Below, in pieces: positions 1 through 64,000 of a DNA stretch of 64,000 nucleotides. This DNA comes from a virus, in the IMG/VR virus record IMGVR_UViG_3300044957_000619. One strand, written 5' to 3'. Position 1 is the stretch's first letter. Each line of letters begins with the position of its first letter. The notes below the pieces were generated by a model. It did not search any database and was not told the origin of the DNA. It saw only the letters and a list, made by a program, of their open reading frames with translations. The translations under genes were made by a program, and so were the position numbers.

Positions 1-28
1 TGCTTTATTGATATCATATTAATAAATA

Positions 29-586
29 TCACTCAAGTAAATTGTAATTCCAATAACGTTCTTTATCCGTATTAAATGGATTACCTGTTTGTTGATAATA
101 ACAATTCATGCAAAGCATTTGAAGATTTTCTATGCAATGATTTGTTTCATCTCCGTCAATATGGTCTAAAAATAAAGGCACCGTATCGTCAGTTATTCTG
201 CGTTCTGAATATCCGCAGGAGTTGCATTGTTCTGGAAGTATTGCCAATGCCAACAATCTATTGCGTAGCTTCCAGGTAGGATAGTTAGGATGGTTGCCTG
301 TCAAGATATTATCAATTGAATATATACCTTTATTGGCTTTGCAAACATCTTTTGGTATGCCTACCCCAAATTGATTTTTATGAAGCTCATACAATGTCTT
401 TCCGGTATCGCGATCTACGTACATTCGAGCATACTTTTTATAAGTAGTAAATGATATTTTGAGAAACCGAGCTGCTTCAGCATTAGATTTAGTGTTTTCC
501 ATGGCATAGCGTATTTCGCTTTCAGGAATATCTAATGCTGTTTTGCCAATTCCATATATGTATTTATACTGCTTTTCAGACATCAA
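29..586 (-). CDS. HNH endonuclease with N-terminal HTH-like region
   Basis: C-terminal CNSCG...LDHIDGDETNHCIENLQMLCMNC, a zinc-ribbon HNH motif. Confidence 0.8.
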   Translation of the reverse strand: MMSEKQYKYIYGIGKTALDIPESEIRYAMENTKSNAEAARFLKISFTTYKKYARMYVDRDTGKTLYELHKNQFGVGIPKDVCKANKGIYSIDNILTGNHPNYPTWKLRNRLLALAILPEQCNSCGYSERRITDDTVPLFLDHIDGDETNHCIENLQMLCMNCYYQQTGNPFNTDKERYWNYNLLE

Positions 587-969
587 TACAATCCGTGCGT
601 TTTTAAAATGCTAACCGCATCTTTTGGAAACGTTTTTGATTCATACAGTTGCTTTACCACATCTCCAAGCTTGTTGATCTTTCCTAAAAAAAATGTCGGA
701 TGAACTTTGGACAATTTTTCAACTTCCTCAATCCAATACGAATATGCTGCATACTTGTCGTTGAAACGATCTGCATCCGTACGATTTTCCCAATATTCGA
801 TTTGATCTTGCAAAGGCCACATATAAACTGGAATATTCGGATCTTTTCGTATACCGGATTGAATCGGCATACCTTGTTCTCGTTTTATGTTTTTAGAAAT
901 AAATTTATCCATAATCAATGCAGAACGATCTTTTGGGGACATTCCCGTGTGTGCTGATTTTTTACCCAT
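583..969 (-). CDS. hypothetical phage protein
   Basis: 128 aa ORF overlapping both neighbours in the same operon. Confidence 0.6.
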   Translation of the reverse strand: MGKKSAHTGMSPKDRSALIMDKFISKNIKREQGMPIQSGIRKDPNIPVYMWPLQDQIEYWENRTDADRFNDKYAAYSYWIEEVEKLSKVHPTFFLGKINKLGDVVKQLYESKTFPKDAVSILKTHGLY

Positions 970-1159
970 TTTGTTTTTGTTTTTCCGTTAATACAACTAT
1001 TTTACGCCATGCATCTTCTGCACGATACGCATATGTTTTAAACTGTATGATATCAAGTTTTTTTCGAGCAGCTTCCATGCGACGCATGTTGCGATGATAA
1101 GTTGCATGAAGAAATGCAATGCGAAAACGAATAATGTAATTATGAATTTTTTGTATCAT
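962..1159 (-). CDS. hypothetical basic protein
   Basis: 65 aa ORF coupled to its neighbours. Confidence 0.5.
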   Translation of the reverse strand: MIQKIHNYIIRFRIAFLHATYHRNMRRMEAARKKLDIIQFKTYAYRAEDAWRKIVVLTEKQKQNG

Positions 1160-1418
1160 GTTTTTCTAGTGTTGCTGTTAAATTGCATTTAATAAAATAT
1201 TCATATACGGTTTGACATGTATCATATGAATTTACGAATACCACACAACGACCCGCATTGTGCACAATTAATGCACATTGATGTGCTTGAAATTCATTGT
1301 GATCGCACGCATCCATGATGCATCCTATTACATGATCAAACGTATTGTGCGTATCATTATGTAACACAACTTGATATTTGCCGCGTTTAGCAGGTTTCTT
1401 CAATACTTTCTTTGACAT
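1140..1418 (-). CDS. clpS: ATP-dependent Clp protease adaptor ClpS-like
   Basis: YQVVLHNDTHNTFDHVI...QAHQCALIVHNAGRCVV matches the ClpS signature (NDDxNTFxHV...A.QCA..VH..G); likely start MSKK at 1418. Confidence 0.8.
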   Translation of the reverse strand: MSKKVLKKPAKRGKYQVVLHNDTHNTFDHVIGCIMDACDHNEFQAHQCALIVHNAGRCVVFVNSYDTCQTVYEYFIKCNLTATLEKHDTKNS

Positions 1419-1590
1419 CTCGTATAATTGCACATTGTTCATATAATTCTCGATCCATAGCATATCGCAAAGCTTCAGATAAAAAATGCAATCTGCGTTC
1501 TCTATCCCATTGATCTGGCCACTCCCATTCCCTAGTTGCCATTATGTTGATCGAATCAATAAATAATTGTTCCATGAAGTTTTGATTCAT
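1387..1590 (-). CDS. small protein with UVR (UvrB/C)-like coiled-coil motif
   Basis: LRYAMDRELYEQCAIIRD resembles L..A...E.YE.AA..RD; promoter directly upstream. Confidence 0.55.
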   Translation of the reverse strand: MNQNFMEQLFIDSINIMATREWEWPDQWDRERRLHFLSEALRYAMDRELYEQCAIIRDVKESIEETC

Positions 1591-1595
1591 AATTT

Positions 1596-1624
1596 AATAT
1601 ATATAAATTTGTATGTTAATCCAA
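1596..1624 (-). promoter_or_regulatory. class A promoter TTGGAT-N17-TATATT
   Basis: exact 17 nt spacer; ATG 5 nt downstream. Confidence 0.65.
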
Positions 1625-1625
1625 A

Positions 1626-1700
1626 TTATTTGATAATTAGCTTTTGTCCAATTTGAACAGTATCTGATTTTAAATTGTTTATGCGTTTAAGTGCATCATG
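1626..1700 (-). pseudogene. orphaned C-terminal half of a LysM domain
   Basis: DALKRINNLKSDTVQIGQKLIIK* lies out of frame just after the lysozyme ORF; the N-terminal half of the LysM is missing. Confidence 0.65.
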
Positions 1701-2325
1701 ATGTTTTGTTTTTTGATGATTTTGTTGTAGAAAGCGATTTACCTTTATTTGGTCCTTCTTCGTATGATGCCGTTGCAGGATTGAACCCATACCATTTACT
1801 GTTTTTTGGTCTACCCCATTTATCTCTAGCATCTAATATGTTAAAAACTTGCTTTGCAACTTTTCTTCGACTGGGTAGACTTGCTGCTAGCGCACTCGCC
1901 TTTGGTCGTTCGCAAAATTTTGCAAATCCTTCTGCTTTATCTGCAACAGTTTTACCGTAATTCATAGCTTTTTGAAATTGACGTGTTTCATACGCATAAG
2001 TTCCATCATACTCATCTAGAAGCTCGTATTTAACAAAATCTAATTGAACTGTTAGATTAGTCATTGATTTTTTTTGTTTTTTTGCGTATGCAGCTAATGC
2101 TTTTTTTCTAACACCGAGCCATTGCATTAAACCAAAATCTCCGCCACTACCTGTTGCTGCTGGGTCAAATGTAGATTCAGCCCACATATTTCCAACAATT
2201 GCAGCTGCTTGAATTTTCGTAAATCCTCGATTGATTAACGACCATGCTAATGACTTACCTGTATTAATATTGTCTCCAGTAAGTACTCCTTCACCTTCAA
2301 AAATCAATGATTTCATTTTGATCAT
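1696..2325 (-). CDS. phage tail lysozyme-like muramidase (Phage_lysozyme2 type)
   Basis: AAAIVGNMWAESTFDP...FGLMQW...QLDFVKYEL...FCERP motifs. Confidence 0.8.
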   Translation of the reverse strand: MIKMKSLIFEGEGVLTGDNINTGKSLAWSLINRGFTKIQAAAIVGNMWAESTFDPAATGSGGDFGLMQWLGVRKKALAAYAKKQKKSMTNLTVQLDFVKYELLDEYDGTYAYETRQFQKAMNYGKTVADKAEGFAKFCERPKASALAASLPSRRKVAKQVFNILDARDKWGRPKNSKWYGFNPATASYEEGPNKGKSLSTTKSSKNKTS

Positions 2326-2726
2326 GATTTCTTACCCCAATTCTTTGCACCTTTCTTTCTGCATGCAGCAAGTGCCAATGATCCGTATGCTGAAGGCCAC
2401 GTTCCGCCGTCTCGAGTATAACGAGCTTTTACTTTGTAGTAGCAAGCATCACGTTTTGCTTTCTTTTTTTCTTCGATTACACCTTCAGCCTTAGGAGTAC
2501 GTTTACCCATACCAACTCGTCGTTTTTGTGCAACTAAAGATTTTTTTTCTTTTTTATCAAACGAGCTCCATGTTTTTGGAGTATCTTTAGAAACTTTACG
2601 AGAAGGACGGCACTTTTTAACGCCTTTGGTTTTGTCATTGCCACAAGGCCGGCCATGTTGATCTGTCCATTTTTCTTTTACCCAACGGCGAAGATCTTCT
2701 GATAGTAAATCAACTAAACGTATCAT
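2322..2726 (-). CDS. basic conserved phage protein, possible internal head protein
   Basis: LRRWVKEKW...CG...KCRP and DACYYKVKARY..WPSAYGS motifs typical of T4-like phage proteins; N-terminal MIRLVDLLSE. Confidence 0.6.
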   Translation of the reverse strand: MIRLVDLLSEDLRRWVKEKWTDQHGRPCGNDKTKGVKKCRPSRKVSKDTPKTWSSFDKKEKKSLVAQKRRVGMGKRTPKAEGVIEEKKKAKRDACYYKVKARYTRDGGTWPSAYGSLALAACRKKGAKNWGKKS

Positions 2727-3058
2727 CGTCCTTTTTCCTCGCGGATAATTAATTCGCCCAACACTTCTAATCGACCAACTTCTCTTTGAAATTCAATTTG
2801 AGACATTGATGATGAAATCCTTTTATATGTTTCGTCAAATTCGCGTTTAGCTTTATCTAAATCAAATTTCCCAGCAGCTGCTCTTTTATAATAAGGAAGT
2901 TTAACTTTGAAATGATGCCAAGTTAATAAAGCTAATCCACCTTTTTCATGAGCAGTTGTTGCAATCTTCTCTGCACCAGCCTCGCGGGTATCTGCAAATG
3001 ATTCAAAAGTATCTTTCTTTTTTTCTTTTGATTCGAAAAGTAAATTTATTAGTTTCAT
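2723..3058 (-). CDS. hypothetical protein, possible internal head protein
   Basis: starts MKLINLLFE directly after the ATATTTATT motif. Confidence 0.6.
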   Translation of the reverse strand: MKLINLLFESKEKKKDTFESFADTREAGAEKIATTAHEKGGLALLTWHHFKVKLPYYKRAAAGKFDLDKAKREFDETYKRISSSMSQIEFQREVGRLEVLGELIIREEKGR

Positions 3059-3069
3059 ATTAATAAATA

Positions 3070-3732
3070 TTACAACGTAGGAATTAATTTGTATGATTTA
3101 CAACCAAATAATAGCATAGCTCTAAAATCAGCTTGTTGAAATGCATCTAATGAATGTTTTGGTAATCGATTAAATCGTTTAGTAACAGATATTATTTCAT
3201 CCCAATTGGTATATTGTAATACTGTTTCTACGTAGTCAACATCAACTAACATATCTCGCACATTAGGATAATCCCACTCAATATGTACTATAGGCATGAT
3301 GCGATCTTCATTTATATAATCAATGCATAAATCTAGTCCGCATTTAAAACTGGTACTAAGTATGCGAAATAGTTCAGGACGTTGTGTTGCATAACGTTTT
3401 ACTTGTTCTGCAGCTTCTCCGGTCAGTGGATATCTAAAAACAAACTGACTATGATCTAAAATTAATTCCGATGTACCACTTTGTGTTAGCCATGGTTGAA
3501 TAATTGCATGAGCACCTTTGGCAGCATCTCCATCTTTATACCATGTTGTATCGTGTTCTAATGAAATATCATTATGTGCATAATATGCTTGTTCAATTTC
3601 ATTTAAATCAAACCCTTCATGATCTACATGACACGTATAATTTAATAATACGCGTTCTGCAACATCTTCTGGTAATGGTTTTGAAATTTGAATATCCAAA
3701 TAGATAGGTTTTGATACGTTATAACTTAACAT
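3070..3732 (-). CDS. conserved hypothetical phage protein
   Basis: 220 aa ORF in the operon. Confidence 0.6.
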   Translation of the reverse strand: MLSYNVSKPIYLDIQISKPLPEDVAERVLLNYTCHVDHEGFDLNEIEQAYYAHNDISLEHDTTWYKDGDAAKGAHAIIQPWLTQSGTSELILDHSQFVFRYPLTGEAAEQVKRYATQRPELFRILSTSFKCGLDLCIDYINEDRIMPIVHIEWDYPNVRDMLVDVDYVETVLQYTNWDEIISVTKRFNRLPKHSLDAFQQADFRAMLLFGCKSYKLIPTL

Positions 3733-4130
3733 TACATCATGTTTTTTATTATGTTAGCAAAATTTGTTTTTGAATTGTTAAAATCTGAATCTGCATCATC
3801 AAATAATTTAGTTTCAAAAGAATTCTTTGATTTTTTGATTAAACAAACTGTTGCATCGAATTGTTCTAAGCCATTAAGTAAATATACAATTCCAAAGTAT
3901 GCATAGTTATCACAAACTTTAGCAACAAATTCTGCTTTTGAAAATATCAATTTCATTGTGCCTAAATCTTCTATAGGTGCACTAAATACGTGTTCTTTAC
4001 GTTTCAATCCTAAATATGAAAATTTAGGAGACGTTTTCATTTGTTTTGCAAATTCTTCGAAAAACGGTTTTGCTAATTGTTTTGGATCAACAACATTTGC
4101 TTCAGTCAATATGTTTTTTAGTTTCATCAT
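3732..4130 (-). CDS. hypothetical protein, possible internal head protein
   Basis: N-terminal MMKLKNILTE leader. Confidence 0.55.
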   Translation of the reverse strand: MMKLKNILTEANVVDPKQLAKPFFEEFAKQMKTSPKFSYLGLKRKEHVFSAPIEDLGTMKLIFSKAEFVAKVCDNYAYFGIVYLLNGLEQFDATVCLIKKSKNSFETKLFDDADSDFNNSKTNFANIIKNMM

Positions 4131-4546
4131 CGTGTTAGATCTTTATTATCTAAAGCACCGCCTGTTACCCAGGCAGTACAACTTCTGCTACCAGCACATT
4201 TAAAATGAAGAAAATTGCAATAACCTAAATCAGCTTTTTCTATTGTTGCCATTGCATCAATATTTTTTTCATTGCCTTCGATGCCCTTTTGCATACACTT
4301 CCACATTTTATCTGAAACATCGAATGCTGCACAATTACCACATTTCATAGTTTTCGCTGTGGTTTCATCTATCTTCCAACGTTTTGCAGCATCTTTCCAA
4401 TACTTACCTGGTTTATCTGGATTTGCTGGACCATAAAAATATTCATCTATTGCATGTTGTCTATTTTTAAGATTAACATGAATATCTTGTGTTGCAATAG
4501 GACAACCTGTTTTTGCTTCAATCAATAGATGTTTTAGCTTCTTCAC
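4127..4546 (-). CDS. Cys-rich conserved phage protein
   Basis: CGNCAAF...GYCNFLHFKCAGSRSCTAW metal-binding pattern; leader MKKLKHLLIE with GTG start. Confidence 0.6.
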   Translation of the reverse strand: MKKLKHLLIEAKTGCPIATQDIHVNLKNRQHAIDEYFYGPANPDKPGKYWKDAAKRWKIDETTAKTMKCGNCAAFDVSDKMWKCMQKGIEGNEKNIDAMATIEKADLGYCNFLHFKCAGSRSCTAWVTGGALDNKDLTR

Positions 4547-5025
4547 TATTTTTTATGTTTTGAAATTTCTACTGCAGCAAGTTGTTTTAATGCTGCTCGT
4601 TTTGATTTTGGTCGTTTAGATAATCGGCGTCCCGATTTAGTAGTAGCAAAATATCCAGCTTCCGTTTTTTCAATGCGCTCTGGCATCATTTGTTTGAGCT
4701 GATCTTTAAAGTCAGCTGGAATGAATTGTGGTCGTGATGTATTTCCACCAAAGCCTGACACTTCTTGTGTTTCGTCATGAAGCGCATTCATTAAAAAATC
4801 ACCTACTTCTTGAATATCATCCTTGGATGTAGCAATATGATCGGCTGCCCAATCATGTCCATTGCTCAATATGCGTTGAACGTGACGCGGATCCATTTGC
4901 AACATGGCATCTACATATTTTTTAATTGTTTTTAGATTGCCAAAAAACATGTAGTTTGCATTTTTATCACCACAAACTCCGGTAGTTCCCCCACAACCAC
5001 AACTGCATTCGTTGAGTCGTTTCAT
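4546..5025 (-). CDS. conserved hypothetical phage protein
   Basis: MKRLNECSCGC...NYMFFGNL...HDWAADHI; basic C-terminus. Confidence 0.6.
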   Translation of the reverse strand: MKRLNECSCGCGGTTGVCGDKNANYMFFGNLKTIKKYVDAMLQMDPRHVQRILSNGHDWAADHIATSKDDIQEVGDFLMNALHDETQEVSGFGGNTSRPQFIPADFKDQLKQMMPERIEKTEAGYFATTKSGRRLSKRPKSKRAALKQLAAVEISKHKK

Positions 5026-5026
5026 A

Positions 5027-5197
5027 TTAAGCCTTTGCTAATACCGACCAAACAGTTCCGGTTAAAGTAATAACGCCGCCAATGATTTCCGTAGCAGTAG
5101 TTTCATCAATAAGTCCTTTGGTTACTAAAATACCCCCAACAAATGTTAAGGTGTGTCGAAGAATGCCGAGCAATTGTTCTCGTGTTAAACGTTTCAT
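5027..5197 (-). CDS. small two-TM membrane protein, putative holin (not in ORF track)
   Basis: manual translation MKRLTREQLLGILRHTLTFVGGILVTKGLIDETTATEIIGGVITLTGTVWSVLAKA*; AAGGAA and the late motif upstream. Confidence 0.7.
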   Translation of the reverse strand: MKRLTREQLLGILRHTLTFVGGILVTKGLIDETTATEIIGGVITLTGTVWSVLAKA

Positions 5198-5232
5198 TGT
5201 TTTCCTTTTTTATATAAATATATGTTATTAGA

Positions 5233-6258
5233 TTATATTGCAGTCCAACCTGCGGGGTCTGATTCTTTAAAAACATAAAGTACTCCCGCAGCATCATCCC
5301 AATATATTGAACCTGCAACAGCTTGGTCTGGTCGATCGTTTGGTAATACAAACTTACCAGTAAATCCAACGCCACCAAGTCCGGCTAAGTTTATTATGCC
5401 ATTTTTATCTGCAGTTAGATTTGTATTGTCATCAAGTTGTCCGGAAAATCCAATACTAGATCCGGATATAAATGTTGATCCGGTTACTAATAATGCGGTT
5501 TGATTGAAAGCAGTGCCTATTCTTAACGACCCTGATACTGCTAATGAACCGGTAACACCCATTGACCCGGTAACTTGTGCACTACCCGTAAATGGAAATC
5601 CAACACCGGATCCACCTCCCGCATTAAGAGCAAATGATGCCGTTACTGCGTATGATGAACTCAATGCCGACAAGGCATAACTTGCCGTTACGGGAACATT
5701 TCCAGCATAAGAAGCACTTAATGCAGTTGTAGCATATGATGCTGTTCCTAATAAAGAGCCTGTTATTGATGATGCGTTAACAGAACCAGTAACATATAAC
5801 TCATTTGTTACTTTTAAACTACCTGATATACCTACATTTGCCCAAGTACTTGAATCAATTGACATCCAGCCGTTGTTAACTAATCCCGTACTAAGGCCGC
5901 CAATAAAGCTAATACGTTTATTAGCTCCTCCAGTATCAGTTAACTGCAATATACTAGAATCTCCGTTGCCTATTAACAGGTATTGATCAATATTTGTAAA
6001 CTGAATTGAAGCTGTTGCGTTTGAATCGTTTTCTGTAAATACAATTTTTGAAGTACCGCTGTTATTAGTTAAAGCAATATTGTTATCTACTGTAATTACG
6101 GGCCCTGTTAATGCACCAACTAACGATCCCGTAAATGATCCGGTTGCAACGACTGTCGTTGTTGTGCTAGTACCATCCAATGCATCTATGATATTTGTTA
6201 TGTGTGTGGGTTGTATAGTACTTCCACCCGTAATACCTGTTCTACTTATTGTTCCCAT
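5233..6258 (-). CDS. tail fibre-like virion protein rich in TGS/SGS/TAS
   Basis: Gly/Ser/Thr-rich with repeated TGS and TASYA motifs; C-terminal GSIYWD...LYV fibre-type motif. Confidence 0.65.
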   Translation of the reverse strand: MGTISRTGITGGSTIQPTHITNIIDALDGTSTTTTVVATGSFTGSLVGALTGPVITVDNNIALTNNSGTSKIVFTENDSNATASIQFTNIDQYLLIGNGDSSILQLTDTGGANKRISFIGGLSTGLVNNGWMSIDSSTWANVGISGSLKVTNELYVTGSVNASSITGSLLGTASYATTALSASYAGNVPVTASYALSALSSSYAVTASFALNAGGGSGVGFPFTGSAQVTGSMGVTGSLAVSGSLRIGTAFNQTALLVTGSTFISGSSIGFSGQLDDNTNLTADKNGIINLAGLGGVGFTGKFVLPNDRPDQAVAGSIYWDDAAGVLYVFKESDPAGWTAI

Positions 6259-6439
6259 TTATGTCCTTGTTTCGTTTTTTGTATATTGGCCAATTTTTTG
6301 TTTTTTCATTGAGCCATTCTTGTCGTTCACCACATCCGCAATCTTCATCTAAAAGTTTAGCAATTTGTTTTGCTAATTGATCTAAACGAGTTGCACTAGT
6401 GATGCGTTTGATATCATCTCCTAAACCTCTACTTGCCAT
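6242..6439 (-). CDS. small conserved phage protein
   Basis: SRGLGDDI...DCGCGERQEWLN motif. Confidence 0.6.
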   Translation of the reverse strand: MASRGLGDDIKRITSATRLDQLAKQIAKLLDEDCGCGERQEWLNEKTKNWPIYKKRNKDINGNNK

Positions 6440-7466
6440 ATCTACTCTCATTTCGTATTTTGTTTAATAATTGCATCATAACCGTTTGCCATTGAGGCGT
6501 ATGTGGTATTTCAAATACCCGAGTACCTGGATATTCATATGATTGTTCGGGATGCATTAATTGCATATGGCCCGTATCATCAATACCTAATACTTTATAT
6601 GGTACTCGTTGCATTGTAATTCGATTGCCTGGAATCATAGTACAACGTCCAGGATGTTTCCACTGTCCTTGTGAATCGGCAACGCCTCCGGTTTTTTTGA
6701 TAATCATGTCCCATTCTGTTTCTGTAAGTTTGCGTTGTTTAGTAACATGTTGAGCGAGTGAATCTATTATAGTTTCATCAATTATCAATCGATTAGAAGT
6801 TATGCGATGAAGCATTACTTTTATTTGATCAATCAATCCTTTGTTTCGCAAATATTTGAAAGCTAAATTTTCTATAGAATATTCGCCTGCAGCATCTAGT
6901 CCCGCTTGACGAAGATTACGCAATTTGACTAAGATGCGTTTTATTTTTGACTCAGCATTTGAATCTGTAGTATCAATATTGTTTATTTCAAATTCGTATG
7001 GCTGAGCTTTTTGTTGTATTAATTCATCATCGATTGATATTGTGTCTGCATCAGGTTTACGTATCCATTTATTATTCATTACAGAAAATATACCGACTGA
7101 TCCGTGCAAACTTTCGTTTGAATCTTGAGCATACAATTCAATGTTCATGCCTTTATATGTTAACGGATATTTAGAATTCCATATGCTTTTTTTGGCTTGT
7201 AGATATTGCTGAACTAAATATAAATTATCGCCTACATTCAAATAATTTACAACAACATGTAAATCTATGTCACTATGTTCTGTCCAATTATAGTTTGCAT
7301 TGCTACCAATCAATATGACATCTAATATAGGAGCATCAATTTCTAGAGAATCATGAAATGCAGTTGCAATTTTCATAAAACCAGCACGCAGCTTCTTAGA
7401 CAAACATTGATTCGTTGTCCATAGTTTTGGGTTGAGTTGATGTTGTGTTTCGTATTCGTTCAGCAT
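6429..7466 (-). CDS. Pol-beta superfamily nucleotidyltransferase with additional C-terminal domain
   Basis: ILIGSNANYNW...SDIDLHV (GS plus DxD) and IELYAQD third acidic residue. Confidence 0.7.
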   Translation of the reverse strand: MLNEYETQHQLNPKLWTTNQCLSKKLRAGFMKIATAFHDSLEIDAPILDVILIGSNANYNWTEHSDIDLHVVVNYLNVGDNLYLVQQYLQAKKSIWNSKYPLTYKGMNIELYAQDSNESLHGSVGIFSVMNNKWIRKPDADTISIDDELIQQKAQPYEFEINNIDTTDSNAESKIKRILVKLRNLRQAGLDAAGEYSIENLAFKYLRNKGLIDQIKVMLHRITSNRLIIDETIIDSLAQHVTKQRKLTETEWDMIIKKTGGVADSQGQWKHPGRCTMIPGNRITMQRVPYKVLGIDDTGHMQLMHPEQSYEYPGTRVFEIPHTPQWQTVMMQLLNKIRNESRYGK

Positions 7467-7481
7467 TTTATATAAATATCA

Positions 7482-7829
7482 TTACTTCCAAAAGAGCTGT
7501 ACTAAAATAAGAGATACTGCTAACATCAATGAAACTGCAGTTTTTAGATTGATTGTTTCGCCTTTAAACATGTATGTCATGATGGTAAAAATAAAGATAC
7601 CCGCAACAAATGATATAAATCGCCCAGGCCAAAATTGTCCTCCAAAGCCTGATACTGCATAACGAGTTGCTTCCATGAAAGTCCATGTTATAGGAACACC
7701 TAAAAACATCAATGCAAGTTTATATGTTCGAGCCCACTGCCAAAGCAATGGTCCATTTATTTGAATCCAAACAACAATTTGGCTTAATACGAATATTGTT
7801 ATTGATAACGCAATGTGTCGATAATTCAT
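7482..7829 (-). CDS. four-TM membrane protein (DMT/SMR-like)
   Basis: four hydrophobic segments. Confidence 0.55.
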   Translation of the reverse strand: MNYRHIALSITIFVLSQIVVWIQINGPLLWQWARTYKLALMFLGVPITWTFMEATRYAVSGFGGQFWPGRFISFVAGIFIFTIMTYMFKGETINLKTAVSLMLAVSLILVQLFWK

Positions 7830-8506
7830 TGCAAAGATTTTAGCATTGCAATCATACGAGGACAAGGATAAATGTCCGATTTATCTTTTCGATAAGAATT
7901 ATGCGTATAAACGCCCGGTTCTCCTTTCAAGGCGCTCGTTGATACCGTCCACATATCATCTTCCCGATATGTTAAATCAATGCTATAAGTTTCATTCCAA
8001 TATACCAGTAATTGACGCGTTGATTCAATTTGTGCATCAGTATATCGATGATAGAATTTATGTCCTTTATATGGAGTTTCTAATTCAGTAACTTGATCTG
8101 CAGGAATTTCTCGATCTACATAGTTATAAAATTTGCCATTAACTCGATCCAACGGGCCCCAGTTACAAATCTCAATACCAATTGCATGTTTATCTAATGC
8201 TCGGCGTAGCAAACCTTTTGATTTGAATACATCTGGTTTGATTCCTAAATGATATCCCCAATACTTAGATGAAAATGCTTGACAAATTTCGCCATCATAT
8301 GTATCTTTTGATTGACCTTTACCTGAAATTGTAACGCAGGTTGCAATGCGACCTCTATCATCCGTATCCCACATTCTAATAGTGCCAACGCCGGAAGAGT
8401 TGCCAGCAGTATGATGAAGTACAATTTGTTTCTTTTCTGTTGCTTCTTTAATGTATTGTGATTCGCTCAATGGAATTTGTTTGATTTTTGATGTATCTAG
8501 TTTCAT
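7826..8506 (-). CDS. endolysin, N-acetylmuramoyl-L-alanine amidase (Amidase_2)
   Basis: IVLHHTAG, AIGIEICNWG, YTDAQIES, THNSYRKDKSDIYP. Confidence 0.85.
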   Translation of the reverse strand: MKLDTSKIKQIPLSESQYIKEATEKKQIVLHHTAGNSSGVGTIRMWDTDDRGRIATCVTISGKGQSKDTYDGEICQAFSSKYWGYHLGIKPDVFKSKGLLRRALDKHAIGIEICNWGPLDRVNGKFYNYVDREIPADQVTELETPYKGHKFYHRYTDAQIESTRQLLVYWNETYSIDLTYREDDMWTVSTSALKGEPGVYTHNSYRKDKSDIYPCPRMIAMLKSLQ

Positions 8507-8509
8507 AAC

Positions 8510-8962
8510 TTAATCCTTTTGTCTTGTACCTTTATGTAAATCAATTTTGTCTAATATGTCTGTTAATAATTTGCCTTCAATGAATCCGGCCATCGATGCA
8601 TTTTTCAAAGCACTAACGATTTGGAAGAATATGAATGGTAACAATATCGTTTCACTCAACCAAGATGTTCCCGGAAAACCGTTTTCAATGATTAATAACA
8701 CTGTTAGGAACATGATCCAAACTACGCCTGTTCTTAAAATTTTAAGTGCTTTACATGTTTTAAAGCCTTCTCTTCGCGTTCCTACAATAATTCCAAATAT
8801 ACCATCTAATGCTACAGTAACAACAATTGCTAAGTATTGTTCGGCATTATTCATGGTCAAATTTAATAAATACGTGCAAAAAAATGATACTGTTGTTGCT
8901 ACTGACATCAATAATCCTGTTTTCATTCTATTCATACCTTTTTCATACAGTTGGTTCATCAT
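8510..8962 (-). CDS. holin (phage holin family 4-like)
   Basis: TM segments, D..FG, SALKNAS..G motif; adjacent to the endolysin. Confidence 0.7.
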   Translation of the reverse strand: MMNQLYEKGMNRMKTGLLMSVATTVSFFCTYLLNLTMNNAEQYLAIVVTVALDGIFGIIVGTRREGFKTCKALKILRTGVVWIMFLTVLLIIENGFPGTSWLSETILLPFIFFQIVSALKNASMAGFIEGKLLTDILDKIDLHKGTRQKD

Positions 8963-9239
8963 CTTGTTTTTTTGAATGGTTTGAAAACTTGTCTACTACA
9001 GTCCCAAACATGGCAGCAATAACAATATATTCTACGGCATCAACTAAATATTCTGCGGGTGCAATAGATTTTGAATAAAGTGCGTTAATAAACATGATGA
9101 TTAGTAAAGACACAAATCCAACAAATCCAATTACGCGTTTAGACGAAACATTGCCTGATTGATCGTCAGATAACATTCGTTGAAAAAAGTTTTTGCTTTT
9201 ACTCATTGTATTCCTTAATTTTGATAACATTTGTTTCAT
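8943..9239 (-). CDS. two-TM membrane protein, holin/lysis-associated
   Basis: SSKRVIGF followed by TM helices; start right after the late motif. Confidence 0.6.
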   Translation of the reverse strand: MKQMLSKLRNTMSKSKNFFQRMLSDDQSGNVSSKRVIGFVGFVSLLIIMFINALYSKSIAPAEYLVDAVEYIVIAAMFGTVVDKFSNHSKKQDDEPTV

Positions 9240-9280
9240 AGATAAATATACATTACTTTGAAATACCATTACACGTTTAT

Positions 9281-9568
9281 TCATTTTTTTGATACCGCTC
9301 TCCCAACCTGACGTTCCCAGTCTCTATCAGTACGTACTGAATTGTTCTTTTTAATAACGGAATCAATGATTGTGGAATCAACATTCAATGATTTTATTAA
9401 TGATTGTAATGCAGCAATATCTTTTGGAAAACAATGTCCTCCATATCCAAAATCACCATCTGGACCTGGAATAGACCAATGTGTATTACCTAATCGATCA
9501 TCATATCGAGCATATTCAATTACTTTATCATAATCAATATCTAATCCAATTATTCCTATTTTTTGCAT
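9281..9568 (-). pseudogene. ugd: internally deleted UDP-glucose/GDP-mannose 6-dehydrogenase
   Basis: Rossmann start MQKIGIIG fused directly to the C-terminal part LDIDYDKVIEYARYDDRLG...GYGGHCFPKD; NAD-binding domain absent. Confidence 0.75.
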
Positions 9569-10722
9569 ACTATTAAATCTTTTTGATATGTTTGTACATT
9601 CATTATTGTAATTTTAAGATTACCTAATTCAAACTGTTCTCCGGACTGCGTAAATTCTTCATGAAGATCAGATGCGTTTAATATTTCTGATAATTGTTGA
9701 ATATAGTTGAAATCTTGTTGAGAAAAACGAGAACCATCAATTTCAACTATGATATCATCATAATCATATCGATCTGCATCAGTTAATGAATGACACCGTT
9801 TTGTTAAATCATATAATGTTTTAGGTTGTTCTAATGTAATATATTTCATCCATTCTGCATCTGAATATATTCTATCACACCATGGTTCTAACAATGAAAG
9901 TAATTGTTGTGTACATTTTTCTGCACGAATTGCAACGTTATATTTAGGAAATATAATTGGATGCTGCCATTCGTCATTACGTATCCAACTACCCCATTTA
10001 CGAATATAATTTCGTCCTGCCTTTTCTGAAACTTGCTTGAAATAATCATCATCTTTACCAACTTCTTCAGTCCATCGATGTCCTCTGCAAGTTAAATGAT
10101 ATACAAATGCATCTCGGCTTTGAATTAATTCATATCCTGCTAAAATCCAACGTTGGAAAATATCCGAATCTTCATATGGAAATGGTGCAAACACCGGATC
10201 GTGTCCTCCTATTGCTTGAAAATCTTTTTTGTATAATATCCATGGTGCAAACATTCCTTTACTAGTTTGATTTTTAAATTCATTTTGAAGTTCTGCACAA
10301 TATGATTCAAATCCTAAAACATTTAATGTATCAAAATCTTGTCCAAAATCCATGATAATTTTTTCTTTTCCTGGTGGGTGTAGTGGTGGCTCGATACGAG
10401 TTGCACAGACAACTTTTCCAGGTTCTAAATGCTTTATCATATTCTCAATATAATTTGGGCCCAAAATCATATCAGCATGTAATATACCTACTATTTCGTT
10501 AGTAGCCATATCGATACCAGTATCATATAATATTGTATGACCTATACGTTCTTCGCTTCTAAATGAAATACATTCTTGTTGTTGAATCCATTCCCACGAC
10601 CCATCAGTCGACCCATCATCTAATAAAATAATTTCTGCTGCCGGAGCATGCTTTTTAATACTTGCGTACACATTCTTAAGATGCCGCAAATTGTTGTAAC
10701 TAGGAATTACTAATGTTATCAT
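9556..10722 (-). CDS. glycosyltransferase family 2 (GT-A)
   Basis: LVIPSYN, DDGSTDGS, HAD, EDSD motifs. Confidence 0.9.
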   Translation of the reverse strand: MITLVIPSYNNLRHLKNVYASIKKHAPAAEIILLDDGSTDGSWEWIQQQECISFRSEERIGHTILYDTGIDMATNEIVGILHADMILGPNYIENMIKHLEPGKVVCATRIEPPLHPPGKEKIIMDFGQDFDTLNVLGFESYCAELQNEFKNQTSKGMFAPWILYKKDFQAIGGHDPVFAPFPYEDSDIFQRWILAGYELIQSRDAFVYHLTCRGHRWTEEVGKDDDYFKQVSEKAGRNYIRKWGSWIRNDEWQHPIIFPKYNVAIRAEKCTQQLLSLLEPWCDRIYSDAEWMKYITLEQPKTLYDLTKRCHSLTDADRYDYDDIIVEIDGSRFSQQDFNYIQQLSEILNASDLHEEFTQSGEQFELGNLKITIMNVQTYQKDLIVCKK

Positions 10723-11408
10723 AATTTTTGAATTGTTAATGCCCATATAACATTGGGCGTGTGAATATTATATACCGAATAATACTTCGGATCATTGATT
10801 TCAGAACTCATTTCATCCCAATTTTGAAAATCAGCTGAATAATAAAATCGTTCGTTAGTTATTTGAAAACCATGTTTATTTAAAATTTGTTTAATTAATT
10901 CTTGTCGCCGATAATCATAGTATCGAAGAAATGGTTCTCCCGATTCTTCATAATTCATATACGGTCCAGCTGGTAATGTTATAATAAGTTTTGAATCTGC
11001 ATCCTTAAGTAGTTTACATGATTTTAATATTCCTCTAATATCATGATTCCAATAGCATACATCATCTTCTACTAATCCATCGGCCATTCTATTACCAGCA
11101 AACCAGAATCCAAAGTGCTCAAATACTGAAATTGAAATAATATAATCAAATTGACGAGTTTCATCAAATTTAATGAAATCGCATTGAACATGTTCCCAGT
11201 CCGTATTTTGTCTTAACCAATATTCTGGCAAAGATGGCATAATGTCTGTGGTAGATACATTTGTAAACCCCTTTTCATGTATAGTTTCTGAAATACCTTC
11301 GTGTCCGCCTTGACATTCTCCAATAATTAATACTGATTTTGAATTATCAGTTAACTGATCTGCAAAGTATGGAACTTCTACAATCTTTGTTCCTTTTAAT
11401 TGATTCAT
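10719..11408 (-). CDS. SAM-dependent methyltransferase
   Basis: VLIIG, FDYIISISVFEHFG, LIITLP. Confidence 0.7.
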   Translation of the reverse strand: MNQLKGTKIVEVPYFADQLTDNSKSVLIIGECQGGHEGISETIHEKGFTNVSTTDIMPSLPEYWLRQNTDWEHVQCDFIKFDETRQFDYIISISVFEHFGFWFAGNRMADGLVEDDVCYWNHDIRGILKSCKLLKDADSKLIITLPAGPYMNYEESGEPFLRYYDYRRQELIKQILNKHGFQITNERFYYSADFQNWDEMSSEINDPKYYSVYNIHTPNVIWALTIQKL

Positions 11409-12127
11409 ATTGTATAATTTTCTCCGTAATTTCTTAATTTGAAATATAAATCTTTATATGTAGAATTAAGAAAATAATTGTACATTCCATGTTCAGCTCG
11501 TTGACAAAATTCAGATACGCCAATATTGATTTTATTTTCTTTAAAGGTCAATGAATTCATGTGAGCAATTGTATTATTATCTGATACTATAGTTTTTAAT
11601 CCTAAAGAATCTGCAATGCATCCGGCATAAAAATCTAAGCCCCATCCATGTATTAACTCTGCAGGAAATTGCTGGATTTGTTCTAAAATATCTCTTCGAA
11701 GTAATGGAGCTTGGAAATCTATCCAACTAACTTCTCGCAAACTCTTTCCCCAATTCCACATTTGTTTCCAATGGCATTGTTCGATTGATGCATTGATAAC
11801 AGTTGCAGAATATACTGCAGCATCTGATTCTCGTGCTTCTCGCAATGACGTAGTTAAAAATGCAGGACCATGAAATACTAAATCGTTGTTTAAAAAATAT
11901 AAGTATTCATGTTTTGTTTGTAAAAAATAATCAAGTACTACATTAAATCCGCCGCCAAAGTATACATTTTCTTCTAGACGATGAGTAGTTGATTGTGCTA
12001 AAGATTCTGTTGATCCATTGTCTACAACCATTAATTCGCAATTAGAAAATAATGGGTCTCGCTGTAGTTGCGTAATTAAATTATCTGTCCAAATTGGCAG
12101 ATTATGATTAAGTGTTGCTATTAACAT
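11405..12127 (-). CDS. glycosyltransferase family 2
   Basis: VVDNGS, NVYFGGGFN, FLNNDL, GWGLD; likely start MLIATLNHN. Confidence 0.85.
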   Translation of the reverse strand: MLIATLNHNLPIWTDNLITQLQRDPLFSNCELMVVDNGSTESLAQSTTHRLEENVYFGGGFNVVLDYFLQTKHEYLYFLNNDLVFHGPAFLTTSLREARESDAAVYSATVINASIEQCHWKQMWNWGKSLREVSWIDFQAPLLRRDILEQIQQFPAELIHGWGLDFYAGCIADSLGLKTIVSDNNTIAHMNSLTFKENKINIGVSEFCQRAEHGMYNYFLNSTYKDLYFKLRNYGENYTI

Positions 12128-12953
12128 ATGGCGGACGTTCCTGTTGAAAAATAAAATTTGTTTTAAATAAATTAAGATATTTTTTATAGTTTTCCAAATT
12201 ATTTGAGTTAATCCATCGTTCAATATATGGATGTAAATCATTAAATGAACAACTAAATCGATTTTCTAAATATGGAAAATAACCAGATCTAGAAACTATA
12301 AACGGAAATATGCCCTCAAAATAATATCGATCTAATTTGTTAGTAAACCAATTAGGCGAAATTAATTTAAAAAAATTCTTAATTGGTTTATTATTTATTA
12401 CATAAATTGTATGAATATAAAAAAAGTTTGCATGAGTACATGGTAGTTGATTAGACAAAATATTTGACATTAAATTGATTTCGCAATCTGTATTTTCATA
12501 GTTAATATGCGATTCATATTCTAACCCTAACATTCCATATGAGCCGATATCATTATTTGAATTAATAAATGTTTCTACATCGGTAGATTTTGATAACAAA
12601 TTATCAATATACCATTCGCGCAAATAATCGCTATGCGAATTAACACCGCTTTTAGTATGAATGAACCAATAATTTTCATATTCTTTTTTTGATTCATATA
12701 AATGTTTTAATGCAATCTGATATGCAGATGCATCACTTAAAGAATATAATTCGGGCAAACATCGATCCATGGATATAACGTTAATGTTATACGTACGAAT
12801 AATATCTTCAACGCATGATAAACTAACATGATTGATGCCTATGAAGATATCATAATTGCTAAATTTAGATTCAAAAATTTGTAAAAATCTATGCAATACA
12901 AATAAACGATCTTCCGTTAGTATAGTGCAAGAAAAAATTACGCAACTTTTCAT
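12108..12953 (-). CDS. putative glycosyltransferase (RgpF/rhamnan-synthesis-like)
   Basis: WFIHTKSG and RYYFE motifs, inside the GT cluster. Confidence 0.55.
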   Translation of the reverse strand: MKSCVIFSCTILTEDRLFVLHRFLQIFESKFSNYDIFIGINHVSLSCVEDIIRTYNINVISMDRCLPELYSLSDASAYQIALKHLYESKKEYENYWFIHTKSGVNSHSDYLREWYIDNLLSKSTDVETFINSNNDIGSYGMLGLEYESHINYENTDCEINLMSNILSNQLPCTHANFFYIHTIYVINNKPIKNFFKLISPNWFTNKLDRYYFEGIFPFIVSRSGYFPYLENRFSCSFNDLHPYIERWINSNNLENYKKYLNLFKTNFIFQQERPPYVNSNT

Positions 12954-13567
12954 TTTTTAATAATAAATGCTATTGGTGAAACGTTACCCATTTCGATATT
13001 CAACTGTGCAATATTGTCATTAAGATATTGCATTTCATAATCAGTCATACAATTACTTTGAATTTGTTTTGTTTTATTAAAATCATATAGCATTGCTAAC
13101 GTATCAGTGTCGCCCGTTCTAGTGTAATTAGAATTACCTGATGTATGTAAATCTTCAATAACAAAGATACCGCCAGGTTTTAAATATTTAAACATTGTTG
13201 CTAATGTAATTTGCTGTTGATGCATCCAATGCCCGCCGTCATCGATAATAATATCATATTCATTAAACGTTTTTGATACTAGAAATTCCAATTGTTTTCG
13301 ATCTGACTGATCGCATATATGAATTTGGGTATTTGGTAACTGAATATGGGATAAATCTAAAATATCAACGCCAACTAAACAACCCGTTTCAAAATAATCT
13401 CGCCACATTCGAATGCTTTCGCCTTCCCATAGTCCAATTTCTAAAAAAGTTTTTAATGAGTTTCTATATTTAGAAAAGTATTTTTCATAAATTTGTAAAT
13501 AATTATGATATACATTGCCTTTATCGCTACGATAGTTTTTACTAATTTCTTCTAAATTTTGTTTCAT
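12950..13567 (-). CDS. SAM-dependent sugar O-methyltransferase (MycE-like)
   Basis: SDK...HNY, LEIG, DIIIDDGGH, LKPGGIFVIED. Confidence 0.8.
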   Translation of the reverse strand: MKQNLEEISKNYRSDKGNVYHNYLQIYEKYFSKYRNSLKTFLEIGLWEGESIRMWRDYFETGCLVGVDILDLSHIQLPNTQIHICDQSDRKQLEFLVSKTFNEYDIIIDDGGHWMHQQQITLATMFKYLKPGGIFVIEDLHTSGNSNYTRTGDTDTLAMLYDFNKTKQIQSNCMTDYEMQYLNDNIAQLNIEMGNVSPIAFIIKK

Positions 13568-13571
13568 AAGT

Positions 13572-14357
13572 TTATTCCATAAATTGATATATTGATTGCA
13601 TACCTATACCCAAGTATAGTTTTGCAATTTTAGTTAGATCATATCCAAACTTTACATCATAATCATATTGATTCGGATAATGATAATTTTTAAATAAAGG
13701 ACCGCGCGGTATTAATCGAATTATTTGACTATGAAATAACCATTCCCCATACCAAGTAAATTCAGATCCATTTACTTGAATTAAATCACTAAATTTTAAT
13801 TCATTTGGTTGAATATATTCAGTTTCTAAATTTTGCCAAACTTTAGAAGACCATATGGTGGGGCCTGGGCCAAAATCATAGACGGCGCCGCTCCTACCAA
13901 ATAATTCCATAATTTGTAATCGTTCTTGAAGAAATGATTGGTATGGATCAAACCCTATAGGATGTTTGTCTAGAAATTCAAAAAATGATTTATATTCATG
14001 ACAAATCGTATATGGTGTTTCATTGTCAAACATAAAATCATTAACATAAAATGGTTTTATAAAAAAACAATCTGAATCTATGCATACATAATTTTCGCAA
14101 AGGCCTAACTTCCAAAATTGACTTTTAACAATTTGTTGTCCTTTCCAACCATCATTATTAGAGTCAATTGATTCATCTTCTATTAGTTCATAACCCGTAG
14201 TTCCCAATACCCGTTTAAATAAGTTAATATCTTTTTGTGGCACTGAAATAAAAAATGGTATTTGATCTACGTTAAATTTTATAACGCTATCTAATAGCTT
14301 TTTAGCTATATGTACATCTTTATCATAGCTTTTACAATATAAAACTATTTTATGCAT
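13572..14357 (-). CDS. putative GT-A fold glycosyltransferase (DUF6492-like)
   Basis: GWKGQQIVK, CIDSD (DxD), SEFTWYG. Confidence 0.6.
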   Translation of the reverse strand: MHKIVLYCKSYDKDVHIAKKLLDSVIKFNVDQIPFFISVPQKDINLFKRVLGTTGYELIEDESIDSNNDGWKGQQIVKSQFWKLGLCENYVCIDSDCFFIKPFYVNDFMFDNETPYTICHEYKSFFEFLDKHPIGFDPYQSFLQERLQIMELFGRSGAVYDFGPGPTIWSSKVWQNLETEYIQPNELKFSDLIQVNGSEFTWYGEWLFHSQIIRLIPRGPLFKNYHYPNQYDYDVKFGYDLTKIAKLYLGIGMQSIYQFME

Positions 14358-14982
14358 ACAATGTAACTATTTTATATGATTCAACCAAGCCTTGTCCTTT
14401 TTTCATACATTGAAAATTACTATGAAATCCATCCAATACAAAATCTCCAAAATATTCATGATGAATTTGTGATTTAAATTCATGTAACATTTTTTTCTTA
14501 ATATAATAAAAATCTCCCAAAGAAACAAATAAATTAGGAGTCCACTTATCTAACGTTGATGGAGATTTATATTGAATTATACTATACGGAGTTACTCGTG
14601 CCAATGGCGCGGCAAATGAAGAAATTAATACATGTTCAAAATGACTATCAAATTGCGTAGTAGTCATAATGCAATCATAGTGATATTTTTTTGTAAAATT
14701 TGTTTCTATATAATTTATCCATTCGTCGACACCGCGTTCTTTCAAATATTTAACATCGCTAAAATATAAATTACAATTTTTAGAATTTGTTACCGACCAT
14801 GCATTTTTTACCTCTTGAATACGCGAAGGTCCAGATGATGTATCACAATCTCCCCCTTGTGTTAAGCATAGTATATCGAATTCTGTATCTGCATGTTTAA
14901 GAATAACCCCTGCCATACTATATTCAGTATCATCCGGATGCGGACTTAAACATAATACTCTATTAAAATTTAAAAATTTCAT
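14350..14982 (-). CDS. PIG-L/LmbE family N-deacetylase
   Basis: SPHPDD and DSHFEH metal-binding motifs. Confidence 0.85.
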   Translation of the reverse strand: MKFLNFNRVLCLSPHPDDTEYSMAGVILKHADTEFDILCLTQGGDCDTSSGPSRIQEVKNAWSVTNSKNCNLYFSDVKYLKERGVDEWINYIETNFTKKYHYDCIMTTTQFDSHFEHVLISSFAAPLARVTPYSIIQYKSPSTLDKWTPNLFVSLGDFYYIKKKMLHEFKSQIHHEYFGDFVLDGFHSNFQCMKKGQGLVESYKIVTLYA

Positions 14983-15830
14983 TTACGTGTTAAATTAAAT
15001 TTAAAACCATGTGGTACATATACTCTAATACCATATCTTCTAGCAAAGTCTCTAAATGCATCTGTTACTACATCGTGCACGCCGGTATAACTAAAATCAT
15101 CTACATTTATTTGTAAATCATTCAAATATAAATATGGATATTGTGCATTAATGGTAAAATTTGGAACTTCGTAATATGACATCAAATCTTTAAAATCTGA
15201 TATCAAACCTTCTAACATTTGAATTTTTTCTTCTAATGTTGGTTCAGTTACATGTTTAATTAATTTAGCAGGAGACCCAGCATAAATAGCCTTAGATTCT
15301 AATAAAGATTTAGTTATTGTCGAATGCGAACCAATTACTACATTATCAGCAATATCAACGCCGCTCATTATAACTGTTTTCCATCCTACGATGACATTGT
15401 TACCAATATTAATTTCTTTAAACACTCTAGGATATCCTTCTAAAATAGAATACCAAAATCCATGAGTAATTAAATCAACATCATGTGATAATCCAACATC
15501 ATTTCCTATAGTTACAGGATTAGCTAAATTTATATGGCCAGTATGGCAAACCATTCTATCACCAATGTGTAATTTAGCATATGGAAAGTTAGAGCCGCCG
15601 CCGCCAATAATCATACCGCGAGAATCAGTAGGTCCGTTGTAAAAATACTCTCCAATAAATATTTCTTCTGCATTTGCTGTAAATCGGTCTCCAATAATAC
15701 TATTATCACCTACTTTGAATTTTCCCTTGCAAGTAATTTTTACATCTTTTCCGAATTTGACATTATTACCAATTTCTAATTCATCTGCAACAATGTGCAC
15801 ATTTTTAAATAAATTTTTATATTCTTGCAT
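14979..15830 (-). CDS. hexapeptide-repeat (LbH) acyltransferase
   Basis: IGNNV/IGDNS repeats, GVDIADNVVIG, YAGSPAK. Confidence 0.85.
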   Translation of the reverse strand: MQEYKNLFKNVHIVADELEIGNNVKFGKDVKITCKGKFKVGDNSIIGDRFTANAEEIFIGEYFYNGPTDSRGMIIGGGGSNFPYAKLHIGDRMVCHTGHINLANPVTIGNDVGLSHDVDLITHGFWYSILEGYPRVFKEINIGNNVIVGWKTVIMSGVDIADNVVIGSHSTITKSLLESKAIYAGSPAKLIKHVTEPTLEEKIQMLEGLISDFKDLMSYYEVPNFTINAQYPYLYLNDLQINVDDFSYTGVHDVVTDAFRDFARRYGIRVYVPHGFKFNLTRK

Positions 15831-16477
15831 TAAATTATTCCTCCGCTGATATTAATATTTTGCCCTGTCATATAACCAGTTTCAATCAAATATTCAATAG
15901 TATTATATAATTCTATTATCATACCCCAACGCTTTGCTGGAATGTTATTTTTTATAGTATCCCTAAATGCTTCGGGTATTTTATATGTTAATCCGCCATC
16001 AAAGTATCCTAATTGTAAACTATTACAATTGATATTCTTGCTTGCATTTTCTAGTGCTACAGTTTTTGTAAAACTATCAACAAACCCTTTACAACCAGAG
16101 TATATTCCAGTACTAATAACAGGATGATCTGCTAATACTGATGAAACTAGTATAATACGACCATATTGTTGTTCTCGCATTGTATGTAAACAATTGGCTA
16201 CAACATTTATAGTACCTTTTACATTTATATCAATTTGTTTATTAATCTGTTCTAATGTAGATTCATTAATTTTATGAGCAAATGCATCATGATTGAATCC
16301 GCTTAAATTAATAACAATATCAACGTGATTTGATTCAAAAAATGATTTAACTTGTTGAAAATTAGAAACATCTACATCTGCAGATCTAATGCTTAATACA
16401 TTGTATTTTTTTTGTAGTAGTGGAAATAGTTGACTGCCTAAGCCACCACCGCCACCAAAAAGAGCTATTGTTTTCAT
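15830..16477 (-). CDS. short-chain dehydrogenase/reductase (FabG-like)
   Basis: GGGGGLG, VSS, YSGCK catalytic motif, TGQNINISGG. Confidence 0.85.
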   Translation of the reverse strand: MKTIALFGGGGGLGSQLFPLLQKKYNVLSIRSADVDVSNFQQVKSFFESNHVDIVINLSGFNHDAFAHKINESTLEQINKQIDINVKGTINVVANCLHTMREQQYGRIILVSSVLADHPVISTGIYSGCKGFVDSFTKTVALENASKNINCNSLQLGYFDGGLTYKIPEAFRDTIKNNIPAKRWGMIIELYNTIEYLIETGYMTGQNINISGGII

Positions 16478-17139
16478 CGTTTTCCTATAAAAATTTCTTG
16501 CGTATCTGCAGCTTCATTAAGTACATATTCATTGCCAAAATATTCTCGCAAATCATTAAAATATTTTGTTTTATCATGAAAAAATAATCCATGTAAGCTA
16601 ATATGCATATTGACATTAATAATTTTCCAAAATGGATCTTTTAATAGTTCACATTCGTAACCTTCGATATCAATTTTAATAACCGATACATCATTATCTG
16701 TTAAATTATATTTTTCAAATATTTGTTGAATTGATATAGTATTACACTCTATAGAATTATCTAATTTTGTAAAGCTACTAACACCGCCGCCTAATTCGGC
16801 AGCACCGATACTTATTTTTGGTTCAGCTGACACAGCTACATTTTCGCAAATTATGTTATCAAACATGTTTGATTCTACATTTTGAATCAAATATTGATAT
16901 GCATATGGGTCTGGCTCGAAACATAAACATTGTTTAGAATATTTTTGTGCTACTAACGATATAGGACCTTGCCATGCACCAATATCTATAAATGTTTTAT
17001 CTTTGCTTAGATGCGGTAGTATTACATCAAACGTTTGATTTTCCCAATGTGTTGGATAGATATGTGTCCAAAAATTATCTAATTCTGCGGTTGAGTTATT
17101 TACTACAAAATCAACGCCGCCTTTATTTAAATGTATCAT
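16474..17139 (-). CDS. FkbM family methyltransferase
   Basis: FIDIGAWQG, FEP, IKIDIEGYE. Confidence 0.85.
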   Translation of the reverse strand: MIHLNKGGVDFVVNNSTAELDNFWTHIYPTHWENQTFDVILPHLSKDKTFIDIGAWQGPISLVAQKYSKQCLCFEPDPYAYQYLIQNVESNMFDNIICENVAVSAEPKISIGAAELGGGVSSFTKLDNSIECNTISIQQIFEKYNLTDNDVSVIKIDIEGYECELLKDPFWKIINVNMHISLHGLFFHDKTKYFNDLREYFGNEYVLNEAADTQEIFIGKR

Positions 17140-17825
17140 TTTACCTCTACTTTACTTGACCAGTTACTACTATGTTTATTCATGTTTGTTAAATAATATT
17201 TTTCATCATCCGGCAATGCATCTGGATTATAATAAAACGGTGCATGTTTTACAATATATGGATCTCCCGCGCGTAATGTATCATCACTCCATGTTGGTAT
17301 TGTACCCGGGGCATGAACTGCAAACGTCGTATCTATAGGATGCGGATATAGTTCTACGTTACCATCAATAATGCCATTTGTCCAATATGTTGATTCATAA
17401 CTATGTACCCAAGCATTTAACGGATATGATAGATCCAAATCATCAATTTTTATTGACATTCCTACTTTAGATTTATTATGACGTATTGCATAATCAATTA
17501 AATCATTAATAAAATTTTCAGGAACCGTATCTAATGGTATTATATCACTATCATTAAACACAAACCATTGTGATGTTATTTCTAAAAACTTAGGATGCCC
17601 CATTAATACCAAATCTCGAAATGCATGACACGAATTATCAGTAATATCATTATAAAATACATCGATATTTGATTGAGAATACCATTCTAATAAAGGTTGG
17701 TATGATGATTGATTATCAATTATTGTTATATTATGATAACCTTTTTTCTGTAAAATCGTAACTTGATCAATTAATGGATATAGCCTATCTCGATTCAATA
17801 TTACAATTGGTATGTTTTTATTCAT
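17136..17825 (-). CDS. GT-A fold glycosyltransferase-like protein
   Basis: NRDR, IIDNQSSY, NDSD, PIDTTFA. Confidence 0.7.
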   Translation of the reverse strand: MNKNIPIVILNRDRLYPLIDQVTILQKKGYHNITIIDNQSSYQPLLEWYSQSNIDVFYNDITDNSCHAFRDLVLMGHPKFLEITSQWFVFNDSDIIPLDTVPENFINDLIDYAIRHNKSKVGMSIKIDDLDLSYPLNAWVHSYESTYWTNGIIDGNVELYPHPIDTTFAVHAPGTIPTWSDDTLRAGDPYIVKHAPFYYNPDALPDDEKYYLTNMNKHSSNWSSKVEVK

Positions 17826-18682
17826 TGTTTAATTCCTTGTATCATTCCATATTCATCAAATTGAGGCATTCCACCCCATTTGCTTAACCATTTTTTTATA
17901 TTTTCTTGTTCAGCTCGTATTTGTCTAGAATCCGATTTACCATTGTTTTCTTCTAAACGGTGTGACCCGCGGGCTCCAAAATGCCAAACTAATGAATTTG
18001 TAGGTAATATAAATTTTATATCATGTTTCAACATTCGAAGAAACAAATCCATATCATCCCACGATGTAGGAGCAAATAATGGATCGTTACCGCCTACTTC
18101 ATCCCAAACTGATTTTTTTACTAATCCCGATACACCTTCGCCTTTAGGAATTTCAATATCTTTATTTAATCGAATAAAATCCTCAGCCCATTCATCAAAA
18201 TAATTAGTATCAAAATCATCATGATATGCACCAAATAATTCTTTAGGTACTATCGCAGTTCCTGGTCGTTGTGTTGGATTATTAAACATATCAGGTTCGA
18301 CTCTATGTGAGTTCACCCAAAGTTTTTCATTTGGATATTTTTCATGAATATCCATTAATGCTTTATCCCAATCTTTAGTTACATAAAAATCAGAATGAAG
18401 AAACATTATATACTCAGTTTCAACATGGTCGGCACATATGTTCATGCCCCCACCAATACCTCGAACATCGATGTTTTTAGGTTCAATGATTAAAGTTAAA
18501 TTGTATTTATTTTGATTTTTTTGTAACCATTCATTTGTACCATCTGTACAATTTTCAGCGTGAATGATAAATGGTGCGTTTTTGTAATAGCTATTTTTTC
18601 TAACAGATTCAATTGCTATCTTAAGATAGTGCAAATTATTCCATGTAGAAATACAAAATGTAATAGGATTAGAGTGTATCAT
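17822..18682 (-). CDS. glycosyltransferase family 2
   Basis: ISTWNN, ENCTDGT, HSD, WDDMDLF. Confidence 0.85.
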   Translation of the reverse strand: MIHSNPITFCISTWNNLHYLKIAIESVRKNSYYKNAPFIIHAENCTDGTNEWLQKNQNKYNLTLIIEPKNIDVRGIGGGMNICADHVETEYIMFLHSDFYVTKDWDKALMDIHEKYPNEKLWVNSHRVEPDMFNNPTQRPGTAIVPKELFGAYHDDFDTNYFDEWAEDFIRLNKDIEIPKGEGVSGLVKKSVWDEVGGNDPLFAPTSWDDMDLFLRMLKHDIKFILPTNSLVWHFGARGSHRLEENNGKSDSRQIRAEQENIKKWLSKWGGMPQFDEYGMIQGIKQ

Positions 18683-19298
18683 AATATGCATTTTGTTTGA
18701 TTTGTCGATCTATTGTTTTTGGATGATATAAAGAATATTCTTCTTGCATTGGTAAAGTTGCATATTTCGTAAAACCTTGCAATACTTCATGCACTTTATT
18801 TTTCCACATAATGTTATCATCATTACGATAAATTCTCCATTGATAATCTGGCCAATTAATCCACCCATGTTCGTTAACATTCCAGCCCCATTGTTGCATA
18901 TGATCTTGATTCATACCTTCTACAGTATTTATTCTAGGTACTAACATAACATCTACCGTAGGATTTGTTTCTAATATGCTTGGTAGTTGCATTATCAAAG
19001 TTTCGTTTGGTACTTCATCTGCATCAATTTGAAAAATAAAATTGCCAAAACAATACTGCGTTAATTTATTTTTCCATTCAGCAAAATGACTTTGAAATTT
19101 ATCCTGCCAAATAGTTATATGATTATCATAATGACGTTCATAATGTTTCAGCGTTGATATCATCTCATCATCTGCTTTTGTTATATCTAACAATACAACA
19201 ATTTCATCATTTTCTTGTTTATGTTTAAGTAAGAAATCAAGTAAACGCTGTATTTCTTTTAATTCGTTACAGACTGTTATAGCATAACTTATTTTCAT
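18669..19298 (-). CDS. glycosyltransferase family 2
   Basis: ISYAITVCNE, QIDADE, WPDYQWR, VHE. Confidence 0.85.
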   Translation of the reverse strand: MKISYAITVCNELKEIQRLLDFLLKHKQENDEIVVLLDITKADDEMISTLKHYERHYDNHITIWQDKFQSHFAEWKNKLTQYCFGNFIFQIDADEVPNETLIMQLPSILETNPTVDVMLVPRINTVEGMNQDHMQQWGWNVNEHGWINWPDYQWRIYRNDDNIMWKNKVHEVLQGFTKYATLPMQEEYSLYHPKTIDRQIKQNAYYDTL

Positions 19299-20548
19299 GC
19301 TTCAACTTTTTTTAATTTTGGCAATGTCAATTTAGGTAATGACAATTCTACTTGTTTTGGTACTGATGCTAATGCGACATCAACGATACCTAATACTTTT
19401 TCATATACGGCTGCTATTGCAGTTTTAGTAAACGTTGAATTAACAAAATAACGTTGGCGTTTAGCTAATTCTTGCCATTTTTTATAATTCTTTTGCACTT
19501 CCTTCATCATTTTTCCGGCGTATGCATAATCCGGCGTAAACCAATTGGCGCCGTTAATTAAAAATTCATTCTGCGCAGATGGGTGAATTTCAGTTAATCC
19601 GCCTGGTAATGCACATATAAAATCTTTTTTAAGGAAATCTGATTGACCCGAATAATGTGGTGCAATGATCGGTTTGCCGGTTGTTGAATATTCAAGTAGT
19701 GGCCGACCAAAGCCTTCAGATTTTGTAAATGATATCATGGCTTTTATTTTAGGATGATTATAAAGTAAATTCATTTCTTCATCAGTTAAGTCGCCATGTA
19801 ACAAATATACATTTGGTAATTTTGCTCCAGGAAACATATCTCGAATTTGATTGATTTTATTTTCAATCTCCATTCGATCCATAACAGAATATGTTGCTCC
19901 GCTAGATTTCATAACAAGTGCAGGTGCATCTTTTTGATTTTTATATGTATTAAAAAAACAATGAATTAATCCACTGATATTTTTTCGATCTTCTCCAACT
20001 TGTCCTTGTAACCAATGTCCAACCGATAAAAACGCAAATGTTTCTGGAATTTGATTTAAAATACTTAAATTACCAGAAATCTTATTGTTATAAATTGTTT
20101 CATCAAAATATTCTGGAACTACTTCAATTCGAGCTGTAATAGATTTATTATTTTGTTTTGCCGTATTTTCGAATACAGTTTTAGTAAATTCACTTGGAAC
20201 AATTACTAGTTGCATTGAATTTAAATTATCAATCCACGCAGTTGGACAAATATCTCCTTCAGTACCTGCAGTAATACCAATATTAAATTTACCTACAGCT
20301 TGAAATTCATTAGGAACCGTGATTTGAACCCAAATATCAGGTTGTGATGTTAATGGCAACGGAATAATACGTTGATTCCAATCAATTGGAATTGGATATG
20401 TAAATGGAGTGTGACCCCATGGTAATGAGACTAATTTAATATCCCATTCTTTACTCCGTTGTTCTATAAAATTTGTAATTACTTCTCGTGCATGATGTCC
20501 ATACCCCGATTGCGTTGCTACTGGTGATGCTATAACTACTGTTCTCAT
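19295..20548 (-). CDS. glycosyltransferase family 4 (GT-B)
   Basis: SGYG, DRKN, EGFGRPLLE. Confidence 0.85.
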   Translation of the reverse strand: MRTVVIASPVATQSGYGHHAREVITNFIEQRSKEWDIKLVSLPWGHTPFTYPIPIDWNQRIIPLPLTSQPDIWVQITVPNEFQAVGKFNIGITAGTEGDICPTAWIDNLNSMQLVIVPSEFTKTVFENTAKQNNKSITARIEVVPEYFDETIYNNKISGNLSILNQIPETFAFLSVGHWLQGQVGEDRKNISGLIHCFFNTYKNQKDAPALVMKSSGATYSVMDRMEIENKINQIRDMFPGAKLPNVYLLHGDLTDEEMNLLYNHPKIKAMISFTKSEGFGRPLLEYSTTGKPIIAPHYSGQSDFLKKDFICALPGGLTEIHPSAQNEFLINGANWFTPDYAYAGKMMKEVQKNYKKWQELAKRQRYFVNSTFTKTAIAAVYEKVLGIVDVALASVPKQVELSLPKLTLPKLKKVEA

Positions 20549-22038
20549 TATTTTACAATTCCTATATTATCGTATGTTGTTTTCGTAACTTTATTTAATG
20601 TATATCTAGGTCGGGTTTCAATTTTTGCTGAAAATAAATAATCTATCATTTCAATCATTTTGTTGCCCATTTGTTCGGCAGTAAGTCCATTTTGTAATGC
20701 CCATGTTCTTCCTGCTAATCCCATTTCAGCTCGAAGCATTTCTGGTGTATTATACCAATATTGAATTGCAGCCGCCACATCTTCGAATCGCACTCGATCA
20801 TCAAAAATATACGGCGTTGGCGGCGAACCTTGTAGTGATCGATTAGATGGAAATACTGGTTTTGCCCATATGCCATGTAATTTATATTTTCCGGTATGAT
20901 TGGTTGCAAAATTGCCATCGAACCGTATCCATTCTTCATTTTCATCTACAAAACCACACTGATCTTGCAATCCGCCAGTTACATTATTGATAATAGGTGT
21001 CCCTGATAATATAGCTTCAGTTGAGCTTAGTCCCCAACCTTCATTACTGGCAATATTAACTACAACATCTGCAACATTATACATCGCATTTAATTCATTT
21101 GCCATTAATTTTTGTTCGGAAAATATAATCTTACATTTAGGAGCAATTGCATTTTTTACAGCAATTAAATCCGTACCATTTTCATCAACAGCTTGTGTAT
21201 GCATTACTAATGCAACGCGTTCTTTTTGTTCTTCTGGTAAGCTGTCTACGAATGTTTTGAAAGCTAAAATTACATCCCCAGGTTGTTTTCTTCTAATATT
21301 GCGATTATTCCAAAAAACTACAAAATCTACATCATTAGCTGATTTAATTTTTTCATACATTTGTTTGAATATTGGATCGGTAGATGCCAATGGTTTAAAT
21401 ACGTTATGGTTTAAACCGTGAGGAACAAATCCGGTAATAATTTGATTCCAATTTACATCCATTGATAGACTTTCACTGGCATCATAATTTACAACTTCAA
21501 ATCCGTTTTGTGTAAGTACTTCGCGATGAATATTATCTGATTGTTTGCTAATACCCATGATCAAATCACAACTTGCATAAAATGGAGCATTCCACATAGG
21601 ATATGGAAGATCATCCCAAATTGAATAATAAATTATAGGAATATTATATGTTGTTTTAATTTCATGTTCAATTGCATATAACCATGTCCAATAACGAGGA
21701 TCGGTAAAATGAAATATTGCATCTGGTTGCTCTTGATTGAGAATTGCAAATAATATGTTACGGTCTCCGTATCCATTCCATGGTATAATTTTAACTGATG
21801 CATCGGTTATGCCCGTTTCTTGTGCAACTTGAGCAGATAAATCAAAAGCCTGGCCAGCTTCGGGGTGTTTAAGTGCACCGCCTAATTGTACCCAATCATA
21901 ATGATGTACTGTGTTAAAAATAATTTCTCGGCTAATGGTACCAATGCCTGATGGCAATCGAAAATCGTCTGCTAACAATAAAATTTTCTTTTTTTTAGGG
22001 TTGTTAGGATCGATCTTTTTTAATTTTGGTAACTGCAT
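20548..22038 (-). CDS. glycosyltransferase family 4 (GT-B)
   Basis: SGIG, NRNIRRK, NEGWGLSSTEA. Confidence 0.85.
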   Translation of the reverse strand: MQLPKLKKIDPNNPKKKKILLLADDFRLPSGIGTISREIIFNTVHHYDWVQLGGALKHPEAGQAFDLSAQVAQETGITDASVKIIPWNGYGDRNILFAILNQEQPDAIFHFTDPRYWTWLYAIEHEIKTTYNIPIIYYSIWDDLPYPMWNAPFYASCDLIMGISKQSDNIHREVLTQNGFEVVNYDASESLSMDVNWNQIITGFVPHGLNHNVFKPLASTDPIFKQMYEKIKSANDVDFVVFWNNRNIRRKQPGDVILAFKTFVDSLPEEQKERVALVMHTQAVDENGTDLIAVKNAIAPKCKIIFSEQKLMANELNAMYNVADVVVNIASNEGWGLSSTEAILSGTPIINNVTGGLQDQCGFVDENEEWIRFDGNFATNHTGKYKLHGIWAKPVFPSNRSLQGSPPTPYIFDDRVRFEDVAAAIQYWYNTPEMLRAEMGLAGRTWALQNGLTAEQMGNKMIEMIDYLFSAKIETRPRYTLNKVTKTTYDNIGIVK

Positions 22039-22058
22039 TTATTCCTTTATAACTTTTA

Positions 22059-22067
22059 TATAAATAT
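22059..22067 (-). promoter_or_regulatory. class B motif ATATTTATA at the head of the glycosyltransferase island
   Basis: about 20 nt upstream of the first GT4 gene, with AAGGAA in between. Confidence 0.7.
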
Positions 22068-22070
22068 GGT

Positions 22071-22475
22071 TTAACCTAGTATAACCACCGGTTTTTGTAA
22101 TTTTTTAGTTCGCGTCCAGGCTGTTTGTAATACTGGATCTAATTGCATTTGATTGCTTAAAATCATCATGTAATCACATCGTTCTGCAATAAGCTGCATT
22201 CGATGATGAAGCTGCGAAAAATGATATGGTTTTCCATAATATGATTCTGGCATTGCTGAGTACATGTTATGTCCTGAAAATGACGGATTAAATTCTTCAT
22301 ATTGCAATCCAAATTCTAGTGCATATTTTCTAACCATACTGTTAGCTCCTTCGTTGCCGCCGGCACCGACTATAACTAAATCATCTCCAAACTTCTTTTT
22401 TACAAGTTGAAGCGTTTCTTGTATCTTTCTTTTATTCTGCCAATCTGTATTTCCGATGATTGCAATTCGTTTCAT
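22071..22475 (-). CDS. SLOG superfamily (YspA/DUF2493-like) protein
   Basis: IAIIGN..W, VGAGGNEGAN, YA...GL pattern. Confidence 0.6.
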   Translation of the reverse strand: MKRIAIIGNTDWQNKRKIQETLQLVKKKFGDDLVIVGAGGNEGANSMVRKYALEFGLQYEEFNPSFSGHNMYSAMPESYYGKPYHFSQLHHRMQLIAERCDYMMILSNQMQLDPVLQTAWTRTKKLQKPVVILG

Positions 22476-22690
22476 CGTCGTTCTCGTACAAATTTAACAC
22501 CTTTTGGATAATGCCCATATACTAAGCGAAGCATTTGTTCCAATGTTTTTCTGTTTTCTTTATGATCAGGTCCATCTATATTTGTGCATAATGAATATTC
22601 CATTACGCAAGTTTTAGTACCAGGCCACGATGCATGATTCTGCATTTGAAATTCGTATACATATACATGTTTATGTGTCCACTTGATCAT
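22472..22690 (-). CDS. hypothetical protein
   Basis: 72 aa ORF with a promoter directly upstream. Confidence 0.55.
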   Translation of the reverse strand: MIKWTHKHVYVYEFQMQNHASWPGTKTCVMEYSLCTNIDGPDHKENRKTLEQMLRLVYGHYPKGVKFVRERR

Positions 22691-22695
22691 AACTT

Positions 22696-22724
22696 ATTAT
22701 AATAAATTTTATTCACGAATCCTA
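22696..22724 (-). promoter_or_regulatory. class A promoter TAGGAT-N17-TATAAT
   Basis: exact 17 nt spacer; ATG 5 nt downstream. Confidence 0.65.
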
Positions 22725-23662
22725 GCATCTTTAGGACAACGTTCGTAATCAGTTTTGAATGGACAATAATTGCAATTAACTGCACCTTTACCTGCAACAG
22801 CAACATAGTTTCTATCAGCATTCTTATTACCTTCAGAGTCAAAACAAGCATCAACAAATGCATCAATCTGCCGTTGAATTTTCTTTTGAGTTACCGAACC
22901 AGCAGCTGGTTTATGATTTTGAATTCGCTTTTGTGGAAACATTGATTCTTCAACAATCTTACGTTTTACAATAAAAAATTCAACTTCAATCTTTTCACGT
23001 GGAACGCCAAATTGTTCTGCAAAGTAATTTTTATATGCAATTAATTGTGCTGACTTCATTGCATCTGATTTGGCTGATTGTTTCCATCCATTACGTGATG
23101 TTTTGATATCAAACAATTTGAAAGTATTGGTAGGTACATGGCGCATAACAACATCAATGAATCCATACCAATATACTGAAGGATTCTTTGGGGATGCAGG
23201 ATGGCATAATTCAATCTCAATGCCTACTAACTCCCAATCTTTGCTTGAAAAGTATTGTCCTCTTCTTTTACTAAACCATTGTAAAATGGCAGCTCCATCT
23301 TCTAAATATTCTGCCAACTGCAATGGATTTGAAAAATGTTCTCCGCCAAATTCTTGCACACAACGTGCATATTCGTCTCGAAGTTTATTTTGTAATATTC
23401 CACGCAAATCTAACGATTCGGCTTTCTTAACAGACTCTGTATACATTACGGTTAAGAAATATTGAAATGTTTCGTGGAAAGCTGTTCCAAACACCGTTTC
23501 AATTGATGCTTGGAACGGAGCTAATCCATCGATATATGATAGTTTCCAAGCAAGTGGGCAACGTTCATACATTGACCATTGCGAATAAGAAATCTTTCTT
23601 GGTACAGAAGCTGCATCTCGTACTGCTAATCTATATACTGGATTGATATAAGTTCCTTTCAT
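22709..23662 (-). CDS. PD-(D/E)XK nuclease (RecB/Cas4-like exonuclease)
   Basis: ISYSQ...CP, FGTAFH, GFIDVV, DIKT, QL.AY, CNYCPF. Confidence 0.85.
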   Translation of the reverse strand: MKGTYINPVYRLAVRDAASVPRKISYSQWSMYERCPLAWKLSYIDGLAPFQASIETVFGTAFHETFQYFLTVMYTESVKKAESLDLRGILQNKLRDEYARCVQEFGGEHFSNPLQLAEYLEDGAAILQWFSKRRGQYFSSKDWELVGIEIELCHPASPKNPSVYWYGFIDVVMRHVPTNTFKLFDIKTSRNGWKQSAKSDAMKSAQLIAYKNYFAEQFGVPREKIEVEFFIVKRKIVEESMFPQKRIQNHKPAAGSVTQKKIQRQIDAFVDACFDSEGNKNADRNYVAVAGKGAVNCNYCPFKTDYERCPKDARIRE

Positions 23663-23667
23663 ATTTT

Positions 23668-23696
23668 ATTATATGAAATCATTTAATTAAATCCAA
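23668..23696 (-). promoter_or_regulatory. class A promoter TTGGAT-N17-TATAAT
   Basis: exact 17 nt spacer; ATG 5 nt downstream. Confidence 0.75.
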
Positions 23697-23888
23697 TTGT
23701 TCTTTCATATAAATTTCTATTAAATCTTTGGTTTTTTGCAAGTCTTGTTCAAACGAACCTTTGTGACGGCATCTTACAATGCGTTTGATGATGTCGAATT
23801 CATATGCGTTAAGTTTAAAATCTTCTGCAAACTTATAAAGTGAATAAGGACCTTGATAGTGTTTTTGTGTGTTTATGTTATTTTCCAT
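23679..23888 (-). CDS. DUF3310 (SaV-like) protein
   Basis: HY...IIKRIVRCRHKG...DLQK. Confidence 0.65.
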   Translation of the reverse strand: MENNINTQKHYQGPYSLYKFAEDFKLNAYEFDIIKRIVRCRHKGSFEQDLQKTKDLIEIYMKEQLDLIK

Positions 23889-24621
23889 ATTTTTTAACTG
23901 TTTTCATTTTTTCAATTGATTCTTGTTTATGTTTTTTTCCGTACATTGGATTTTTATCCCCATCATATAAACCTATTTTTGCAAACCGTTGTTTTTGTTT
24001 AGTGACATCTGATACAGGTTTATCGTATCGAGGATTGTCGGTTGGTTTATTATATCTTCCACGAACCCAGCCAGCTGGTATTGGTTCTAATATATGATGT
24101 TTTTTTGATATAACCCCATTTTTAATCCAAATGTATTCTTTACATTTTTCGGATGGCGATTTACCGGATTGTATACGACCTCTTTGCCACCCAACTGGTA
24201 TATCCGTTTTATCATATACTTTTTTATTTAATATGCCATTTGTTATCCAAAAACTGCCAGCAAACGGAGAACCATTTTGTTTAATATAATTTCGTTGACG
24301 TTCTAATTGTATTTTTGAGTTTAACTCTCTAATTATTTGATATTCATTACTACTAACGTGGTAAGTTCTTGTTTGAGTATTACTTTGTACTTTATTTAAC
24401 ATCATCCAAAATGCTTTAATAATGCCATGATGATTGGGATAAATTTTCCAAAGCAATTTATGAGCTATATAATGTTCTCGAGCAGTTAAATCAACTAAAT
24501 TATCTAGGTCTTCGGTGCCACCCATACATTTAGGGACAACATGATGTCGTTCATGATACCCTTGCAATGTTCTGGTACGAGCTCGATTGATAAGTTGATT
24601 GTATATTTTTTGATAATTCAT
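23878..24621 (-). CDS. free-standing HNH homing endonuclease with NUMOD3-type tail
   Basis: MNYQKIYNQL, HHVVPKCMGG, LTAREHYIAH, NPMYGKKH. Confidence 0.85.
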   Translation of the reverse strand: MNYQKIYNQLINRARTRTLQGYHERHHVVPKCMGGTEDLDNLVDLTAREHYIAHKLLWKIYPNHHGIIKAFWMMLNKVQSNTQTRTYHVSSNEYQIIRELNSKIQLERQRNYIKQNGSPFAGSFWITNGILNKKVYDKTDIPVGWQRGRIQSGKSPSEKCKEYIWIKNGVISKKHHILEPIPAGWVRGRYNKPTDNPRYDKPVSDVTKQKQRFAKIGLYDGDKNPMYGKKHKQESIEKMKTVKKYGK

Positions 24622-24626
24622 AATAG

Positions 24627-24713
24627 TAAAAACCATGCATCTTTTGAGGTCGGAGGCTCTACTCGATACATGGTCTTGTTAAATTATTTTACAATGTAGC
24701 TCCGACCCTACAT
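24627..24713 (-). ncRNA. candidate structured leader RNA: two hairpins with complementary loops
   Basis: minus strand ATGTAG-GGTCGGAG-CTACAT and ACCATGTATC-GAGTA-GAG-CCTCCGAC-CTC-AAAA-GATGCATGGT-TTTT; loops pair over 7 bp (GTCGGAG/CTCCGAC). Confidence 0.6.
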
Positions 24714-24730
24714 ATATAAATATATCACGC

Positions 24731-25180
24731 TCACTTGATTCCTTTTAACATACGTTTTTTCTCTGCTTCGCTATATCCGTACATGGTTATGATACGTTCC
24801 AATGCAACTTTATCCATTAAATCTGCATAATCTCCAGCTTCGGCACGACTAATTTGATAATGTTCTGCAAGTTGTGTGATTAAATCTTTATCGAACTTAT
24901 CTTCAGACTTTCCTTTGATATATTTTGCAAAGCTTTTATTGGTTGGCAGTAATTCATAGTACAATCGATATGTTTCTTGTGGCCGTAATAATCCAATTGT
25001 ATATGTTTGCAATTCATTGACTAACTCAGTTAGTTCCATTCGCATCGATAACCAACGATTAACAATAAACGGAGAAAATTTTTTTTGATCTGTTTCAGAC
25101 CATTTTTTCCATTCTCGTTTTTTATCCGTTAATCCACTAATTAAATCAAAAATCGTTGCACCTTTCTTTTCTTCTGCCAT
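24731..25180 (-). CDS. clamp loader small subunit (T4 gp62-like)
   Basis: FSPFIVNRWLSM...LVNE.Q, KYIKGK; near the RFC large subunit. Confidence 0.7.
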   Translation of the reverse strand: MAEEKKGATIFDLISGLTDKKREWKKWSETDQKKFSPFIVNRWLSMRMELTELVNELQTYTIGLLRPQETYRLYYELLPTNKSFAKYIKGKSEDKFDKDLITQLAEHYQISRAEAGDYADLMDKVALERIITMYGYSEAEKKRMLKGIK

Positions 25181-25183
25181 GTA

Positions 25184-25399
25184 TTATAAATTATATTTTT
25201 TACGATATTGTTGTTCTAAATATTCACCCATTCCTGCTTCTAAAATAACAGCAGTATCTGGTATTCCTATGATTCGTTTTGCACCTAAAATATCATCCAT
25301 TGATTTGTTTTGAAACGTTTTGATTTTGGTTTTTGCATTGCTACGATTTGATGATTTGAATACAATTGTAACTAAATCTTTATGATATGGTGTAGACAT
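25184..25399 (-). CDS. hypothetical protein
   Basis: 71 aa coupled ORF. Confidence 0.5.
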   Translation of the reverse strand: MSTPYHKDLVTIVFKSSNRSNAKTKIKTFQNKSMDDILGAKRIIGIPDTAVILEAGMGEYLEQQYRKKYNL

Positions 25400-25617
25400 T
25401 ATTTTTTAATTTTTATTGGTTGAAATTCTTCTGGAACACTTCCGCAGTCATCGCATCTAAATACTGGAATTGGCACCATAGTATCTTTATCGGCACCTGT
25501 TAAGAATTTAGATACTTTGTTAATTGCCATTACTTGACGAAAATACATTCCGTCACATTCATTGCATGTAATTGGTTGCATATCATTTGGACCAATATTA
25601 ACATTTAATTTACTCAT
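25399..25617 (-). CDS. small zinc-ribbon protein
   Basis: CNEC...CDDCG. Confidence 0.65.
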   Translation of the reverse strand: MSKLNVNIGPNDMQPITCNECDGMYFRQVMAINKVSKFLTGADKDTMVPIPVFRCDDCGSVPEEFQPIKIKK

Positions 25618-26549
25618 AATTCTCCTAATAAATTTACAAACATTGCCATAATATTAATTTCCTGATCAACAACATGGGCTCCTTGATACTGTGCTTCTGC
25701 AATAATCAAAATGCATGGAGCAATATGACCATGAGCAAACTCATCTAAGTTATCATAAAGAAATGTATACAATGGCGTAAAATCTTTTACTTTGCTATCT
25801 GCAATCGTTTGCCGTATTTTGTTAAATGCAGCTTTTGTATCTTTAGCATTTTTTAAAACTTCCAATACTTCCGTCATGTAATTTGCTTGTATTGCAGAAG
25901 CTTTATCTAATTGCAACGTGTCATTAACGACTGATGCTTGTGCTGCATTGATTGCTCGACGAATATCTGGATAAGATGCATTAATAATTGCTGCAACATC
26001 CTTGATATCATAACTAACACCTTTTTCATCTAATACTGCAACTAATCGTTTTGCTACATCTGATTTACTTGGTGGCGTAATAGCAAATGTTTGACAACGC
26101 GATTGGATTGGATCAATAATCTTTTCAACATAGTTACATGTTAAAATAAAACGAGTTGTTTTGCTATATGTTTCCATTAGATTGCGAAGAGCAGCTTGTG
26201 CATTTGGTGTTAAATAATCTGCTTCATCTAAAATAATGATTTTCCAACGGCGAAATCCAACTGTAGATGCATAACGCTTAATCTTATCTCGTACTGCATC
26301 TACTGAGTTTTCATCTGATGCATTGATATACATTAAATCCGCATCTACGCTGTTTGCAATTATTTTCGCCAACGTTGTTTTGCCTGTTCCAGATGATCCA
26401 TAAAATAATAGATGCGGAACATCACCATTTGCGATAAAAATCTTAACTTTTTCAATAATGTGTTCATTGCCAATATATCCTTCTAATGTATCTGGACGGA
26501 ACGATTCAGTCCAGAGACTATTTTCAATTTCATTAATATTTTTAAACAT
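25614..26549 (-). CDS. clamp loader AAA+ subunit (RFC/T4 gp44-like)
   Basis: GSSGTGKT, INASD, LDEAD, SRC motifs. Confidence 0.92.
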   Translation of the reverse strand: MFKNINEIENSLWTESFRPDTLEGYIGNEHIIEKVKIFIANGDVPHLLFYGSSGTGKTTLAKIIANSVDADLMYINASDENSVDAVRDKIKRYASTVGFRRWKIIILDEADYLTPNAQAALRNLMETYSKTTRFILTCNYVEKIIDPIQSRCQTFAITPPSKSDVAKRLVAVLDEKGVSYDIKDVAAIINASYPDIRRAINAAQASVVNDTLQLDKASAIQANYMTEVLEVLKNAKDTKAAFNKIRQTIADSKVKDFTPLYTFLYDNLDEFAHGHIAPCILIIAEAQYQGAHVVDQEINIMAMFVNLLGEL

Positions 26550-26560
26550 AACTAATTAAT

Positions 26561-26815
26561 TTAATTTTGAATATTTTTTTTTATTTTTTCATAAAATTCA
26601 GGATGTTCCGGAGCATAACTTTTTAATAGCTCAAGATAATACTGATTTTTGTATTCTTCATCTTCTGTAGTTTCGTATTTAATTAAGTTTCTTAAACGAG
26701 CTACCATTTCATATCGTTCAGTTTCAACACAATAGTTTAATCTATTTTGCATTAAATTAACATACGATGAATGTGTATCATTTAGTTCTTGTTGTAACTC
26801 ATAAAGATGTTTCAT
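26561..26815 (-). CDS. small protein with UVR-like motif
   Basis: LNYCVETERYEMVARLRNLI; promoter directly upstream. Confidence 0.5.
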   Translation of the reverse strand: MKHLYELQQELNDTHSSYVNLMQNRLNYCVETERYEMVARLRNLIKYETTEDEEYKNQYYLELLKSYAPEHPEFYEKIKKNIQN

Positions 26816-26820
26816 AACTT

Positions 26821-26849
26821 ATTATATTAATTTTTATATAAAATTCCAA
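26821..26849 (-). promoter_or_regulatory. class A promoter TTGGAA-N17-TATAAT
   Basis: exact 17 nt spacer; ATG 5 nt downstream. Confidence 0.75.
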
Positions 26850-27478
26850 TTTAAGTATCTATCATTCTTACATCTATTAGACACAGTTTCAGCACATATA
26901 TTATAAAATCTAGCTGCTGATTGTAATGATTTGAATATTATTCCATTAATACATACTTGTTTTGCATTTTTAGATGCAGGATTGCCTTTATAATTATTAT
27001 GTCGTTCTTTAAACTTACCTTTAAAATTACCATGAGATTGGCCCGAATTAAAAAAAATACCATCATGTATATTTTTTAACTTTGTTTCTTCTGCCCGATT
27101 ATGTATTTCTAGATTTGCTCCTGGATTTTGATCACCCGAATAGCCTAATTTATGTTTTATTTTTTCATATAAAATGTCTCCTTTTTTATATGTTAAACCA
27201 CCATTGCCGCCTTGTGTCATATTATAACCATTTTTATATGTATCTAATTTAGATATCCAAAATCGTTCTCGTTCATTTATATCATCGGTTTCATTTAATG
27301 TTTCTAAAATAATCCATTCAAATTCGGAATTTAATCTTAAAGATTGATGAAAATTTGTATCTGATAACAGTCGTAATGCCGAATCATAATGACCATTCTT
27401 ACGTTCTTCTAAAGTTTTTGTCGTCTTCCCAACATACATTTTATCATTATCTTTATTTTTAGCACAATATATTATCAT
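26834..27478 (-). CDS. GIY-YIG homing endonuclease (Seg-like)
   Basis: IIYC...MYVGKT, R...H, ERFWI, GYNMT.GG; NUMOD1-like C-terminus. Confidence 0.85.
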   Translation of the reverse strand: MIIYCAKNKDNDKMYVGKTTKTLEERKNGHYDSALRLLSDTNFHQSLRLNSEFEWIILETLNETDDINERERFWISKLDTYKNGYNMTQGGNGGLTYKKGDILYEKIKHKLGYSGDQNPGANLEIHNRAEETKLKNIHDGIFFNSGQSHGNFKGKFKERHNNYKGNPASKNAKQVCINGIIFKSLQSAARFYNICAETVSNRCKNDRYLNWNFI

Positions 27479-27530
27479 AATGACCTTTTTATATAAATAT
27501 AGACCGGTCTGAATTTTGGTCTGAATCTTT

Positions 27531-27956
27531 TTAATTACCCGTTGATCCAAATCCTCCTAGACCTCGTTTTGTGTCTGATAATGAATCAGTTATTTCCCAT
27601 TCAATTCGCTCTACTCGAGACATAACCAATTGTGCAATCCGTTCTCCTTTTGCAAATTCAGCAACTGTGCTACCGTGATTGATTAATATTACACCAATTT
27701 CGCCTCGATAATCAGCATCAATAGTACCAGGAGTATTTAAAACGGTTACTCCTTGTTTTAACGCTACTCCGCTGCGAGGTCTTACTTGAATTTCAAATCC
27801 TGCAGGAATTTCTACATATAAACCAGTTTTTGCTAAAACTCGTTCACCTGGATTCATCATGATATATTCGGTACATCTTACATCTAATCCGGCACTCTGA
27901 GGAGTTTCGTAAGCCGGCAACGCATTTAGCGATTCGTTTATTACTCGTACTTGCAT
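27531..27956 (-). CDS. dut: dUTPase (trimeric)
   Basis: AGLD, RSG, GTIDADYRGE, RGLGGFGSTG. Confidence 0.95.
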   Translation of the reverse strand: MQVRVINESLNALPAYETPQSAGLDVRCTEYIMMNPGERVLAKTGLYVEIPAGFEIQVRPRSGVALKQGVTVLNTPGTIDADYRGEIGVILINHGSTVAEFAKGERIAQLVMSRVERIEWEITDSLSDTKRGLGGFGSTGN

Positions 27957-27959
27957 AAT

Positions 27960-28670
27960 TTAATTTTGTAACATTACAAGCCAATAGGTTGATTCAAAAT
28001 CAGCCCCCGTAAATTCAATTCGAGCTAATCCATCTGGCGATACTTTTAATTCTCCGCTATCTCCGCGATTTGCTACTAATACTTCTTTTAATTTGTCTGC
28101 TGAGAAACAAACTGGTTTCATCGTTGTCGTTGTGGTTGGCCCTACTTCAAATGAAATATTATCTGCATTAACGGTGGTATAATTGATGATGAATTTAACT
28201 TGTTCATTAACAACTTGCACTGCAAAGTTTTTTGCATCCGGTAATGCATTTTTTGCTTTGATAAATTTGCTAACAAATTCTTCATTAACTGGAATAGTAA
28301 CTTCATAATTTGGTTCTGCATTGATTGATGGTACTGCAGGAATAACTGTCGTATCAGCCAACATAAATGTTGCCTGCGTGCTACCTTCTGAAATTTTCAT
28401 TGCATAATTTTTACCTGCCGCATTTTTTACATCAATTGCAATATTTTCGCCCAATGCTCCTAGCATTTTAATCAATGCTCCGGTATGATTAATACCTAAC
28501 ATGCCCGACATAAACGGCTTTGTATTCCATTTAATTTTACCTACAATGGTTTGATCCATATCAATCAATTCGCATCCGATTGATTCTTCTTGTTCTTTTA
28601 ATGTAACCGCTTCGCAATTTCCTGCTAAATAATAACGATTAATGAACGATTGTAACTTGCTTTTTTCCAT
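27960..28670 (-). CDS. DNA sliding clamp (gp45-like)
   Basis: 236 aa, next to the clamp loader; C-terminal FS...LKEVL.AN...VS.DGL..I.F pattern. Confidence 0.65.
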   Translation of the reverse strand: MEKSKLQSFINRYYLAGNCEAVTLKEQEESIGCELIDMDQTIVGKIKWNTKPFMSGMLGINHTGALIKMLGALGENIAIDVKNAAGKNYAMKISEGSTQATFMLADTTVIPAVPSINAEPNYEVTIPVNEEFVSKFIKAKNALPDAKNFAVQVVNEQVKFIINYTTVNADNISFEVGPTTTTTMKPVCFSADKLKEVLVANRGDSGELKVSPDGLARIEFTGADFESTYWLVMLQN

Positions 28671-28683
28671 TATTTATTCCAAT

Positions 28684-29943
28684 TTAAAATGTAAAGAATT
28701 TATTAAAATTTTCTGCATCAGTGGTTGATATACTGCTACCACCGAATTTTTTATATGTTTTGATGTATTTTTCATATACTTGAGGAGCCGAGTCTGGATC
28801 AGCAAACATTTCATGCAAAGACAAAATTACATCATATAAAGCTCTTGGTATTACTGTTTCTAACAATTCAACGTGACTATCAACCATTTGATTGATTTCA
28901 TTTGCTGCTTGTACATACAAATGCGTATTGTGAACTACCATTCTTGGCATTGCTTCTTGCGAAAAACGATCCAGGCCATCTGCTGTTTTACCACCTAATA
29001 ATTCATAGGTAAAATCTGCACAAGCAGGGCATCCCATTGCACAAGGAACATGTTGTGTTAAATCGATTGCAACTTCTCCGGTTTTACCTTGTTTGATGTG
29101 TGCCTTTCTTCGATATTCAGCATTCTTTGGAAAATACAATTCAGAAAATGTTTGTGACTTGTAATTTGTTGAATGAAGATATGTTCCAAATACTGGATAT
29201 TGACCTGGAGATGAAGAATCCGTTGTAATATAAATTCTATTGCCCGTTAACGCATTCATTAACTTTTGCAATGTAGCCAAAATAAAGAAATCTGAAATTT
29301 TACTAATTCCAAGCAAGTGAACATATTCTAATCGTTTATTTTCAAACTCTCGTTCTTTAAGCATCAAAGAAACCGCAAACATAAAATCAACTAATTTCTG
29401 CGGCCCGCCAATAGCCCAACCTTGAAAATCAAAATGCTTGAATTTATGATACCACCAAGTATATTCATCTGCATTTGAACCTTGCAACATGTTCAAGAAT
29501 TTTGTCTTGCCACTTTGATGTTTTTCAAACCAAGCAAAATTATCAAAGCTAATGTCAGCACATAGTGCAAATTGATTTTTATATTTTGTTTTAGGTGGGA
29601 TATCTAAGTTAGCTGCAACATCGCTGTTTGCTTCTAACCAATAAAAAATCTTTTCTCGTAATTCATTGCTATATGGTAATGCACCAGTTGCAATCTGATA
29701 ACCACCCGAGTCACCAAATACTAGCACATCTTTTTCTAATCCCAATTGATCTCGAAAATCCATTTTCTTGTAATGATGTCCGGCCGTCACCAAAAAATAT
29801 GGATGACGCCATTCTGCAGGATATCTAGAATCAAAGAATTTTACCGGCACGCCGCTTATAAACTTCATATCTTTCTTGAATGCAGACACCATACTGCCTG
29901 CAGACAAAGATGGAAAGTATATGAATCTTTTATTTTCGCTCAT
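28684..29943 (-). CDS. dpdA: 7-deazaguanine DNA transglycosylase (TGT-like)
   Basis: DSGGYQ, LDIPP, HLLG, TDSSS, CxxxCxxC...HN zinc site; clustered with folE/queD/queE. Confidence 0.8.
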   Translation of the reverse strand: MSENKRFIYFPSLSAGSMVSAFKKDMKFISGVPVKFFDSRYPAEWRHPYFLVTAGHHYKKMDFRDQLGLEKDVLVFGDSGGYQIATGALPYSNELREKIFYWLEANSDVAANLDIPPKTKYKNQFALCADISFDNFAWFEKHQSGKTKFLNMLQGSNADEYTWWYHKFKHFDFQGWAIGGPQKLVDFMFAVSLMLKEREFENKRLEYVHLLGISKISDFFILATLQKLMNALTGNRIYITTDSSSPGQYPVFGTYLHSTNYKSQTFSELYFPKNAEYRRKAHIKQGKTGEVAIDLTQHVPCAMGCPACADFTYELLGGKTADGLDRFSQEAMPRMVVHNTHLYVQAANEINQMVDSHVELLETVIPRALYDVILSLHEMFADPDSAPQVYEKYIKTYKKFGGSSISTTDAENFNKFFTF

Positions 29944-30958
29944 CGTAGTCCTTTAAAGTATTAATCAATTTAGTTGCTGAAAAAAAGTTACTATGTAATT
30001 TTATTGCTAGTCGTGCAACATGTTCCGTTAAATCTTGTTGTTCGTATTGCAAAATTGCCTTTACTGCAGAATCAACGCTGTCTGCTTGTTTAAACATTGG
30101 TTCATACATTTCTACATATGATAATCGATTTGGAACTATAGGACAAGCTCCAGCACATGCAGATTCATACATTGAAATGCCCAACGTTTCTTGATCTGCA
30201 AATGATACTGCAAATCGTGCACGTTGAAGCAATTCGTGATATTCTCGTTTAGATAAATTCATTTCCATTGCAACACAAAATTGATAATGTGCTAGTTCGG
30301 GCCGTGCAGCTAATTCTAGAAATAAATCTAAACGTTTTTCGGGTGCAATGCGATGCGGAAACACAATGATGTTTTCTTTTTGTGACCAAAGTCTCGGCGT
30401 AATCATATTGTGAGTATATTCCATGGGCCAACCTGTTTTGTTAAAAGATCTGTCATGTGAAATATAATATGTTTTACTCATTAGTTTAAAATGTGCTGCA
30501 GTTGCAATCCAATTATGATCATATGCTGCAATCATGGCCTGTTCAGCGTGTCTAATCCATGGTTTATCTCCTACGAGACGACCTAAAAAATCATTTGGGT
30601 CATATGAACCCGCGTGCCAAAGTCCGTGCGTTATAACGGGAATATTTAAAAGTTCACTCATGTATTTTACATTGATAATACCTGGATGCCACGCATCTGT
30701 AAAAATAATATGATCGCCTGGCAGTATATGTGCGTGAGTAAATAATTCTGCTAACTTATGAATTTGAGTTGATTTGTACATATTGGTGCCACCAAAATTC
30801 AAAAATGCACCTGTAGTAGCTGCCTCTGGAATTGTTAAATCGCCTTGGATAACTTCTACATCGAAGCCATTATCTCTAAGCAATTGCGGCACGTGCCATT
30901 TCCATTCGCACGTATACCGAGTTGGTACTGATTCTATGTCTACTAAAAATATTCTCAT
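29930..30958 (-). CDS. GT-B fold glycosyltransferase
   Basis: HRIAPEK, QETLGISMYE, PNRLSY.E; likely start MRIFLVD. Confidence 0.75.
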   Translation of the reverse strand: MRIFLVDIESVPTRYTCEWKWHVPQLLRDNGFDVEVIQGDLTIPEAATTGAFLNFGGTNMYKSTQIHKLAELFTHAHILPGDHIIFTDAWHPGIINVKYMSELLNIPVITHGLWHAGSYDPNDFLGRLVGDKPWIRHAEQAMIAAYDHNWIATAAHFKLMSKTYYISHDRSFNKTGWPMEYTHNMITPRLWSQKENIIVFPHRIAPEKRLDLFLELAARPELAHYQFCVAMEMNLSKREYHELLQRARFAVSFADQETLGISMYESACAGACPIVPNRLSYVEMYEPMFKQADSVDSAVKAILQYEQQDLTEHVARLAIKLHSNFFSATKLINTLKDYDERK

Positions 30959-31314
30959 GCTTTTGATTTTTTTATGCACGCACCATTTTCCCAATCTTCC
31001 CAAACTTCTACTTTGTAAAGAGACGGAAATGATTCTAATAACCATTCTCCAATTGCTTCGCAAGACATTGACCCGAATTCTAATACATTTGGTATGTTGC
31101 TACCAAATTCAATTCGAAGTCCTTTTTGTATTTTACGATTCAATAAAATAAATTCTTCATCGCGATCTGTATGCGTTACTCGTGCATAACAACGAAAGCC
31201 AAACATGTGACGATGTCTATCTGATAAAAATGCTACTTCTGGAAAAACATCTTTGGCATCGGGCCAACAATGGAATCCTTCAATGCTAAAACTAACCATA
31301 ATACTATATTTCAT
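30955..31314 (-). CDS. dpdL: QueD-like T-fold protein, putative CDG decarboxylase (DpdL)
   Basis: EGFHCW, LSDRHRHMF (LxxxHRHxF), SCE, VWEDWENG. Confidence 0.7.
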   Translation of the reverse strand: MKYSIMVSFSIEGFHCWPDAKDVFPEVAFLSDRHRHMFGFRCYARVTHTDRDEEFILLNRKIQKGLRIEFGSNIPNVLEFGSMSCEAIGEWLLESFPSLYKVEVWEDWENGACIKKSKA

Positions 31315-31976
31315 ACTTTATTTTTATTTTGTTGACGTTTTGTTTGAGCTGCACTCATTTTAGCTATAGTATCTTTTGAAAATACTCTACCTTTCAATGT
31401 TGCACTAGTTTTTTGTCTTGTTTCTATAGAAGGTATTTTACCTAAATGCGCTTGTCTATTTTTTTCTTTTGCATCTTCCGAATGAGTTTTATCTTTCATC
31501 GGAGACGGTTTACCTAAATGCGCTTGTCTATTTTTTTCTTTACTTTCGTTAGAATGGTTTCTTAATTTACTAGCAGCTCCAATTTTTTGTTTATGTTCTT
31601 TAGATAATATACGGTTACTCATTTTTGTAGAAAACATTTCTATACGGTTACTCATTTTTGTAGAAAACATTTCTTTTAACTGAGCATATTCTCTCGAACT
31701 AATAATATAATCTCGTTCTTGATATTGATTTTTTATATTAATCATCATATAATAAGCAAAAAATAAATTATTATCTAATGGATATAAGTAATGCAATAAC
31801 TTATGTGCTATATAATGTTCTCGTGCTGTAAGTAATACTAAATTAGTTTTTATATCACTTCCGCCTATACATTTTGGAACAATATGATGTTGTTCAAAAT
31901 ATACGCCACAACCTTTTTGTCGATTTTCGGATTGTGCTTGTTCTATTAGTTGATTATATATTTTTTGATAATTCAT
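31311..31976 (-). CDS. free-standing HNH homing endonuclease with NUMOD3 repeats
   Basis: MNYQKIYNQL, HHIVPKCIGG, LTAREHYIAH, HS.E.KEK repeats. Confidence 0.85.
   Translation of the reverse strand: MNYQKIYNQLIEQAQSENRQKGCGVYFEQHHIVPKCIGGSDIKTNLVLLTAREHYIAHKLLHYLYPLDNNLFFAYYMMINIKNQYQERDYIISSREYAQLKEMFSTKMSNRIEMFSTKMSNRILSKEHKQKIGAASKLRNHSNESKEKNRQAHLGKPSPMKDKTHSEDAKEKNRQAHLGKIPSIETRQKTSATLKGRVFSKDTIAKMSAAQTKRQQNKNKV
31608..31673. repeat. perfect 33 bp tandem duplication inside the HNH gene
   Basis: tatacggttactcatttttgtagaaaacatttc x2, encoding EMFSTKMSNRI twice. Confidence 0.9.
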
Positions 31977-32388
31977 TTACTTTATCTGCTATTAATTTTT
32001 TATATTTAGTTGTTGACCAACCATGGTCTCTGTTTAAGTATCGAATTGGAAGATCTAAATCATCGCCGGTAAATGACTTACCAACATAATCATCGCCCAA
32101 ATAACGAACATATTCAGCTGATTGGTTACCGGCAAATTGCTTTAATTTATAATGCAATTCTGATTCTAATGTATATGGAATAACATGATTAACGTGTCGC
32201 AATGCAATCAACATCTCCGTTCTATCTTTAACTGAAAGAATGGGTTTCATTTTTTCGGGACGTTCAACGGTTGGATCGGTTTGAAGCAATACCCATATTT
32301 GATCACATTCGTCTTGCATTTGTTCAAACATTGCAATGTAACCTGGATGCAATACATCAAAGCTACCAGCAATAAGTCCTATCTTCAT
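31954..32388 (-). CDS. cytidylyltransferase (TagD/HIGH family)
   Basis: GSFDVLHPGY, K..PI.S, LGDDY, RDHGWSTT. Confidence 0.85.
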   Translation of the reverse strand: MKIGLIAGSFDVLHPGYIAMFEQMQDECDQIWVLLQTDPTVERPEKMKPILSVKDRTEMLIALRHVNHVIPYTLESELHYKLKQFAGNQSAEYVRYLGDDYVGKSFTGDDLDLPIRYLNRDHGWSTTKYKKLIADKVNELSKNI

Positions 32389-32807
32389 TGTCTATCAAAT
32401 TTATAGTCATCTAAAGTAACATGTTGCATATTGTGCACGGTTGTACAATACAAAGAATAATCTGCATATACAACTTTGATGCTATCTGTTTTCTTTAACA
32501 ATGCAGCATCTTCACAATCCAACATCAATAAAATGTGTGCTCGAATTCTAATCATTGGCGGAATATGTTTTAGCATACCTGGAGTAACTTCTATAGTAAC
32601 AAATGTAGTATCCGTTATCATATCGAATATTGAACTCCATGCTTTCCGATCAACTAATTGCTTTGTTGCGGGCGAACAAATATAAATGTGCGCACAAGGA
32701 GTTAATTTTTCATATGTTGCTTTCATATCTGCAATGAATAGCGTTTCGATATCGGTAAATCGTCCTTCAACTTCTTTACCATACCAATGTGTCTTATAAC
32801 CAATCAT
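32385..32807 (-). CDS. conserved hypothetical protein
   Basis: WYGKEVEG...TLF...HIY; first gene after a promoter, upstream of the dpd genes. Confidence 0.6.
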   Translation of the reverse strand: MIGYKTHWYGKEVEGRFTDIETLFIADMKATYEKLTPCAHIYICSPATKQLVDRKAWSSIFDMITDTTFVTIEVTPGMLKHIPPMIRIRAHILLMLDCEDAALLKKTDSIKVVYADYSLYCTTVHNMQHVTLDDYKFDRQ

Positions 32808-32812
32808 ACTTT

Positions 32813-32841
32813 ATTATAATAAATTTATTCTTGTTTTCCAA
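32813..32841 (-). promoter_or_regulatory. class A promoter TTGGAA-N17-TATAAT upstream of the dpd operon
   Basis: exact 17 nt spacer; ATG 5 nt downstream. Confidence 0.75.
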
Positions 32842-35350
32842 ATGAAAAGAACTTTGCTACTGAATTATTTTCTGGAAATGCACCCCAATTCATTGCAGCA
32901 TAAAAATCATCCAATTTGTTTTTTAATTCTTTTTCAAATATTTTGTTTCGGTCTATGTATTGCGTAACAAACTCTTCAATTTCTTTTGGGTCTTGATAAC
33001 CACGCAATGCCATTGTATCAAATCCATATGGATTATCTGATAAGTATGCCCATTTAACCTTTTCTCCATTTTGAATAGGTTGAACATCTCTAATACCGTG
33101 CATTGATAACAAATCATTGAAATTGATTGCTGACTTAACATGTGCTGGAGTACCCGATGAGTATCCCGTAAATGGTTTGCGACCTTTAGTAAATTTTGAT
33201 ATTTCTTTGACACCTGAATTCTTCATTACATTGAGTACTGGTGATTTCTTGAGGTTGTTTTTAAATTTATGAATCATATCCGTTGTAGCAGTTTTGTCTC
33301 GTTCTTTAAGAATGTGCCACAATGTTTCTTTCATGATTTTTTTGAAATCTTCTGGAAATGATGATCTAACAACATCCAATCCTTTGATATCTAATTTATC
33401 CGTAGGTTTGCCTTCTTTGAAAATTACCCATTGTGCATATCGTTTCTTTGCGATCCATAAACCAGATTTGGCAACATATTCTTGTTTGATTTGCCAACGG
33501 TGTGATGTGGTATTATGGAATACTTCAGCATATCGGTCATACATTTGATTTACTAATGCTTGTACTTCTGATGCAATTGCATTGGTTTGTGCAATCATAA
33601 ATTGTTCATCCGATTCATCATATCTAGAAAAACGTTTTGCAATAAGTGGCAAGCTAGATACAAATGTTGAATCTGTATCTGTATAAAAAGCAAATTCTGC
33701 TTTGCCGTTGGTTGCATTAACAAAATGATCTTGTCCTGTTTCTTTTGCATAATGATTGTTAATAACCTTTGCTGAAAATTTAATTACGCTTTGGCCAGTT
33801 GCTGTAATTGCACCTGCATTATCTAAATCGTGAAAACGAAATGTTTTAAGTCCTAATACTCCATAAAATGAATTAAGCAATACTTTTTGCGTTAATTGCA
33901 TTGCATCATAAAATTTATATTCTTCAGAACCTTCTTCATATTCATCTCGTTTGTCTTTAAATTCAACTCGTTCATTAAACCATTTTTCTAGAATAGCTGG
34001 TAAAAATCCACGTCGGTCATTTCGATAAACTGTGCCATTACTTGCAACGGTTAAATTGTTATCTTGCAACCACGTTTTAACATCTTGTGTATATGTACCA
34101 TCTGTAAATTTTACTTGCTGCGGATCTGATTTCAATAAACATTCTTGGTCCCAATTTTGAATTACGCCCAATTTAGTTTCTGGTGAAATATTCAAACTCA
34201 TAATGATGCTTGGATATAATGAAGTTAAATCCAAGTCATATATCCATTTATATAATCCAGGCACCGGATCTTTTACATATGCTCCTTCTAGTGCATCTGC
34301 TTCTGTTTCTTCTTCTACAAATCTAAATTGTTTGTTAGGAGCAACCAATCCATTGCGTTTTAAATCTACAATGGCAGCACCATCCAGGTATTTAGATGCA
34401 TAATATACATCTTCATATGGAACGTGCCCTTTATGGCATATGGTTCTTGCAAGTGCAATTAATTGCAGTTTATCATCCATTTCATAAATAAGATCAACGT
34501 CGGTAACGTTATATTCTACAAATTTATGAATGTCATCTGCAAACAATTGATCTAAATCTCCTTCATATTCAACCTTACCTCTACCCAATTCTTTTTTGGC
34601 AACTGTATCTAATCGATAATTTGGTAATTCGGTATATGTAAACTTTTTATACAATGTCAAATAGTCTAAACTAGATATGCCAAATATTTTATATCGACCT
34701 CTGTTTTTATTCCATTCGACAATGCCTGCTGGAGATAATTTTTTAATTGCTTGTGCACCTAATACCTTTTTGATGCGATTGATAAGATATGGAATATCGA
34801 AATTATCTGTATTCCATCCTGTAATTACAGTGGGTTGTATTTCTGCAAATGCATTGATAAAACGCATCAACATGTTTGCTTCTGAATCAAATATTTCTAC
34901 TTGATATTTATTAGTAGCAAATGCATCATGTTTCACTCTTCTTTCTTCATCTAACAGCAAAACTTGCATGGTACGCCCAGCTTTATCATAATATGCAATG
35001 GACGTTATTCGCAAACGAGCTTCTTCAGGAGTCGAATACCCATCTTCGTCCCGTTCTACTTCGATATCAAAGAAAAAGTCTTTATGCCCTTTCGAAACTA
35101 AATCGCTTTCGTAATAAAGGTCAATAAGCGTACGCATTTCTTCATTTAAATCAGATTCATATGCATTTGGATTATCTTTCCAATTGCCATCTACCCGATC
35201 TAAACGAACGCCATCCAATGACTGATATTGTCCCGTATCTGATGGTAAGTATGCATATGGTTTGAATGGGAACTTTTGATGCCCCAATTCATCATCGAAA
35301 ATGTGCATAATACCAGTTTTTTTATCGTAACCTATTGCTTGATATGCCAT
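32825..35350 (-). CDS. DNA polymerase family B
   Basis: DIE exonuclease I, GWN.DNFD, DLTSLYPS, KVLLNSFYG, YTDTDS, KKRY. Confidence 0.95.
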   Translation of the reverse strand: MAYQAIGYDKKTGIMHIFDDELGHQKFPFKPYAYLPSDTGQYQSLDGVRLDRVDGNWKDNPNAYESDLNEEMRTLIDLYYESDLVSKGHKDFFFDIEVERDEDGYSTPEEARLRITSIAYYDKAGRTMQVLLLDEERRVKHDAFATNKYQVEIFDSEANMLMRFINAFAEIQPTVITGWNTDNFDIPYLINRIKKVLGAQAIKKLSPAGIVEWNKNRGRYKIFGISSLDYLTLYKKFTYTELPNYRLDTVAKKELGRGKVEYEGDLDQLFADDIHKFVEYNVTDVDLIYEMDDKLQLIALARTICHKGHVPYEDVYYASKYLDGAAIVDLKRNGLVAPNKQFRFVEEETEADALEGAYVKDPVPGLYKWIYDLDLTSLYPSIIMSLNISPETKLGVIQNWDQECLLKSDPQQVKFTDGTYTQDVKTWLQDNNLTVASNGTVYRNDRRGFLPAILEKWFNERVEFKDKRDEYEEGSEEYKFYDAMQLTQKVLLNSFYGVLGLKTFRFHDLDNAGAITATGQSVIKFSAKVINNHYAKETGQDHFVNATNGKAEFAFYTDTDSTFVSSLPLIAKRFSRYDESDEQFMIAQTNAIASEVQALVNQMYDRYAEVFHNTTSHRWQIKQEYVAKSGLWIAKKRYAQWVIFKEGKPTDKLDIKGLDVVRSSFPEDFKKIMKETLWHILKERDKTATTDMIHKFKNNLKKSPVLNVMKNSGVKEISKFTKGRKPFTGYSSGTPAHVKSAINFNDLLSMHGIRDVQPIQNGEKVKWAYLSDNPYGFDTMALRGYQDPKEIEEFVTQYIDRNKIFEKELKNKLDDFYAAMNWGAFPENNSVAKFFSFGKQE

Positions 35351-35859
35351 TAATTAACCTTGTATATATCTTGTAATTCACGATTTAAACCCAAATCGTC
35401 ATCTAATCCATATCCAACTACCCATTCATTGCCAATTTCAAATCCACAATAGTTAGTTAAATCAACTCCACCTCGTCGCTTTAATAATGTAACAACTTTA
35501 ACTGCAGTCAGGCCAAGACTGTTTACCATAAACATCATTTCCATAATGCTAGCACCCGAATCGCAAATATCATCTACAATATAAACTCGTTTGCCTCGCA
35601 AATCTATTTCTAATGATTTAGTAATTAATACGCCCCCAGAATTATCTCGTTTGTCATATGATTTTAATCTTACGAAGTCAATTTCATGATTGATGGTCAT
35701 CGCTCGACTTAAATCTGAAAAGAAATGCATTGCTCCGTTAAGAACACAAATCAATACTGGGGGCAATGTTGCTCCCGATTCTTTATGATCCTGTGAAATT
35801 GCATCTGCTAATTCTTTGATGCGTTGTTGTATTTGTTGTTGTGTTATGATTTTTTCCAT
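35350..35859 (-). CDS. hpt: hypoxanthine/guanine phosphoribosyltransferase
   Basis: VLNGA, VYIVDDICDSG PRPP loop, WVVGYGLD. Confidence 0.9.
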   Translation of the reverse strand: MEKIITQQQIQQRIKELADAISQDHKESGATLPPVLICVLNGAMHFFSDLSRAMTINHEIDFVRLKSYDKRDNSGGVLITKSLEIDLRGKRVYIVDDICDSGASIMEMMFMVNSLGLTAVKVVTLLKRRGGVDLTNYCGFEIGNEWVVGYGLDDDLGLNRELQDIYKVN

Positions 35860-36065
35860 ATTCTATAAATTCCGTAAACATTGATTGCAATTATAACTAA
35901 ACTTAAAACTAGATGACTGTAATTGTCAATGAAAAAATCATATGTAATCCAACCAGTATCTCCAATGATCCATGTAACCATTGCGGCTTTTGTCCAGCCC
36001 CTTGCGTTTGAAAAGTACCCAGCCAATACTAAAGCTGTACTAATCCATCCTAAACATTCTATCAT
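35844..36065 (-). CDS. small three-TM membrane protein (PnuC-half-like)
   Basis: LGWI...WIIGD.GWI...NVYGIY. Confidence 0.55.
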   Translation of the reverse strand: MIECLGWISTALVLAGYFSNARGWTKAAMVTWIIGDTGWITYDFFIDNYSHLVLSLVIIAINVYGIYRIWKKS

Positions 36066-36358
36066 TATTTTTTAATTAAAGCAATTTCAGATTCTCTAAC
36101 CAAATGATATTTTTCTCCAGCAATTGAAACTTCTTTATGATCTCCAATTTGGTTGGAATGAATCATAACTTCATCACCTTCTGCAACAGTCATTGGAATT
36201 CTATCTCCAGTTTGTGTAAAAAGACCTGGTCCTGTTTTTACAACATCTGCATAGCGATAATCATCTGTACCTGTCATAATGATAATGCCACTTGTTGTTT
36301 TGTCTGTTTTTTCGTGTAATTTTAATAACACTTGATCTCCGGTTGGTAACCAATTCAT
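36065..36358 (-). CDS. groES: co-chaperonin GroES
   Basis: PTGDQVL, KTTSGII, GPG, VRESEI. Confidence 0.9.
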   Translation of the reverse strand: MNWLPTGDQVLLKLHEKTDKTTSGIIIMTGTDDYRYADVVKTGPGLFTQTGDRIPMTVAEGDEVMIHSNQIGDHKEVSIAGEKYHLVRESEIALIKK

Positions 36359-36372
36359 AACTTATTCCTTTT

Positions 36373-36618
36373 TTAATTATACATATTTCTAATTGCATCT
36401 TCCGTAATATTGCTACCTACGATGCGTCCAATGCCATAATCATTCATCGTAATGATTATGCAAGGTACACTCTTAACACCAAATTTGTCGCATGTTGCTT
36501 TGTTCGTATCAACATCAATGATTTGTATAGGAAGTTCTGCAGATAATTTTTCTATTCTCGGTCTTAGTGCTTTGCATGGTTCGCACCACGAAGCCGTAAA
36601 ATAAAGTATTTTTTTCAT
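36373..36618 (-). CDS. thioredoxin
   Basis: FTASWCEPCK, VKSVP. Confidence 0.9.
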   Translation of the reverse strand: MKKILYFTASWCEPCKALRPRIEKLSAELPIQIIDVDTNKATCDKFGVKSVPCIIITMNDYGIGRIVGSNITEDAIRNMYN

Positions 36619-36674
36619 CGTATTTCATATATTATTTTAACGTCGCCAAACGTTGTTGTGATTGTCCAATTCAT
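36615..36674 (-). CDS. 19 aa mini-ORF (not in ORF track)
   Basis: MNWTITTTFGDVKIIYEIR*, with ATGA overlaps at both ends. Confidence 0.4.
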   Translation of the reverse strand: MNWTITTTFGDVKIIYEIR

Positions 36675-36832
36675 TTTTCTTCCAATTGATGTATTAAAAA
36701 TCGTAATCTATTAATTTCGGCAATTACATCATTGCCCAATTCTATTTTAGACATTGCAGATAAATCCATTACTTGCGATTCTAAAACTTTGATTAGTTCC
36801 TGCTGCGTTTCTATTAATTTGTCTTTATTCAT
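36671..36832 (-). CDS. 53 aa hypothetical coiled-coil protein (not in ORF track)
   Basis: manual translation MNKDKLIETQQELIKVLESQ...QLEEK*; start overlaps the queE stop. Confidence 0.55.
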   Translation of the reverse strand: MNKDKLIETQQELIKVLESQVMDLSAMSKIELGNDVIAEINRLRFLIHQLEEK

Positions 36833-37617
36833 TATACTCCTCGTTTAGTGTCAAATGCAATGATATGGTCTCGTCCCGTCATGTTGTATCCGCGCTCTGC
36901 ACACATTTCGAAAACTACAGGATACATATGTATCAATTCTTGCCGAGTATCACCTGCAGGCATGATAAATGTTTTTTCTTTTGGAATACCTAACTCTACT
37001 CTAAAGTTTTCTATTTCTTGCAAGTTTTCTTCTGTACCATCCCATACTGGCTTGTAATGATAATCTGCATGAAACGCAATCATTTGTTTGATTGCTTCTC
37101 GATTAAGACGAAATTTATTATGTTGCGCCACCATTTTCTCATCTGTAATCGTCCCTTGCGGCGTAGCAACACCCACAACGGGAACACTGTTACTAAACTT
37201 AGGGCTAAGACTAACCAAGCCAATAGGATAATCAGTATCGATAAAATGTGATCCTTCTGTTTCAATCGTGATAAGAATGTTTCTTTCATGTGCAAAATGC
37301 GTTAATTCATTTACCAAAGCCGGATGCATTGTTGGTGCGCCGCCAGTTAACATCATTTCTTTAATGTGAGGATTTTCATCATATATAGCAATGATATCGT
37401 TAAAGGTAAATGTTCCTTTTTCTGGATGTATACTTGTGTACCAAGAATCGCACCAACCACCTTCTCCAAAGAAGCATCTATGTGTGCAACCCGTAGTTCG
37501 CACTGCTATTGTTGGTCTGCCAAAGCGTGACCCTTCGCTTTGCACGCATCGATACAATTCTACTATAGGCAATGTTTTTGTGTAATCTGTTATTCTTTTA
37601 GAATGGGAGGTCGTCAT
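36832..37617 (-). CDS. queE: 7-carboxy-7-deazaguanine synthase (radical SAM)
   Basis: E.Y.CVQSEG..G.P..AVR..GC, LTGG.P, IETEGS, SLSPK. Confidence 0.85.
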   Translation of the reverse strand: MTTSHSKRITDYTKTLPIVELYRCVQSEGSRFGRPTIAVRTTGCTHRCFFGEGGWCDSWYTSIHPEKGTFTFNDIIAIYDENPHIKEMMLTGGAPTMHPALVNELTHFAHERNILITIETEGSHFIDTDYPIGLVSLSPKFSNSVPVVGVATPQGTITDEKMVAQHNKFRLNREAIKQMIAFHADYHYKPVWDGTEENLQEIENFRVELGIPKEKTFIMPAGDTRQELIHMYPVVFEMCAERGYNMTGRDHIIAFDTKRGV

Positions 37618-37969
37618 CGTAGTACTCATTACTATTGGTAACATTGTTTTCTAATTTATTTAATAAAGTTTCAAATTTAGATTCTAAATCTTCAAGCTGT
37701 TGATATATTTCTATTAATGCAGATCGTCTTACAATTGGCGTTAAATCCATTTCAGGTTTAGTTGCAAAGTATTCATCTAAAAATGATACGGGATATAATT
37801 GCACTTGATTGTATTCTGGTTTTTGAACTTCTTTTGGTAGCATTCTCCATTTAATCTCAACGCCTCGTTTAATAGCTTCAGCTGTTACTTCTCGACCAAT
37901 GTTCGATCCGCCAGAACTTTTACCTAAATATTCAAAAAGCGATAAATATGTTTCTTCATTATTCTTCAT
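37598..37969 (-). CDS. hypothetical protein
   Basis: YLSLFEYLGK...LYP.SFL.EYF. Confidence 0.55.
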   Translation of the reverse strand: MKNNEETYLSLFEYLGKSSGGSNIGREVTAEAIKRGVEIKWRMLPKEVQKPEYNQVQLYPVSFLDEYFATKPEMDLTPIVRRSALIEIYQQLEDLESKFETLLNKLENNVTNSNEYYDDDLPF

Positions 37970-38423
37970 AGCTGGCTGAATTTCTTTCGTGTTCATAAAC
38001 TTCTACTTTTGTTGTTCGAACCCTACCTTCGGTTTCTTCAAACAAAAAGTTATTAATTACCGTATACAAGTATTCAGCAAATCGTTCACATCCGGTAGCA
38101 GGTAAAATTCGTAGTTGAATAATACCATCTTCATACATTTGTTTGAAATGCGGTAAATATGGGTCGTCTTGTGCTATAATTGTAGTATGATCTAATAGGT
38201 ATGCAAAATAGTCTTTTGGAGACATACCGTTAATTTGTGTTTTTGCACGTTTCATGCCACCAAAGTCCCATACCCAATTTCTTTCATCTAAATCACCCTC
38301 AAACCATACACGAAATGATACAGCATACCCGTGTAAGAATTGACAATGGGTACCTTTTGCTCGCCATTGTCGAAAGCAAGTCGAATAGCCATCAAATAAT
38401 TTTGTTGAAGTGTATCGTGCCAT
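37959..38423 (-). CDS. queD: 6-carboxy-5,6,7,8-tetrahydropterin synthase
   Basis: CQFLHGY, WVWDFG, LDHT, GCE, VEVYE. Confidence 0.88.
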   Translation of the reverse strand: MARYTSTKLFDGYSTCFRQWRAKGTHCQFLHGYAVSFRVWFEGDLDERNWVWDFGGMKRAKTQINGMSPKDYFAYLLDHTTIIAQDDPYLPHFKQMYEDGIIQLRILPATGCERFAEYLYTVINNFLFEETEGRVRTTKVEVYEHERNSASYEE

Positions 38424-39124
38424 TAATTATAACCTTTTACGAATTGATAAAATTCTGATCTTGCATTCCCATCATCTAAAAATGCTCCAGACAATTTTGC
38501 AGTCTTCATCGAAGCTCCGCCATGCTTAACACCTCGACATTGAACGCAATTATGTGTTGCTTCAATCATAACCGCAACACCTTTATTATTTTCAATAAGT
38601 TCATCTATTGCATGATGTATTGCTACTGTTAATTGTTCTTGTATTGCACCTCTTCTACCAAAATGCTCTACTACTCGATTCAATTTACTTAAACCGATAA
38701 CATTGCTATTTTCACCCGGAATATATGCAACATGTACATTACCCATAATGGTTTGATGATGATGTGAGCACATTGAAGTTAATGGAATACCTCCTTCGAA
38801 TACAATGCCATCATATCCGTCACTAGGAAATGCTGTGATTCCTGACATTGGATTGTATCGACCAGCCCATAGGTCATTAACATATGCTTTTGCAACTCGC
38901 CGTGGAGTATCAGATGAATTCGGATCTTGTTCCCAAGCTACCCCTAATGCACGAAGAAATTCTCCATAATAAAATGCAGCATCATCAATAATTGCTTGTT
39001 TTTCTTTTTGAGTTAATTGAGCATCAGGGCCAAACATTGCTTGTTTAGTTGCTAATTGTGTGGAAATTCCATTAGCAAAACCAGATTTAACTAATTCTAA
39101 ATTATTTCTTTGTTCTTTTGTCAT
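38423..39124 (-). CDS. folE: GTP cyclohydrolase I
   Basis: TPRRVAK, SMCSHH, GLSKLNR, IQE, HNCVQCRGV. Confidence 0.95.
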   Translation of the reverse strand: MTKEQRNNLELVKSGFANGISTQLATKQAMFGPDAQLTQKEKQAIIDDAAFYYGEFLRALGVAWEQDPNSSDTPRRVAKAYVNDLWAGRYNPMSGITAFPSDGYDGIVFEGGIPLTSMCSHHHQTIMGNVHVAYIPGENSNVIGLSKLNRVVEHFGRRGAIQEQLTVAIHHAIDELIENNKGVAVMIEATHNCVQCRGVKHGGASMKTAKLSGAFLDDGNARSEFYQFVKGYN

Positions 39125-39142
39125 AACTTAATTCTTATTACT

Positions 39143-39171
39143 AATATAATAAACTTTATTACATTTTCAAA
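39143..39171 (-). promoter_or_regulatory. class A promoter TTTGAA-N17-TATATT upstream of folE-queD-queE
   Basis: 17 nt spacer. Confidence 0.6.
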
Positions 39172-39374
39172 GTTTTTACACCTTTTTCGTGACGAGGCTC
39201 ATAAGGACAATGTCGACAACCATTACCACAACATGCCCCTCGGCGTACGTGATATGATTCAGTCATTACGCGACATCCATCGGAATCATAATAAAAGTCC
39301 GTTGGAAGGAGCTTGCTTCCAAACTCCCTCACGAACTGTTGTTGTATCCAATCTTTTCCTGCCGGCTGTATCAT
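39159..39374 (-). CDS. DUF5522-like Cys-rich protein
   Basis: RGACCGNGCRHCPY. Confidence 0.7.
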   Translation of the reverse strand: MIQPAGKDWIQQQFVREFGSKLLPTDFYYDSDGCRVMTESYHVRRGACCGNGCRHCPYEPRHEKGVKTLKM

Positions 39375-41230
39375 TATTTTATCTCACAAGCTCCGCCTGC
39401 ACAAGCTAATTCTCCGGATAAATCTGTGTTATCGTCCAATTCAACAACTTGTGTCAAGTCAATATTTGTTAATGATTGCAACATAACTTCGTATTGATCT
39501 TTACTAATATCTTCAAATGGTGCTTGAGTATATGTTCCTCCATCATATGGTAATACTGATAATCCGTTATAATGATCTCTATTCGTCCACATCCATTCTC
39601 CTGCTAATTCCCATTCATCTGCTTTAAGTGAAACTGTTGCAGATACATTATGTGTATTATTTCCGGATCTATGTCCTGGTTTTACCCATTCCAAATGTAC
39701 TCGTTTAATTCGATCCAATAATGCAAATGGCGATTCGGTACGAAGAATTGCTCCTTCTGGTGCTTTTTGTGGAATTGAAATAACTGCAGTATCGTGTGGA
39801 CGAAAATATTCATCTTCTACCAATTCTGGATGATTAGTTGCTAAATATGCATAGATGGCTTCATTTTTACCAACTCGGATTCTTCTCATATAGTAATCAT
39901 TATGCCAAGCATGAATGCCAGATGATGTTCCCAATGCTAAAGACGTTGTTCCTGCGGGTTTAACTGTTGTAGTACGAGCTGATTTGTTAATACCAATCAT
40001 TTCTGCTACTCGTTGATTTTCTTCTTTAACTGCCTTAGCAGCTGCTTTCATATCATATCCTAATACGACGCCAGAACCGATACCCGTCATTGATACTCCA
40101 ATAAGTGCATCTTTCTCAGTTGTGCGTTTCCATACTGTACGAAGATAATGAAAATCTGTATATCCTGCTTGAAGTGTTCCAATGAATGCTGCAGCACGTA
40201 CTCGTGCCATTAAAACTTCTTGTGATTCAATATCCGATGCATTTACTTCACATAGATTACAAAATTGAAATGGTCGAAGTGCAATTTCACAACATGGGTT
40301 AGTTCCCCAATCTTTGTCATTGCTCAAATAAATTCCAGGCTCTCCTGCATTTGATAATTCAACTCGTTTCCACAAATCCATGAAAAACTCTTTAGTAACT
40401 TTGTGACGAATTAATACTGCAGAATTATTTGCTCGGCCTCGTTGTGGATTCGTTTCCCACCAGTTACCTGATTTAGATGCAATCATTTCTTCATCATCTG
40501 CCGAAAACAAAGATATCAAAGCTGCTCTGCGAATTCCACCTGCTAATACTGCATCTGCAACGTGACATACCATATCATGAGTTTCAATTGGAGAAAGTTT
40601 ATCGCCATCTTCTTTGGCATCTAAAATACCTTGCAATTTGATCAAACATTCCTTTAATGGTTGAGGTCCTGGAGCTTTTCCTCCTGATGTAACCAATCTT
40701 GCACCTTTAGCTCTAATATCAGAAAAATCAAATGTATATGATGTTCCGCCTTCAAAATAAGATTTAACTAAAACTTTTACCGCATCTGCCCACCCTTCAA
40801 TTGAATCTGCAATTAGATATCTACGCGTACGTTTTGTGTTTGGTTTACGTATTTCTGGCAACGCTTCGACGTGATGTTTCTGTACAGAATATCCAACACC
40901 AGTACCGCCTAGCAATAAAAACATTGTTTCGCCAAATGCTCTCCAATCATCTATAGGAAGATATGCACAATTATAAATTCGGTTAGGAGAGATTTCAATT
41001 GGCTTACCACCAAATTGCAAACTACGCATTGATGGTAATATTTTTTTGTCATAAACGAATTGATATGCAGCTTCAATTTCTTCCCGTAATTTAGGATATT
41101 TTTTGATGTGCATATTCATGTTTCTTGTAACTAACTCTTCCCATGTTTCTCTGCGGTTAAGTTCGGGAAGATATTTCGCATATTTCATATGCACCGTAAT
41201 TTCACTTAAAATTTGATTTGAAATTTCCAT
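39374..41230 (-). CDS. nrdJ: class II (adenosylcobalamin-dependent) ribonucleotide reductase
   Basis: PSMR, YNCAY, GTNPCCEI, CNL, VKPAGT, C-terminal ACAGGACE. Confidence 0.9.
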   Translation of the reverse strand: MEISNQILSEITVHMKYAKYLPELNRRETWEELVTRNMNMHIKKYPKLREEIEAAYQFVYDKKILPSMRSLQFGGKPIEISPNRIYNCAYLPIDDWRAFGETMFLLLGGTGVGYSVQKHHVEALPEIRKPNTKRTRRYLIADSIEGWADAVKVLVKSYFEGGTSYTFDFSDIRAKGARLVTSGGKAPGPQPLKECLIKLQGILDAKEDGDKLSPIETHDMVCHVADAVLAGGIRRAALISLFSADDEEMIASKSGNWWETNPQRGRANNSAVLIRHKVTKEFFMDLWKRVELSNAGEPGIYLSNDKDWGTNPCCEIALRPFQFCNLCEVNASDIESQEVLMARVRAAAFIGTLQAGYTDFHYLRTVWKRTTEKDALIGVSMTGIGSGVVLGYDMKAAAKAVKEENQRVAEMIGINKSARTTTVKPAGTTSLALGTSSGIHAWHNDYYMRRIRVGKNEAIYAYLATNHPELVEDEYFRPHDTAVISIPQKAPEGAILRTESPFALLDRIKRVHLEWVKPGHRSGNNTHNVSATVSLKADEWELAGEWMWTNRDHYNGLSVLPYDGGTYTQAPFEDISKDQYEVMLQSLTNIDLTQVVELDDNTDLSGELACAGGACEIK

Positions 41231-41276
41231 TGTTGTAATCTCTTTAGATGATTTATTGATTTAAAATTTTTAGACG

Positions 41277-41301
41277 AAAAAAGGAAGGAAAACTCCTTCC
41301 T
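41277..41301 (-). terminator. intrinsic terminator-like hairpin after the helicase
   Basis: AGGAAGGA-GTTT-TCCTTCCT followed by a T run. Confidence 0.65.
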
Positions 41302-41325
41302 ACGTTCTTTCATATAAATATCATT

Positions 41326-42681
41326 TTATCCCAAAGATCCTCCAAGATCTTTAAACTTTTGTGCCAAATTTTTCTTAACTAAATTTTCACCAGTTTTCAT
41401 AATCTGCGTAGTTTGTTTGCCTTGGGTTGTTTGTGGTTCAAAGAATTGAAATTGACCATTATTTGTATTAATTTTACTTGGCAACGTGATGCCATCTGGT
41501 CCAAATCGATTCTTAATAACATGTCCTCTACCAGTTCCTGACATTTTATCTTCTACTTTTCTAGATAGTGACATTAAAAAGTCAGCAACCATTACTTTTC
41601 CATATGATGATGCAATTTTATCTGCTTCAATAACGTCTTCTTCCAATGCACTACGTCCTGCTTGCGATGCCGTCCATACTGGAATTTTATATTCGCCAGC
41701 CATTCCTCGCAGTTCTTCGTATAAATCTTCTAATGCTTCATGCTTATCTTTTTTCGTATTTACTTTAAGCAAATCACCATAATCTACAATAATTAAATTA
41801 GGTGTTTTGCCTTGCATTATTGTTTTTTCAATATGTGCTTTAAGTGCCATTACGCCTACTGACTTAGTTGGAAAATATTTGACCACCAAATCTCCCGTTA
41901 GAGACTGCATCTTTTTTTCTACTGTGTCTTGATGATGCTTCAATGTTTGTGCGTTTATACCGGTCAATACCGAGTCATATCGCTGTCCTACATAGTTCTC
42001 ATTGAGCTCTAATGTATAATGTATAACTGTCTTACCTGCTCGGACTGCATTAGCACCAATATTAATAAGCATCCACGATTTACCAATACCTGCAGGTGCC
42101 ATTACTACTCCTAACTCGCCTGGAGCTAATCCGCCATCCATTAAATCGTCAATAACATCCCAGCCCGTAGTAATGGTATGTCGAGCCGCTTCATTGTATC
42201 GAGCCGCAACATTGTTAATGTAATCCAAACCAATATCAGTATCAGCACCAGCTTTCATAGCGCTGTCCATTTTAGTTTTAATTGCATCATAATTACCCAT
42301 TTTGAGCAATGATACCGAATCCATTATGGCACGCTTGATTTCTTGATTTTTACAAAACTTAAGAATTTCGTCCTTTACAAAAGAAAGGTCATCTGATTCC
42401 ATGTATCGAAACACTTCTTTCAATTGTTCCAATACTGCAGTTTTCAAAATATCATTTTCAATCTCTGTTATTTTGACTTTAAGTACATCTTTAGACGGCG
42501 GAGCTTTATATTGTTTAAAATGATCCAATACAATTTCTAACAACCAACTATTTGCATCTGATTCAAAATAATCAGCTTGAATAATATCTGCAATTTGTTG
42601 CAAAAATATTCGGTCTGTAAATAATGCGGCTATAACTTTGACTTGAAATGAAAATCCATATTCGGTTAGACGATCCGTCAT
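41326..42681 (-). CDS. replicative DnaB-like helicase (T4 gp41-like)
   Basis: APAGIGKS Walker A, TLE, IVDY, WTASQ, KNRFG. Confidence 0.92.
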   Translation of the reverse strand: MTDRLTEYGFSFQVKVIAALFTDRIFLQQIADIIQADYFESDANSWLLEIVLDHFKQYKAPPSKDVLKVKITEIENDILKTAVLEQLKEVFRYMESDDLSFVKDEILKFCKNQEIKRAIMDSVSLLKMGNYDAIKTKMDSAMKAGADTDIGLDYINNVAARYNEAARHTITTGWDVIDDLMDGGLAPGELGVVMAPAGIGKSWMLINIGANAVRAGKTVIHYTLELNENYVGQRYDSVLTGINAQTLKHHQDTVEKKMQSLTGDLVVKYFPTKSVGVMALKAHIEKTIMQGKTPNLIIVDYGDLLKVNTKKDKHEALEDLYEELRGMAGEYKIPVWTASQAGRSALEEDVIEADKIASSYGKVMVADFLMSLSRKVEDKMSGTGRGHVIKNRFGPDGITLPSKINTNNGQFQFFEPQTTQGKQTTQIMKTGENLVKKNLAQKFKDLGGSLG

Positions 42682-43087
42682 TGTATAATCTTTTTTATTT
42701 CGTTGATAACTATTTGTTTATTATTATTTATTTCAGATTCCCAAAATCTTAGCAATATTTTACCGTTTTGAGTCATGATGTTAGTTTTTAAAATATCATT
42801 ATTGATATTTTTTATTTGCACTTCATTTATAAATGCCCTTGTTTTGTAATGATTGATTGATTTTGCCGTTGTTGTTCTAATATTAATGAGTCTCTATTTA
42901 ATAAAGCTAATTTAGACCTTGATTTTGACTCATTAGTTCTTGGTGCATAATTTCGAATCTTATTTTTACATGACCCACATACGCGTACTTTTTTATCAGA
43001 GTGATTGCGATTCCATTTAGCATTAATACCAGTATGCGTTACTTGTTGATTACATAATGAACAATTACGATAATAGTTTTGCATCAT
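42678..43087 (-). pseudogene. broken zinc-ribbon plus DUF559/Vsr-like endonuclease
   Basis: 86 aa N-part (CSLC...CGSC) stops at 42827; an out-of-frame tail NDILKTNIMTQNGKILLRFWESEI...IIQ* ends overlapping the helicase start. Confidence 0.65.
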
Positions 43088-43093
43088 ATAACC

Positions 43094-43122
43094 ATTATAT
43101 AAAAAACGTTGTTAAATTCAAA
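43094..43122 (-). promoter_or_regulatory. class A promoter TTTGAA-N17-TATAAT
   Basis: 17 nt spacer; ATG 6 nt downstream. Confidence 0.65.
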
Positions 43123-44181
43123 TTATTTTTGTGTTTGTTTTGCAAATGCATTCAACGACAACCAAGTATTGTTCAACCAATCTGGCAAATTTTTCATGAT
43201 AGCCCACATTTTATCTTCATAAAACAATCGTTGAAACTCAGCACGATTTAATTCTGGTATAGGCTGTTCCATGATACCGCGAATCTTGGTTGCAGTTTGT
43301 GCTGGTATATCAAGCAATTTGATATTCATTAACTGATAATTTTGTTCGATGATGCGACTATTATCAAGAATCTTTTGATATGATTTAGATTCTTTGAGTA
43401 GCTTTGTGCTTTTGTCAAACAATTGTTGAGTTGTATATGGTGTAGCACCAGCTAATTCTGGAATCAATTTCAATATGGTCTTTGGTCCTATTCCATTAAC
43501 ACCTGGAATATTGTCTGAAGCGTCACCTGTAAATGATCTGTAAATAACCATGTTAGTAGGATGCACTCCAAATTCTTCTTGCACCGTGTTCGTATCATAC
43601 ATTTTCTTTTTAATAGGCGACCATACTTGAATACGATCATCTATCAATTGATAAAAGTCTCTGTCCGTAGATACAATGGTAATTTTTTTGCATTCCGTTT
43701 CATACAATTGTGCAATGTATGCAATAGTATCATCTGCCTCAATTCCATCCATTGATATAAATGTAACTGGCAAATTATCTAAATATGAAATCAAACGACT
43801 AAATTGATGTTGCATCGATTCTTGTTCTTGTTCCAAAGTTGATTCATGGTGATCGTGACGTCGCAATTTGGTTTTATTTGCACGATTTGCTTTGTAATCA
43901 CTATAAATACGTTTTCTTCGTGCAGAACCCCCGCGACCATCAAAAACAATGATGCAACGAGTCGGTTTAAAATCTCGTATTGTTTTACCTACTGAATATA
44001 AAAATCCAGTAATGCCACCAATATGATCGCCATCTTCATTGCATGCGGGAGTTGCGCCGAAGCTTCTAATAAAAGTGTTCAGCCCGTCAAACACCATGAA
44101 ATGATCATTGACATTCAACGGACTAGAACTCTTTTCTTGTTGTAACTCTTTGAATAACTGTTGATACTTATTCTTCATCAT
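43123..44181 (-). CDS. 5'-3' exonuclease / flap endonuclease (PolI N-terminal / T4 RNase H-like)
   Basis: DGLN, FDG.GG, YKANR, EADD, STDRD, GDASDNIPGVNGIGPKT. Confidence 0.92.
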   Translation of the reverse strand: MMKNKYQQLFKELQQEKSSSPLNVNDHFMVFDGLNTFIRSFGATPACNEDGDHIGGITGFLYSVGKTIRDFKPTRCIIVFDGRGGSARRKRIYSDYKANRANKTKLRRHDHHESTLEQEQESMQHQFSRLISYLDNLPVTFISMDGIEADDTIAYIAQLYETECKKITIVSTDRDFYQLIDDRIQVWSPIKKKMYDTNTVQEEFGVHPTNMVIYRSFTGDASDNIPGVNGIGPKTILKLIPELAGATPYTTQQLFDKSTKLLKESKSYQKILDNSRIIEQNYQLMNIKLLDIPAQTATKIRGIMEQPIPELNRAEFQRLFYEDKMWAIMKNLPDWLNNTWLSLNAFAKQTQK

Positions 44182-45328
44182 AAACTTCATCTACGACAAT
44201 TACGTCATCAATACCACCATCAACACCAGCTTGATATTTGAAGATATAAGCATCGCATATTCTTTGATATAATCTTTCTTTTGCTTCCGGATTATTAATA
44301 ACCTTTTCCACAAAATCTTTGCTTTGAAATTTGAATTCGCCAAAGGATTCTCCAGTGTCGATATCTACGTCATCCATAGTATACCAAGCACCTGATTGTT
44401 TAACGATATCAAAATTCTTCATGATGTTCAACCAACCACCATAATTGTCAATTCCAGAATCATAGTAAATTTCGTAATTGACTTTGCGGTGCGGCGGACC
44501 CATCCTGTTTTTAACTACCTGTACTTCTGTTTTGCTACCCACAACTTGTTCTACACCACTTACTTTGGCTTTAATCATTCCGGTATTTTTTAAACGCAAT
44601 CTAACCGAAGCATGAAATGGAATTGCTTTACCACCTGCAGTTGTCCATTGGTCACCAAATGATACGCCCATTTTGGTACGTAATTGATTGGTAAATATGA
44701 GACAAATACGTTCTCTTGCAATCCAATTAGTAACTTTTCGCATTGCTTTGGATAAAATGATGGATTTGCTAGTTGCATAACCATCCTTATCATATTCAGC
44801 AGACATTTCAATTTTTGTAGATGCACCCATAATTGAATCCACTACAATTGTAACTAATCGGTCTTTATCTGATTTACGTACTCCTTCAACAATGGTTTCA
44901 ATTGTTTCAAAAATTTCTTCAATTGTTTCCAAAGGAACATAAAGCATTGTTTTTAAATCAACCCCAATTGCTGCTAGAAACTCAGAACTTACTGCGGCTT
45001 CTGTATCAATATATACTGCCAATCCACCTTTCTTTTGTGTTTCTGCTAATGTGTGTGCAGCTAACAACGATTTACCAGATGCTTCCAATCCGGTAATTTC
45101 AGTGATGCGCCCAACGGGGAAACCCCCATGGGCGCGATTTGAAATTGCTAAATCGAGCATCGAGCAACCAGATGATACCCATTCTGTTACATTGCTTGGA
45201 GCATCTTCATCGCCATCTAAAAAGAATGCAGTTTTGAGTGATTGACCTTTAAATTGCTTGTTGATACTTTCTGCCAATGTTGATGCTAGAGTATCTTCTA
45301 TTTCCAGTTTGCTTTTACTCTTTGCCAT
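44168..45328 (-). CDS. recA: RecA/UvsX recombinase
   Basis: GLEASGKS, IDTE, VVDS, NQLR, GGKA, KNR. Confidence 0.92.
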   Translation of the reverse strand: MAKSKSKLEIEDTLASTLAESINKQFKGQSLKTAFFLDGDEDAPSNVTEWVSSGCSMLDLAISNRAHGGFPVGRITEITGLEASGKSLLAAHTLAETQKKGGLAVYIDTEAAVSSEFLAAIGVDLKTMLYVPLETIEEIFETIETIVEGVRKSDKDRLVTIVVDSIMGASTKIEMSAEYDKDGYATSKSIILSKAMRKVTNWIARERICLIFTNQLRTKMGVSFGDQWTTAGGKAIPFHASVRLRLKNTGMIKAKVSGVEQVVGSKTEVQVVKNRMGPPHRKVNYEIYYDSGIDNYGGWLNIMKNFDIVKQSGAWYTMDDVDIDTGESFGEFKFQSKDFVEKVINNPEAKERLYQRICDAYIFKYQAGVDGGIDDVIVVDEVYDEE

Positions 45329-45343
45329 TACATAACCTCACTG

Positions 45344-46114
45344 TTAGTTGTTGAATAAATCATCGAATGCAGAAGCAACATCATCAACTTTTTTAGTTGC
45401 AGCTGGTTTAGCAGCCTTTGTTGCTGGAGCTTCTTCTTCCTCATCGTCAGCATCAACATCTGAATCTGCATTTTCTGGATTCATCCATTCTGCTAATGCG
45501 TTTTCTAATTCTTCGTACGTTGGTTCCGGAAATAAATCAGTAATTTCAGGTTGATTCATGATTTTTTGTGCAATCTCCTTGTTATCAGTTGCAGGTTGAG
45601 TATTAGGCTTAACACGAATTGCAGTCTTTGGATAAGCTCCGCCTTCTGCTGGTGTAAATTCTACATCAATATCACGACCCTTCATCAAATCCGTAATGTC
45701 ACCATAATCTGGATCTGAAATGATTGAAAGCAATTCTGTATAGATTGTTTTACCGAATCCCCAAAACTTAACGCCTTCGGATTCTTTACCGCGAATAAGT
45801 ACAGGAACATAGGTACGCATTTTAGGTTCAATCTTACGACCCATTAGCCAATCTTCTTTATCTCCGGTCTTTTTTAGTTTGTCTGCAAATTCTACGATTG
45901 GATCTGCATTACCAAATGTTATTGGAGATAACATGGATTTCTTTCCAATGTCATAATGAAAATACAATTCTAAAAACGGATTGTCTTTGCGATGAACGTA
46001 AGGTACAATGCGCACCCTCGTTTTTCCTGCTTCGGGTTTCCAAATTAGCTGCTTTTTGTCATCAGCTTTGTTTAATTGATTAAGTTTTGCCTTAATGGCG
46101 TCTAAATTTAACAT
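45344..46114 (-). CDS. single-stranded DNA-binding protein (T4 gp32-like)
   Basis: WKP..G...VRIVP, DP.YGDITD...G.D, acidic tail ending FDDLFNN. Confidence 0.85.
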   Translation of the reverse strand: MLNLDAIKAKLNQLNKADDKKQLIWKPEAGKTRVRIVPYVHRKDNPFLELYFHYDIGKKSMLSPITFGNADPIVEFADKLKKTGDKEDWLMGRKIEPKMRTYVPVLIRGKESEGVKFWGFGKTIYTELLSIISDPDYGDITDLMKGRDIDVEFTPAEGGAYPKTAIRVKPNTQPATDNKEIAQKIMNQPEITDLFPEPTYEELENALAEWMNPENADSDVDADDEEEEAPATKAAKPAATKKVDDVASAFDDLFNN

Positions 46115-46146
46115 AAATTTCCTTTTTTTTTTTGTTAATTAATAAT

Positions 46147-46175
46147 AATATAATTGATTTACTAGTTAAATCCAA
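46147..46175 (-). promoter_or_regulatory. class A promoter TTGGAT-N17-TATATT upstream of ssb
   Basis: 17 nt spacer. Confidence 0.65.
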
Positions 46176-46177
46176 GT

Positions 46178-46867
46178 TTATAATTTATTTTTTGATTTTA
46201 TTGTGTTTTTAAATGATTCAATGCGTTTTCGTTTATGTTCTTCAGATTGTGGTCCAGTTTTGCGTCCAGTTAGTGTATTGCTAATTTTTTGTTTTATTTC
46301 ATCAGTTTTAGGTTTACCATAATTATGATTTTTTTGACCTTTGTGTGCATCACTCATTTTATTCTTTGTCTCCAACGGTAGTTGTTTACCTATCTGAGAA
46401 GCGCTTTTTTGTTTGCGGCGGTCTATAGACCAGGCTGAATTTAATTTTTGCTTAGTTTCGTTAGAATGTTGTTTACCCTTATTCCAAGCTGTCCGTCCTT
46501 TACTAGATTGACTAATTTTAAATTTAGTTTCATTTGAATGAGTAAATGATTTTCTTGATTCGCTAATTAATAGTTTAATACGCTCGTATTCTTGACTACT
46601 AACAGTATAATTGCGTTGCTGATTGTTACTCTGTGCCTTGTTAGACATCAGCCAATATGCATACAATAATTTGGAATTGTTTGGATAAATTTCACAAAGA
46701 AGTTTATGTGCTATGAAATGTTCCCGAGCTGTTAAATCAACTAAGTTTGATGCATCATCACTTCCGCCTACACAACGAGGAATAATATGATGCCTTTCTT
46801 TGTAACCTGTTAAGACTCTTGTTTTAGCTCGGTCGATTAGTTGATTGTAAATTTGTTCATAATTCAT
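46178..46867 (-). CDS. free-standing HNH homing endonuclease with NUMOD3 repeats
   Basis: MNYEQIYNQL, HHIIPRCVGG, LTAREHFIAH, HSNETK repeats. Confidence 0.85.
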   Translation of the reverse strand: MNYEQIYNQLIDRAKTRVLTGYKERHHIIPRCVGGSDDASNLVDLTAREHFIAHKLLCEIYPNNSKLLYAYWLMSNKAQSNNQQRNYTVSSQEYERIKLLISESRKSFTHSNETKFKISQSSKGRTAWNKGKQHSNETKQKLNSAWSIDRRKQKSASQIGKQLPLETKNKMSDAHKGQKNHNYGKPKTDEIKQKISNTLTGRKTGPQSEEHKRKRIESFKNTIKSKNKL

Positions 46868-46959
46868 TTAATTAGTTTCCTTAGTTAATTAATTATAATT
46901 TAATTAGTTATGTCGTTAATTCAAAGTTAATTGGTAAATTTCTTTTACATATATAAATA

Positions 46960-47346
46960 TCAGTTCCAAACGATTTTCTTGAAGAAAATCAAGTCAATTA
47001 CGCAGTATCCTGCATCATCTGTAAGGATAAAAGAATTTTGATATTTGGTCCAATCTAATCGATATGATTTGTCCAATACGCCGTTATTTACTACTCGAAT
47101 AACTTTATTAAGTGCATTAACGGTATACAAGGTATTGGTTTCTTTTTTGCGGTGAATGCTAATTGTATTCTGACCCCGTTGTGTTACTGCGACGGCATTG
47201 TATGTGCAATATAAATTATCGGTAGCTTCTGCATTGGCAAATACAAAGATTCGACGTTCTGGTATAGTATAGCTTTGTTGTATGTAATCTGATATTATGT
47301 TTAAATCTGACTTATGTGCAAATGTGCAAAGTAATTGTGTTTTCAT
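46960..47346 (-). CDS. conserved hypothetical phage protein
   Basis: QLLCTF...TYN...NTISIHRKKETNTLYTVNALN. Confidence 0.65.
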   Translation of the reverse strand: MKTQLLCTFAHKSDLNIISDYIQQSYTIPERRIFVFANAEATDNLYCTYNAVAVTQRGQNTISIHRKKETNTLYTVNALNKVIRVVNNGVLDKSYRLDWTKYQNSFILTDDAGYCVIDLIFFKKIVWN

Positions 47347-47352
47347 TCTTCA

Positions 47353-48417
47353 TCAATCCTGCGGTTTTTTTGTTACTTTAGTGTTTAATTGGCTGCCTAA
47401 TACGAATAATTTATTTTGGTGAAAATTTGCAATTGCCGGTGATAAGCGATCATTGCGACATTTTAAAATAGGTGCTAATTCATCGGCAGCTTCTAAAAAC
47501 AACGTTTCATTTGATTTGATTATCATACCCCACCAATTAACTGATGTAATTTTTTCAACAACCATTTTATCTACAATATTACAAAATGCATGAATCATGG
47601 TATCTAAATTATCATCCAATTGATAAAATGATTGTAGTTTTTTGCTTATGTTTTGTAACATTGGAATATCTGATTCGTCACCTAATTTGATAATACGACG
47701 AATATCCGTTTCGGTTTTTTCTGTATCTAAAAAATCTAAAACTGAATTAATTTGTTCTCGACCTTTCGATTTGCTAATATCCTGGCCAGTTAATAGTTTT
47801 GCCATTTCTAAAAAACTATTTAACAATTGTACACCTTCGGAAGATAATGACCCAAAATCGAAAGTGATCTTTTCATAGTTTTTCAATGAAACTGTTTGAT
47901 CGCCGACTTCGATATCTGCTTCAATTCCCGATTCGCCAGCGACTGCCCCTTTAACTAATCCGCCATATGAAATTGCAAACCATAATTCTGATTCATCGCC
48001 GTTTGGAATTTTGATTGTATTTTTGATTATATTATATAATGTACTATAAACTCCTCGAATTGGCACAACGCCAGTCGCTAATCGCATTTTTACCGGTCCG
48101 GTAATTAAATCAATTAATTGATCAGATTCATTACTACTCATAACAGCGTCATACATAGCAGGCAGTCCGATTATTTGTTGTCCTTCAACGCTAAACTTTG
48201 TTTTAATATATTGTTCAAATGATGCAGCATTATTAAATAAATCTGCCGTTGCTTCTGTAATACCTTGAGCTCGATTAACAATATGTTGAGCTTCAAGTGG
48301 TGAGAGGTCTGTCATTTCTAAAATGATATCATATAACATTTTGTAATCTCGAGATTGCGTTGGATATCCTTTTGGTAATCTGTAACTCCATTCTGTAAGT
48401 ATTGAATCTATAGTCAT
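47353..48417 (-). CDS. hypothetical protein, possibly PD-(D/E)XK-like; possible internal head protein
   Basis: leader MTIDSILTEWSYR..KGYP; E...ADIEV....SLK pattern. Confidence 0.5.
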   Translation of the reverse strand: MTIDSILTEWSYRLPKGYPTQSRDYKMLYDIILEMTDLSPLEAQHIVNRAQGITEATADLFNNAASFEQYIKTKFSVEGQQIIGLPAMYDAVMSSNESDQLIDLITGPVKMRLATGVVPIRGVYSTLYNIIKNTIKIPNGDESELWFAISYGGLVKGAVAGESGIEADIEVGDQTVSLKNYEKITFDFGSLSSEGVQLLNSFLEMAKLLTGQDISKSKGREQINSVLDFLDTEKTETDIRRIIKLGDESDIPMLQNISKKLQSFYQLDDNLDTMIHAFCNIVDKMVVEKITSVNWWGMIIKSNETLFLEAADELAPILKCRNDRLSPAIANFHQNKLFVLGSQLNTKVTKKPQD

Positions 48418-49736
48418 AATGAGATAGTTTTCATTTTATCATAAATATCGCCAACTTTACATTTTACCGGCAAATTTCCTTGTTCTAACACGTTCTTGAT
48501 TGCAGGAAGCAATTCTCGAGCTTCATCATAATTCATATCAAAAAGTATAGAATCATACGTATAAAGCACAATGCAACTTTGTGCACCATGCAGTAATTCT
48601 TGTACTTGTTGCAATTTTCTTACGGATACTTCGGTTTCAATGGCCTGCAAATAGTAATTAAACAATTTAAATGCTGTCATGTTTTGAACTGCATCTTTGC
48701 ATATACTACGTTTTGTAATGGGCGTATAAATACAACCCGCACGTTTCCATTTATCCCACAATACGTACACAAAATCATTTACTTTGCGAAAAAATGGTAT
48801 TGATAAAAATTCTGCATCAATACCTCCGTACAATAAACGAAATGTTATAGCTTTGCTTTCTGCACGTTGTTCTTCTGTTAACGTTTCTGTATCAAAATAG
48901 AATCGGCCTAAATAATCATGTATAGATGATTCTGGTAATTTGTATCTAATAGCTGCTGCAATCAATCTAACATGATATGAATCAAAATCCATTTCAACCA
49001 ATGCACCTCGTTCAAATCTACTACAAAATGCTGCTCGAGTACCATCTTCTTTGTTCATTGCCGCAAAATTAAAACCGCCAAATGCATTGCTCGGTCGACC
49101 TGTGGTTGTATGATAATGATAATTAGAATACACTCGTCCATCATGAATCAATTCCGGCATACGAAATGCATCATTAACTGCTAATCCTGCTTGTTCTATT
49201 TTAGCAAATACTTCCGGATACACTGCATTGAACTGCAAATATGATGGTGTTAATTCTGCATTTGCACACATTGGCCAAGCATAGTGTCGAATCTTCTGAC
49301 ACATTGCTAAATGTTGTTGCAAAGGCACAATGCTATTAACTGCTGGTAAATTAGTGTGTCGGCGCCAATAAAAGCGATGAGCTGCAGTTGGATAATGAGA
49401 TTCATCATATGCTTCGGAGTATGTATACCACCACAACGTCTTAACATCCCATACAGACCCATTACCTCCCGTTTGAAGCCATTGCTTCTTGTCATGAACA
49501 AAGATATTCTCTAATGCTAAAAACTCCGGGACAATCTCAGTAAAGCCCCTTAGTTGTTCAGAATGACGAAATGGAATTATGCGTTCTATGTCATCTTCTG
49601 TATAAATGTACACAGCACATAACATATTCACTGCAACATGTTTCGTAGGACTACAGAATATAGGTACTAGCAAAGTTTTGCGACTCTGAATAAAGTTCAA
49701 GGTGGCTCGTGCATCTTCTATAGTATCCACAATCAT
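48414..49736 (-). CDS. family A DNA polymerase-like protein (polymerase domain, no 5' nuclease)
   Basis: TTTGRPS, motif A MDFDSYHVRL, motif B SKAITFRLLYG, motif C YTYDSILFD. Confidence 0.8.
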   Translation of the reverse strand: MIVDTIEDARATLNFIQSRKTLLVPIFCSPTKHVAVNMLCAVYIYTEDDIERIIPFRHSEQLRGFTEIVPEFLALENIFVHDKKQWLQTGGNGSVWDVKTLWWYTYSEAYDESHYPTAAHRFYWRRHTNLPAVNSIVPLQQHLAMCQKIRHYAWPMCANAELTPSYLQFNAVYPEVFAKIEQAGLAVNDAFRMPELIHDGRVYSNYHYHTTTGRPSNAFGGFNFAAMNKEDGTRAAFCSRFERGALVEMDFDSYHVRLIAAAIRYKLPESSIHDYLGRFYFDTETLTEEQRAESKAITFRLLYGGIDAEFLSIPFFRKVNDFVYVLWDKWKRAGCIYTPITKRSICKDAVQNMTAFKLFNYYLQAIETEVSVRKLQQVQELLHGAQSCIVLYTYDSILFDMNYDEARELLPAIKNVLEQGNLPVKCKVGDIYDKMKTISL

Positions 49737-49742
49737 ATATGA

Positions 49743-49771
49743 ATAATAAGAAAAAAATGTTAAGAATCCAA
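49743..49771 (-). promoter_or_regulatory. class A promoter TTGGAT-N17-TATTAT upstream of the polA-like gene
   Basis: 17 nt spacer; ATG 6 nt downstream. Confidence 0.6.
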
Positions 49772-50392
49772 GCCGTTGATGTCTATGGGTACAGAATAAT
49801 CTGTATCAGTATAAAACTCTGTTAGATTTGTTAGAATTAAAGATAGATCTGGTATAACTAAACTTGCATTTGAAATTGCTTCTTTATTTTTTGACATGGA
49901 ACCTGGAATAAAAACTCCGCGCATTGTTATATCTTCAATGTTTCCTGTAATAAACCATTGAAGTTGTGTTGCAACGTGCATTTTTTTATCAATCGTATTT
50001 GCCGACCACTTTTCATATGTTGATTGATTTATTTCTAAAACTGTTGGATCGTTAATTCGTTGAATAAAATATCGAGTAATATAACCATTAGTAATATCAG
50101 CTTTCGTAACAGTCGGACTAGATGCATATGGAGTTTGATATTGAACGTTAATATCTGGTTTTAACAATCGATATTGAGCCGTTGCGGTATTATAATTTAT
50201 AAGTGGAAGTAATCGTTTTGATATTTTATTATTCCATACAGAATTCGTATATCGTTCGCCCGTTGTATATGCATGATATGCACCAATATATTCTACGCGA
50301 TCGTCAGTCATGAATTCACTACCACTCGTATACAAATTGTTAGTGATTTCATCTGCCGTATAAAATGTTTTTAATCTAGCCATATTATTCAA
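49760..50392 (-). CDS. conserved virion/baseplate-region protein
   Basis: NLYTSGSEF...YIGAYH, GYITRYF; last gene of the tail operon. Confidence 0.55.
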   Translation of the reverse strand: MNNMARLKTFYTADEITNNLYTSGSEFMTDDRVEYIGAYHAYTTGERYTNSVWNNKISKRLLPLINYNTATAQYRLLKPDINVQYQTPYASSPTVTKADITNGYITRYFIQRINDPTVLEINQSTYEKWSANTIDKKMHVATQLQWFITGNIEDITMRGVFIPGSMSKNKEAISNASLVIPDLSLILTNLTEFYTDTDYSVPIDINGLDS

Positions 50393-52643
50393 TACTTGGT
50401 CGTTGTATACATGTTATTTGAGTTTTCCATTCTCCTTGATTTGATACAGTATGGTTAATACTTATTATACTAAATACCGTATTAACACGATATTTTGTAG
50501 GTAATGCATCAAATGTTAAAACATCTCCATATCGAAATCCATTAATACCATCAATTGTAAAATTTACAGTAAATGGAAATATTGGAGCAGTAAGTAAATT
50601 AGTATTTTTAATATCATCTGTTGGATATTGAACATATTTTTTTAGTGCTTTAATTAATTCAGCTTGCACTGATGGCACATCGGGTGATTGTCCAAATTTA
50701 GTTTTTGCATCTGATAACTCTTTAGCAGCTCGAACATGTTGTTGATTATATTGTGCTAAAATTCGATTCACAGCATCAACATTTTTTCCATTATACATAA
50801 AATTTAAATATGGAGCAATGTCTTCTTCCGATACATCTGAACTAGAATTTAAAACATATGATAGATTTTTTGCAGATTCTGGTAATTTTGCATCGAATTG
50901 AAAATCATGTACAATTGTACCATACGGATGATTTGCAAACATCGGTACTGAAAATGGTATTACTTTTGTAGTATCAGCCGGTGTTCGTATAAATTTACTA
51001 TCTGTTAAAAACAATTTGGAGGTATCATATGGATATGTGACGAGCGTTAAATTAATAGAATTACCTGATGCTTCTAGTATTTTTTCACATAGTTTGCTAA
51101 TAAAAACAGATACTGAAAAAGATTGTGTATTTTTTTGACTTAAATTATTAACTAACGATTCAATTGTTTCTAAATTTATGAATATTCTAGAAGGATATAT
51201 CTTACCTGACCCATCTGGACTTTTTTCATAAACTCCAGGCCATTCTTTAAATAAACCTTTTTGTTGCAATACGGCCGAATTAACGGCATTTTCATCTATC
51301 TGTTTAATTACATCATTATAATATACCAAATTGCCATATACATTATAATCTTGCGGCACATCTATAACTAATACACTTGCATTAATATTTGGATTTTTTG
51401 GTAAAAATAGTATTTCATCCGGATTAGCAGATACTAATAATGGATGATAAACACTAAAACATTCAATATCCGTACAAATTATTTGAGCCCCAGGTAGTTT
51501 AGATAAAACATAACTATTAATATGCTGAATTAATGCACCTAATGTTATATATCTAGAATCATTAGATAGTGTTGTTGGATTAGTTGGTACCGTGTTAACA
51601 TTTGCCACTGACGGTAAAATTTGTTGAAATGCTGAAAATTGTTCGCCTTTTAAAATAAAATGATCTGTTGCTGCAGGAGATGGTAATTTTGCATCAATAT
51701 ATGGAATTAAAAATTTAGTTAATTTTGGTGCTGCCGGATCTGCAGCTTTAAATTGACCAATTAGTTCTTCAAATCTATCGTATAATATACCATAAAATTC
51801 TTTTGAGTTAGTGTCTGGTATTGTTGCTGCAATTGCAGTCCCAGAATCAGCTTCTGCAGTGCCAGCTTTTGCTGTATCAATATACATTGAAAGATTTGTA
51901 TATACATTACTAGTACCGGTTAGATTAACATCTACTTCGATAGTACCATCTTTAGTATAAGAAAAAGAAAATGATGTAATTAAACCTTCAAATACAAATC
52001 TACGCATTTCGCGCGCTTCTTGTTCTAGTTCTTGAATGTTCCAGTCTGGATATAAACTTTTTAATTTTTCACGATTTGGTATAACTAGTTTAGTTAATAA
52101 TCCATAATTCGTATTTACTCCAGATGCAATCGCAGTCGATGGGTGTACTATTTCAATTCTAGCATATCTGCCTGGACGCATCCATGTTTCTTCAAATATG
52201 TCCAAATCTCGATCTGGGTTAGGTATTACGGTTCGGAATGATGCCTTATTCAAAAGTCCCATTGAATGGTCTCCAATTGATACATCTACTGTAGTAATAA
52301 ATGGACCTGTTCTAGTACTATTATCTGTCCACGTTGACCCCGATAATGATGCCTGTCCCGTTACCGAATTAAATGCTAATTCAGAACGACTATATTTTCT
52401 GTTTGGCATTAAATATCCATCTGGGCCTGTTGGTAAATAACGCCCTTCTCGTACAGTATTGCCGCCCAATCTACCTACTAATGTAGATTTAGAACTAGTT
52501 GTTTCATATGCACTGATTTCAACATTTGCAATTTTAGATAACATAAAATTTAATGAATCATTATCTCGTACGAGAAATGATTGTCCTCGTGCTCGTAACT
52601 CTGTTATTAAATTTTTATCAACCTCTGAATAAAATATGTTCAT
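50385..52643 (-). CDS. putative baseplate hub / tail protein
   Basis: C-terminal FTIDGINGFRYGD...F.I..I.H......W.T hub-like pattern; position after the LysM/gp53-like gene. Confidence 0.6.
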   Translation of the reverse strand: MNIFYSEVDKNLITELRARGQSFLVRDNDSLNFMLSKIANVEISAYETTSSKSTLVGRLGGNTVREGRYLPTGPDGYLMPNRKYSRSELAFNSVTGQASLSGSTWTDNSTRTGPFITTVDVSIGDHSMGLLNKASFRTVIPNPDRDLDIFEETWMRPGRYARIEIVHPSTAIASGVNTNYGLLTKLVIPNREKLKSLYPDWNIQELEQEAREMRRFVFEGLITSFSFSYTKDGTIEVDVNLTGTSNVYTNLSMYIDTAKAGTAEADSGTAIAATIPDTNSKEFYGILYDRFEELIGQFKAADPAAPKLTKFLIPYIDAKLPSPAATDHFILKGEQFSAFQQILPSVANVNTVPTNPTTLSNDSRYITLGALIQHINSYVLSKLPGAQIICTDIECFSVYHPLLVSANPDEILFLPKNPNINASVLVIDVPQDYNVYGNLVYYNDVIKQIDENAVNSAVLQQKGLFKEWPGVYEKSPDGSGKIYPSRIFINLETIESLVNNLSQKNTQSFSVSVFISKLCEKILEASGNSINLTLVTYPYDTSKLFLTDSKFIRTPADTTKVIPFSVPMFANHPYGTIVHDFQFDAKLPESAKNLSYVLNSSSDVSEEDIAPYLNFMYNGKNVDAVNRILAQYNQQHVRAAKELSDAKTKFGQSPDVPSVQAELIKALKKYVQYPTDDIKNTNLLTAPIFPFTVNFTIDGINGFRYGDVLTFDALPTKYRVNTVFSIISINHTVSNQGEWKTQITCIQRPSIE

Positions 52644-52645
52644 TC

Positions 52646-52942
52646 TTATCTTATATTTACATTATTAATTATTTGTTGATAGTTTGATTTACTTGGAATT
52701 CGCAATGGTCTATTTGCCGGGACCATTAATGAACCTCTACCTAAACCATTTGCTGCAGCAATTATCCACCATAATGTAGGATCTTGATAAAAACGATATG
52801 CTAGATTGTCTAATCGTTCTACGCTAGTAGTTCGTATAAATATATCTGCTGGTGATAATGGCAATGCTGGAATTATTGTAGATGCAAATCTACGTTTTTC
52901 GTTGACATCTTGAATTGTTTGTGTTGTGCTATATCTACTCAT
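52646..52942 (-). CDS. LysM-like baseplate wedge protein (gp53/tail X-like)
   Basis: RLDNLAYRFYQDPTLWWIIAAAN...LRIP. Confidence 0.8.
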   Translation of the reverse strand: MSRYSTTQTIQDVNEKRRFASTIIPALPLSPADIFIRTTSVERLDNLAYRFYQDPTLWWIIAAANGLGRGSLMVPANRPLRIPSKSNYQQIINNVNIR

Positions 52943-52948
52943 AAAATT

Positions 52949-55357
52949 TTAATTTGAAAAATTAATTAAACCAGTATTATTAACTACTGAATTTATGTCG
53001 CGTTTCCGGGGTTCGTATGTGGTAAGTTTCACTGCTTTATCTACCGTTTTATCTTTTTCCAATTTAAATGTTTCTTGTTGTTTCATTTCAACAACGGTAT
53101 TAACATTATCTCTAAAATCACTTAACCAGTTATCACTTCCTCGTTTTGGTGTGCCTGTTTCATCAAATCGTTTAGCCAATGTATAGAAACGACCACCTTT
53201 CTGCGGCATATAATCACTAATCATATTAAATTGTAACGAAACGCCGATTTTTAATGGCACTTGCATCATGGTTGGATCTTCTTCAATGTTAATTTCCCAT
53301 GGAGCATCCATTGCAAATTGATATGATAATGACGTTAACGTTACTGGTTGTTGTACAAATAAATCTCCAATTGTAATTCGCATCCATGAGGCAATCATTG
53401 CAATTGATTCCGGGTCATATGTTGGTGCAGTATACCCAGCAAGTGCGTTTAATTTACGCCAAATTGGTTTTACTTCATCTCTATCAGTTGCATAAATATC
53501 AAATGATACACTAACATCGCGCGTCATTCCTGTATATATGTAATTTGGATCTGCTCGACCTATCATTGTTACGGGAGTCCAATTGGATTGAAATGAATCA
53601 TCTAAATTTGTTATGTGTGCCCTAAATACAATAATGTCATCAGCATTTGGATCATCTAAAAAATTAGAAAGATACCCGTCTGGATCTGCAAACGCATCTC
53701 GGCCTTGGAGCCCATTATGTAATTTAGGTCCTGTTAGATAAAACTTTATAAAATCTTGCGTTAATGATTGTTTATCAAAAAGCTCTAATGCTCGTTTAGG
53801 TTTCCATCGATATGCATCTTTAAGTGTGCGTTTACCAAAATCAATAACTGTAACTTTGTCTCCCCGAAATGGTGTTACTAATTCGGTTGGATTGAGTGTT
53901 GGGCCCCAACGGCCGCGATCTAAAAGTACACTTTTATATAATATATTTCCGTTTGCATCTCGTTCAGTAAATGAATATGGAGTTATTTTTGTTCGCCATA
54001 CTGTAGCTACATGACTTCGTATAGTAAAATCGTTTCGGAATGCATCTGGATTATCGTGATCTCCATAACCATACCCAGTATTACCAAAACCATCTAAATT
54101 AAATACGCTATATGGACCAACGGGCGTTGCGGCAGCTGCTGCATACGCTATAGATTTCCATGATTTTTCCATACCCAAACGTGTTGATGCAGCCAAACCA
54201 TCAATTCTTCTACTAGTAAAATATGCAATTGTTTGATTTGTAGTTTGAAATGTTGAATTAGTTTCATTAAACAAATCGCCTTCTGGAAACGTAAACGTAG
54301 ATCTAAAATCTGGATACTTTATCCATTGTCTAATTCCTTGTCGCGTTAAACGATCTTTAGCTAATGTTAAATAAGAATTAGTTGAATCAAACATTCCTGC
54401 AGCTGTTTGACCTACTTGACCAATTTGTGGTATTCCTGATATAGATCCTAGCAATGACGATGCATATCCAATTGCATTTCCTACTATGCTTTTAGGCGTA
54501 ATGTTTGTATTAATTCCAACAGCAGGATCTACGTTAATTTTTGGAGAAAAATTATTTGTAAATTGTGATATAAATACCTGCTCATTTGTAAATTCATTTG
54601 TTCCAACAACCCCAGGATTTTCAGAGCCAGGTGCGTAAGTATTATTAACTAATGTTGGATTTGCTTGAGACTGCGATAATGCAGGAAATCCACCTTGTTG
54701 TACTCCATTAAATGGATTAGGAATAAAATCATTGCTTGATGTATAATTAAATGTTGGTTCAGTTCCTAGTACAGTTGTGGGAGTAAATTGCGTCGATGCA
54801 ATAGTTGGATTAGGAATAAAATCATTGCTTGATGTATAATTAAATGTTGGTTCAGTTCCTAGTACAGTTGTGGGAGTAAATTGCGTCGATGCAATAGTTG
54901 GATTAGGAATAAAATCATTGCTTGATGTATAATTAAACGTATCATATTGCCCTAATGTTAATGATTGCGTAAATTGTTGCATCGATGGCAACATGGTATT
55001 AGGTGTTATGATATCATTGCTTGTTACATAGTTAAATGTATCATATTGTCCCAATGTAATAGGTTGAGAAAACTGTGCAATGCCTATAGTTGGATTTGTA
55101 TATATCGTATCTGGCAATATGTTATATGTATTAAATTGTCCCAATACTAACGGTGTTGCAAATTGTGCAGGTGCATTTATAGTTGCATTTGTAAATATCG
55201 TATCTGGTAAAATATTATACGTATCATATTGTCCTAATATTAAAGGCGTCGTGAATTGTGATAAAGCTACATTTGTAGGATTAGTATATATCATATCCGG
55301 TATAATATTATACGGAGCATTAAATTGTGATGGTGCTTGCGTAGTTGGATTGATCAT
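52949..55357 (-). CDS. tail tube initiator/baseplate protein with repetitive N-terminal extension
   Basis: C-terminal FRAHIT...D.F...W.....GRAD...Y...TR.VS.SF (gp48/gp54-like); N-terminal ~30 aa repeats. Confidence 0.65.
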   Translation of the reverse strand: MINPTTQAPSQFNAPYNIIPDMIYTNPTNVALSQFTTPLILGQYDTYNILPDTIFTNATINAPAQFATPLVLGQFNTYNILPDTIYTNPTIGIAQFSQPITLGQYDTFNYVTSNDIITPNTMLPSMQQFTQSLTLGQYDTFNYTSSNDFIPNPTIASTQFTPTTVLGTEPTFNYTSSNDFIPNPTIASTQFTPTTVLGTEPTFNYTSSNDFIPNPFNGVQQGGFPALSQSQANPTLVNNTYAPGSENPGVVGTNEFTNEQVFISQFTNNFSPKINVDPAVGINTNITPKSIVGNAIGYASSLLGSISGIPQIGQVGQTAAGMFDSTNSYLTLAKDRLTRQGIRQWIKYPDFRSTFTFPEGDLFNETNSTFQTTNQTIAYFTSRRIDGLAASTRLGMEKSWKSIAYAAAAATPVGPYSVFNLDGFGNTGYGYGDHDNPDAFRNDFTIRSHVATVWRTKITPYSFTERDANGNILYKSVLLDRGRWGPTLNPTELVTPFRGDKVTVIDFGKRTLKDAYRWKPKRALELFDKQSLTQDFIKFYLTGPKLHNGLQGRDAFADPDGYLSNFLDDPNADDIIVFRAHITNLDDSFQSNWTPVTMIGRADPNYIYTGMTRDVSVSFDIYATDRDEVKPIWRKLNALAGYTAPTYDPESIAMIASWMRITIGDLFVQQPVTLTSLSYQFAMDAPWEINIEEDPTMMQVPLKIGVSLQFNMISDYMPQKGGRFYTLAKRFDETGTPKRGSDNWLSDFRDNVNTVVEMKQQETFKLEKDKTVDKAVKLTTYEPRKRDINSVVNNTGLINFSN
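54713..54937. repeat. 93 bp tandem repeat (~2.4 copies) within a longer degenerate array reaching ~55340
   Basis: ggattaggaat recurs at 54714, 54807 and 54900; unit FNYTSSNDFIPNPTIASTQFTPTTVLGTEPT. Confidence 0.9.
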
Positions 55358-55361
55358 GATA

Positions 55362-56993
55362 TTATCCGTAATATGAATTTGTTAAACCTCGACCAAATAC
55401 TGGATCAGCTTTTAATTCTCGAGTTTGATTGTTAATTGCATTCACTATGGCCGCAGCCATTTGTGCAACTGCTTGACTGTTACTACCATTAGAACCGCCA
55501 AATAAATTTGTACCGCCGACTACTAAATCATTATCATTGATTGACATTGCACCAGCTGGACCTAATAACATTCTGCCAGTGCCTCCAAATGATGCAAAGT
55601 CATCAGCTTCGTCAGCTGCAACAACTGCAACTGGTAATGGATTTGTTTTACTAATTGATTTACCACCACCAATAACATCTAAAAATGCGTCGCCGATGAT
55701 ACCGGGCAAGCTTTTTATTGCTGTAGCCGTTTTTAATGCTGTATTTATAGCTGCTGCACCATATGCTGTTTTGACGCCTGATTGTAAAGTTGAAGCTGCG
55801 TACTGTGCTGTGCCAATTCTAAGTCCACGTTGGTCCGCTGCAATTGCTTCAGAACTCACACCGGTATCTAATATAGCCTTTATGCCTCCAGTTACTAATT
55901 GATCTTCAATATCTTTTAATATTTTCTCAGTTGAACGTTGATCATCTGCTTCGAGTGTTGCAGCAATTGCTGCAGCATTTGTTGCAGTTGATACTGTAGC
56001 AAGTTGGGCCATTAATGCATCCCCAGTAAGACCAAATAAGTCTTTTGCTCCGGGTAAATCTTGAATTGCTTCATATTTTTGAAGCATTGTAGATAACGTT
56101 GCTTCATCTATGCCCATTAATTCAGCCATTTTTTGTCGAGCAAACATATTTTGCCGCAATGTTTTGCCTTCTTTCTGAAGTATTTCATACATTATATCAG
56201 CTTGTTTGGTTGAATTTCCTTGTAATTCTGCCATACGATATTGATTGGTTAAACTTTCTCCATTATTATCAACTAATCGGCGACCAGTTAATAATTGATA
56301 CTCCATTTCTTGACCGATACTTGATTCAATATTTAATAAATTTTGTCCTGCACTGTGCAATGTAGACATTGAAATACCAAGTTGTTTGGCTTTAATTACA
56401 GATAATTCTAATTGTCCTGGCATCCGGTCGTATTGAATTTGTATATCTGAAGTTAAATTTGCAACATCCGTTAATGTTTCTGTTGTTAATTCAATACCAC
56501 CTAAGCTAGCTTCTATTGCATTGGTTATCGCAACGCGTTTAGCAATTTCATCGTCTGCATTTTTTCCAGCGCGATATGATGCTTGAATCAATTTATTTGT
56601 TGCCGTCCCCGTTAACCCGTAATTTTTTAATAGCATATCACTTGCTTTGATCAATGATTTACCAAACGTATTGGTAGCTAAATCATTTAAAGTTGCAAAT
56701 GGGCCAATCAAACCTTTAAGATTTTGGGTGATTGCGCGCATAGCATCGCCACCTATGCCGAAACTTGCAGCTGCTCTATCCATGGATTCGCCCAATTTAG
56801 CTGCTTGTATTACAGTTAGGTTGAATGATTTGGCTAGATCGGCATTTCGACGTTCGATAACATCATATGCTTTAGTTAAGTCTGTTACTTGGTTGTACGC
56901 GGTTTGCAATGCACCTATAGAACGATCCATTGCAAGACCTCTTTGAGCATTTGCTAAATTAGTTAAGTCACTAATAAGACCACCACCGGGCAT
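55362..56993 (-). CDS. tape measure protein
   Basis: helical, Ala/Gln-rich; LLNIESSI..EME.QLLTG; follows tube and chaperone genes. Confidence 0.7.
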   Translation of the reverse strand: MPGGGLISDLTNLANAQRGLAMDRSIGALQTAYNQVTDLTKAYDVIERRNADLAKSFNLTVIQAAKLGESMDRAAASFGIGGDAMRAITQNLKGLIGPFATLNDLATNTFGKSLIKASDMLLKNYGLTGTATNKLIQASYRAGKNADDEIAKRVAITNAIEASLGGIELTTETLTDVANLTSDIQIQYDRMPGQLELSVIKAKQLGISMSTLHSAGQNLLNIESSIGQEMEYQLLTGRRLVDNNGESLTNQYRMAELQGNSTKQADIMYEILQKEGKTLRQNMFARQKMAELMGIDEATLSTMLQKYEAIQDLPGAKDLFGLTGDALMAQLATVSTATNAAAIAATLEADDQRSTEKILKDIEDQLVTGGIKAILDTGVSSEAIAADQRGLRIGTAQYAASTLQSGVKTAYGAAAINTALKTATAIKSLPGIIGDAFLDVIGGGKSISKTNPLPVAVVAADEADDFASFGGTGRMLLGPAGAMSINDNDLVVGGTNLFGGSNGSNSQAVAQMAAAIVNAINNQTRELKADPVFGRGLTNSYYG

Positions 56994-57031
56994 AATTTAC
57001 TTCTTTAATAATAAATATATGATTTATTTTT

Positions 57032-57230
57032 TTATGTTGTTTTCTTTGATTTTGCAACAACCTTACGAGATTCGGTTATTTCATTGATTTTTTTAATCCA
57101 AAAATTTCGTAAAAAAATAGGCATATTGTAAACAGTATCCCAATCCCAACGGCCTTCGCCGAACCAAATCATATTAAAAATAGTATCATGTAATTGAATG
57201 CGATATGTAGAATCAAAACCAAAAAAGGTC
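57032..57230 (-). CDS. tail assembly chaperone C-terminal extension, probably frameshift-expressed
   Basis: FFGFDSTYRIQLHDTIF...WDTVYNMPIFLR.FW overlaps the end of the upstream ORF at a T-run; no convincing start of its own. Confidence 0.6.
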
Positions 57231-57974
57231 AGATCCAATTGGAAACATGGATTTGAAGGTGCTCCCATCTTCACCTTCAAAATTTATTTCATAATCAATA
57301 CCTGGGGCATTTGATTTAACATACTCACGAAAACGTTTTGCATCTCGTGCTAAAAAATCATATCGTATAAATTGATCAATAACAGAACGTTCTCGAATTC
57401 CATTAACTTCTGTAATTAGATTTGTAATTAATTGAGTTACGGTATCATTGTCAACTTGCGAAGATGGATATGAAAATTTAATTGTTGTTTCTTCATTTAC
57501 TTTATATGAAAATTCTCCATTATCGTCACTGACTAAGTCGAAAGGTTTAAATTGTACTTCTGTTAAATCAACGATACGATTTAACATTTTTTTTGTTTTA
57601 GGATCTTGAATTTTAACTGCATACTCTGGACCATATGCCATTATTCGTGCATGTAAAATTAATCCATCTTTGTCTACTGCACAAATATCATTAATATTAA
57701 TTGGCGTTAAAATAATTGATTCTAATAATTTATCAAAAACAACGCCTTCGGTAATATATGATGCATTAGTTAAAATATCTTCATCATACGCAGTCATATA
57801 ACGCATTTCTAATTGACCGCTACGCAATGGATGATTTTTTGGATAAATTTTACCACCGGATGCTAATTTAACAATAACTGATGGTAATTTGCTTTTTTGT
57901 TTGTTTTCGTATTGCTGCCGTGCAATGTTTACTAGGTCTTGATTACCTAATCGTGTTGTGACTTTATTATCCAT
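57213..57974 (-). CDS. tail assembly chaperone / baseplate hub assembly protein (gp26-like)
   Basis: LASGGKIYP, MRYMTAYDEDIL, ARIMAYG..Y, ends DLFWF. Confidence 0.75.
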   Translation of the reverse strand: MDNKVTTRLGNQDLVNIARQQYENKQKSKLPSVIVKLASGGKIYPKNHPLRSGQLEMRYMTAYDEDILTNASYITEGVVFDKLLESIILTPININDICAVDKDGLILHARIMAYGPEYAVKIQDPKTKKMLNRIVDLTEVQFKPFDLVSDDNGEFSYKVNEETTIKFSYPSSQVDNDTVTQLITNLITEVNGIRERSVIDQFIRYDFLARDAKRFREYVKSNAPGIDYEINFEGEDGSTFKSMFPIGSDLFWF

Positions 57975-57996
57975 TTTTTCCTTTTTATAACTTTTT

Positions 57997-58018
57997 AAAA
58001 AAAGGGGCCGAAGCCCCT
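57997..58018 (-). terminator. intrinsic terminator with C(UUCG)G tetraloop after the tail tube gene
   Basis: AGGGGC-TTCG-GCCCCT-TTTTTT. Confidence 0.85.
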
Positions 58019-58031
58019 ATATAATTTTGTA

Positions 58032-58553
58032 TTAGAAGCTTAAGAATGCCCAATCGTAACGTACTGATATATTTATTTCTTGTACTCCATCATTTCCCCA
58101 ATCATAAGCACCAAATTCTGCAGACACTAAAAATGCACCATTTAAAATCCATTCTTCAACTGTTTCACCTAATGGTGATAGTTGAGATAATTTAATTTGT
58201 TTTTTATAGAAAGATGAATACCCATCTCGTCCGGTCGAAGATTCATGATGTAAACGAATCCATTCCATTACAGCTTGTGCGCCAGATGGAACAATTGGAT
58301 CATATAGTGTCATAGATATTTCGTTCCACTCTGATTTTCCTTTAACATATCGTTTAATGTTAATCATATCAAGCGTAACCTCGCCGTTATTGATTGTAGG
58401 TTTAGCTGATGTTTTTATTAAATATGCAGGGATATCTGGAACTGATAATATGAACTGATGCTGTCTTTTCGGCTCCCAAGAAAACGCCCTATCGAATAAT
58501 TGCTCTTGACCTGCAATTGCTAAGCTAGGATTTCTGTTATCATACAATGCCAT
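58032..58553 (-). CDS. tail tube protein (T4 gp19-like)
   Basis: WEPKRQ..F, RYVKGKSEW, LYDPIVPSGAQAVMEW, EEWIL.GAF. Confidence 0.88.
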   Translation of the reverse strand: MALYDNRNPSLAIAGQEQLFDRAFSWEPKRQHQFILSVPDIPAYLIKTSAKPTINNGEVTLDMINIKRYVKGKSEWNEISMTLYDPIVPSGAQAVMEWIRLHHESSTGRDGYSSFYKKQIKLSQLSPLGETVEEWILNGAFLVSAEFGAYDWGNDGVQEINISVRYDWAFLSF

Positions 58554-58572
58554 GTTCGTATTCCTTTTTTTA

Positions 58573-58581
58573 TATAAATAT
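58573..58581 (-). promoter_or_regulatory. class B motif ATATTTATA upstream of the tail tube gene
   Basis: sits between the terminator and the tube gene start. Confidence 0.7.
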
Positions 58582-58591
58582 GATGATCAGT

Positions 58592-58621
58592 AAAAAAGGT
58601 AGAACCGAAATTCTACCTTTT
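58592..58621 (-). terminator. intrinsic terminator after the sheath gene
   Basis: AAAGGTAGAA-TTTCGG-TTCTACCTTT followed by Ts. Confidence 0.8.
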
Positions 58622-58630
58622 AATGTTAAT

Positions 58631-61153
58631 TTATACCGATGGTTCAAATGCAGCACCGGTAGGTTGAATATTAAAGTCTAACACGATAAATTCAGCCGTT
58701 CTAGTTGGTTGTAAAAATATTTGACCATATAATATATTTTGATCAATTAGATCCGGTGTATTATTTTTATCATTCATAATAACTCGGAATGCATACAACC
58801 CTTGCTGTACTCTTACTGATTCCATATATGGATTAACAATTGCTAAAAATCTATTTCTTGTTTCTACTGAATTTTGTTCGAATACTAAAAATCTTGTAGA
58901 TGATGCAATAAATTTCTTAACTGCAATAAGTAATCGCCTAACATTGATTCTATCTAATGCACTTGGACGAGCTTGTAATGTCTTTTGACCCCAAACAACA
59001 ATACCGCCGTTAGCACCGCCAAAGTTTGCAATTGGATTAACGCGCGCTTGATATAAAGTATCTCGATCTGCTTGTGCCAATGAAACTTTAGTACCAATTG
59101 CCGATATCTTTCCTCGTTGTAATCCAGCTGGTGCATACCATGGTGCTTGCGTTTTATCATTAAATGCAATTACATTTGGCAATAAAACAGATGGTGGTAC
59201 AAATATTTGTGCACCAGTAGCCGTATTAGTTGTGCTTAACCATGGCCAATATACTGCAGTATAATTAGTATCAAGCGGCGTAACTTGAGATGTTACTGTT
59301 GCAACGGAATCATCAATTGCATTCGAATCCATTATATAAAAAGTATCTTGACGAGTTTGGCATAAATTTCTTGCTAATGATGTAGCAGATGAATGTAAAC
59401 TATCGATAAGTCCTGGAGTAACGAGCAAATTCATATCATAATAATCCGTATTGCTTAATACTAAAAAGGCTTTATTATATGACTCAGTTCCAGTTGATGT
59501 AGATGTCTGACAATCAAAACCGTATGTGTTATTAGACGCAATATATTCTCCACGATACTTAGGTAAATTTGGACGAGCTCCATCAAATCCACCTTGGAAT
59601 GGTACCATGAATCTTCTAGTTGACAATTTTACATTGGTTATGAAGTTTGAATTAGTTAATGCATTTTGCAATGAACCGGTATATGGTGTTATGCTATTTG
59701 GATAATTAGATGCAGTTGCTTGCAAAACATTTCCCAGATAAAAATCAACCGAACTACCTGTATTTGATCCTGATGTAGGAACTGGCGCTAAGTAATTCAT
59801 GTTAGTTGCAGCAGTATAATCAAATCCATGAAAACTTGTTCCTGCATATACTCCTGAAACTAATTGTGATGTTCGATATGATGCTGCAGGTAATGATAAA
59901 CTAGATGATACTAACGGTGTTGGCGAACTAGGTGCACGGAAACCAAATGGTATCAATGTTTTATCAATAATTTTATTTCGTACATCTTCAGACACTTCTA
60001 CTCGAATGTAATTGTTTTGTGTTGGATAACTACCATTAAAAAATACTTGTCCGTTATTATTAACGGTTTGATAACTATCTCCAATTACTCGTCCAATATA
60101 TTTAGGCGAGTCTGGATCTAAATTAACTTCCCATTCTTGAATAATATCTGGACTAGCATCCGTATCTTGAGATGCATATGGCGAACCTGGAATACCTGGT
60201 GTTAATGTATTAACTTTTCTAAGTTGAATTACAAATGTGCCGTATGTATCTGCAGGTCCTAATTCCGTACCAGTTCCGGATGTGCCAGGGGCTAATTTAA
60301 TATCTTTGATTCCAACTTTTACTTCATGGCTAACCGACGTACCATGTGATAATGTATGGAATCTAATTAAATCCGTAGTAGCACTACCTACCAATTGTGA
60401 TGTAATCCATGGGGTTGATGCTACATTATAGTCTTGCAAAAATTCATAGTTATTAATAATATGCAATGATGCAGTAACTTTAGTAATATCTGCAAATTCC
60501 GTATGAAGTTTTTTGGCTTCATATTGTACATATACTGGATAATTTGATGATGCTGGACTTGTACCTAATACTGTACTTATGTATTGATTTGATGAATCAA
60601 CAATTGAACAAGAAATTCCTGTCGACGTATTAGATAAAAACGATCCATCGAATCCAATAGCTGAATTTTGTGGTGCTGTATATGAACCAGAAATAATTAA
60701 AGAAAATGATCCGTTGTTAGTTGATGTATTATATGTTAATAATGAAGATTCAAACAATGGACCCGTCAATCCTACGGTCGTAACTGGACGTGTCGGATGA
60801 AGGATATGCGATACTTTTTTAACTAATCCTGCTCCAGAACCAGATTGTGCAACGATTGCTAAAGCTCCGCGGTCTAAATAATACCCATCTTCATATAAAA
60901 TTCGTGTTACCGTAATTACTTGACCATTTTTTAAATAATCTTCAACTACCATCGGTACATAATAATCATCCGATGTATTTGTTCCGAATATTTGATTGTA
61001 TTCTGTTAACGAGGTAATTCTCGTTGGTACTAATGCAGGCCCCTTTACTGTTGGGCCGACAATTGCAGCACCTATAGTTTGTATTCCTACTGTTAAAAAT
61101 GATTGATCGATCTCCCGTGTAAATACGCCAGGTGATACTATTCTTTCTGCCAT
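58631..61153 (-). CDS. tail sheath protein (T4 gp18-like)
   Basis: SPGVFTREID, PWYAPAG..RG, WGQKTLQ, RINVRRL, PTRTAEFI. Confidence 0.93.
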   Translation of the reverse strand: MAERIVSPGVFTREIDQSFLTVGIQTIGAAIVGPTVKGPALVPTRITSLTEYNQIFGTNTSDDYYVPMVVEDYLKNGQVITVTRILYEDGYYLDRGALAIVAQSGSGAGLVKKVSHILHPTRPVTTVGLTGPLFESSLLTYNTSTNNGSFSLIISGSYTAPQNSAIGFDGSFLSNTSTGISCSIVDSSNQYISTVLGTSPASSNYPVYVQYEAKKLHTEFADITKVTASLHIINNYEFLQDYNVASTPWITSQLVGSATTDLIRFHTLSHGTSVSHEVKVGIKDIKLAPGTSGTGTELGPADTYGTFVIQLRKVNTLTPGIPGSPYASQDTDASPDIIQEWEVNLDPDSPKYIGRVIGDSYQTVNNNGQVFFNGSYPTQNNYIRVEVSEDVRNKIIDKTLIPFGFRAPSSPTPLVSSSLSLPAASYRTSQLVSGVYAGTSFHGFDYTAATNMNYLAPVPTSGSNTGSSVDFYLGNVLQATASNYPNSITPYTGSLQNALTNSNFITNVKLSTRRFMVPFQGGFDGARPNLPKYRGEYIASNNTYGFDCQTSTSTGTESYNKAFLVLSNTDYYDMNLLVTPGLIDSLHSSATSLARNLCQTRQDTFYIMDSNAIDDSVATVTSQVTPLDTNYTAVYWPWLSTTNTATGAQIFVPPSVLLPNVIAFNDKTQAPWYAPAGLQRGKISAIGTKVSLAQADRDTLYQARVNPIANFGGANGGIVVWGQKTLQARPSALDRINVRRLLIAVKKFIASSTRFLVFEQNSVETRNRFLAIVNPYMESVRVQQGLYAFRVIMNDKNNTPDLIDQNILYGQIFLQPTRTAEFIVLDFNIQPTGAAFEPSV

Positions 61154-61175
61154 TTATGTCTCCTAATGATTTTCT

Positions 61176-61184
61176 TATAAATAT
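61176..61184 (-). promoter_or_regulatory. class B (late-type) motif ATATTTATA upstream of the sheath gene
   Basis: same motif in intergenic positions at 21, 3062, 5213, 7471, 9241, 22059, 24715, 27492, 41313, 46952, 57010 and 58573. Confidence 0.7.
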
Positions 61185-61203
61185 AATACGTTAAGTCCAA
61201 ACC

Positions 61204-61473
61204 TTACGCAGTAGGAGTAAATGTACCTTGAGCGATATTTATTTGACCATCGCCATACCGATTGCGCATTTTTTCTAACAATTCTTCTTCTTGTTTACGC
61301 AAATCAACAAACCATTTCATTTGTTCTTCACGTTGTGCATCTATTTGTCGAAGTTGCTGTTGCAAAGAAAATTCTTCAATATATAGATTTCCTAGTAATT
61401 GCGAATTTTGTGTGAATGCATCTCGAAGTGCTTGAATTTCATCTAAATGCTCTTTATCTATTTTTCGAGTCAT
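61204..61473 (-). CDS. conserved coiled-coil phage protein
   Basis: ends YGDGQINIAQGTF; own promoter. Confidence 0.6.
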   Translation of the reverse strand: MTRKIDKEHLDEIQALRDAFTQNSQLLGNLYIEEFSLQQQLRQIDAQREEQMKWFVDLRKQEEELLEKMRNRYGDGQINIAQGTFTPTA

Positions 61474-61490
61474 AATAACCTTTTCTTGAT

Positions 61491-61519
61491 ATTATAATGA
61501 AAAAGATTGAATTATCCAA
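61491..61519 (-). promoter_or_regulatory. class A promoter TTGGAT-N17-TATAAT
   Basis: 17 nt spacer. Confidence 0.7.
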
Positions 61520-61754
61520 GCATTTCGATTTTATTCATATCAATGGAAATGCTATCTACTGATAGGATGTCCCCATGTATGTTAAAATCTTCTCGGGTAG
61601 TTAAAGTTGTTCCACCGGGTACATTTGATAGGTCAATGTTTAATCCGTAGCACGTATCATCTACGTATACGTTAACGATTAAATCATAACCATCAACCGT
61701 ATCAACAGCTGTTATGCGTTTATCAAATAAAAATTGTTTTAATGTTAATTTCAT
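61512..61754 (-). CDS. hypothetical protein
   Basis: 80 aa ORF downstream of the beta-propeller gene. Confidence 0.55.
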   Translation of the reverse strand: MKLTLKQFLFDKRITAVDTVDGYDLIVNVYVDDTCYGLNIDLSNVPGGTTLTTREDFNIHGDILSVDSISIDMNKIEMLG

Positions 61755-61761
61755 ATATTTC

Positions 61762-64000
61762 CTATGTTATTATGTTTAATAAAGTATGCGGAAGGGTATC
61801 AAAACCTAGACCCGTTTCATTAAATGTTTGTGTACCAGTATTAAATTCCGTAAGGCGTGTTCCCGATTGATTAATTTTCGCTATATATCCTACGTATGTT
61901 CCATTATACGATGTAAAATTATTACCAGCATATATGTTATTATTTATGTCCAAACTAATAGCTCGAGGTGATAAGATTGCCCAACCAGATGGTCCGGTGC
62001 CTACTGCAAATGCAGCATCTCTAGAGCCGTTGGAGTTTATTTTAACTAATCGGTTAGATGTAGAACCAGAATATGAAGTAAAAGATCCGCCGGCTATCAT
62101 TGTGCCATCATTAAATAACTTTATGGCGGATACGGTACCATTTAAAGTTCCGCCGGGACTAAATGTTGAATCTCGAGTTCCGTCGGTATTAATTCTTGCA
62201 AGTCTAACTGCGGAAGATCCAGAATATTGAGTAAAGTCACCGCCAATGATTGTTTTATCGTCAGGCTGAATGGTTATAACATATGTTATACCTGGTAATC
62301 CAGTTCCCGAATTATATGATAAATCTCTCGTACCATCAGTATTTATACGAAGTATTCTGGTTATACTAGATCCGCTATAATTTGTCATAGCTCCGACTAC
62401 AATAAATTTTCCATCAGATTGCATTGCAATAGAAAATGGCGTTCCAGTAAATCCGGTACCGACATTAAACGTTGTATCGCGTGTGCCATTAGTATTGATT
62501 CGCACTATTCCGGGGCTACTAGATCCACTATATGTTGTAAATCCTCCCGTTGCTACTATTTTACCATCGGACTGAATTACTGCATCAAGTACGCTACCGT
62601 TAGGACCTGTTCCAACGTTAAATGTTGCATCGCGCGTTCCGCTTACATTAAGTCGCGTAAGTCTGGTAACACTGGATCCGCTGTATGTTGCAAAATCGCC
62701 ACCTGCAATGAGTTTTCCGTCAGATTGAGTAACCATGGTATATACGGTATTACCAAAACCGGCTCCCATGTTAAAAGTCGTATCAATAGATCCAGAATTA
62801 TCTAATTTTATAATTCTATTATATGCAGGAGCATCGTATAAGGTAAAGCTTCCACCTAGATACAAACTACTTCCAGACACCAATGTAGTCCCAACTCCGG
62901 CATTAAAGCCTCTCGTTGTTTGACCGTTAAATGCAACACTGCCCGTATTGAATGTTAAATCTATAGTGCCACTCGGTGATGTTTTTACAAATCGATTGAC
63001 CGTTGAACCGCTATATGTTGTAAAATTGTTTCCAACATATACGTTTCCTGCAGAATCTAAAGATAATCCATTTATTGTATTGACTGTAACACTATTAATA
63101 CCTGCTCCTACGTTATAGGAGGCATCTCGATTGCCGTTAGATAATATTCGAGCTATACTAGTTTGAGTGCTGCCACTAACAGAGGTAAAAGCACCAACAC
63201 ATAGAATTTTTTGATCGGGTTGTACTTTTACGGCATATACCAAGTTATTAATAGTACCCGGATTGAAAGTGGCATCTACGGTACCATTAGTGTTTAATCG
63301 CATTAAGCGAGTTACAGTTGACCCACTATATTGTGTTGCTCCGTGACCTATAACAATTTTGCCGTCTGATTGAATGTCAACTGCATAACCTACACGCGTT
63401 GTTGCAGTAAACCCAGTTCCATTATTAAATGTTGTGTCTAGAGTACCATTGGTGTTTATTCTTAGTGAGCCAGTTCCAATAGCCGAACCTGAGTACGTAG
63501 TCATGCTGTTTCCAACTATAACAGCTTTATCGTCACTTTGTATGGCAACAGCAAATCCGTTTTGGTTTAGGCCAGTTCCAATGTTGTATGTTGTGTCGTA
63601 TGTTCCGTTGGTGTTAAGTCTAGCAATACGATTTCTTGTTGATCCACTATATGTTGTAAATGCTCCCGTTGCAACTATTTTACCATCGGACTGAAGTTTT
63701 AAATCATGTACCGTACCATTGAATCCTGTTCCAACGTTAAATGTTGCATCGCGCGTTCCATTAGTATTCACTCTTGCAATACATGGCGACGACGATCCTG
63801 AATACGTTGTAAAGTTTCCTCCCATTATTATTTTTCCGTCGGATTGAGTAACCATGCATAAAATGGAATTGTTAGCACCGCTAGTGCCCATATTGAATGT
63901 AGTGTCTACCGAACCAGATAAATCAGTACGTAAAATTCTAGTATATACTGGTTGTTCGTATGTTGTGAACGCACCACCTATATACATGTAGTTTAGCGCT
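61762..64000 (-). CDS. delta-60-repeat beta-propeller virion protein (5' end outside the window)
   Basis: repeated QSDGKI..GG.FTTYSGS...RLN.NGT.D.TFN.GTG; frame open to the window edge. Confidence 0.8.
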   Translation of the reverse strand, partial: ALNYMYIGGAFTTYEQPVYTRILRTDLSGSVDTTFNMGTSGANNSILCMVTQSDGKIIMGGNFTTYSGSSSPCIARVNTNGTRDATFNVGTGFNGTVHDLKLQSDGKIVATGAFTTYSGSTRNRIARLNTNGTYDTTYNIGTGLNQNGFAVAIQSDDKAVIVGNSMTTYSGSAIGTGSLRINTNGTLDTTFNNGTGFTATTRVGYAVDIQSDGKIVIGHGATQYSGSTVTRLMRLNTNGTVDATFNPGTINNLVYAVKVQPDQKILCVGAFTSVSGSTQTSIARILSNGNRDASYNVGAGINSVTVNTINGLSLDSAGNVYVGNNFTTYSGSTVNRFVKTSPSGTIDLTFNTGSVAFNGQTTRGFNAGVGTTLVSGSSLYLGGSFTLYDAPAYNRIIKLDNSGSIDTTFNMGAGFGNTVYTMVTQSDGKLIAGGDFATYSGSSVTRLTRLNVSGTRDATFNVGTGPNGSVLDAVIQSDGKIVATGGFTTYSGSSSPGIVRINTNGTRDTTFNVGTGFTGTPFSIAMQSDGKFIVVGAMTNYSGSSITRILRINTDGTRDLSYNSGTGLPGITYVITIQPDDKTIIGGDFTQYSGSSAVRLARINTDGTRDSTFSPGGTLNGTVSAIKLFNDGTMIAGGSFTSYSGSTSNRLVKINSNGSRDAAFAVGTGPSGWAILSPRAISLDINNNIYAGNNFTSYNGTYVGYIAKINQSGTRLTEFNTGTQTFNETGLGFDTLPHTLLNIIT

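Follow-up and report, generated by a model that had tools for sequence, protein, structure and literature searches.

A portable kissing-loop RNA leader ahead of homing endonuclease genes in uncultured phages

By comparative sequence analysis, the leader of an HNH homing endonuclease gene in an uncultured phage is a member of a large RNA family without an Rfam entry. The leader is comprised of two hairpins, P1 and P2, that are joined by a 7-bp helix between their loops, and on the covariation among relatives this loop-loop (kissing) pairing is proven. It lies in a window of 64 kb, by which we mean the whole stretch of DNA that was analysed. The leader may act in cis to throttle the expression of the endonuclease through termination combined with hindered initiation, a reading to which we assign a probability of about 0.5.

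Judged by its sequence, the window is that of a distant, uncultured T4-like phage. All 80 of its 80 long open reading frames were on the minus strand, and its G+C content was 34%. The promoter motif, P1, the linker, P2 and the U-run occupy 24628-24723 of the minus strand, in an intergenic spacer of 109 bases between the gp62 stop codon and the HNH start. The features of the locus were as follows:

25614-26549, minus strand: clamp loader gene, at most 45% identical to any isolated phage.
Between the clamp loader and the gp62-like gene region: two small open reading frames.
24731-25180, minus strand: gp62-like clamp-loader small subunit gene, the upstream flank (PF16790, phrog_225).
23889-24726, minus strand: inserted cassette of roughly 850 bp (promoter motif, leader and HNH gene), borders approximate.
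24715-24723, minus strand: promoter-like motif ATATTTATA with core TATTTATA, one base upstream of P1.
24694-24713, minus strand: hairpin P1, a 6-bp stem and 8-nt loop, made up of AUGUAG (24713-24708), loop GGUCGGAG (24707-24700) and CUACAU (24699-24694), and supported by the MFE fold and by other subfamilies.
24700-24706, minus strand: loop-1 heptamer GUCGGAG, 5' half of the kissing helix, partner of 24649-24655.
24675-24693, minus strand: single-stranded, A/U-rich linker of 19 nt.
24632-24674, minus strand: hairpin P2, with a 10-bp lower stem, internal loop GAGUA/AAAA, apical stem GAG/CUC and an 8-nt loop.
24674-24649, minus strand: 5' side and loop of P2, made up of ACCAUGUAUC (24674-24665), GAGUA, GAG (24659-24657) and loop CCUCCGAC (24656-24649).
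24648-24632, minus strand: 3' side of P2, made up of CUC (24648-24646), AAAA and GAUGCAUGGU (24641-24632), the lower stem having one U-G pair.
24649-24655, minus strand: loop-2 heptamer CUCCGAC, 3' half of the kissing helix.
24628-24631, minus strand: U-run UUUU abutting the 3' end of P2, five U if the paired U24632 is included.
23878-24621, minus strand: free-standing, mob-type HNH homing endonuclease gene with a NUMOD3 motif (phrog_655, 2.6e-48; Pfam NUMOD3).
23679-23888, minus strand: 69-aa gene, the downstream flank, its original start displaced according to the insertion-site comparison.
Also around the leader: PD-(D/E)XK exonuclease gene.

An earlier, sequence-only reading of this DNA had described two hairpins, an AU-rich linker, TTTT and an ATG 10 nt past the stem, with loops complementary over 7 bp. 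Each of these elements was confirmed base by base. The complementarity of GUCGGAG and CUCCGAC extends to 8 nt if C24648, of the closing pair, is included. The 8-mer GGTCGGAG was present at only two sites in the 64 kb, one per strand, and these are the two loops; the chance expectation was 0.2.

The U-run is separated from the AUG at 24621 by ACUAUU. This AUG is the likely HNH start because homologues begin at MNYQKIY; the open reading frame listing puts the start at 24636. No Shine-Dalgarno sequence was present ahead of the AUG. In contrast to the T4-type sequestration of the ribosome-binding site (RBS), neither a Shine-Dalgarno sequence nor the start codon is part of the hairpin, and the AUG lies 10 nt beyond the stem. 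The inner AUG at 24636 is in frame, within the 3' arm of P2 and 15 nt ahead of the likely start; it is shared by L001 and L415 (MVFTIM / MVLTIM) and absent in other relatives.

The MFE fold of the leader is exactly P1 plus P2, at -30 kcal/mol. The z-score of -2.6 is modest for a single sequence, and the evidential weight therefore rests on the relatives. The energy of P2 was -15 kcal/mol, with its apical part alone at +0.3 kcal/mol, that is, not stable by itself. The nearest-neighbour duplex energy of the 7-bp kissing helix was -10.7 kcal/mol, which is comparable to that of all of P2.

IMG/VR was scanned with two patterns in which the stems were specified and both loops were left as N. The window-type pattern identified 56 distinct leaders with 28 different loop pairs. 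In every one of these 56 leaders, positions 2-8 of the two loops formed a perfect 7-nt Watson-Crick complement, whereas non-cognate loop combinations mostly showed 2-4 nt of complementarity. On a MAFFT alignment of the 56 leaders, the kissing helix (columns 9-15 with columns 68-74) was Watson-Crick in 392 of 392 cells, with double changes at 7/7 pairs, and no G-U pairs or one-sided changes were found among the 392 cells. RNAalifold, which is unable to draw pseudoknots, picked the kissing helix unaided. In the same alignment, all ten pairs of the P2 lower stem covaried and many were U-G pairs, so that the structure belongs to the sense-strand RNA, as the sequence-only reading had supposed. No information comes here from the four inner pairs of P1 or from the apical stem of P2, which the pattern specified; P1 is supported by other subfamilies. 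The whole structure was 91% paired, as compared to 74% in shuffles and 29-39% with the partners slid. A covariance model built from the 56 relatives scored the window at 79.6 bits (E = 1e-12).

The second pattern yielded a second leader type, with about 40 real copies and at least 12 loop pairs, all complementary. Compensatory single swaps between near-identical leaders were observed twice, between copies 2 and 3 of L004 and between the window and L415. A structural scanner found that 23 of 769 terminator-like hairpins had an upstream hairpin with a loop complementary over at least 7 nt, in a locus set that included loci fetched with loop-fixed patterns; its reversed, complemented-only and same-sequence controls gave 0, 1 and 0, respectively. 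With relaxed thresholds, the scanner was no better than its controls. The search for covarying homologues, which had been put forward as a check on the structure, thus returned them in number, and a chance pair of hairpins is ruled out by the at least 28 covarying loop pairs. Two additional pairings were considered and rejected. An extended long-range helix beside the kissing helix (CUAC/GUAG), drawn by RNAalifold, involves columns fixed by the pattern and is absent in other subfamilies. An antiterminator pairing between UACAU in the 3' arm of P1 and AUGUA in the 5' arm of P2 is present in the window and is not conserved in relatives.

Loop-fixed patterns found the same architecture in unrelated small phages, with quite different P1 stems, P2 stems and internal loops. 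The sequence of the P1 stem is wholly different between subfamilies, at 4-14 bp, and the stem is always kept. Window-type leaders have linkers of 19-27 nt and the second type a linker of 14 nt, and each copy found by loop-fixed patterns ends in a U-run. In one small phage, a second copy was found by the first covariance model, with loops GUGGUAG and CUACCAC. L004 carries three leader copies within 6 kb, with loops CUGCAAC/GUUGCAG, CUGGUCC/GGACCAG and CUCGUCC/GGACGAG; leaders 2 and 3 are near-identical save for the one compensatory swap. A loose palindromic pattern gave mostly chance matches among those listed, and yielded L253, a 37.5-kb contig from a small phage. L253 has two paralogous leaders 950 nt apart at 3746-3846 and 4703-4794 (5099-5199 and 6056-6147 of L275), each with its own loop pair. 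Downstream of the first is an unknown 276-aa gene, and downstream of the second a 131-aa HNH gene that is followed by replication genes.

The sequence-only reading could not assign the element to a known family, and the Rfam search bore this out: nothing relevant was found in Rfam 15 at E up to 10 (window) or up to 1 (eight loci with relatives' leaders). No description of the kissing-loop leader was found by full-text search of the literature. GenBank phages gave no DNA match to the window locus or to a second-type leader, and the pattern scan of genome contigs returned only GC-rich chance matches, without structure.

The internal loop of P2 is kept in all subfamilies. Its likeness to a loop-E/sarcin-ricin motif (AGUA/GAA), which had been noted from the sequence, holds for part of the family and fails family-wide. 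The window has AGUA/AAA (AAAA), and 54/56 window-type relatives have GAAA. The AGUA was fixed by the search pattern. Other subfamilies carry UGAU/UGAU, UGC/AAA or a single bulge.

The comparison of insertion sites showed where the leader had entered the window. In about 55 IMG/VR T4-like contigs (gp62 72-95% identical), the gp62 stop codon overlaps the start of the 69-aa gene homologue, and neither the HNH gene nor the hairpins are present at this junction. The homology to these cassette-free contigs is lost immediately past AAGTGAGCGT and is regained at ATAAACACACAA; a new AUG (23888) for the displaced 69-aa gene comes from the 3' end of the HNH gene. By this comparison, the leader and HNH unit is an insertion. 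In a complete 159.6-kb relative GGTCGGAG was found nowhere, and the covariance model had no match in two complete T4-like relatives (159.6 kb and about 160 kb). One contig, L001, shares both the cassette and its insertion site. Between L001 and the window, identity is 93.5% in the leader, as opposed to 75% in the HNH open reading frame and 73% in gp62, which argues for selection on the leader. The two leaders show five differences over 88 aligned positions, with all of the P2 pairs and both heptamers kept. For the HNH gene, T-even mobD-like genes were found by tblastn.

Every one of the 11 copies of the motif ATATTTATA in the window is on the coding strand, and 9 of them fall in intergenic DNA, which represents 5.5% of the window. 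It lies ahead of the tail sheath, tail tube, GIY-YIG, second mob-type HNH and ribonucleotide reductase genes. This placement at the tail sheath and tail tube genes makes the earlier reading of a late promoter plausible, and ATATTTATA is a reasonable candidate late promoter. Read on the coding strand, its core TATTTATA corresponds to the T4 sequence TATAAATA in reverse complement. At the tail tube and tail sheath genes, the motif (58573-58581 and 61176-61184, minus strand) is 19-22 nt ahead of the gene, with a Shine-Dalgarno sequence between. In the relatives, TATTTATA or TATATTTG is present at a fixed distance upstream of P1, and many carry TATATTTG. A gap of 1 nt separates the motif from P1 in the window and in every window-type relative with TATTTATA; in the second type, it is about 10 nt. 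The Bacteroidota-type TAnnTTTG was not enriched in the intergenic DNA of the window, and a sigma-70 scan was uninformative (21 matches vs 28.5 expected).

In sister endonuclease genes, the AUG comes directly after this promoter motif, with no leader between them, which identifies the leader as an insert between promoter and start. One is the GIY-YIG gene at 26834-27500 (minus strand, phrog_314), with ATATTTATA 14 nt before its AUG. The second mob-type HNH gene (46178-46867, phrog_655) has the same promoter start, TGATATTTATATATGTA, in the region ahead of it (46868-46960, minus strand). After this promoter start comes a leader of about 85 nt, unstructured and AT-rich, with a Shine-Dalgarno sequence and no kissing hairpins, which could be a decayed or alternative leader. 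The window therefore holds three endonuclease cassettes with three different 5' arrangements. Ahead of the ribonucleotide reductase gene (39374-41230, minus strand), in the region 41277-41321, the motif at 41313-41321 is followed after 11 nt by a GC-rich hairpin, AGGAAGG/CCUUCCU (41301-41282, minus strand), with U5, about 45 nt before the AUG and with no kissing partner, a further case of a promoter-like motif succeeded by a terminator-like hairpin.

The tie of the leader to an endonuclease gene, claimed for the HNH gene of the window, extends to the relatives. Approximately 86 of 88 distinct downstream proteins (~95%) were homing endonucleases by PHROG family counts. Pfam analysis of the 88 proteins gave GIY-YIG (29), NUMOD4 with HNH_3 (20), NUMOD3 (17) and NUMOD1 (14); in PHROGs, 40 belonged to a GIY-YIG family, 20 to an HNH family, 18 to the mob-type family of the window and 8 to an endonuclease VII-like family. 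At least four nuclease families, namely GIY-YIG, NUMOD4/HNH_3, mob-type HNH and endonuclease VII-like, thus follow the leader. The suggestion of an RNA partner of the nuclease is unlikely, since nucleases of at least four unrelated families share this leader. The orientation of the leader is always that of the downstream gene, whose AUG comes 2-10 nt after the hairpin and U-run, without a Shine-Dalgarno sequence.

In L004, one kind of leader serves both an HNH gene and GIY-YIG genes. The HNH gene at 3001-3627 and the GIY-YIG gene at 4553-5242 have the same leader and a near-identical C-terminal zinc-finger-like tail, CPxCxKxGGNS...WHFExC, and catalytic and DNA-binding parts both appear, from these sequences, to be shuffled as modules. 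Loop-fixed scans found the fold also ahead of non-nuclease genes that head replication modules in small phages, so the module is not exclusive to endonucleases. L341 has a second-type leader at approximately 2397-2446 (minus strand), and the gene about 90 nt downstream of it encodes a gp32-like single-strand-binding protein rather than an endonuclease; the nuclease gene may have been lost here and the leader left on its own.

In our preferred reading, the leader restrains the gene that it precedes. Transcription would arrive both from the motif abutting P1 and from the upstream gp44-gp62 operon, and P1 would be the first element to fold. As the tip of P2 emerges, its 7-nt loop would pair with the P1 loop at about -11 kcal/mol and lock the leader in one compact fold, which would place a hairpin and U-run 10 nt ahead of an AUG that has no Shine-Dalgarno sequence. 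Many transcripts would end at the U-run, those that read through would carry a stable structure at the ribosome landing site, and the net outcome would be a low, insulated dose of nuclease. We infer the termination, the translational hindrance and the favouring of the OFF state by the kissing contact, as well as the premise that the nuclease is toxic. The 3' arm of P2 ends 10 nt before the AUG, in the region occupied by the ribosome, and P2 with its U-run resembles an intrinsic terminator; both fit a throttle. Since the apical part of P2 is unstable alone and the kissing pairing adds about -11 kcal/mol, P1 is favoured as a lock on P2.

Other points limit this reading or stand against it. P2 is followed by U4-5 in the window, by U6-U8 in most relatives and by a broken run in the closest subgroup, and a simple terminator scanner misses P2 because of the internal loop. 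In that closest subgroup (L415, L401, L359, L363 and L392) the U-run is degenerate, UUCUUACU or UUACUUACU, and the kissing pairing is still kept, so termination cannot be the whole function. If transcription begins here as it does at T4 late promoters, about 6 nt past the motif, the resulting transcripts would lack part of P1. A terminator at this position would also deprive the downstream phage genes of transcription, unless these are served by separate promoters. By gene content, related leaders stand ahead of genes that do not encode nucleases. Finally, the layout is of the guanidine-IV type, so the sign of the effect could be the opposite. The subgroup with the decayed U-run, which includes the compensatory swap in L415, and the read-through of guanidine-IV are what hold the throttle to about even odds.

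The closest precedent in gene context is that of the T-even phages, which restrain homing endonuclease genes by leader hairpins, embedded late promoters and weak terminators (PMC2988022). These include hairpins at I-TevI/II/III, segB and Aeh1 mobE, terminators at mobE and segF, and a hairpin at seg43(25) (PMC2988022). As in the T-even leaders, a mobile or free-standing nuclease gene has its own late-type promoter and a stable hairpin just before the start codon, and in some of those cases an intrinsic terminator trims transcript levels. As in seg43(25), the hairpin leaves the start site uncovered. Unlike the T-even leaders, the leader described here has no RBS to sequester, is built of two hairpins joined by a covarying 7-bp helix, and is a portable module common to at least four nuclease families, with loops that differ from copy to copy.

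The throttle has its most direct rival in a built-in antiterminator, which we consider unlikely while granting it the precedent of the guanidine-IV (mepA) riboswitch, where loop contact between an upstream hairpin and the hairpin of the terminator increases read-through (PMC7736828). In this alternative, a rigid kissing helix and a stretched linker would keep the basal pairs of P2 open, transcripts with P1 would pass the terminator, and the leader would be a ligand-free ON device. The layout of that ON switch is the same, in that an upstream loop kisses the loop of a terminator hairpin between the promoter and the regulated gene. The second-type linker of only 14 nt, set against roughly 32 helical steps to span by our geometry estimate, and the retention of the P2 internal loops in all subfamilies also speak for it. 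Guanidine-IV needs conserved loops and guanidine, whereas here the seven Watson-Crick pairs are free in sequence and nothing suggests a ligand pocket, with nuclease genes downstream, an unrelated context and no Rfam match. Against the antiterminator, a constitutive 7-bp kissing helix would make the terminator pointless without a modulator, and none was seen. The 19-nt linker of the window is long enough for a relaxed fold, and kissing complexes are often bent, so the argument from strain is weak. In the cobalamin riboswitch, the L5-L13 kissing loop likewise joins an upstream domain to the hairpin of the expression platform and decides its fate; the present RNA is much smaller, with no large aptamer and no ligand.

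A temporal switch of the T4 type, in which late transcripts start inside the 5' arm of P1 and escape, gp44-gp62 read-through is silenced and the nuclease is made late, appears improbable. The 1-nt spacing between motif and P1, seen in the window and in each window-type relative of the TATTTATA kind, the short spacings from the motif to the Shine-Dalgarno sequence and AUG of tail genes, and the T4 paradigm of I-TevI/II/III, segB and Aeh1 mobE (PMC2988022) are in its favour. However, P1 of the second type begins about 10 nt after the motif and would be intact on those transcripts. A truncated transcript would retain the heptamer at its 5' end, able to pair with the loop of P2, and RBS sequestration, the core of the T4 mechanism, is absent.

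The variability of the loops bears on whether the leader might act in trans. The frame of the kissing helix is nearly constant (G-U at one end, G at the other), and its 4-nt core is free. The kissing columns differ 2.7x more per site than other free columns (0.162 vs 0.061), as measured over 51 pairs of leaders whose other unconstrained columns are at least 90% identical; these pairs are not independent of one another. Cassettes that share a contig always have different loops; there were 14 same-type pairs, and the difference was not significant (p ~0.14, our estimate). The variability hints at selection for new specificities and, with the pairs being non-independent, is a lead only. That the loops are addresses, with the 4-nt core under diversifying selection and each leader RNA recognising only itself, is rather unlikely. 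If true, the terminated leader would be a trans-acting dose sensor, as a dimer or on nascent cognate leaders, and the family a set of orthogonal, one-strand kissing-loop regulators. Such address loops, like plasmid incompatibility RNAs, would decide nuclease timing in single or mixed infection.

We also give little credence to the alternative that a small RNA of about 85 nt, delimited by the promoter and the terminator, stands alone and acts in trans through its loops, by forming head-to-tail dimers or by binding the nascent leader of the same cassette. The resulting control would be address-specific and would depend on dose, as with the copy-control RNAs of plasmids and their incompatibility groups. 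The apparently complete promoter-to-terminator unit, the variable core in its constant G-U...G frame, the excess of changes in the kissing columns and the different loops of cassettes in one contig (subject to the same non-significance) are consistent with it. However, intramolecular pairing should win and both loops of the folded RNA are occupied, no second heptamer target was found in the genomes checked, and the non-independence of the sequence pairs applies here as well. In plasmid antisense control (pT181, pIP501, ColE1 RNA I/II and R1 CopA/CopT), pairing is with a separate countertranscript, made from the opposite strand. The leader resembles these RNAs in its fully paired 7-nt loop contacts, in having a putative terminator in the leader of a dose-sensitive gene and in the new specificities that loop changes bring, and differs from them in having both loops on one transcript, with no antisense promoter evident. 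The loops of phi29-type pRNA pair between molecules and form a ring on the packaging motor, and this RNA is present in one copy per genome, near the genome end. Both RNAs have two mutually complementary loops that covary between phages; unlike pRNA, the leader is tied to nuclease genes, and it has no Rfam match.

It is very unlikely that the leader is a stabiliser or processing site, in which the kissing-locked 5' fold would block 5'-end-dependent decay, or the coaxial stack would be a site for a double-strand-specific RNase, with the U-rich tract as a ribosome landing pad. P1 is at or near the predicted 5' end, the kissing pairing is kept where the U-run has decayed, and the AUG without a Shine-Dalgarno sequence is preceded by a U/A-rich stretch. 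However, the canonical hairpin with U6-U8 in most members would be superfluous for a stabiliser, and the sister endonuclease genes do without any leader. A DNA-level signal (a protein-binding inverted repeat or cruciform, the two heptamers being an inverted repeat in DNA) or chance hairpins are effectively refuted by the free-loop scan and the covariation counts, as G-U pairs work on the sense strand only and the orientation always follows the downstream gene, with the promoter motif before and the U-run after.

Homing endonuclease genes need enough expression to spread, and not so much as to harm the phage. To our knowledge, how they achieve this has been described largely in the T-even model phages. 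The leader, as a portable RNA module of roughly 90 nt in uncultured phages, placed ahead of at least four unrelated nuclease families and with unusually clean covariation of a tertiary contact, offers a testable mechanism for the dosing of a selfish gene. The window itself contributed a clean insertion site, the link between the promoter motif and tail genes, the subgroup with a decayed U-run and the rate comparison. With well over 100 members, the family is a candidate for a new Rfam family. It also represents a natural library of matched 7-bp kissing-loop pairs that could be of use in RNA engineering, and the leader is a marker of cassette borders in the annotation of metagenomic phages.

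Follow-up and report, generated by a model that had tools for sequence, protein, structure and literature searches.

The window, a stretch of 64,000 nucleotides from a freshwater T4-like phage (IMG/VR record IMGVR_UViG_3300044957_000619), carries a block of six open reading frames on the minus strand, in which every neighbouring pair overlaps or abuts, at a locus flanked by the genes for DNA polymerase and the sliding clamp. From one end to the other they encode a protein of 140 residues (hyp140), a TagD-like nucleotidyltransferase, an HNH homing endonuclease, a DpdL-type T-fold protein, a glycosyltransferase (GT) and a DpdA-like transglycosylase, with successive overlaps of 4, 23, 4, 4 and 14 bases; the order and coordinates read in the first-pass annotation hold for all six. 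A promoter-like site (TTGGAA, 17 nucleotides, TATAAT; 32813..32841, minus strand), matching the consensus at 10 of 12 positions, lies ahead of hyp140 and is kept in relatives, including one (L026) where the upstream sequence is not the polymerase gene. The proposal that this single promoter serves the block is not supported, since the motif, although conserved, is statistically undistinctive (49 sites of this type in the region against 58.6 ± 7.0 in shuffles, so no enrichment), and no leader is left ahead of the first gene, the last base of the −10 hexamer falling 5 nucleotides before the hyp140 ATG. The main glycosyltransferase island reported elsewhere in the window is real, at 9.5-22 kb, and comprises five GT2 and two GT4 enzymes, methyltransferases and one deacetylase.

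The T-fold protein (30955..31314, minus strand, 119 residues), a paralogue of QueD, is 38% identical to CGPG_00067 of phage phiST over 98% of its length (E 4e-15), the protein named as DpdL (PMC10516641). Its motif, LSDRHRHMF, matches the LxxxHRHxF signature that defines DpdL (PMC10516641) and that replaces the CxxxHGH of QueD, and Leu30, His34, Arg35, His36 and Phe38 are invariant across 12 homologues. A profile of the family also matches the archaeal PTPS-like protein PH0634 (2dj6) over its full length with an E value of 1.6e-3. The genomic setting is that of DpdL, with FolE, QueD, QueE and a DpdA encoded and QueC lacking, and the protein had been correctly recognised as a DpdL homologue. 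The three precursor genes lie upstream of the block, 4-6 kb away as first described, and all are on the minus strand: folE (GTP cyclohydrolase I, 38423..39124; Pfam GTP_cyclohydroI 2e-44), queD (PTPS family, 37959..38423; Pfam PTPS 1.8e-14) and queE (CDG synthase of the radical SAM type, 36832..37644; Pfam Radical_SAM 3.2e-5). The last was matched, as a profile of the window gene and its relatives, to the annotated QueE proteins of phiST (3e-90) and ACP17 (4e-56). Searching the window with E. coli QueC by tblastn gave chance matches only, and a relative of 159,586 bp that is 100% complete contains no match to PF06508, so that the reported absence of queC extends to a whole 159.6-kb genome. Beside the polymerase gene a phosphoribosyltransferase (35350..35859, minus strand; Pfam Pribosyltran 6.8e-21) keeps the same position in relatives, and the que cluster of the Synechococcus phage BUCT-ZZ01 contains a xanthine-guanine phosphoribosyltransferase; such an enzyme may salvage the guanine set free by DpdA.

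The transglycosylase (28684..29943, minus strand; 419 residues ending in NFNKFFTF) belongs to the TGT/DpdA superfamily, as had been suggested. As a single sequence it has no match in Pfam, and its best NCBIfam match is to arcTGT at merely 2.5e-3. For a profile of 10 homologues the E value is 4.4e-6 with TGT/QTRT1 structures and 3.7e-3 with Salmonella DpdA (7ui4), and the DSGG motif, Asp114, the His209-x-LG motif and Asp242 are invariant in the alignment. A C-x3-C-x2-C motif is present in the window protein and its close relatives and is not kept by the more distant sequences aligned. The kinship with the phiST enzyme DpdA3 (CGPG_00065, 259 residues) that the phiST parallel implied is not borne out: hhalign gave only an E value of 2.5e-3 with a probability of 12%, and phmmer and tblastn queries with DpdA3 found no match in the window or in the loci bearing the GT. 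The window protein belongs to a long clade, distinct from DpdA3.

Between dpdL and dpdA lies the GT (29930..30958, minus strand, 342 residues), a GT4-type enzyme of the GT-B fold that scores 28.9 bits for Glycos_transf_1 (cut-off 26.4). Its true start is the ATG at 30958, overlapping the dpdL stop, and not the TTG at 31063, because its relatives begin MKIFLVD. The AF2 model (pLDDT 86.9, pTM 0.85) has the two Rossmann domains of a GT-B enzyme. Foldseek returned 475 PDB matches for it at E ≤ 1e-3, and those at the top are GT4 enzymes, namely glycogen synthase, BshA, tetrahydrobiopterin glucosyltransferase, MshA and PimA (E 6e-10 to 1e-7). The EX7E motif (Glu257-x7-Glu265), Arg203 and Lys208 do not vary among 30 sequences, the most distant of which show 27% identity; the motif and the basic residues expected to contact the donor diphosphate are thus intact, as for an active transferase. 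The family is acidic, with a median pI of 5.7, unlike what would be expected of a DNA-binding enzyme, and this is weak evidence against the addition of a sugar to DNA.

Conservation of the neighbourhood was followed in 42 related viral contigs, all of which retain the DpdL, GT and DpdA trio. Counting only those loci in which the relevant flank is covered, DpdL adjoins the GT in 39/39 and DpdA is present in 41/41, including six contigs (L037-L042) in which GT identity is 39-43% and the genes are arranged differently. Among more distant GT clusters, taken as 50%-identity representatives at 31-38% identity, DpdL is adjacent in 6/6 and DpdA in 4/6. The module also occurs in phages that have been cultured: the order is DpdA-GT-DpdL-QueE in ACP17, DpdA-GT-DpdL in PA5oct, GT-DpdA-DpdL-QueE in BUDD and DpdA-DpdL-GT in BUCT-ZZ01; in Phosso DpdL and the GT are together with DpdA some 172 kb off. 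The two lineages L052 and L053, which have family-A polymerases, carry DpdL and the GT with no recognisable DpdA within 8 kb. In prokaryotic assemblies the GT adjoins DpdA in 31 of 33 loci; one locus has a gene of the vitamin-uptake transporter family Vut_1 upstream. Bacterial islands place the GT-DpdA module beside defence genes and lack any base-synthesis genes, and many alphaproteobacterial ones have no DpdL either, which means that the base is not necessarily the decarboxylated deazaguanine. Conversely, the phages that have DpdL and no GT (phiST and MA9V-3) carry the short DpdA3 in place of the long DpdA. The survey of GT neighbours suggested in the first-pass annotation thus comes out positive, with dpdL and/or dpdA beside the GT in all the lineages sampled, phage and bacterial alike, and the conserved core is DpdL-GT-DpdA. 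It might be argued that the GT has another target altogether, be it a different DNA base (hmC or hmU) or a glycan of the host or virion, and simply travels with the dpd genes, given that a large glycan island lies elsewhere in the phage, that a relative encodes a thymidylate-synthase-family protein (whose substrate the sequence does not discriminate) and that more distant GT4 relatives (25% identity, PhiXhv-15) lie near GlmS and a deacetylase with no dpd genes nearby. The linkage persists, however, with its order shuffled, over T4-like and jumbo phages, cyanophages, lineages with family-A polymerases and bacterial chromosomes, for which hitch-hiking fails as an explanation, and we consider it very improbable indeed.

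The nucleotidyltransferase and HNH genes of the block lie outside this core. The TagD-like nucleotidyltransferase (31954..32388, minus strand, 144 residues; Pfam CTP_transf_like 7.5e-11) resembles the TagD structure 1coz over its full length (1.4e-8), with scores of 47 bits for TIGR01518 and 45 bits for rfaE domain II, well below the equivalog cut-off of 165.4 and the cut-off of 181.5, respectively. Its C-terminal RxxGxSTT is retained as RDHGWSTT, while the HxGH signature reads HPGY in the window and in 18/18 relatives, the second histidine being replaced by tyrosine. The first-pass annotation had suggested that this enzyme and the GT may together add a sugar or polyol-phosphate; the nucleotidyltransferase would activate a polyol-phosphate or sugar-phosphate (of the CDP-glycerol or ADP-heptose type) that the GT would transfer to the base. 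Such a dedicated pair would fit the single overlapping block that both genes share here and in 18 close relatives, as well as the full-length similarity to TagD, but the gene is missing from 15/33 close relatives that retain DpdL-GT-DpdA and is absent within 8 kb in all distant lineages (L065 has one distant copy), and its homologues are scattered through other phage groups (cyanophages, Cr30, and Vibrio and Streptomyces phages). Since the gene is not conserved with the module, does not seem confined to it and has an altered signature, there is little support for the activating enzyme and polyol-phosphate idea, which appears quite improbable, and the nucleotidyltransferase is an accessory gene. 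The HNH/NUMOD3 gene (31311..31976, minus strand; PHROG 655 1.1e-42, NUMOD3 8e-10) is about 71% identical in nucleotides to T4 mobB across 190 bases and has no copy at this site in related loci; it has been inserted privately here, separating dpdL from the nucleotidyltransferase gene, and is no part of the pathway. The hyp140 frame (32385..32807, minus strand) has no match in Pfam, PHROG or cultured phages, and the best fold matches of its AF2 model (pLDDT 73.9) are generic alpha/beta folds (Z ≤ 6.1). A homologue adjoins dpdL in L042 (34% identity) and others have moved beside queD in L021, L022 and L036, so within the T4-like lineage hyp140 goes with the deazaguanine genes.

Because the GT family lies so consistently beside dpdL and/or dpdA, the addition of a sugar to deazaguanine becomes the leading reading. 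FolE, QueD and QueE would make 7-carboxy-7-deazaguanine (CDG), where in the absence of QueC the pathway would end. DpdL would probably decarboxylate this to 7-deazaguanine, as proposed for phiST, a step that is a prediction in the literature also (PMC10516641), and the long-clade DpdA would put this base into the phage DNA in exchange for guanine. The GT4 enzyme would most likely transfer a sugar from a host nucleotide-sugar to the deazaguanine, either as the free base or once in DNA, and the product, a glycosylated 7-deazaguanine, would protect the genome from restriction. The DNA of PA5oct is resistant at G-containing restriction sites (PMC12191111). That the GT glycosylates the 7-deazaguanine of phage DNA seems to us somewhat likelier true than false; we infer the acceptor, the atom modified, the donor and the order of the steps. 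Since neither 7-deazaguanine nor CDG bears a hydroxyl, there is no obvious site for O-glycosylation of the kind available in hmC and hmU, and linkage through N2, C7 or the carboxyl would be needed. The missing hydroxyl counts against a sugar, as do L052 and L053 without DpdA, the islands without DpdL and the dDG (2'-deoxy-7-deazaguanosine) made by phiST with no GT. If the reading is correct, the phage DNA carries a sugar-bearing purine absent from the literature found, in which no paper described a sugar-bearing deazaguanine in DNA or this module.

The want of an acceptor hydroxyl on either base would equally suit a GT that assists the long-clade DpdA, glycosylating or stabilising it or providing a surface for handling DNA or base, with plain dDG or dCDG as the final base. 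Its closest association in phages and bacteria is indeed with DpdA and not with any biosynthetic gene, and enzymes of the DpdA3 and DpdA4 families were inactive alone in E. coli, as were the DpdL and DpdA of ACP17, which yielded no dDG when expressed without the GT that lies between them, leading the authors to suggest that other enzymes may be required (PMC10516641). Against this, the donor-side residues are invariant to the limits of the alignment, as for an active transferase, and the Phosso GT lies beside DpdL far from DpdA; a helper role would seem unlikely. Alternatively, the GT could act on a soluble 7-deazapurine or pterin to give a small molecule, such as an inhibitor or storage compound, in place of a DNA base. 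In huimycin, glycosylation of a free 7-deazapurine at its 2-amino group is assigned to HuiG, encoded beside FolE, QueD and QueE (PMC7439116), tetrahydrobiopterin glucosyltransferases (5zes, 9v0l) are among the best fold matches, and L052 and L053 have no recognisable DpdA nearby. Fold matches of the biopterin type are, however, generic for GT4, the GT abuts a DNA enzyme in nearly all the prokaryotic and most of the phage loci, and a soluble product sits poorly with bacterial islands lacking base synthesis, making this rather improbable. A sugar on the deazaguanine of DNA remains the reading that we prefer.

The proposed system shares features with several that are known. The bacterial Dpd system (DpdA/DpdB/DpdC; dPreQ0 and dADG) and phage DpdA1 and DpdA2 likewise exchange guanine for a 7-deazaguanine through a TGT-like enzyme, but require QueC for preQ0 and have no glycosyltransferase. 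The alpha- and beta-glucosyltransferases of T4, members of GT72 and GT63, are also phage GT-B enzymes that act on a modified base after replication and protect against restriction; their acceptor, however, is the hydroxyl of hmC, and neither is among the best Foldseek matches listed for the GT model. The gene content resembles that of the DpdL/DpdA3 system of Cellulophaga phage phiST (Cui, Hutinet et al., NAR 2023, PMC10516641), with FolE, QueD, QueE, a DpdL bearing LxxxHRHxF, no QueC and a TGT-superfamily DNA transglycosylase adjoining replication genes. The phiST system differs in having a 159-residue protein of no assigned function where the window has the GT, and the 259-residue DpdA3 in place of the 419-residue DpdA of another clade with its GT4 enzyme; its product is plain dDG, reaching full replacement without any GT. 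HuiG of the Kutzneria albida huimycin cluster (PMC7439116; bioRxiv 10.64898/2026.04.15.718813), compared here by description, belongs to secondary metabolism, acting on free O6-methylated preQ0 in a cluster with QueC and without DpdA, yet it too is a GT beside FolE, QueD and QueE, and is assigned the transfer of GlcNAc to the 2-amino group of a base derived from 7-deazaguanine.

The window is AT-rich, with a G+C content of about 33%, and comes from a T4-like phage with almost all of its genes on the minus strand. Along the direction of transcription a class II ribonucleotide reductase is followed by FolE (38423-39124, minus strand), QueD (37959-38423, minus strand), a 132-aa protein without an assigned family and QueE (36832-37644, minus strand), and then by several small ORFs, a phosphoribosyltransferase (35350-35859, minus strand) and a family-B DNA polymerase (32825-35350). 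Next comes a compact block of minus-strand genes overlapping by 4 to 23 bases, which encode the 140-aa protein hyp140 (32385-32807), a TagD-like nucleotidyltransferase (31954-32388), an HNH/NUMOD3 homing endonuclease (31311-31976), a T-fold protein (30955-31314), the GT4-type glycosyltransferase, hereafter the GT (29930-30958), and a 419-aa protein (28684-29943). The sliding clamp (27960-28670), dUTPase, a GIY-YIG endonuclease and clamp-loader subunits lie beyond. The absence of queC from the window, remarked on in the first-pass annotation, was borne out, and a complete, terminally repeated relative of 159,586 bp likewise lacks the gene. Among the virus records searched the nearest, G001, is an 11-kb fragment without DpdA.

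Several features lie further along the window. The GIY-YIG/I-TevI-type homing endonuclease (26834-27550) sits between the dUTPase and clamp-loader genes at a site that is empty in most relatives. A YspA/SLOG-family protein (22071-22475) and a PD-(D/E)XK nuclease (22709-23662) separate the clamp-loader genes from a large glycan island of low GC (9556-22038; 0.28-0.30), which encodes five GT2 and two GT4 enzymes, one of the latter matching the 'GT4-conflict' family, together with FkbM-type and other methyltransferases, a PIG-L deacetylase, a hexapeptide acyltransferase, an SDR and a DUF6492 protein.

The T-fold protein is, by sequence, a homologue of DpdL. It shares 38% identity (E 4e-15) with CGPG_00067 of Cellulophaga phage phiST, the protein named DpdL by Cui, Hutinet et al. 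(PMC10516641), and contains the LxxxHRHxF signature of DpdL from the same work, which is invariant in 12 homologues. Its profile also gives a full-length match to an archaeal PTPS-like structure. The 419-aa protein alone has no Pfam or PHROG match; a profile of ten homologues matched TGT/QTRT1 structures (4.4e-6) and the Salmonella DNA-guanine transglycosylase DpdA (3.7e-3), and the motif DSGG is invariant. Assignment to DpdA3, the short type found in phiST, was rejected, DpdA3 having 259 aa and aligning by hhalign only with an E of 2.5e-3. The ends of the DNA polymerase (32825-32870, ...NSVAKFFSFGKQE) and of the DpdA-like protein (28684-28715, ...AENFNKFFTF), next to the sliding-clamp gene, have a KFF[ST]F tail in common.

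The GT was assigned a start at ATG 30958, overlapping the stop codon of the T-fold gene, because all relatives begin MKIFLVD. Its predicted model has a GT-B fold (pLDDT 86.9), with GT4 family members as the best structural matches. All 30 sequences compared, the most distant at 27% identity, keep the EX7E motif (E257...E265) together with R203 and K208, so that the GT looks catalytically competent. The family is acidic. Prediction of a DpdL-GT complex from the family alignments reached 0.00 where the mark was 0.32, which counts neither for nor against binding.

The first-pass annotation had proposed surveying whether such glycosyltransferases adjoin dpdA and dpdL, and the linkage was found in close, distant, cultured and prokaryotic loci. 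Among the 42 viral contigs of the close and mid-distance set that carry the GT, DpdL adjoins it in 39/39 whose upstream flank is covered, and 41/41 that cover the relevant flank have DpdA; at L037-L042, related loci in which the GT is only 39-43% identical, the linkage to DpdL and DpdA is kept despite a different gene order. An exhaustive profile search (E <= 1e-30) placed 235 clusters at 50% identity in the family, which is very abundant in metagenomes with at least 7,998 proteins. In a distant sample of six clusters at 31-38% identity DpdL adjoined the GT in all six, four had DpdA, and FolE or QueE was nearby in most. Cultured phages have the same association: DpdA-GT-DpdL-QueE in Acidovorax phage ACP17, DpdA-GT-DpdL in Pseudomonas phage PA5oct, DpdL-GT in Sinorhizobium phage Phosso and GT-DpdA-DpdL-QueE in Xanthomonas phage BUDD. 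The T4-like cyanophage BUCT-ZZ01, a cultured phage of Synechococcus elongatus PCC 7942, has the order QueE-PRTase-QueD-FolE-...-DpdA-DpdL-GT (DpdA-DpdL-GT at L099:7694-10515). Its GT was missed by tblastn and found only by the family profile (E 4e-38).

The DpdL phages are split between those with the GT and the long DpdA clade and those, phiST and MA9V-3, that lack the GT and carry the short DpdA3. A remote GT4 of PhiXhv-15 (25% identity) has GlmS and a deacetylase as neighbours and no dpd genes, as expected beyond the boundary of the family. By hhalign the proteins that follow the GT at four related loci (L052, L053, L055 and L076) are not DpdA-like. Two of these (L052:1172-2485 and L053:4745-5830) have DpdL-GT in phages with UDG-fused family-A polymerases, next to a radical-SAM protein of unusual length (437 aa) or a PTPS-domain protein that is also long (361 aa), and no DpdA was recognisable there within 8 kb.

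In prokaryotic assemblies the GT abuts DpdA in 31 of 33 loci, thirteen of which, from alphaproteobacterial assemblies, have GT-DpdA without DpdL, FolE or QueE. In one of the thirteen, from Shimia ponticola (L076:7489-13468), a member of the vitamin-uptake transporter family Vut_1 lies just upstream of GT-DpdA; this island also encodes a 585-aa protein without a known family and a second GT4, and has an integrase and an ABC-3C system as neighbours. The Magnetospirillum aberrantis island (L080:6321-12050) has the order CoiA-like nuclease-GT-DpdL-DpdA-QueD and adjoins a HEPN protein and a two-component system. Both chromosomal islands look like modification-plus-restriction islands. The linkage across the surveyed viruses and prokaryotes thus makes the GT a genuine part of a DpdL/GT/long-DpdA module, in which the long DpdA clade is the partner that accompanies it most constantly.

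The remaining genes of the block are not core to this module. The TagD-like gene, put forward in the first-pass annotation as a cytidylyltransferase partnering the GT, did not hold that place: it is found in 18 of the 33 close relatives that cover this part of the locus and is absent from every distant lineage, apart from L065, which has a copy at a distance of 5 kb. Its homologues are scattered among cyanophages, Caulobacter phage Cr30 and Vibrio and Streptomyces phages, the HxGH signature reads HPGY in 18/18 relatives, and the score of the protein falls well short of the curated equivalog cut-offs. The HNH/NUMOD3 gene is an exact insertion between the nucleotidyltransferase gene and dpdL, with no copy there in related loci; over 190 bases its DNA matches T4 mobB at about 71% identity, and in its protein the 11-residue segment MFSTKMSNRIE occurs twice in tandem.

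Within the T4-like lineage hyp140, also outside the core, stays with the deazaguanine genes: it adjoins dpdL in L042, where it is 34% identical, and queD in L021, L022 and L036. It has no Pfam, PHROG, atlas or cultured-phage match, no similarity to CGPG_00066 of phiST and no Foldseek match at E <= 1e-3. A wide structural search gave generic alpha/beta matches only (Z <= 6.1). Three QueE entries scored Z about 5; relationship to QueE was rejected, since hhalign aligned only the N-terminal GxExEG segment, which was not significant (E 0.05, probability 1%). As to the block promoter suggested at 32813-32841, a TTGGAA-17-TATAAT site is present (32841-32813), and relatives keep it even with something other than the polymerase gene upstream, but matches of the TTGGAA/TATAAT type show no enrichment against shuffled sequence. 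Any transcript started by this site, if it is active, would be leaderless, because the -10 hexamer ends 5 bases upstream of the hyp140 ATG (element within 32808-32841).

FolE, QueD and QueE together produce 7-carboxy-7-deazaguanine (CDG), which DpdL is proposed to decarboxylate, and DpdA enzymes swap G in DNA for 7-deazaguanines (PMC10516641). We infer that the GT glycosylates the deazaguanine; it would act on either the free base or DNA, and the sugar would be carried on N2, C7 or the carboxyl group. Neither 7-deazaguanine (DG) nor CDG has a hydroxyl. It could be that the phosphoribosyltransferase recycles guanine released by DpdA or makes a deazaguanine nucleotide. Relatives keep the phosphoribosyltransferase gene immediately upstream of that for the polymerase, and the que cluster of BUCT-ZZ01 contains a xanthine-guanine PRTase (L099:4441-4902).

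Our full reading, to which we give a little less than an even chance, is that the phages and bacterial islands with this module make a 7-deazaguanine bearing a sugar, which would be the first purine analogue to be glycosylated in DNA. The base would be the work of DpdL, a dedicated GT4 and a co-evolved DpdA of the long clade; it would be abundant among freshwater T4-like phages and would serve in bacteria as the self-mark of a restriction-like island. To our knowledge all sugar-bearing DNA bases are pyrimidines, derived from hmC and hmU, and a glycosylated 7-deazaguanine would be a new class of DNA base. A full-text literature search found no glycosyltransferase in a DNA deazaguanine pathway and no description of a glycosylated deazaguanine in DNA. 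Such a base would bear on which restriction and modification-dependent defence systems the GT-carrying phages evade or trigger. Direct testing is possible since ACP17, PA5oct, BUDD, Phosso and BUCT-ZZ01 are cultured carriers, the last being a handy experimental system with a model cyanobacterium as its host.

Two published observations fit a role of the GT on deazaguanine. Expression of DpdL and DpdA of ACP17 without the intervening GT did not yield dDG, and it was suspected in that work that enzymes were missing (PMC10516641); glycosylation, if it occurs, would explain this failure of the pair alone in E. coli. The DNA of the Pseudomonas jumbo phage PA5oct contains a modified G (PMC12191111), for which the glycosylated base would be a candidate chemical identity. 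A precedent for a glycosyltransferase on a 7-deazaguanine base, likened here by gene context and assigned role, is HuiG (KALB_4073) of the huimycin pathway, which is encoded beside FolE, QueD and QueE and has been assigned the addition of GlcNAc to the 2-amino group of the free 7-deazapurine (PMC7439116; bioRxiv 10.64898/2026.04.15.718813).
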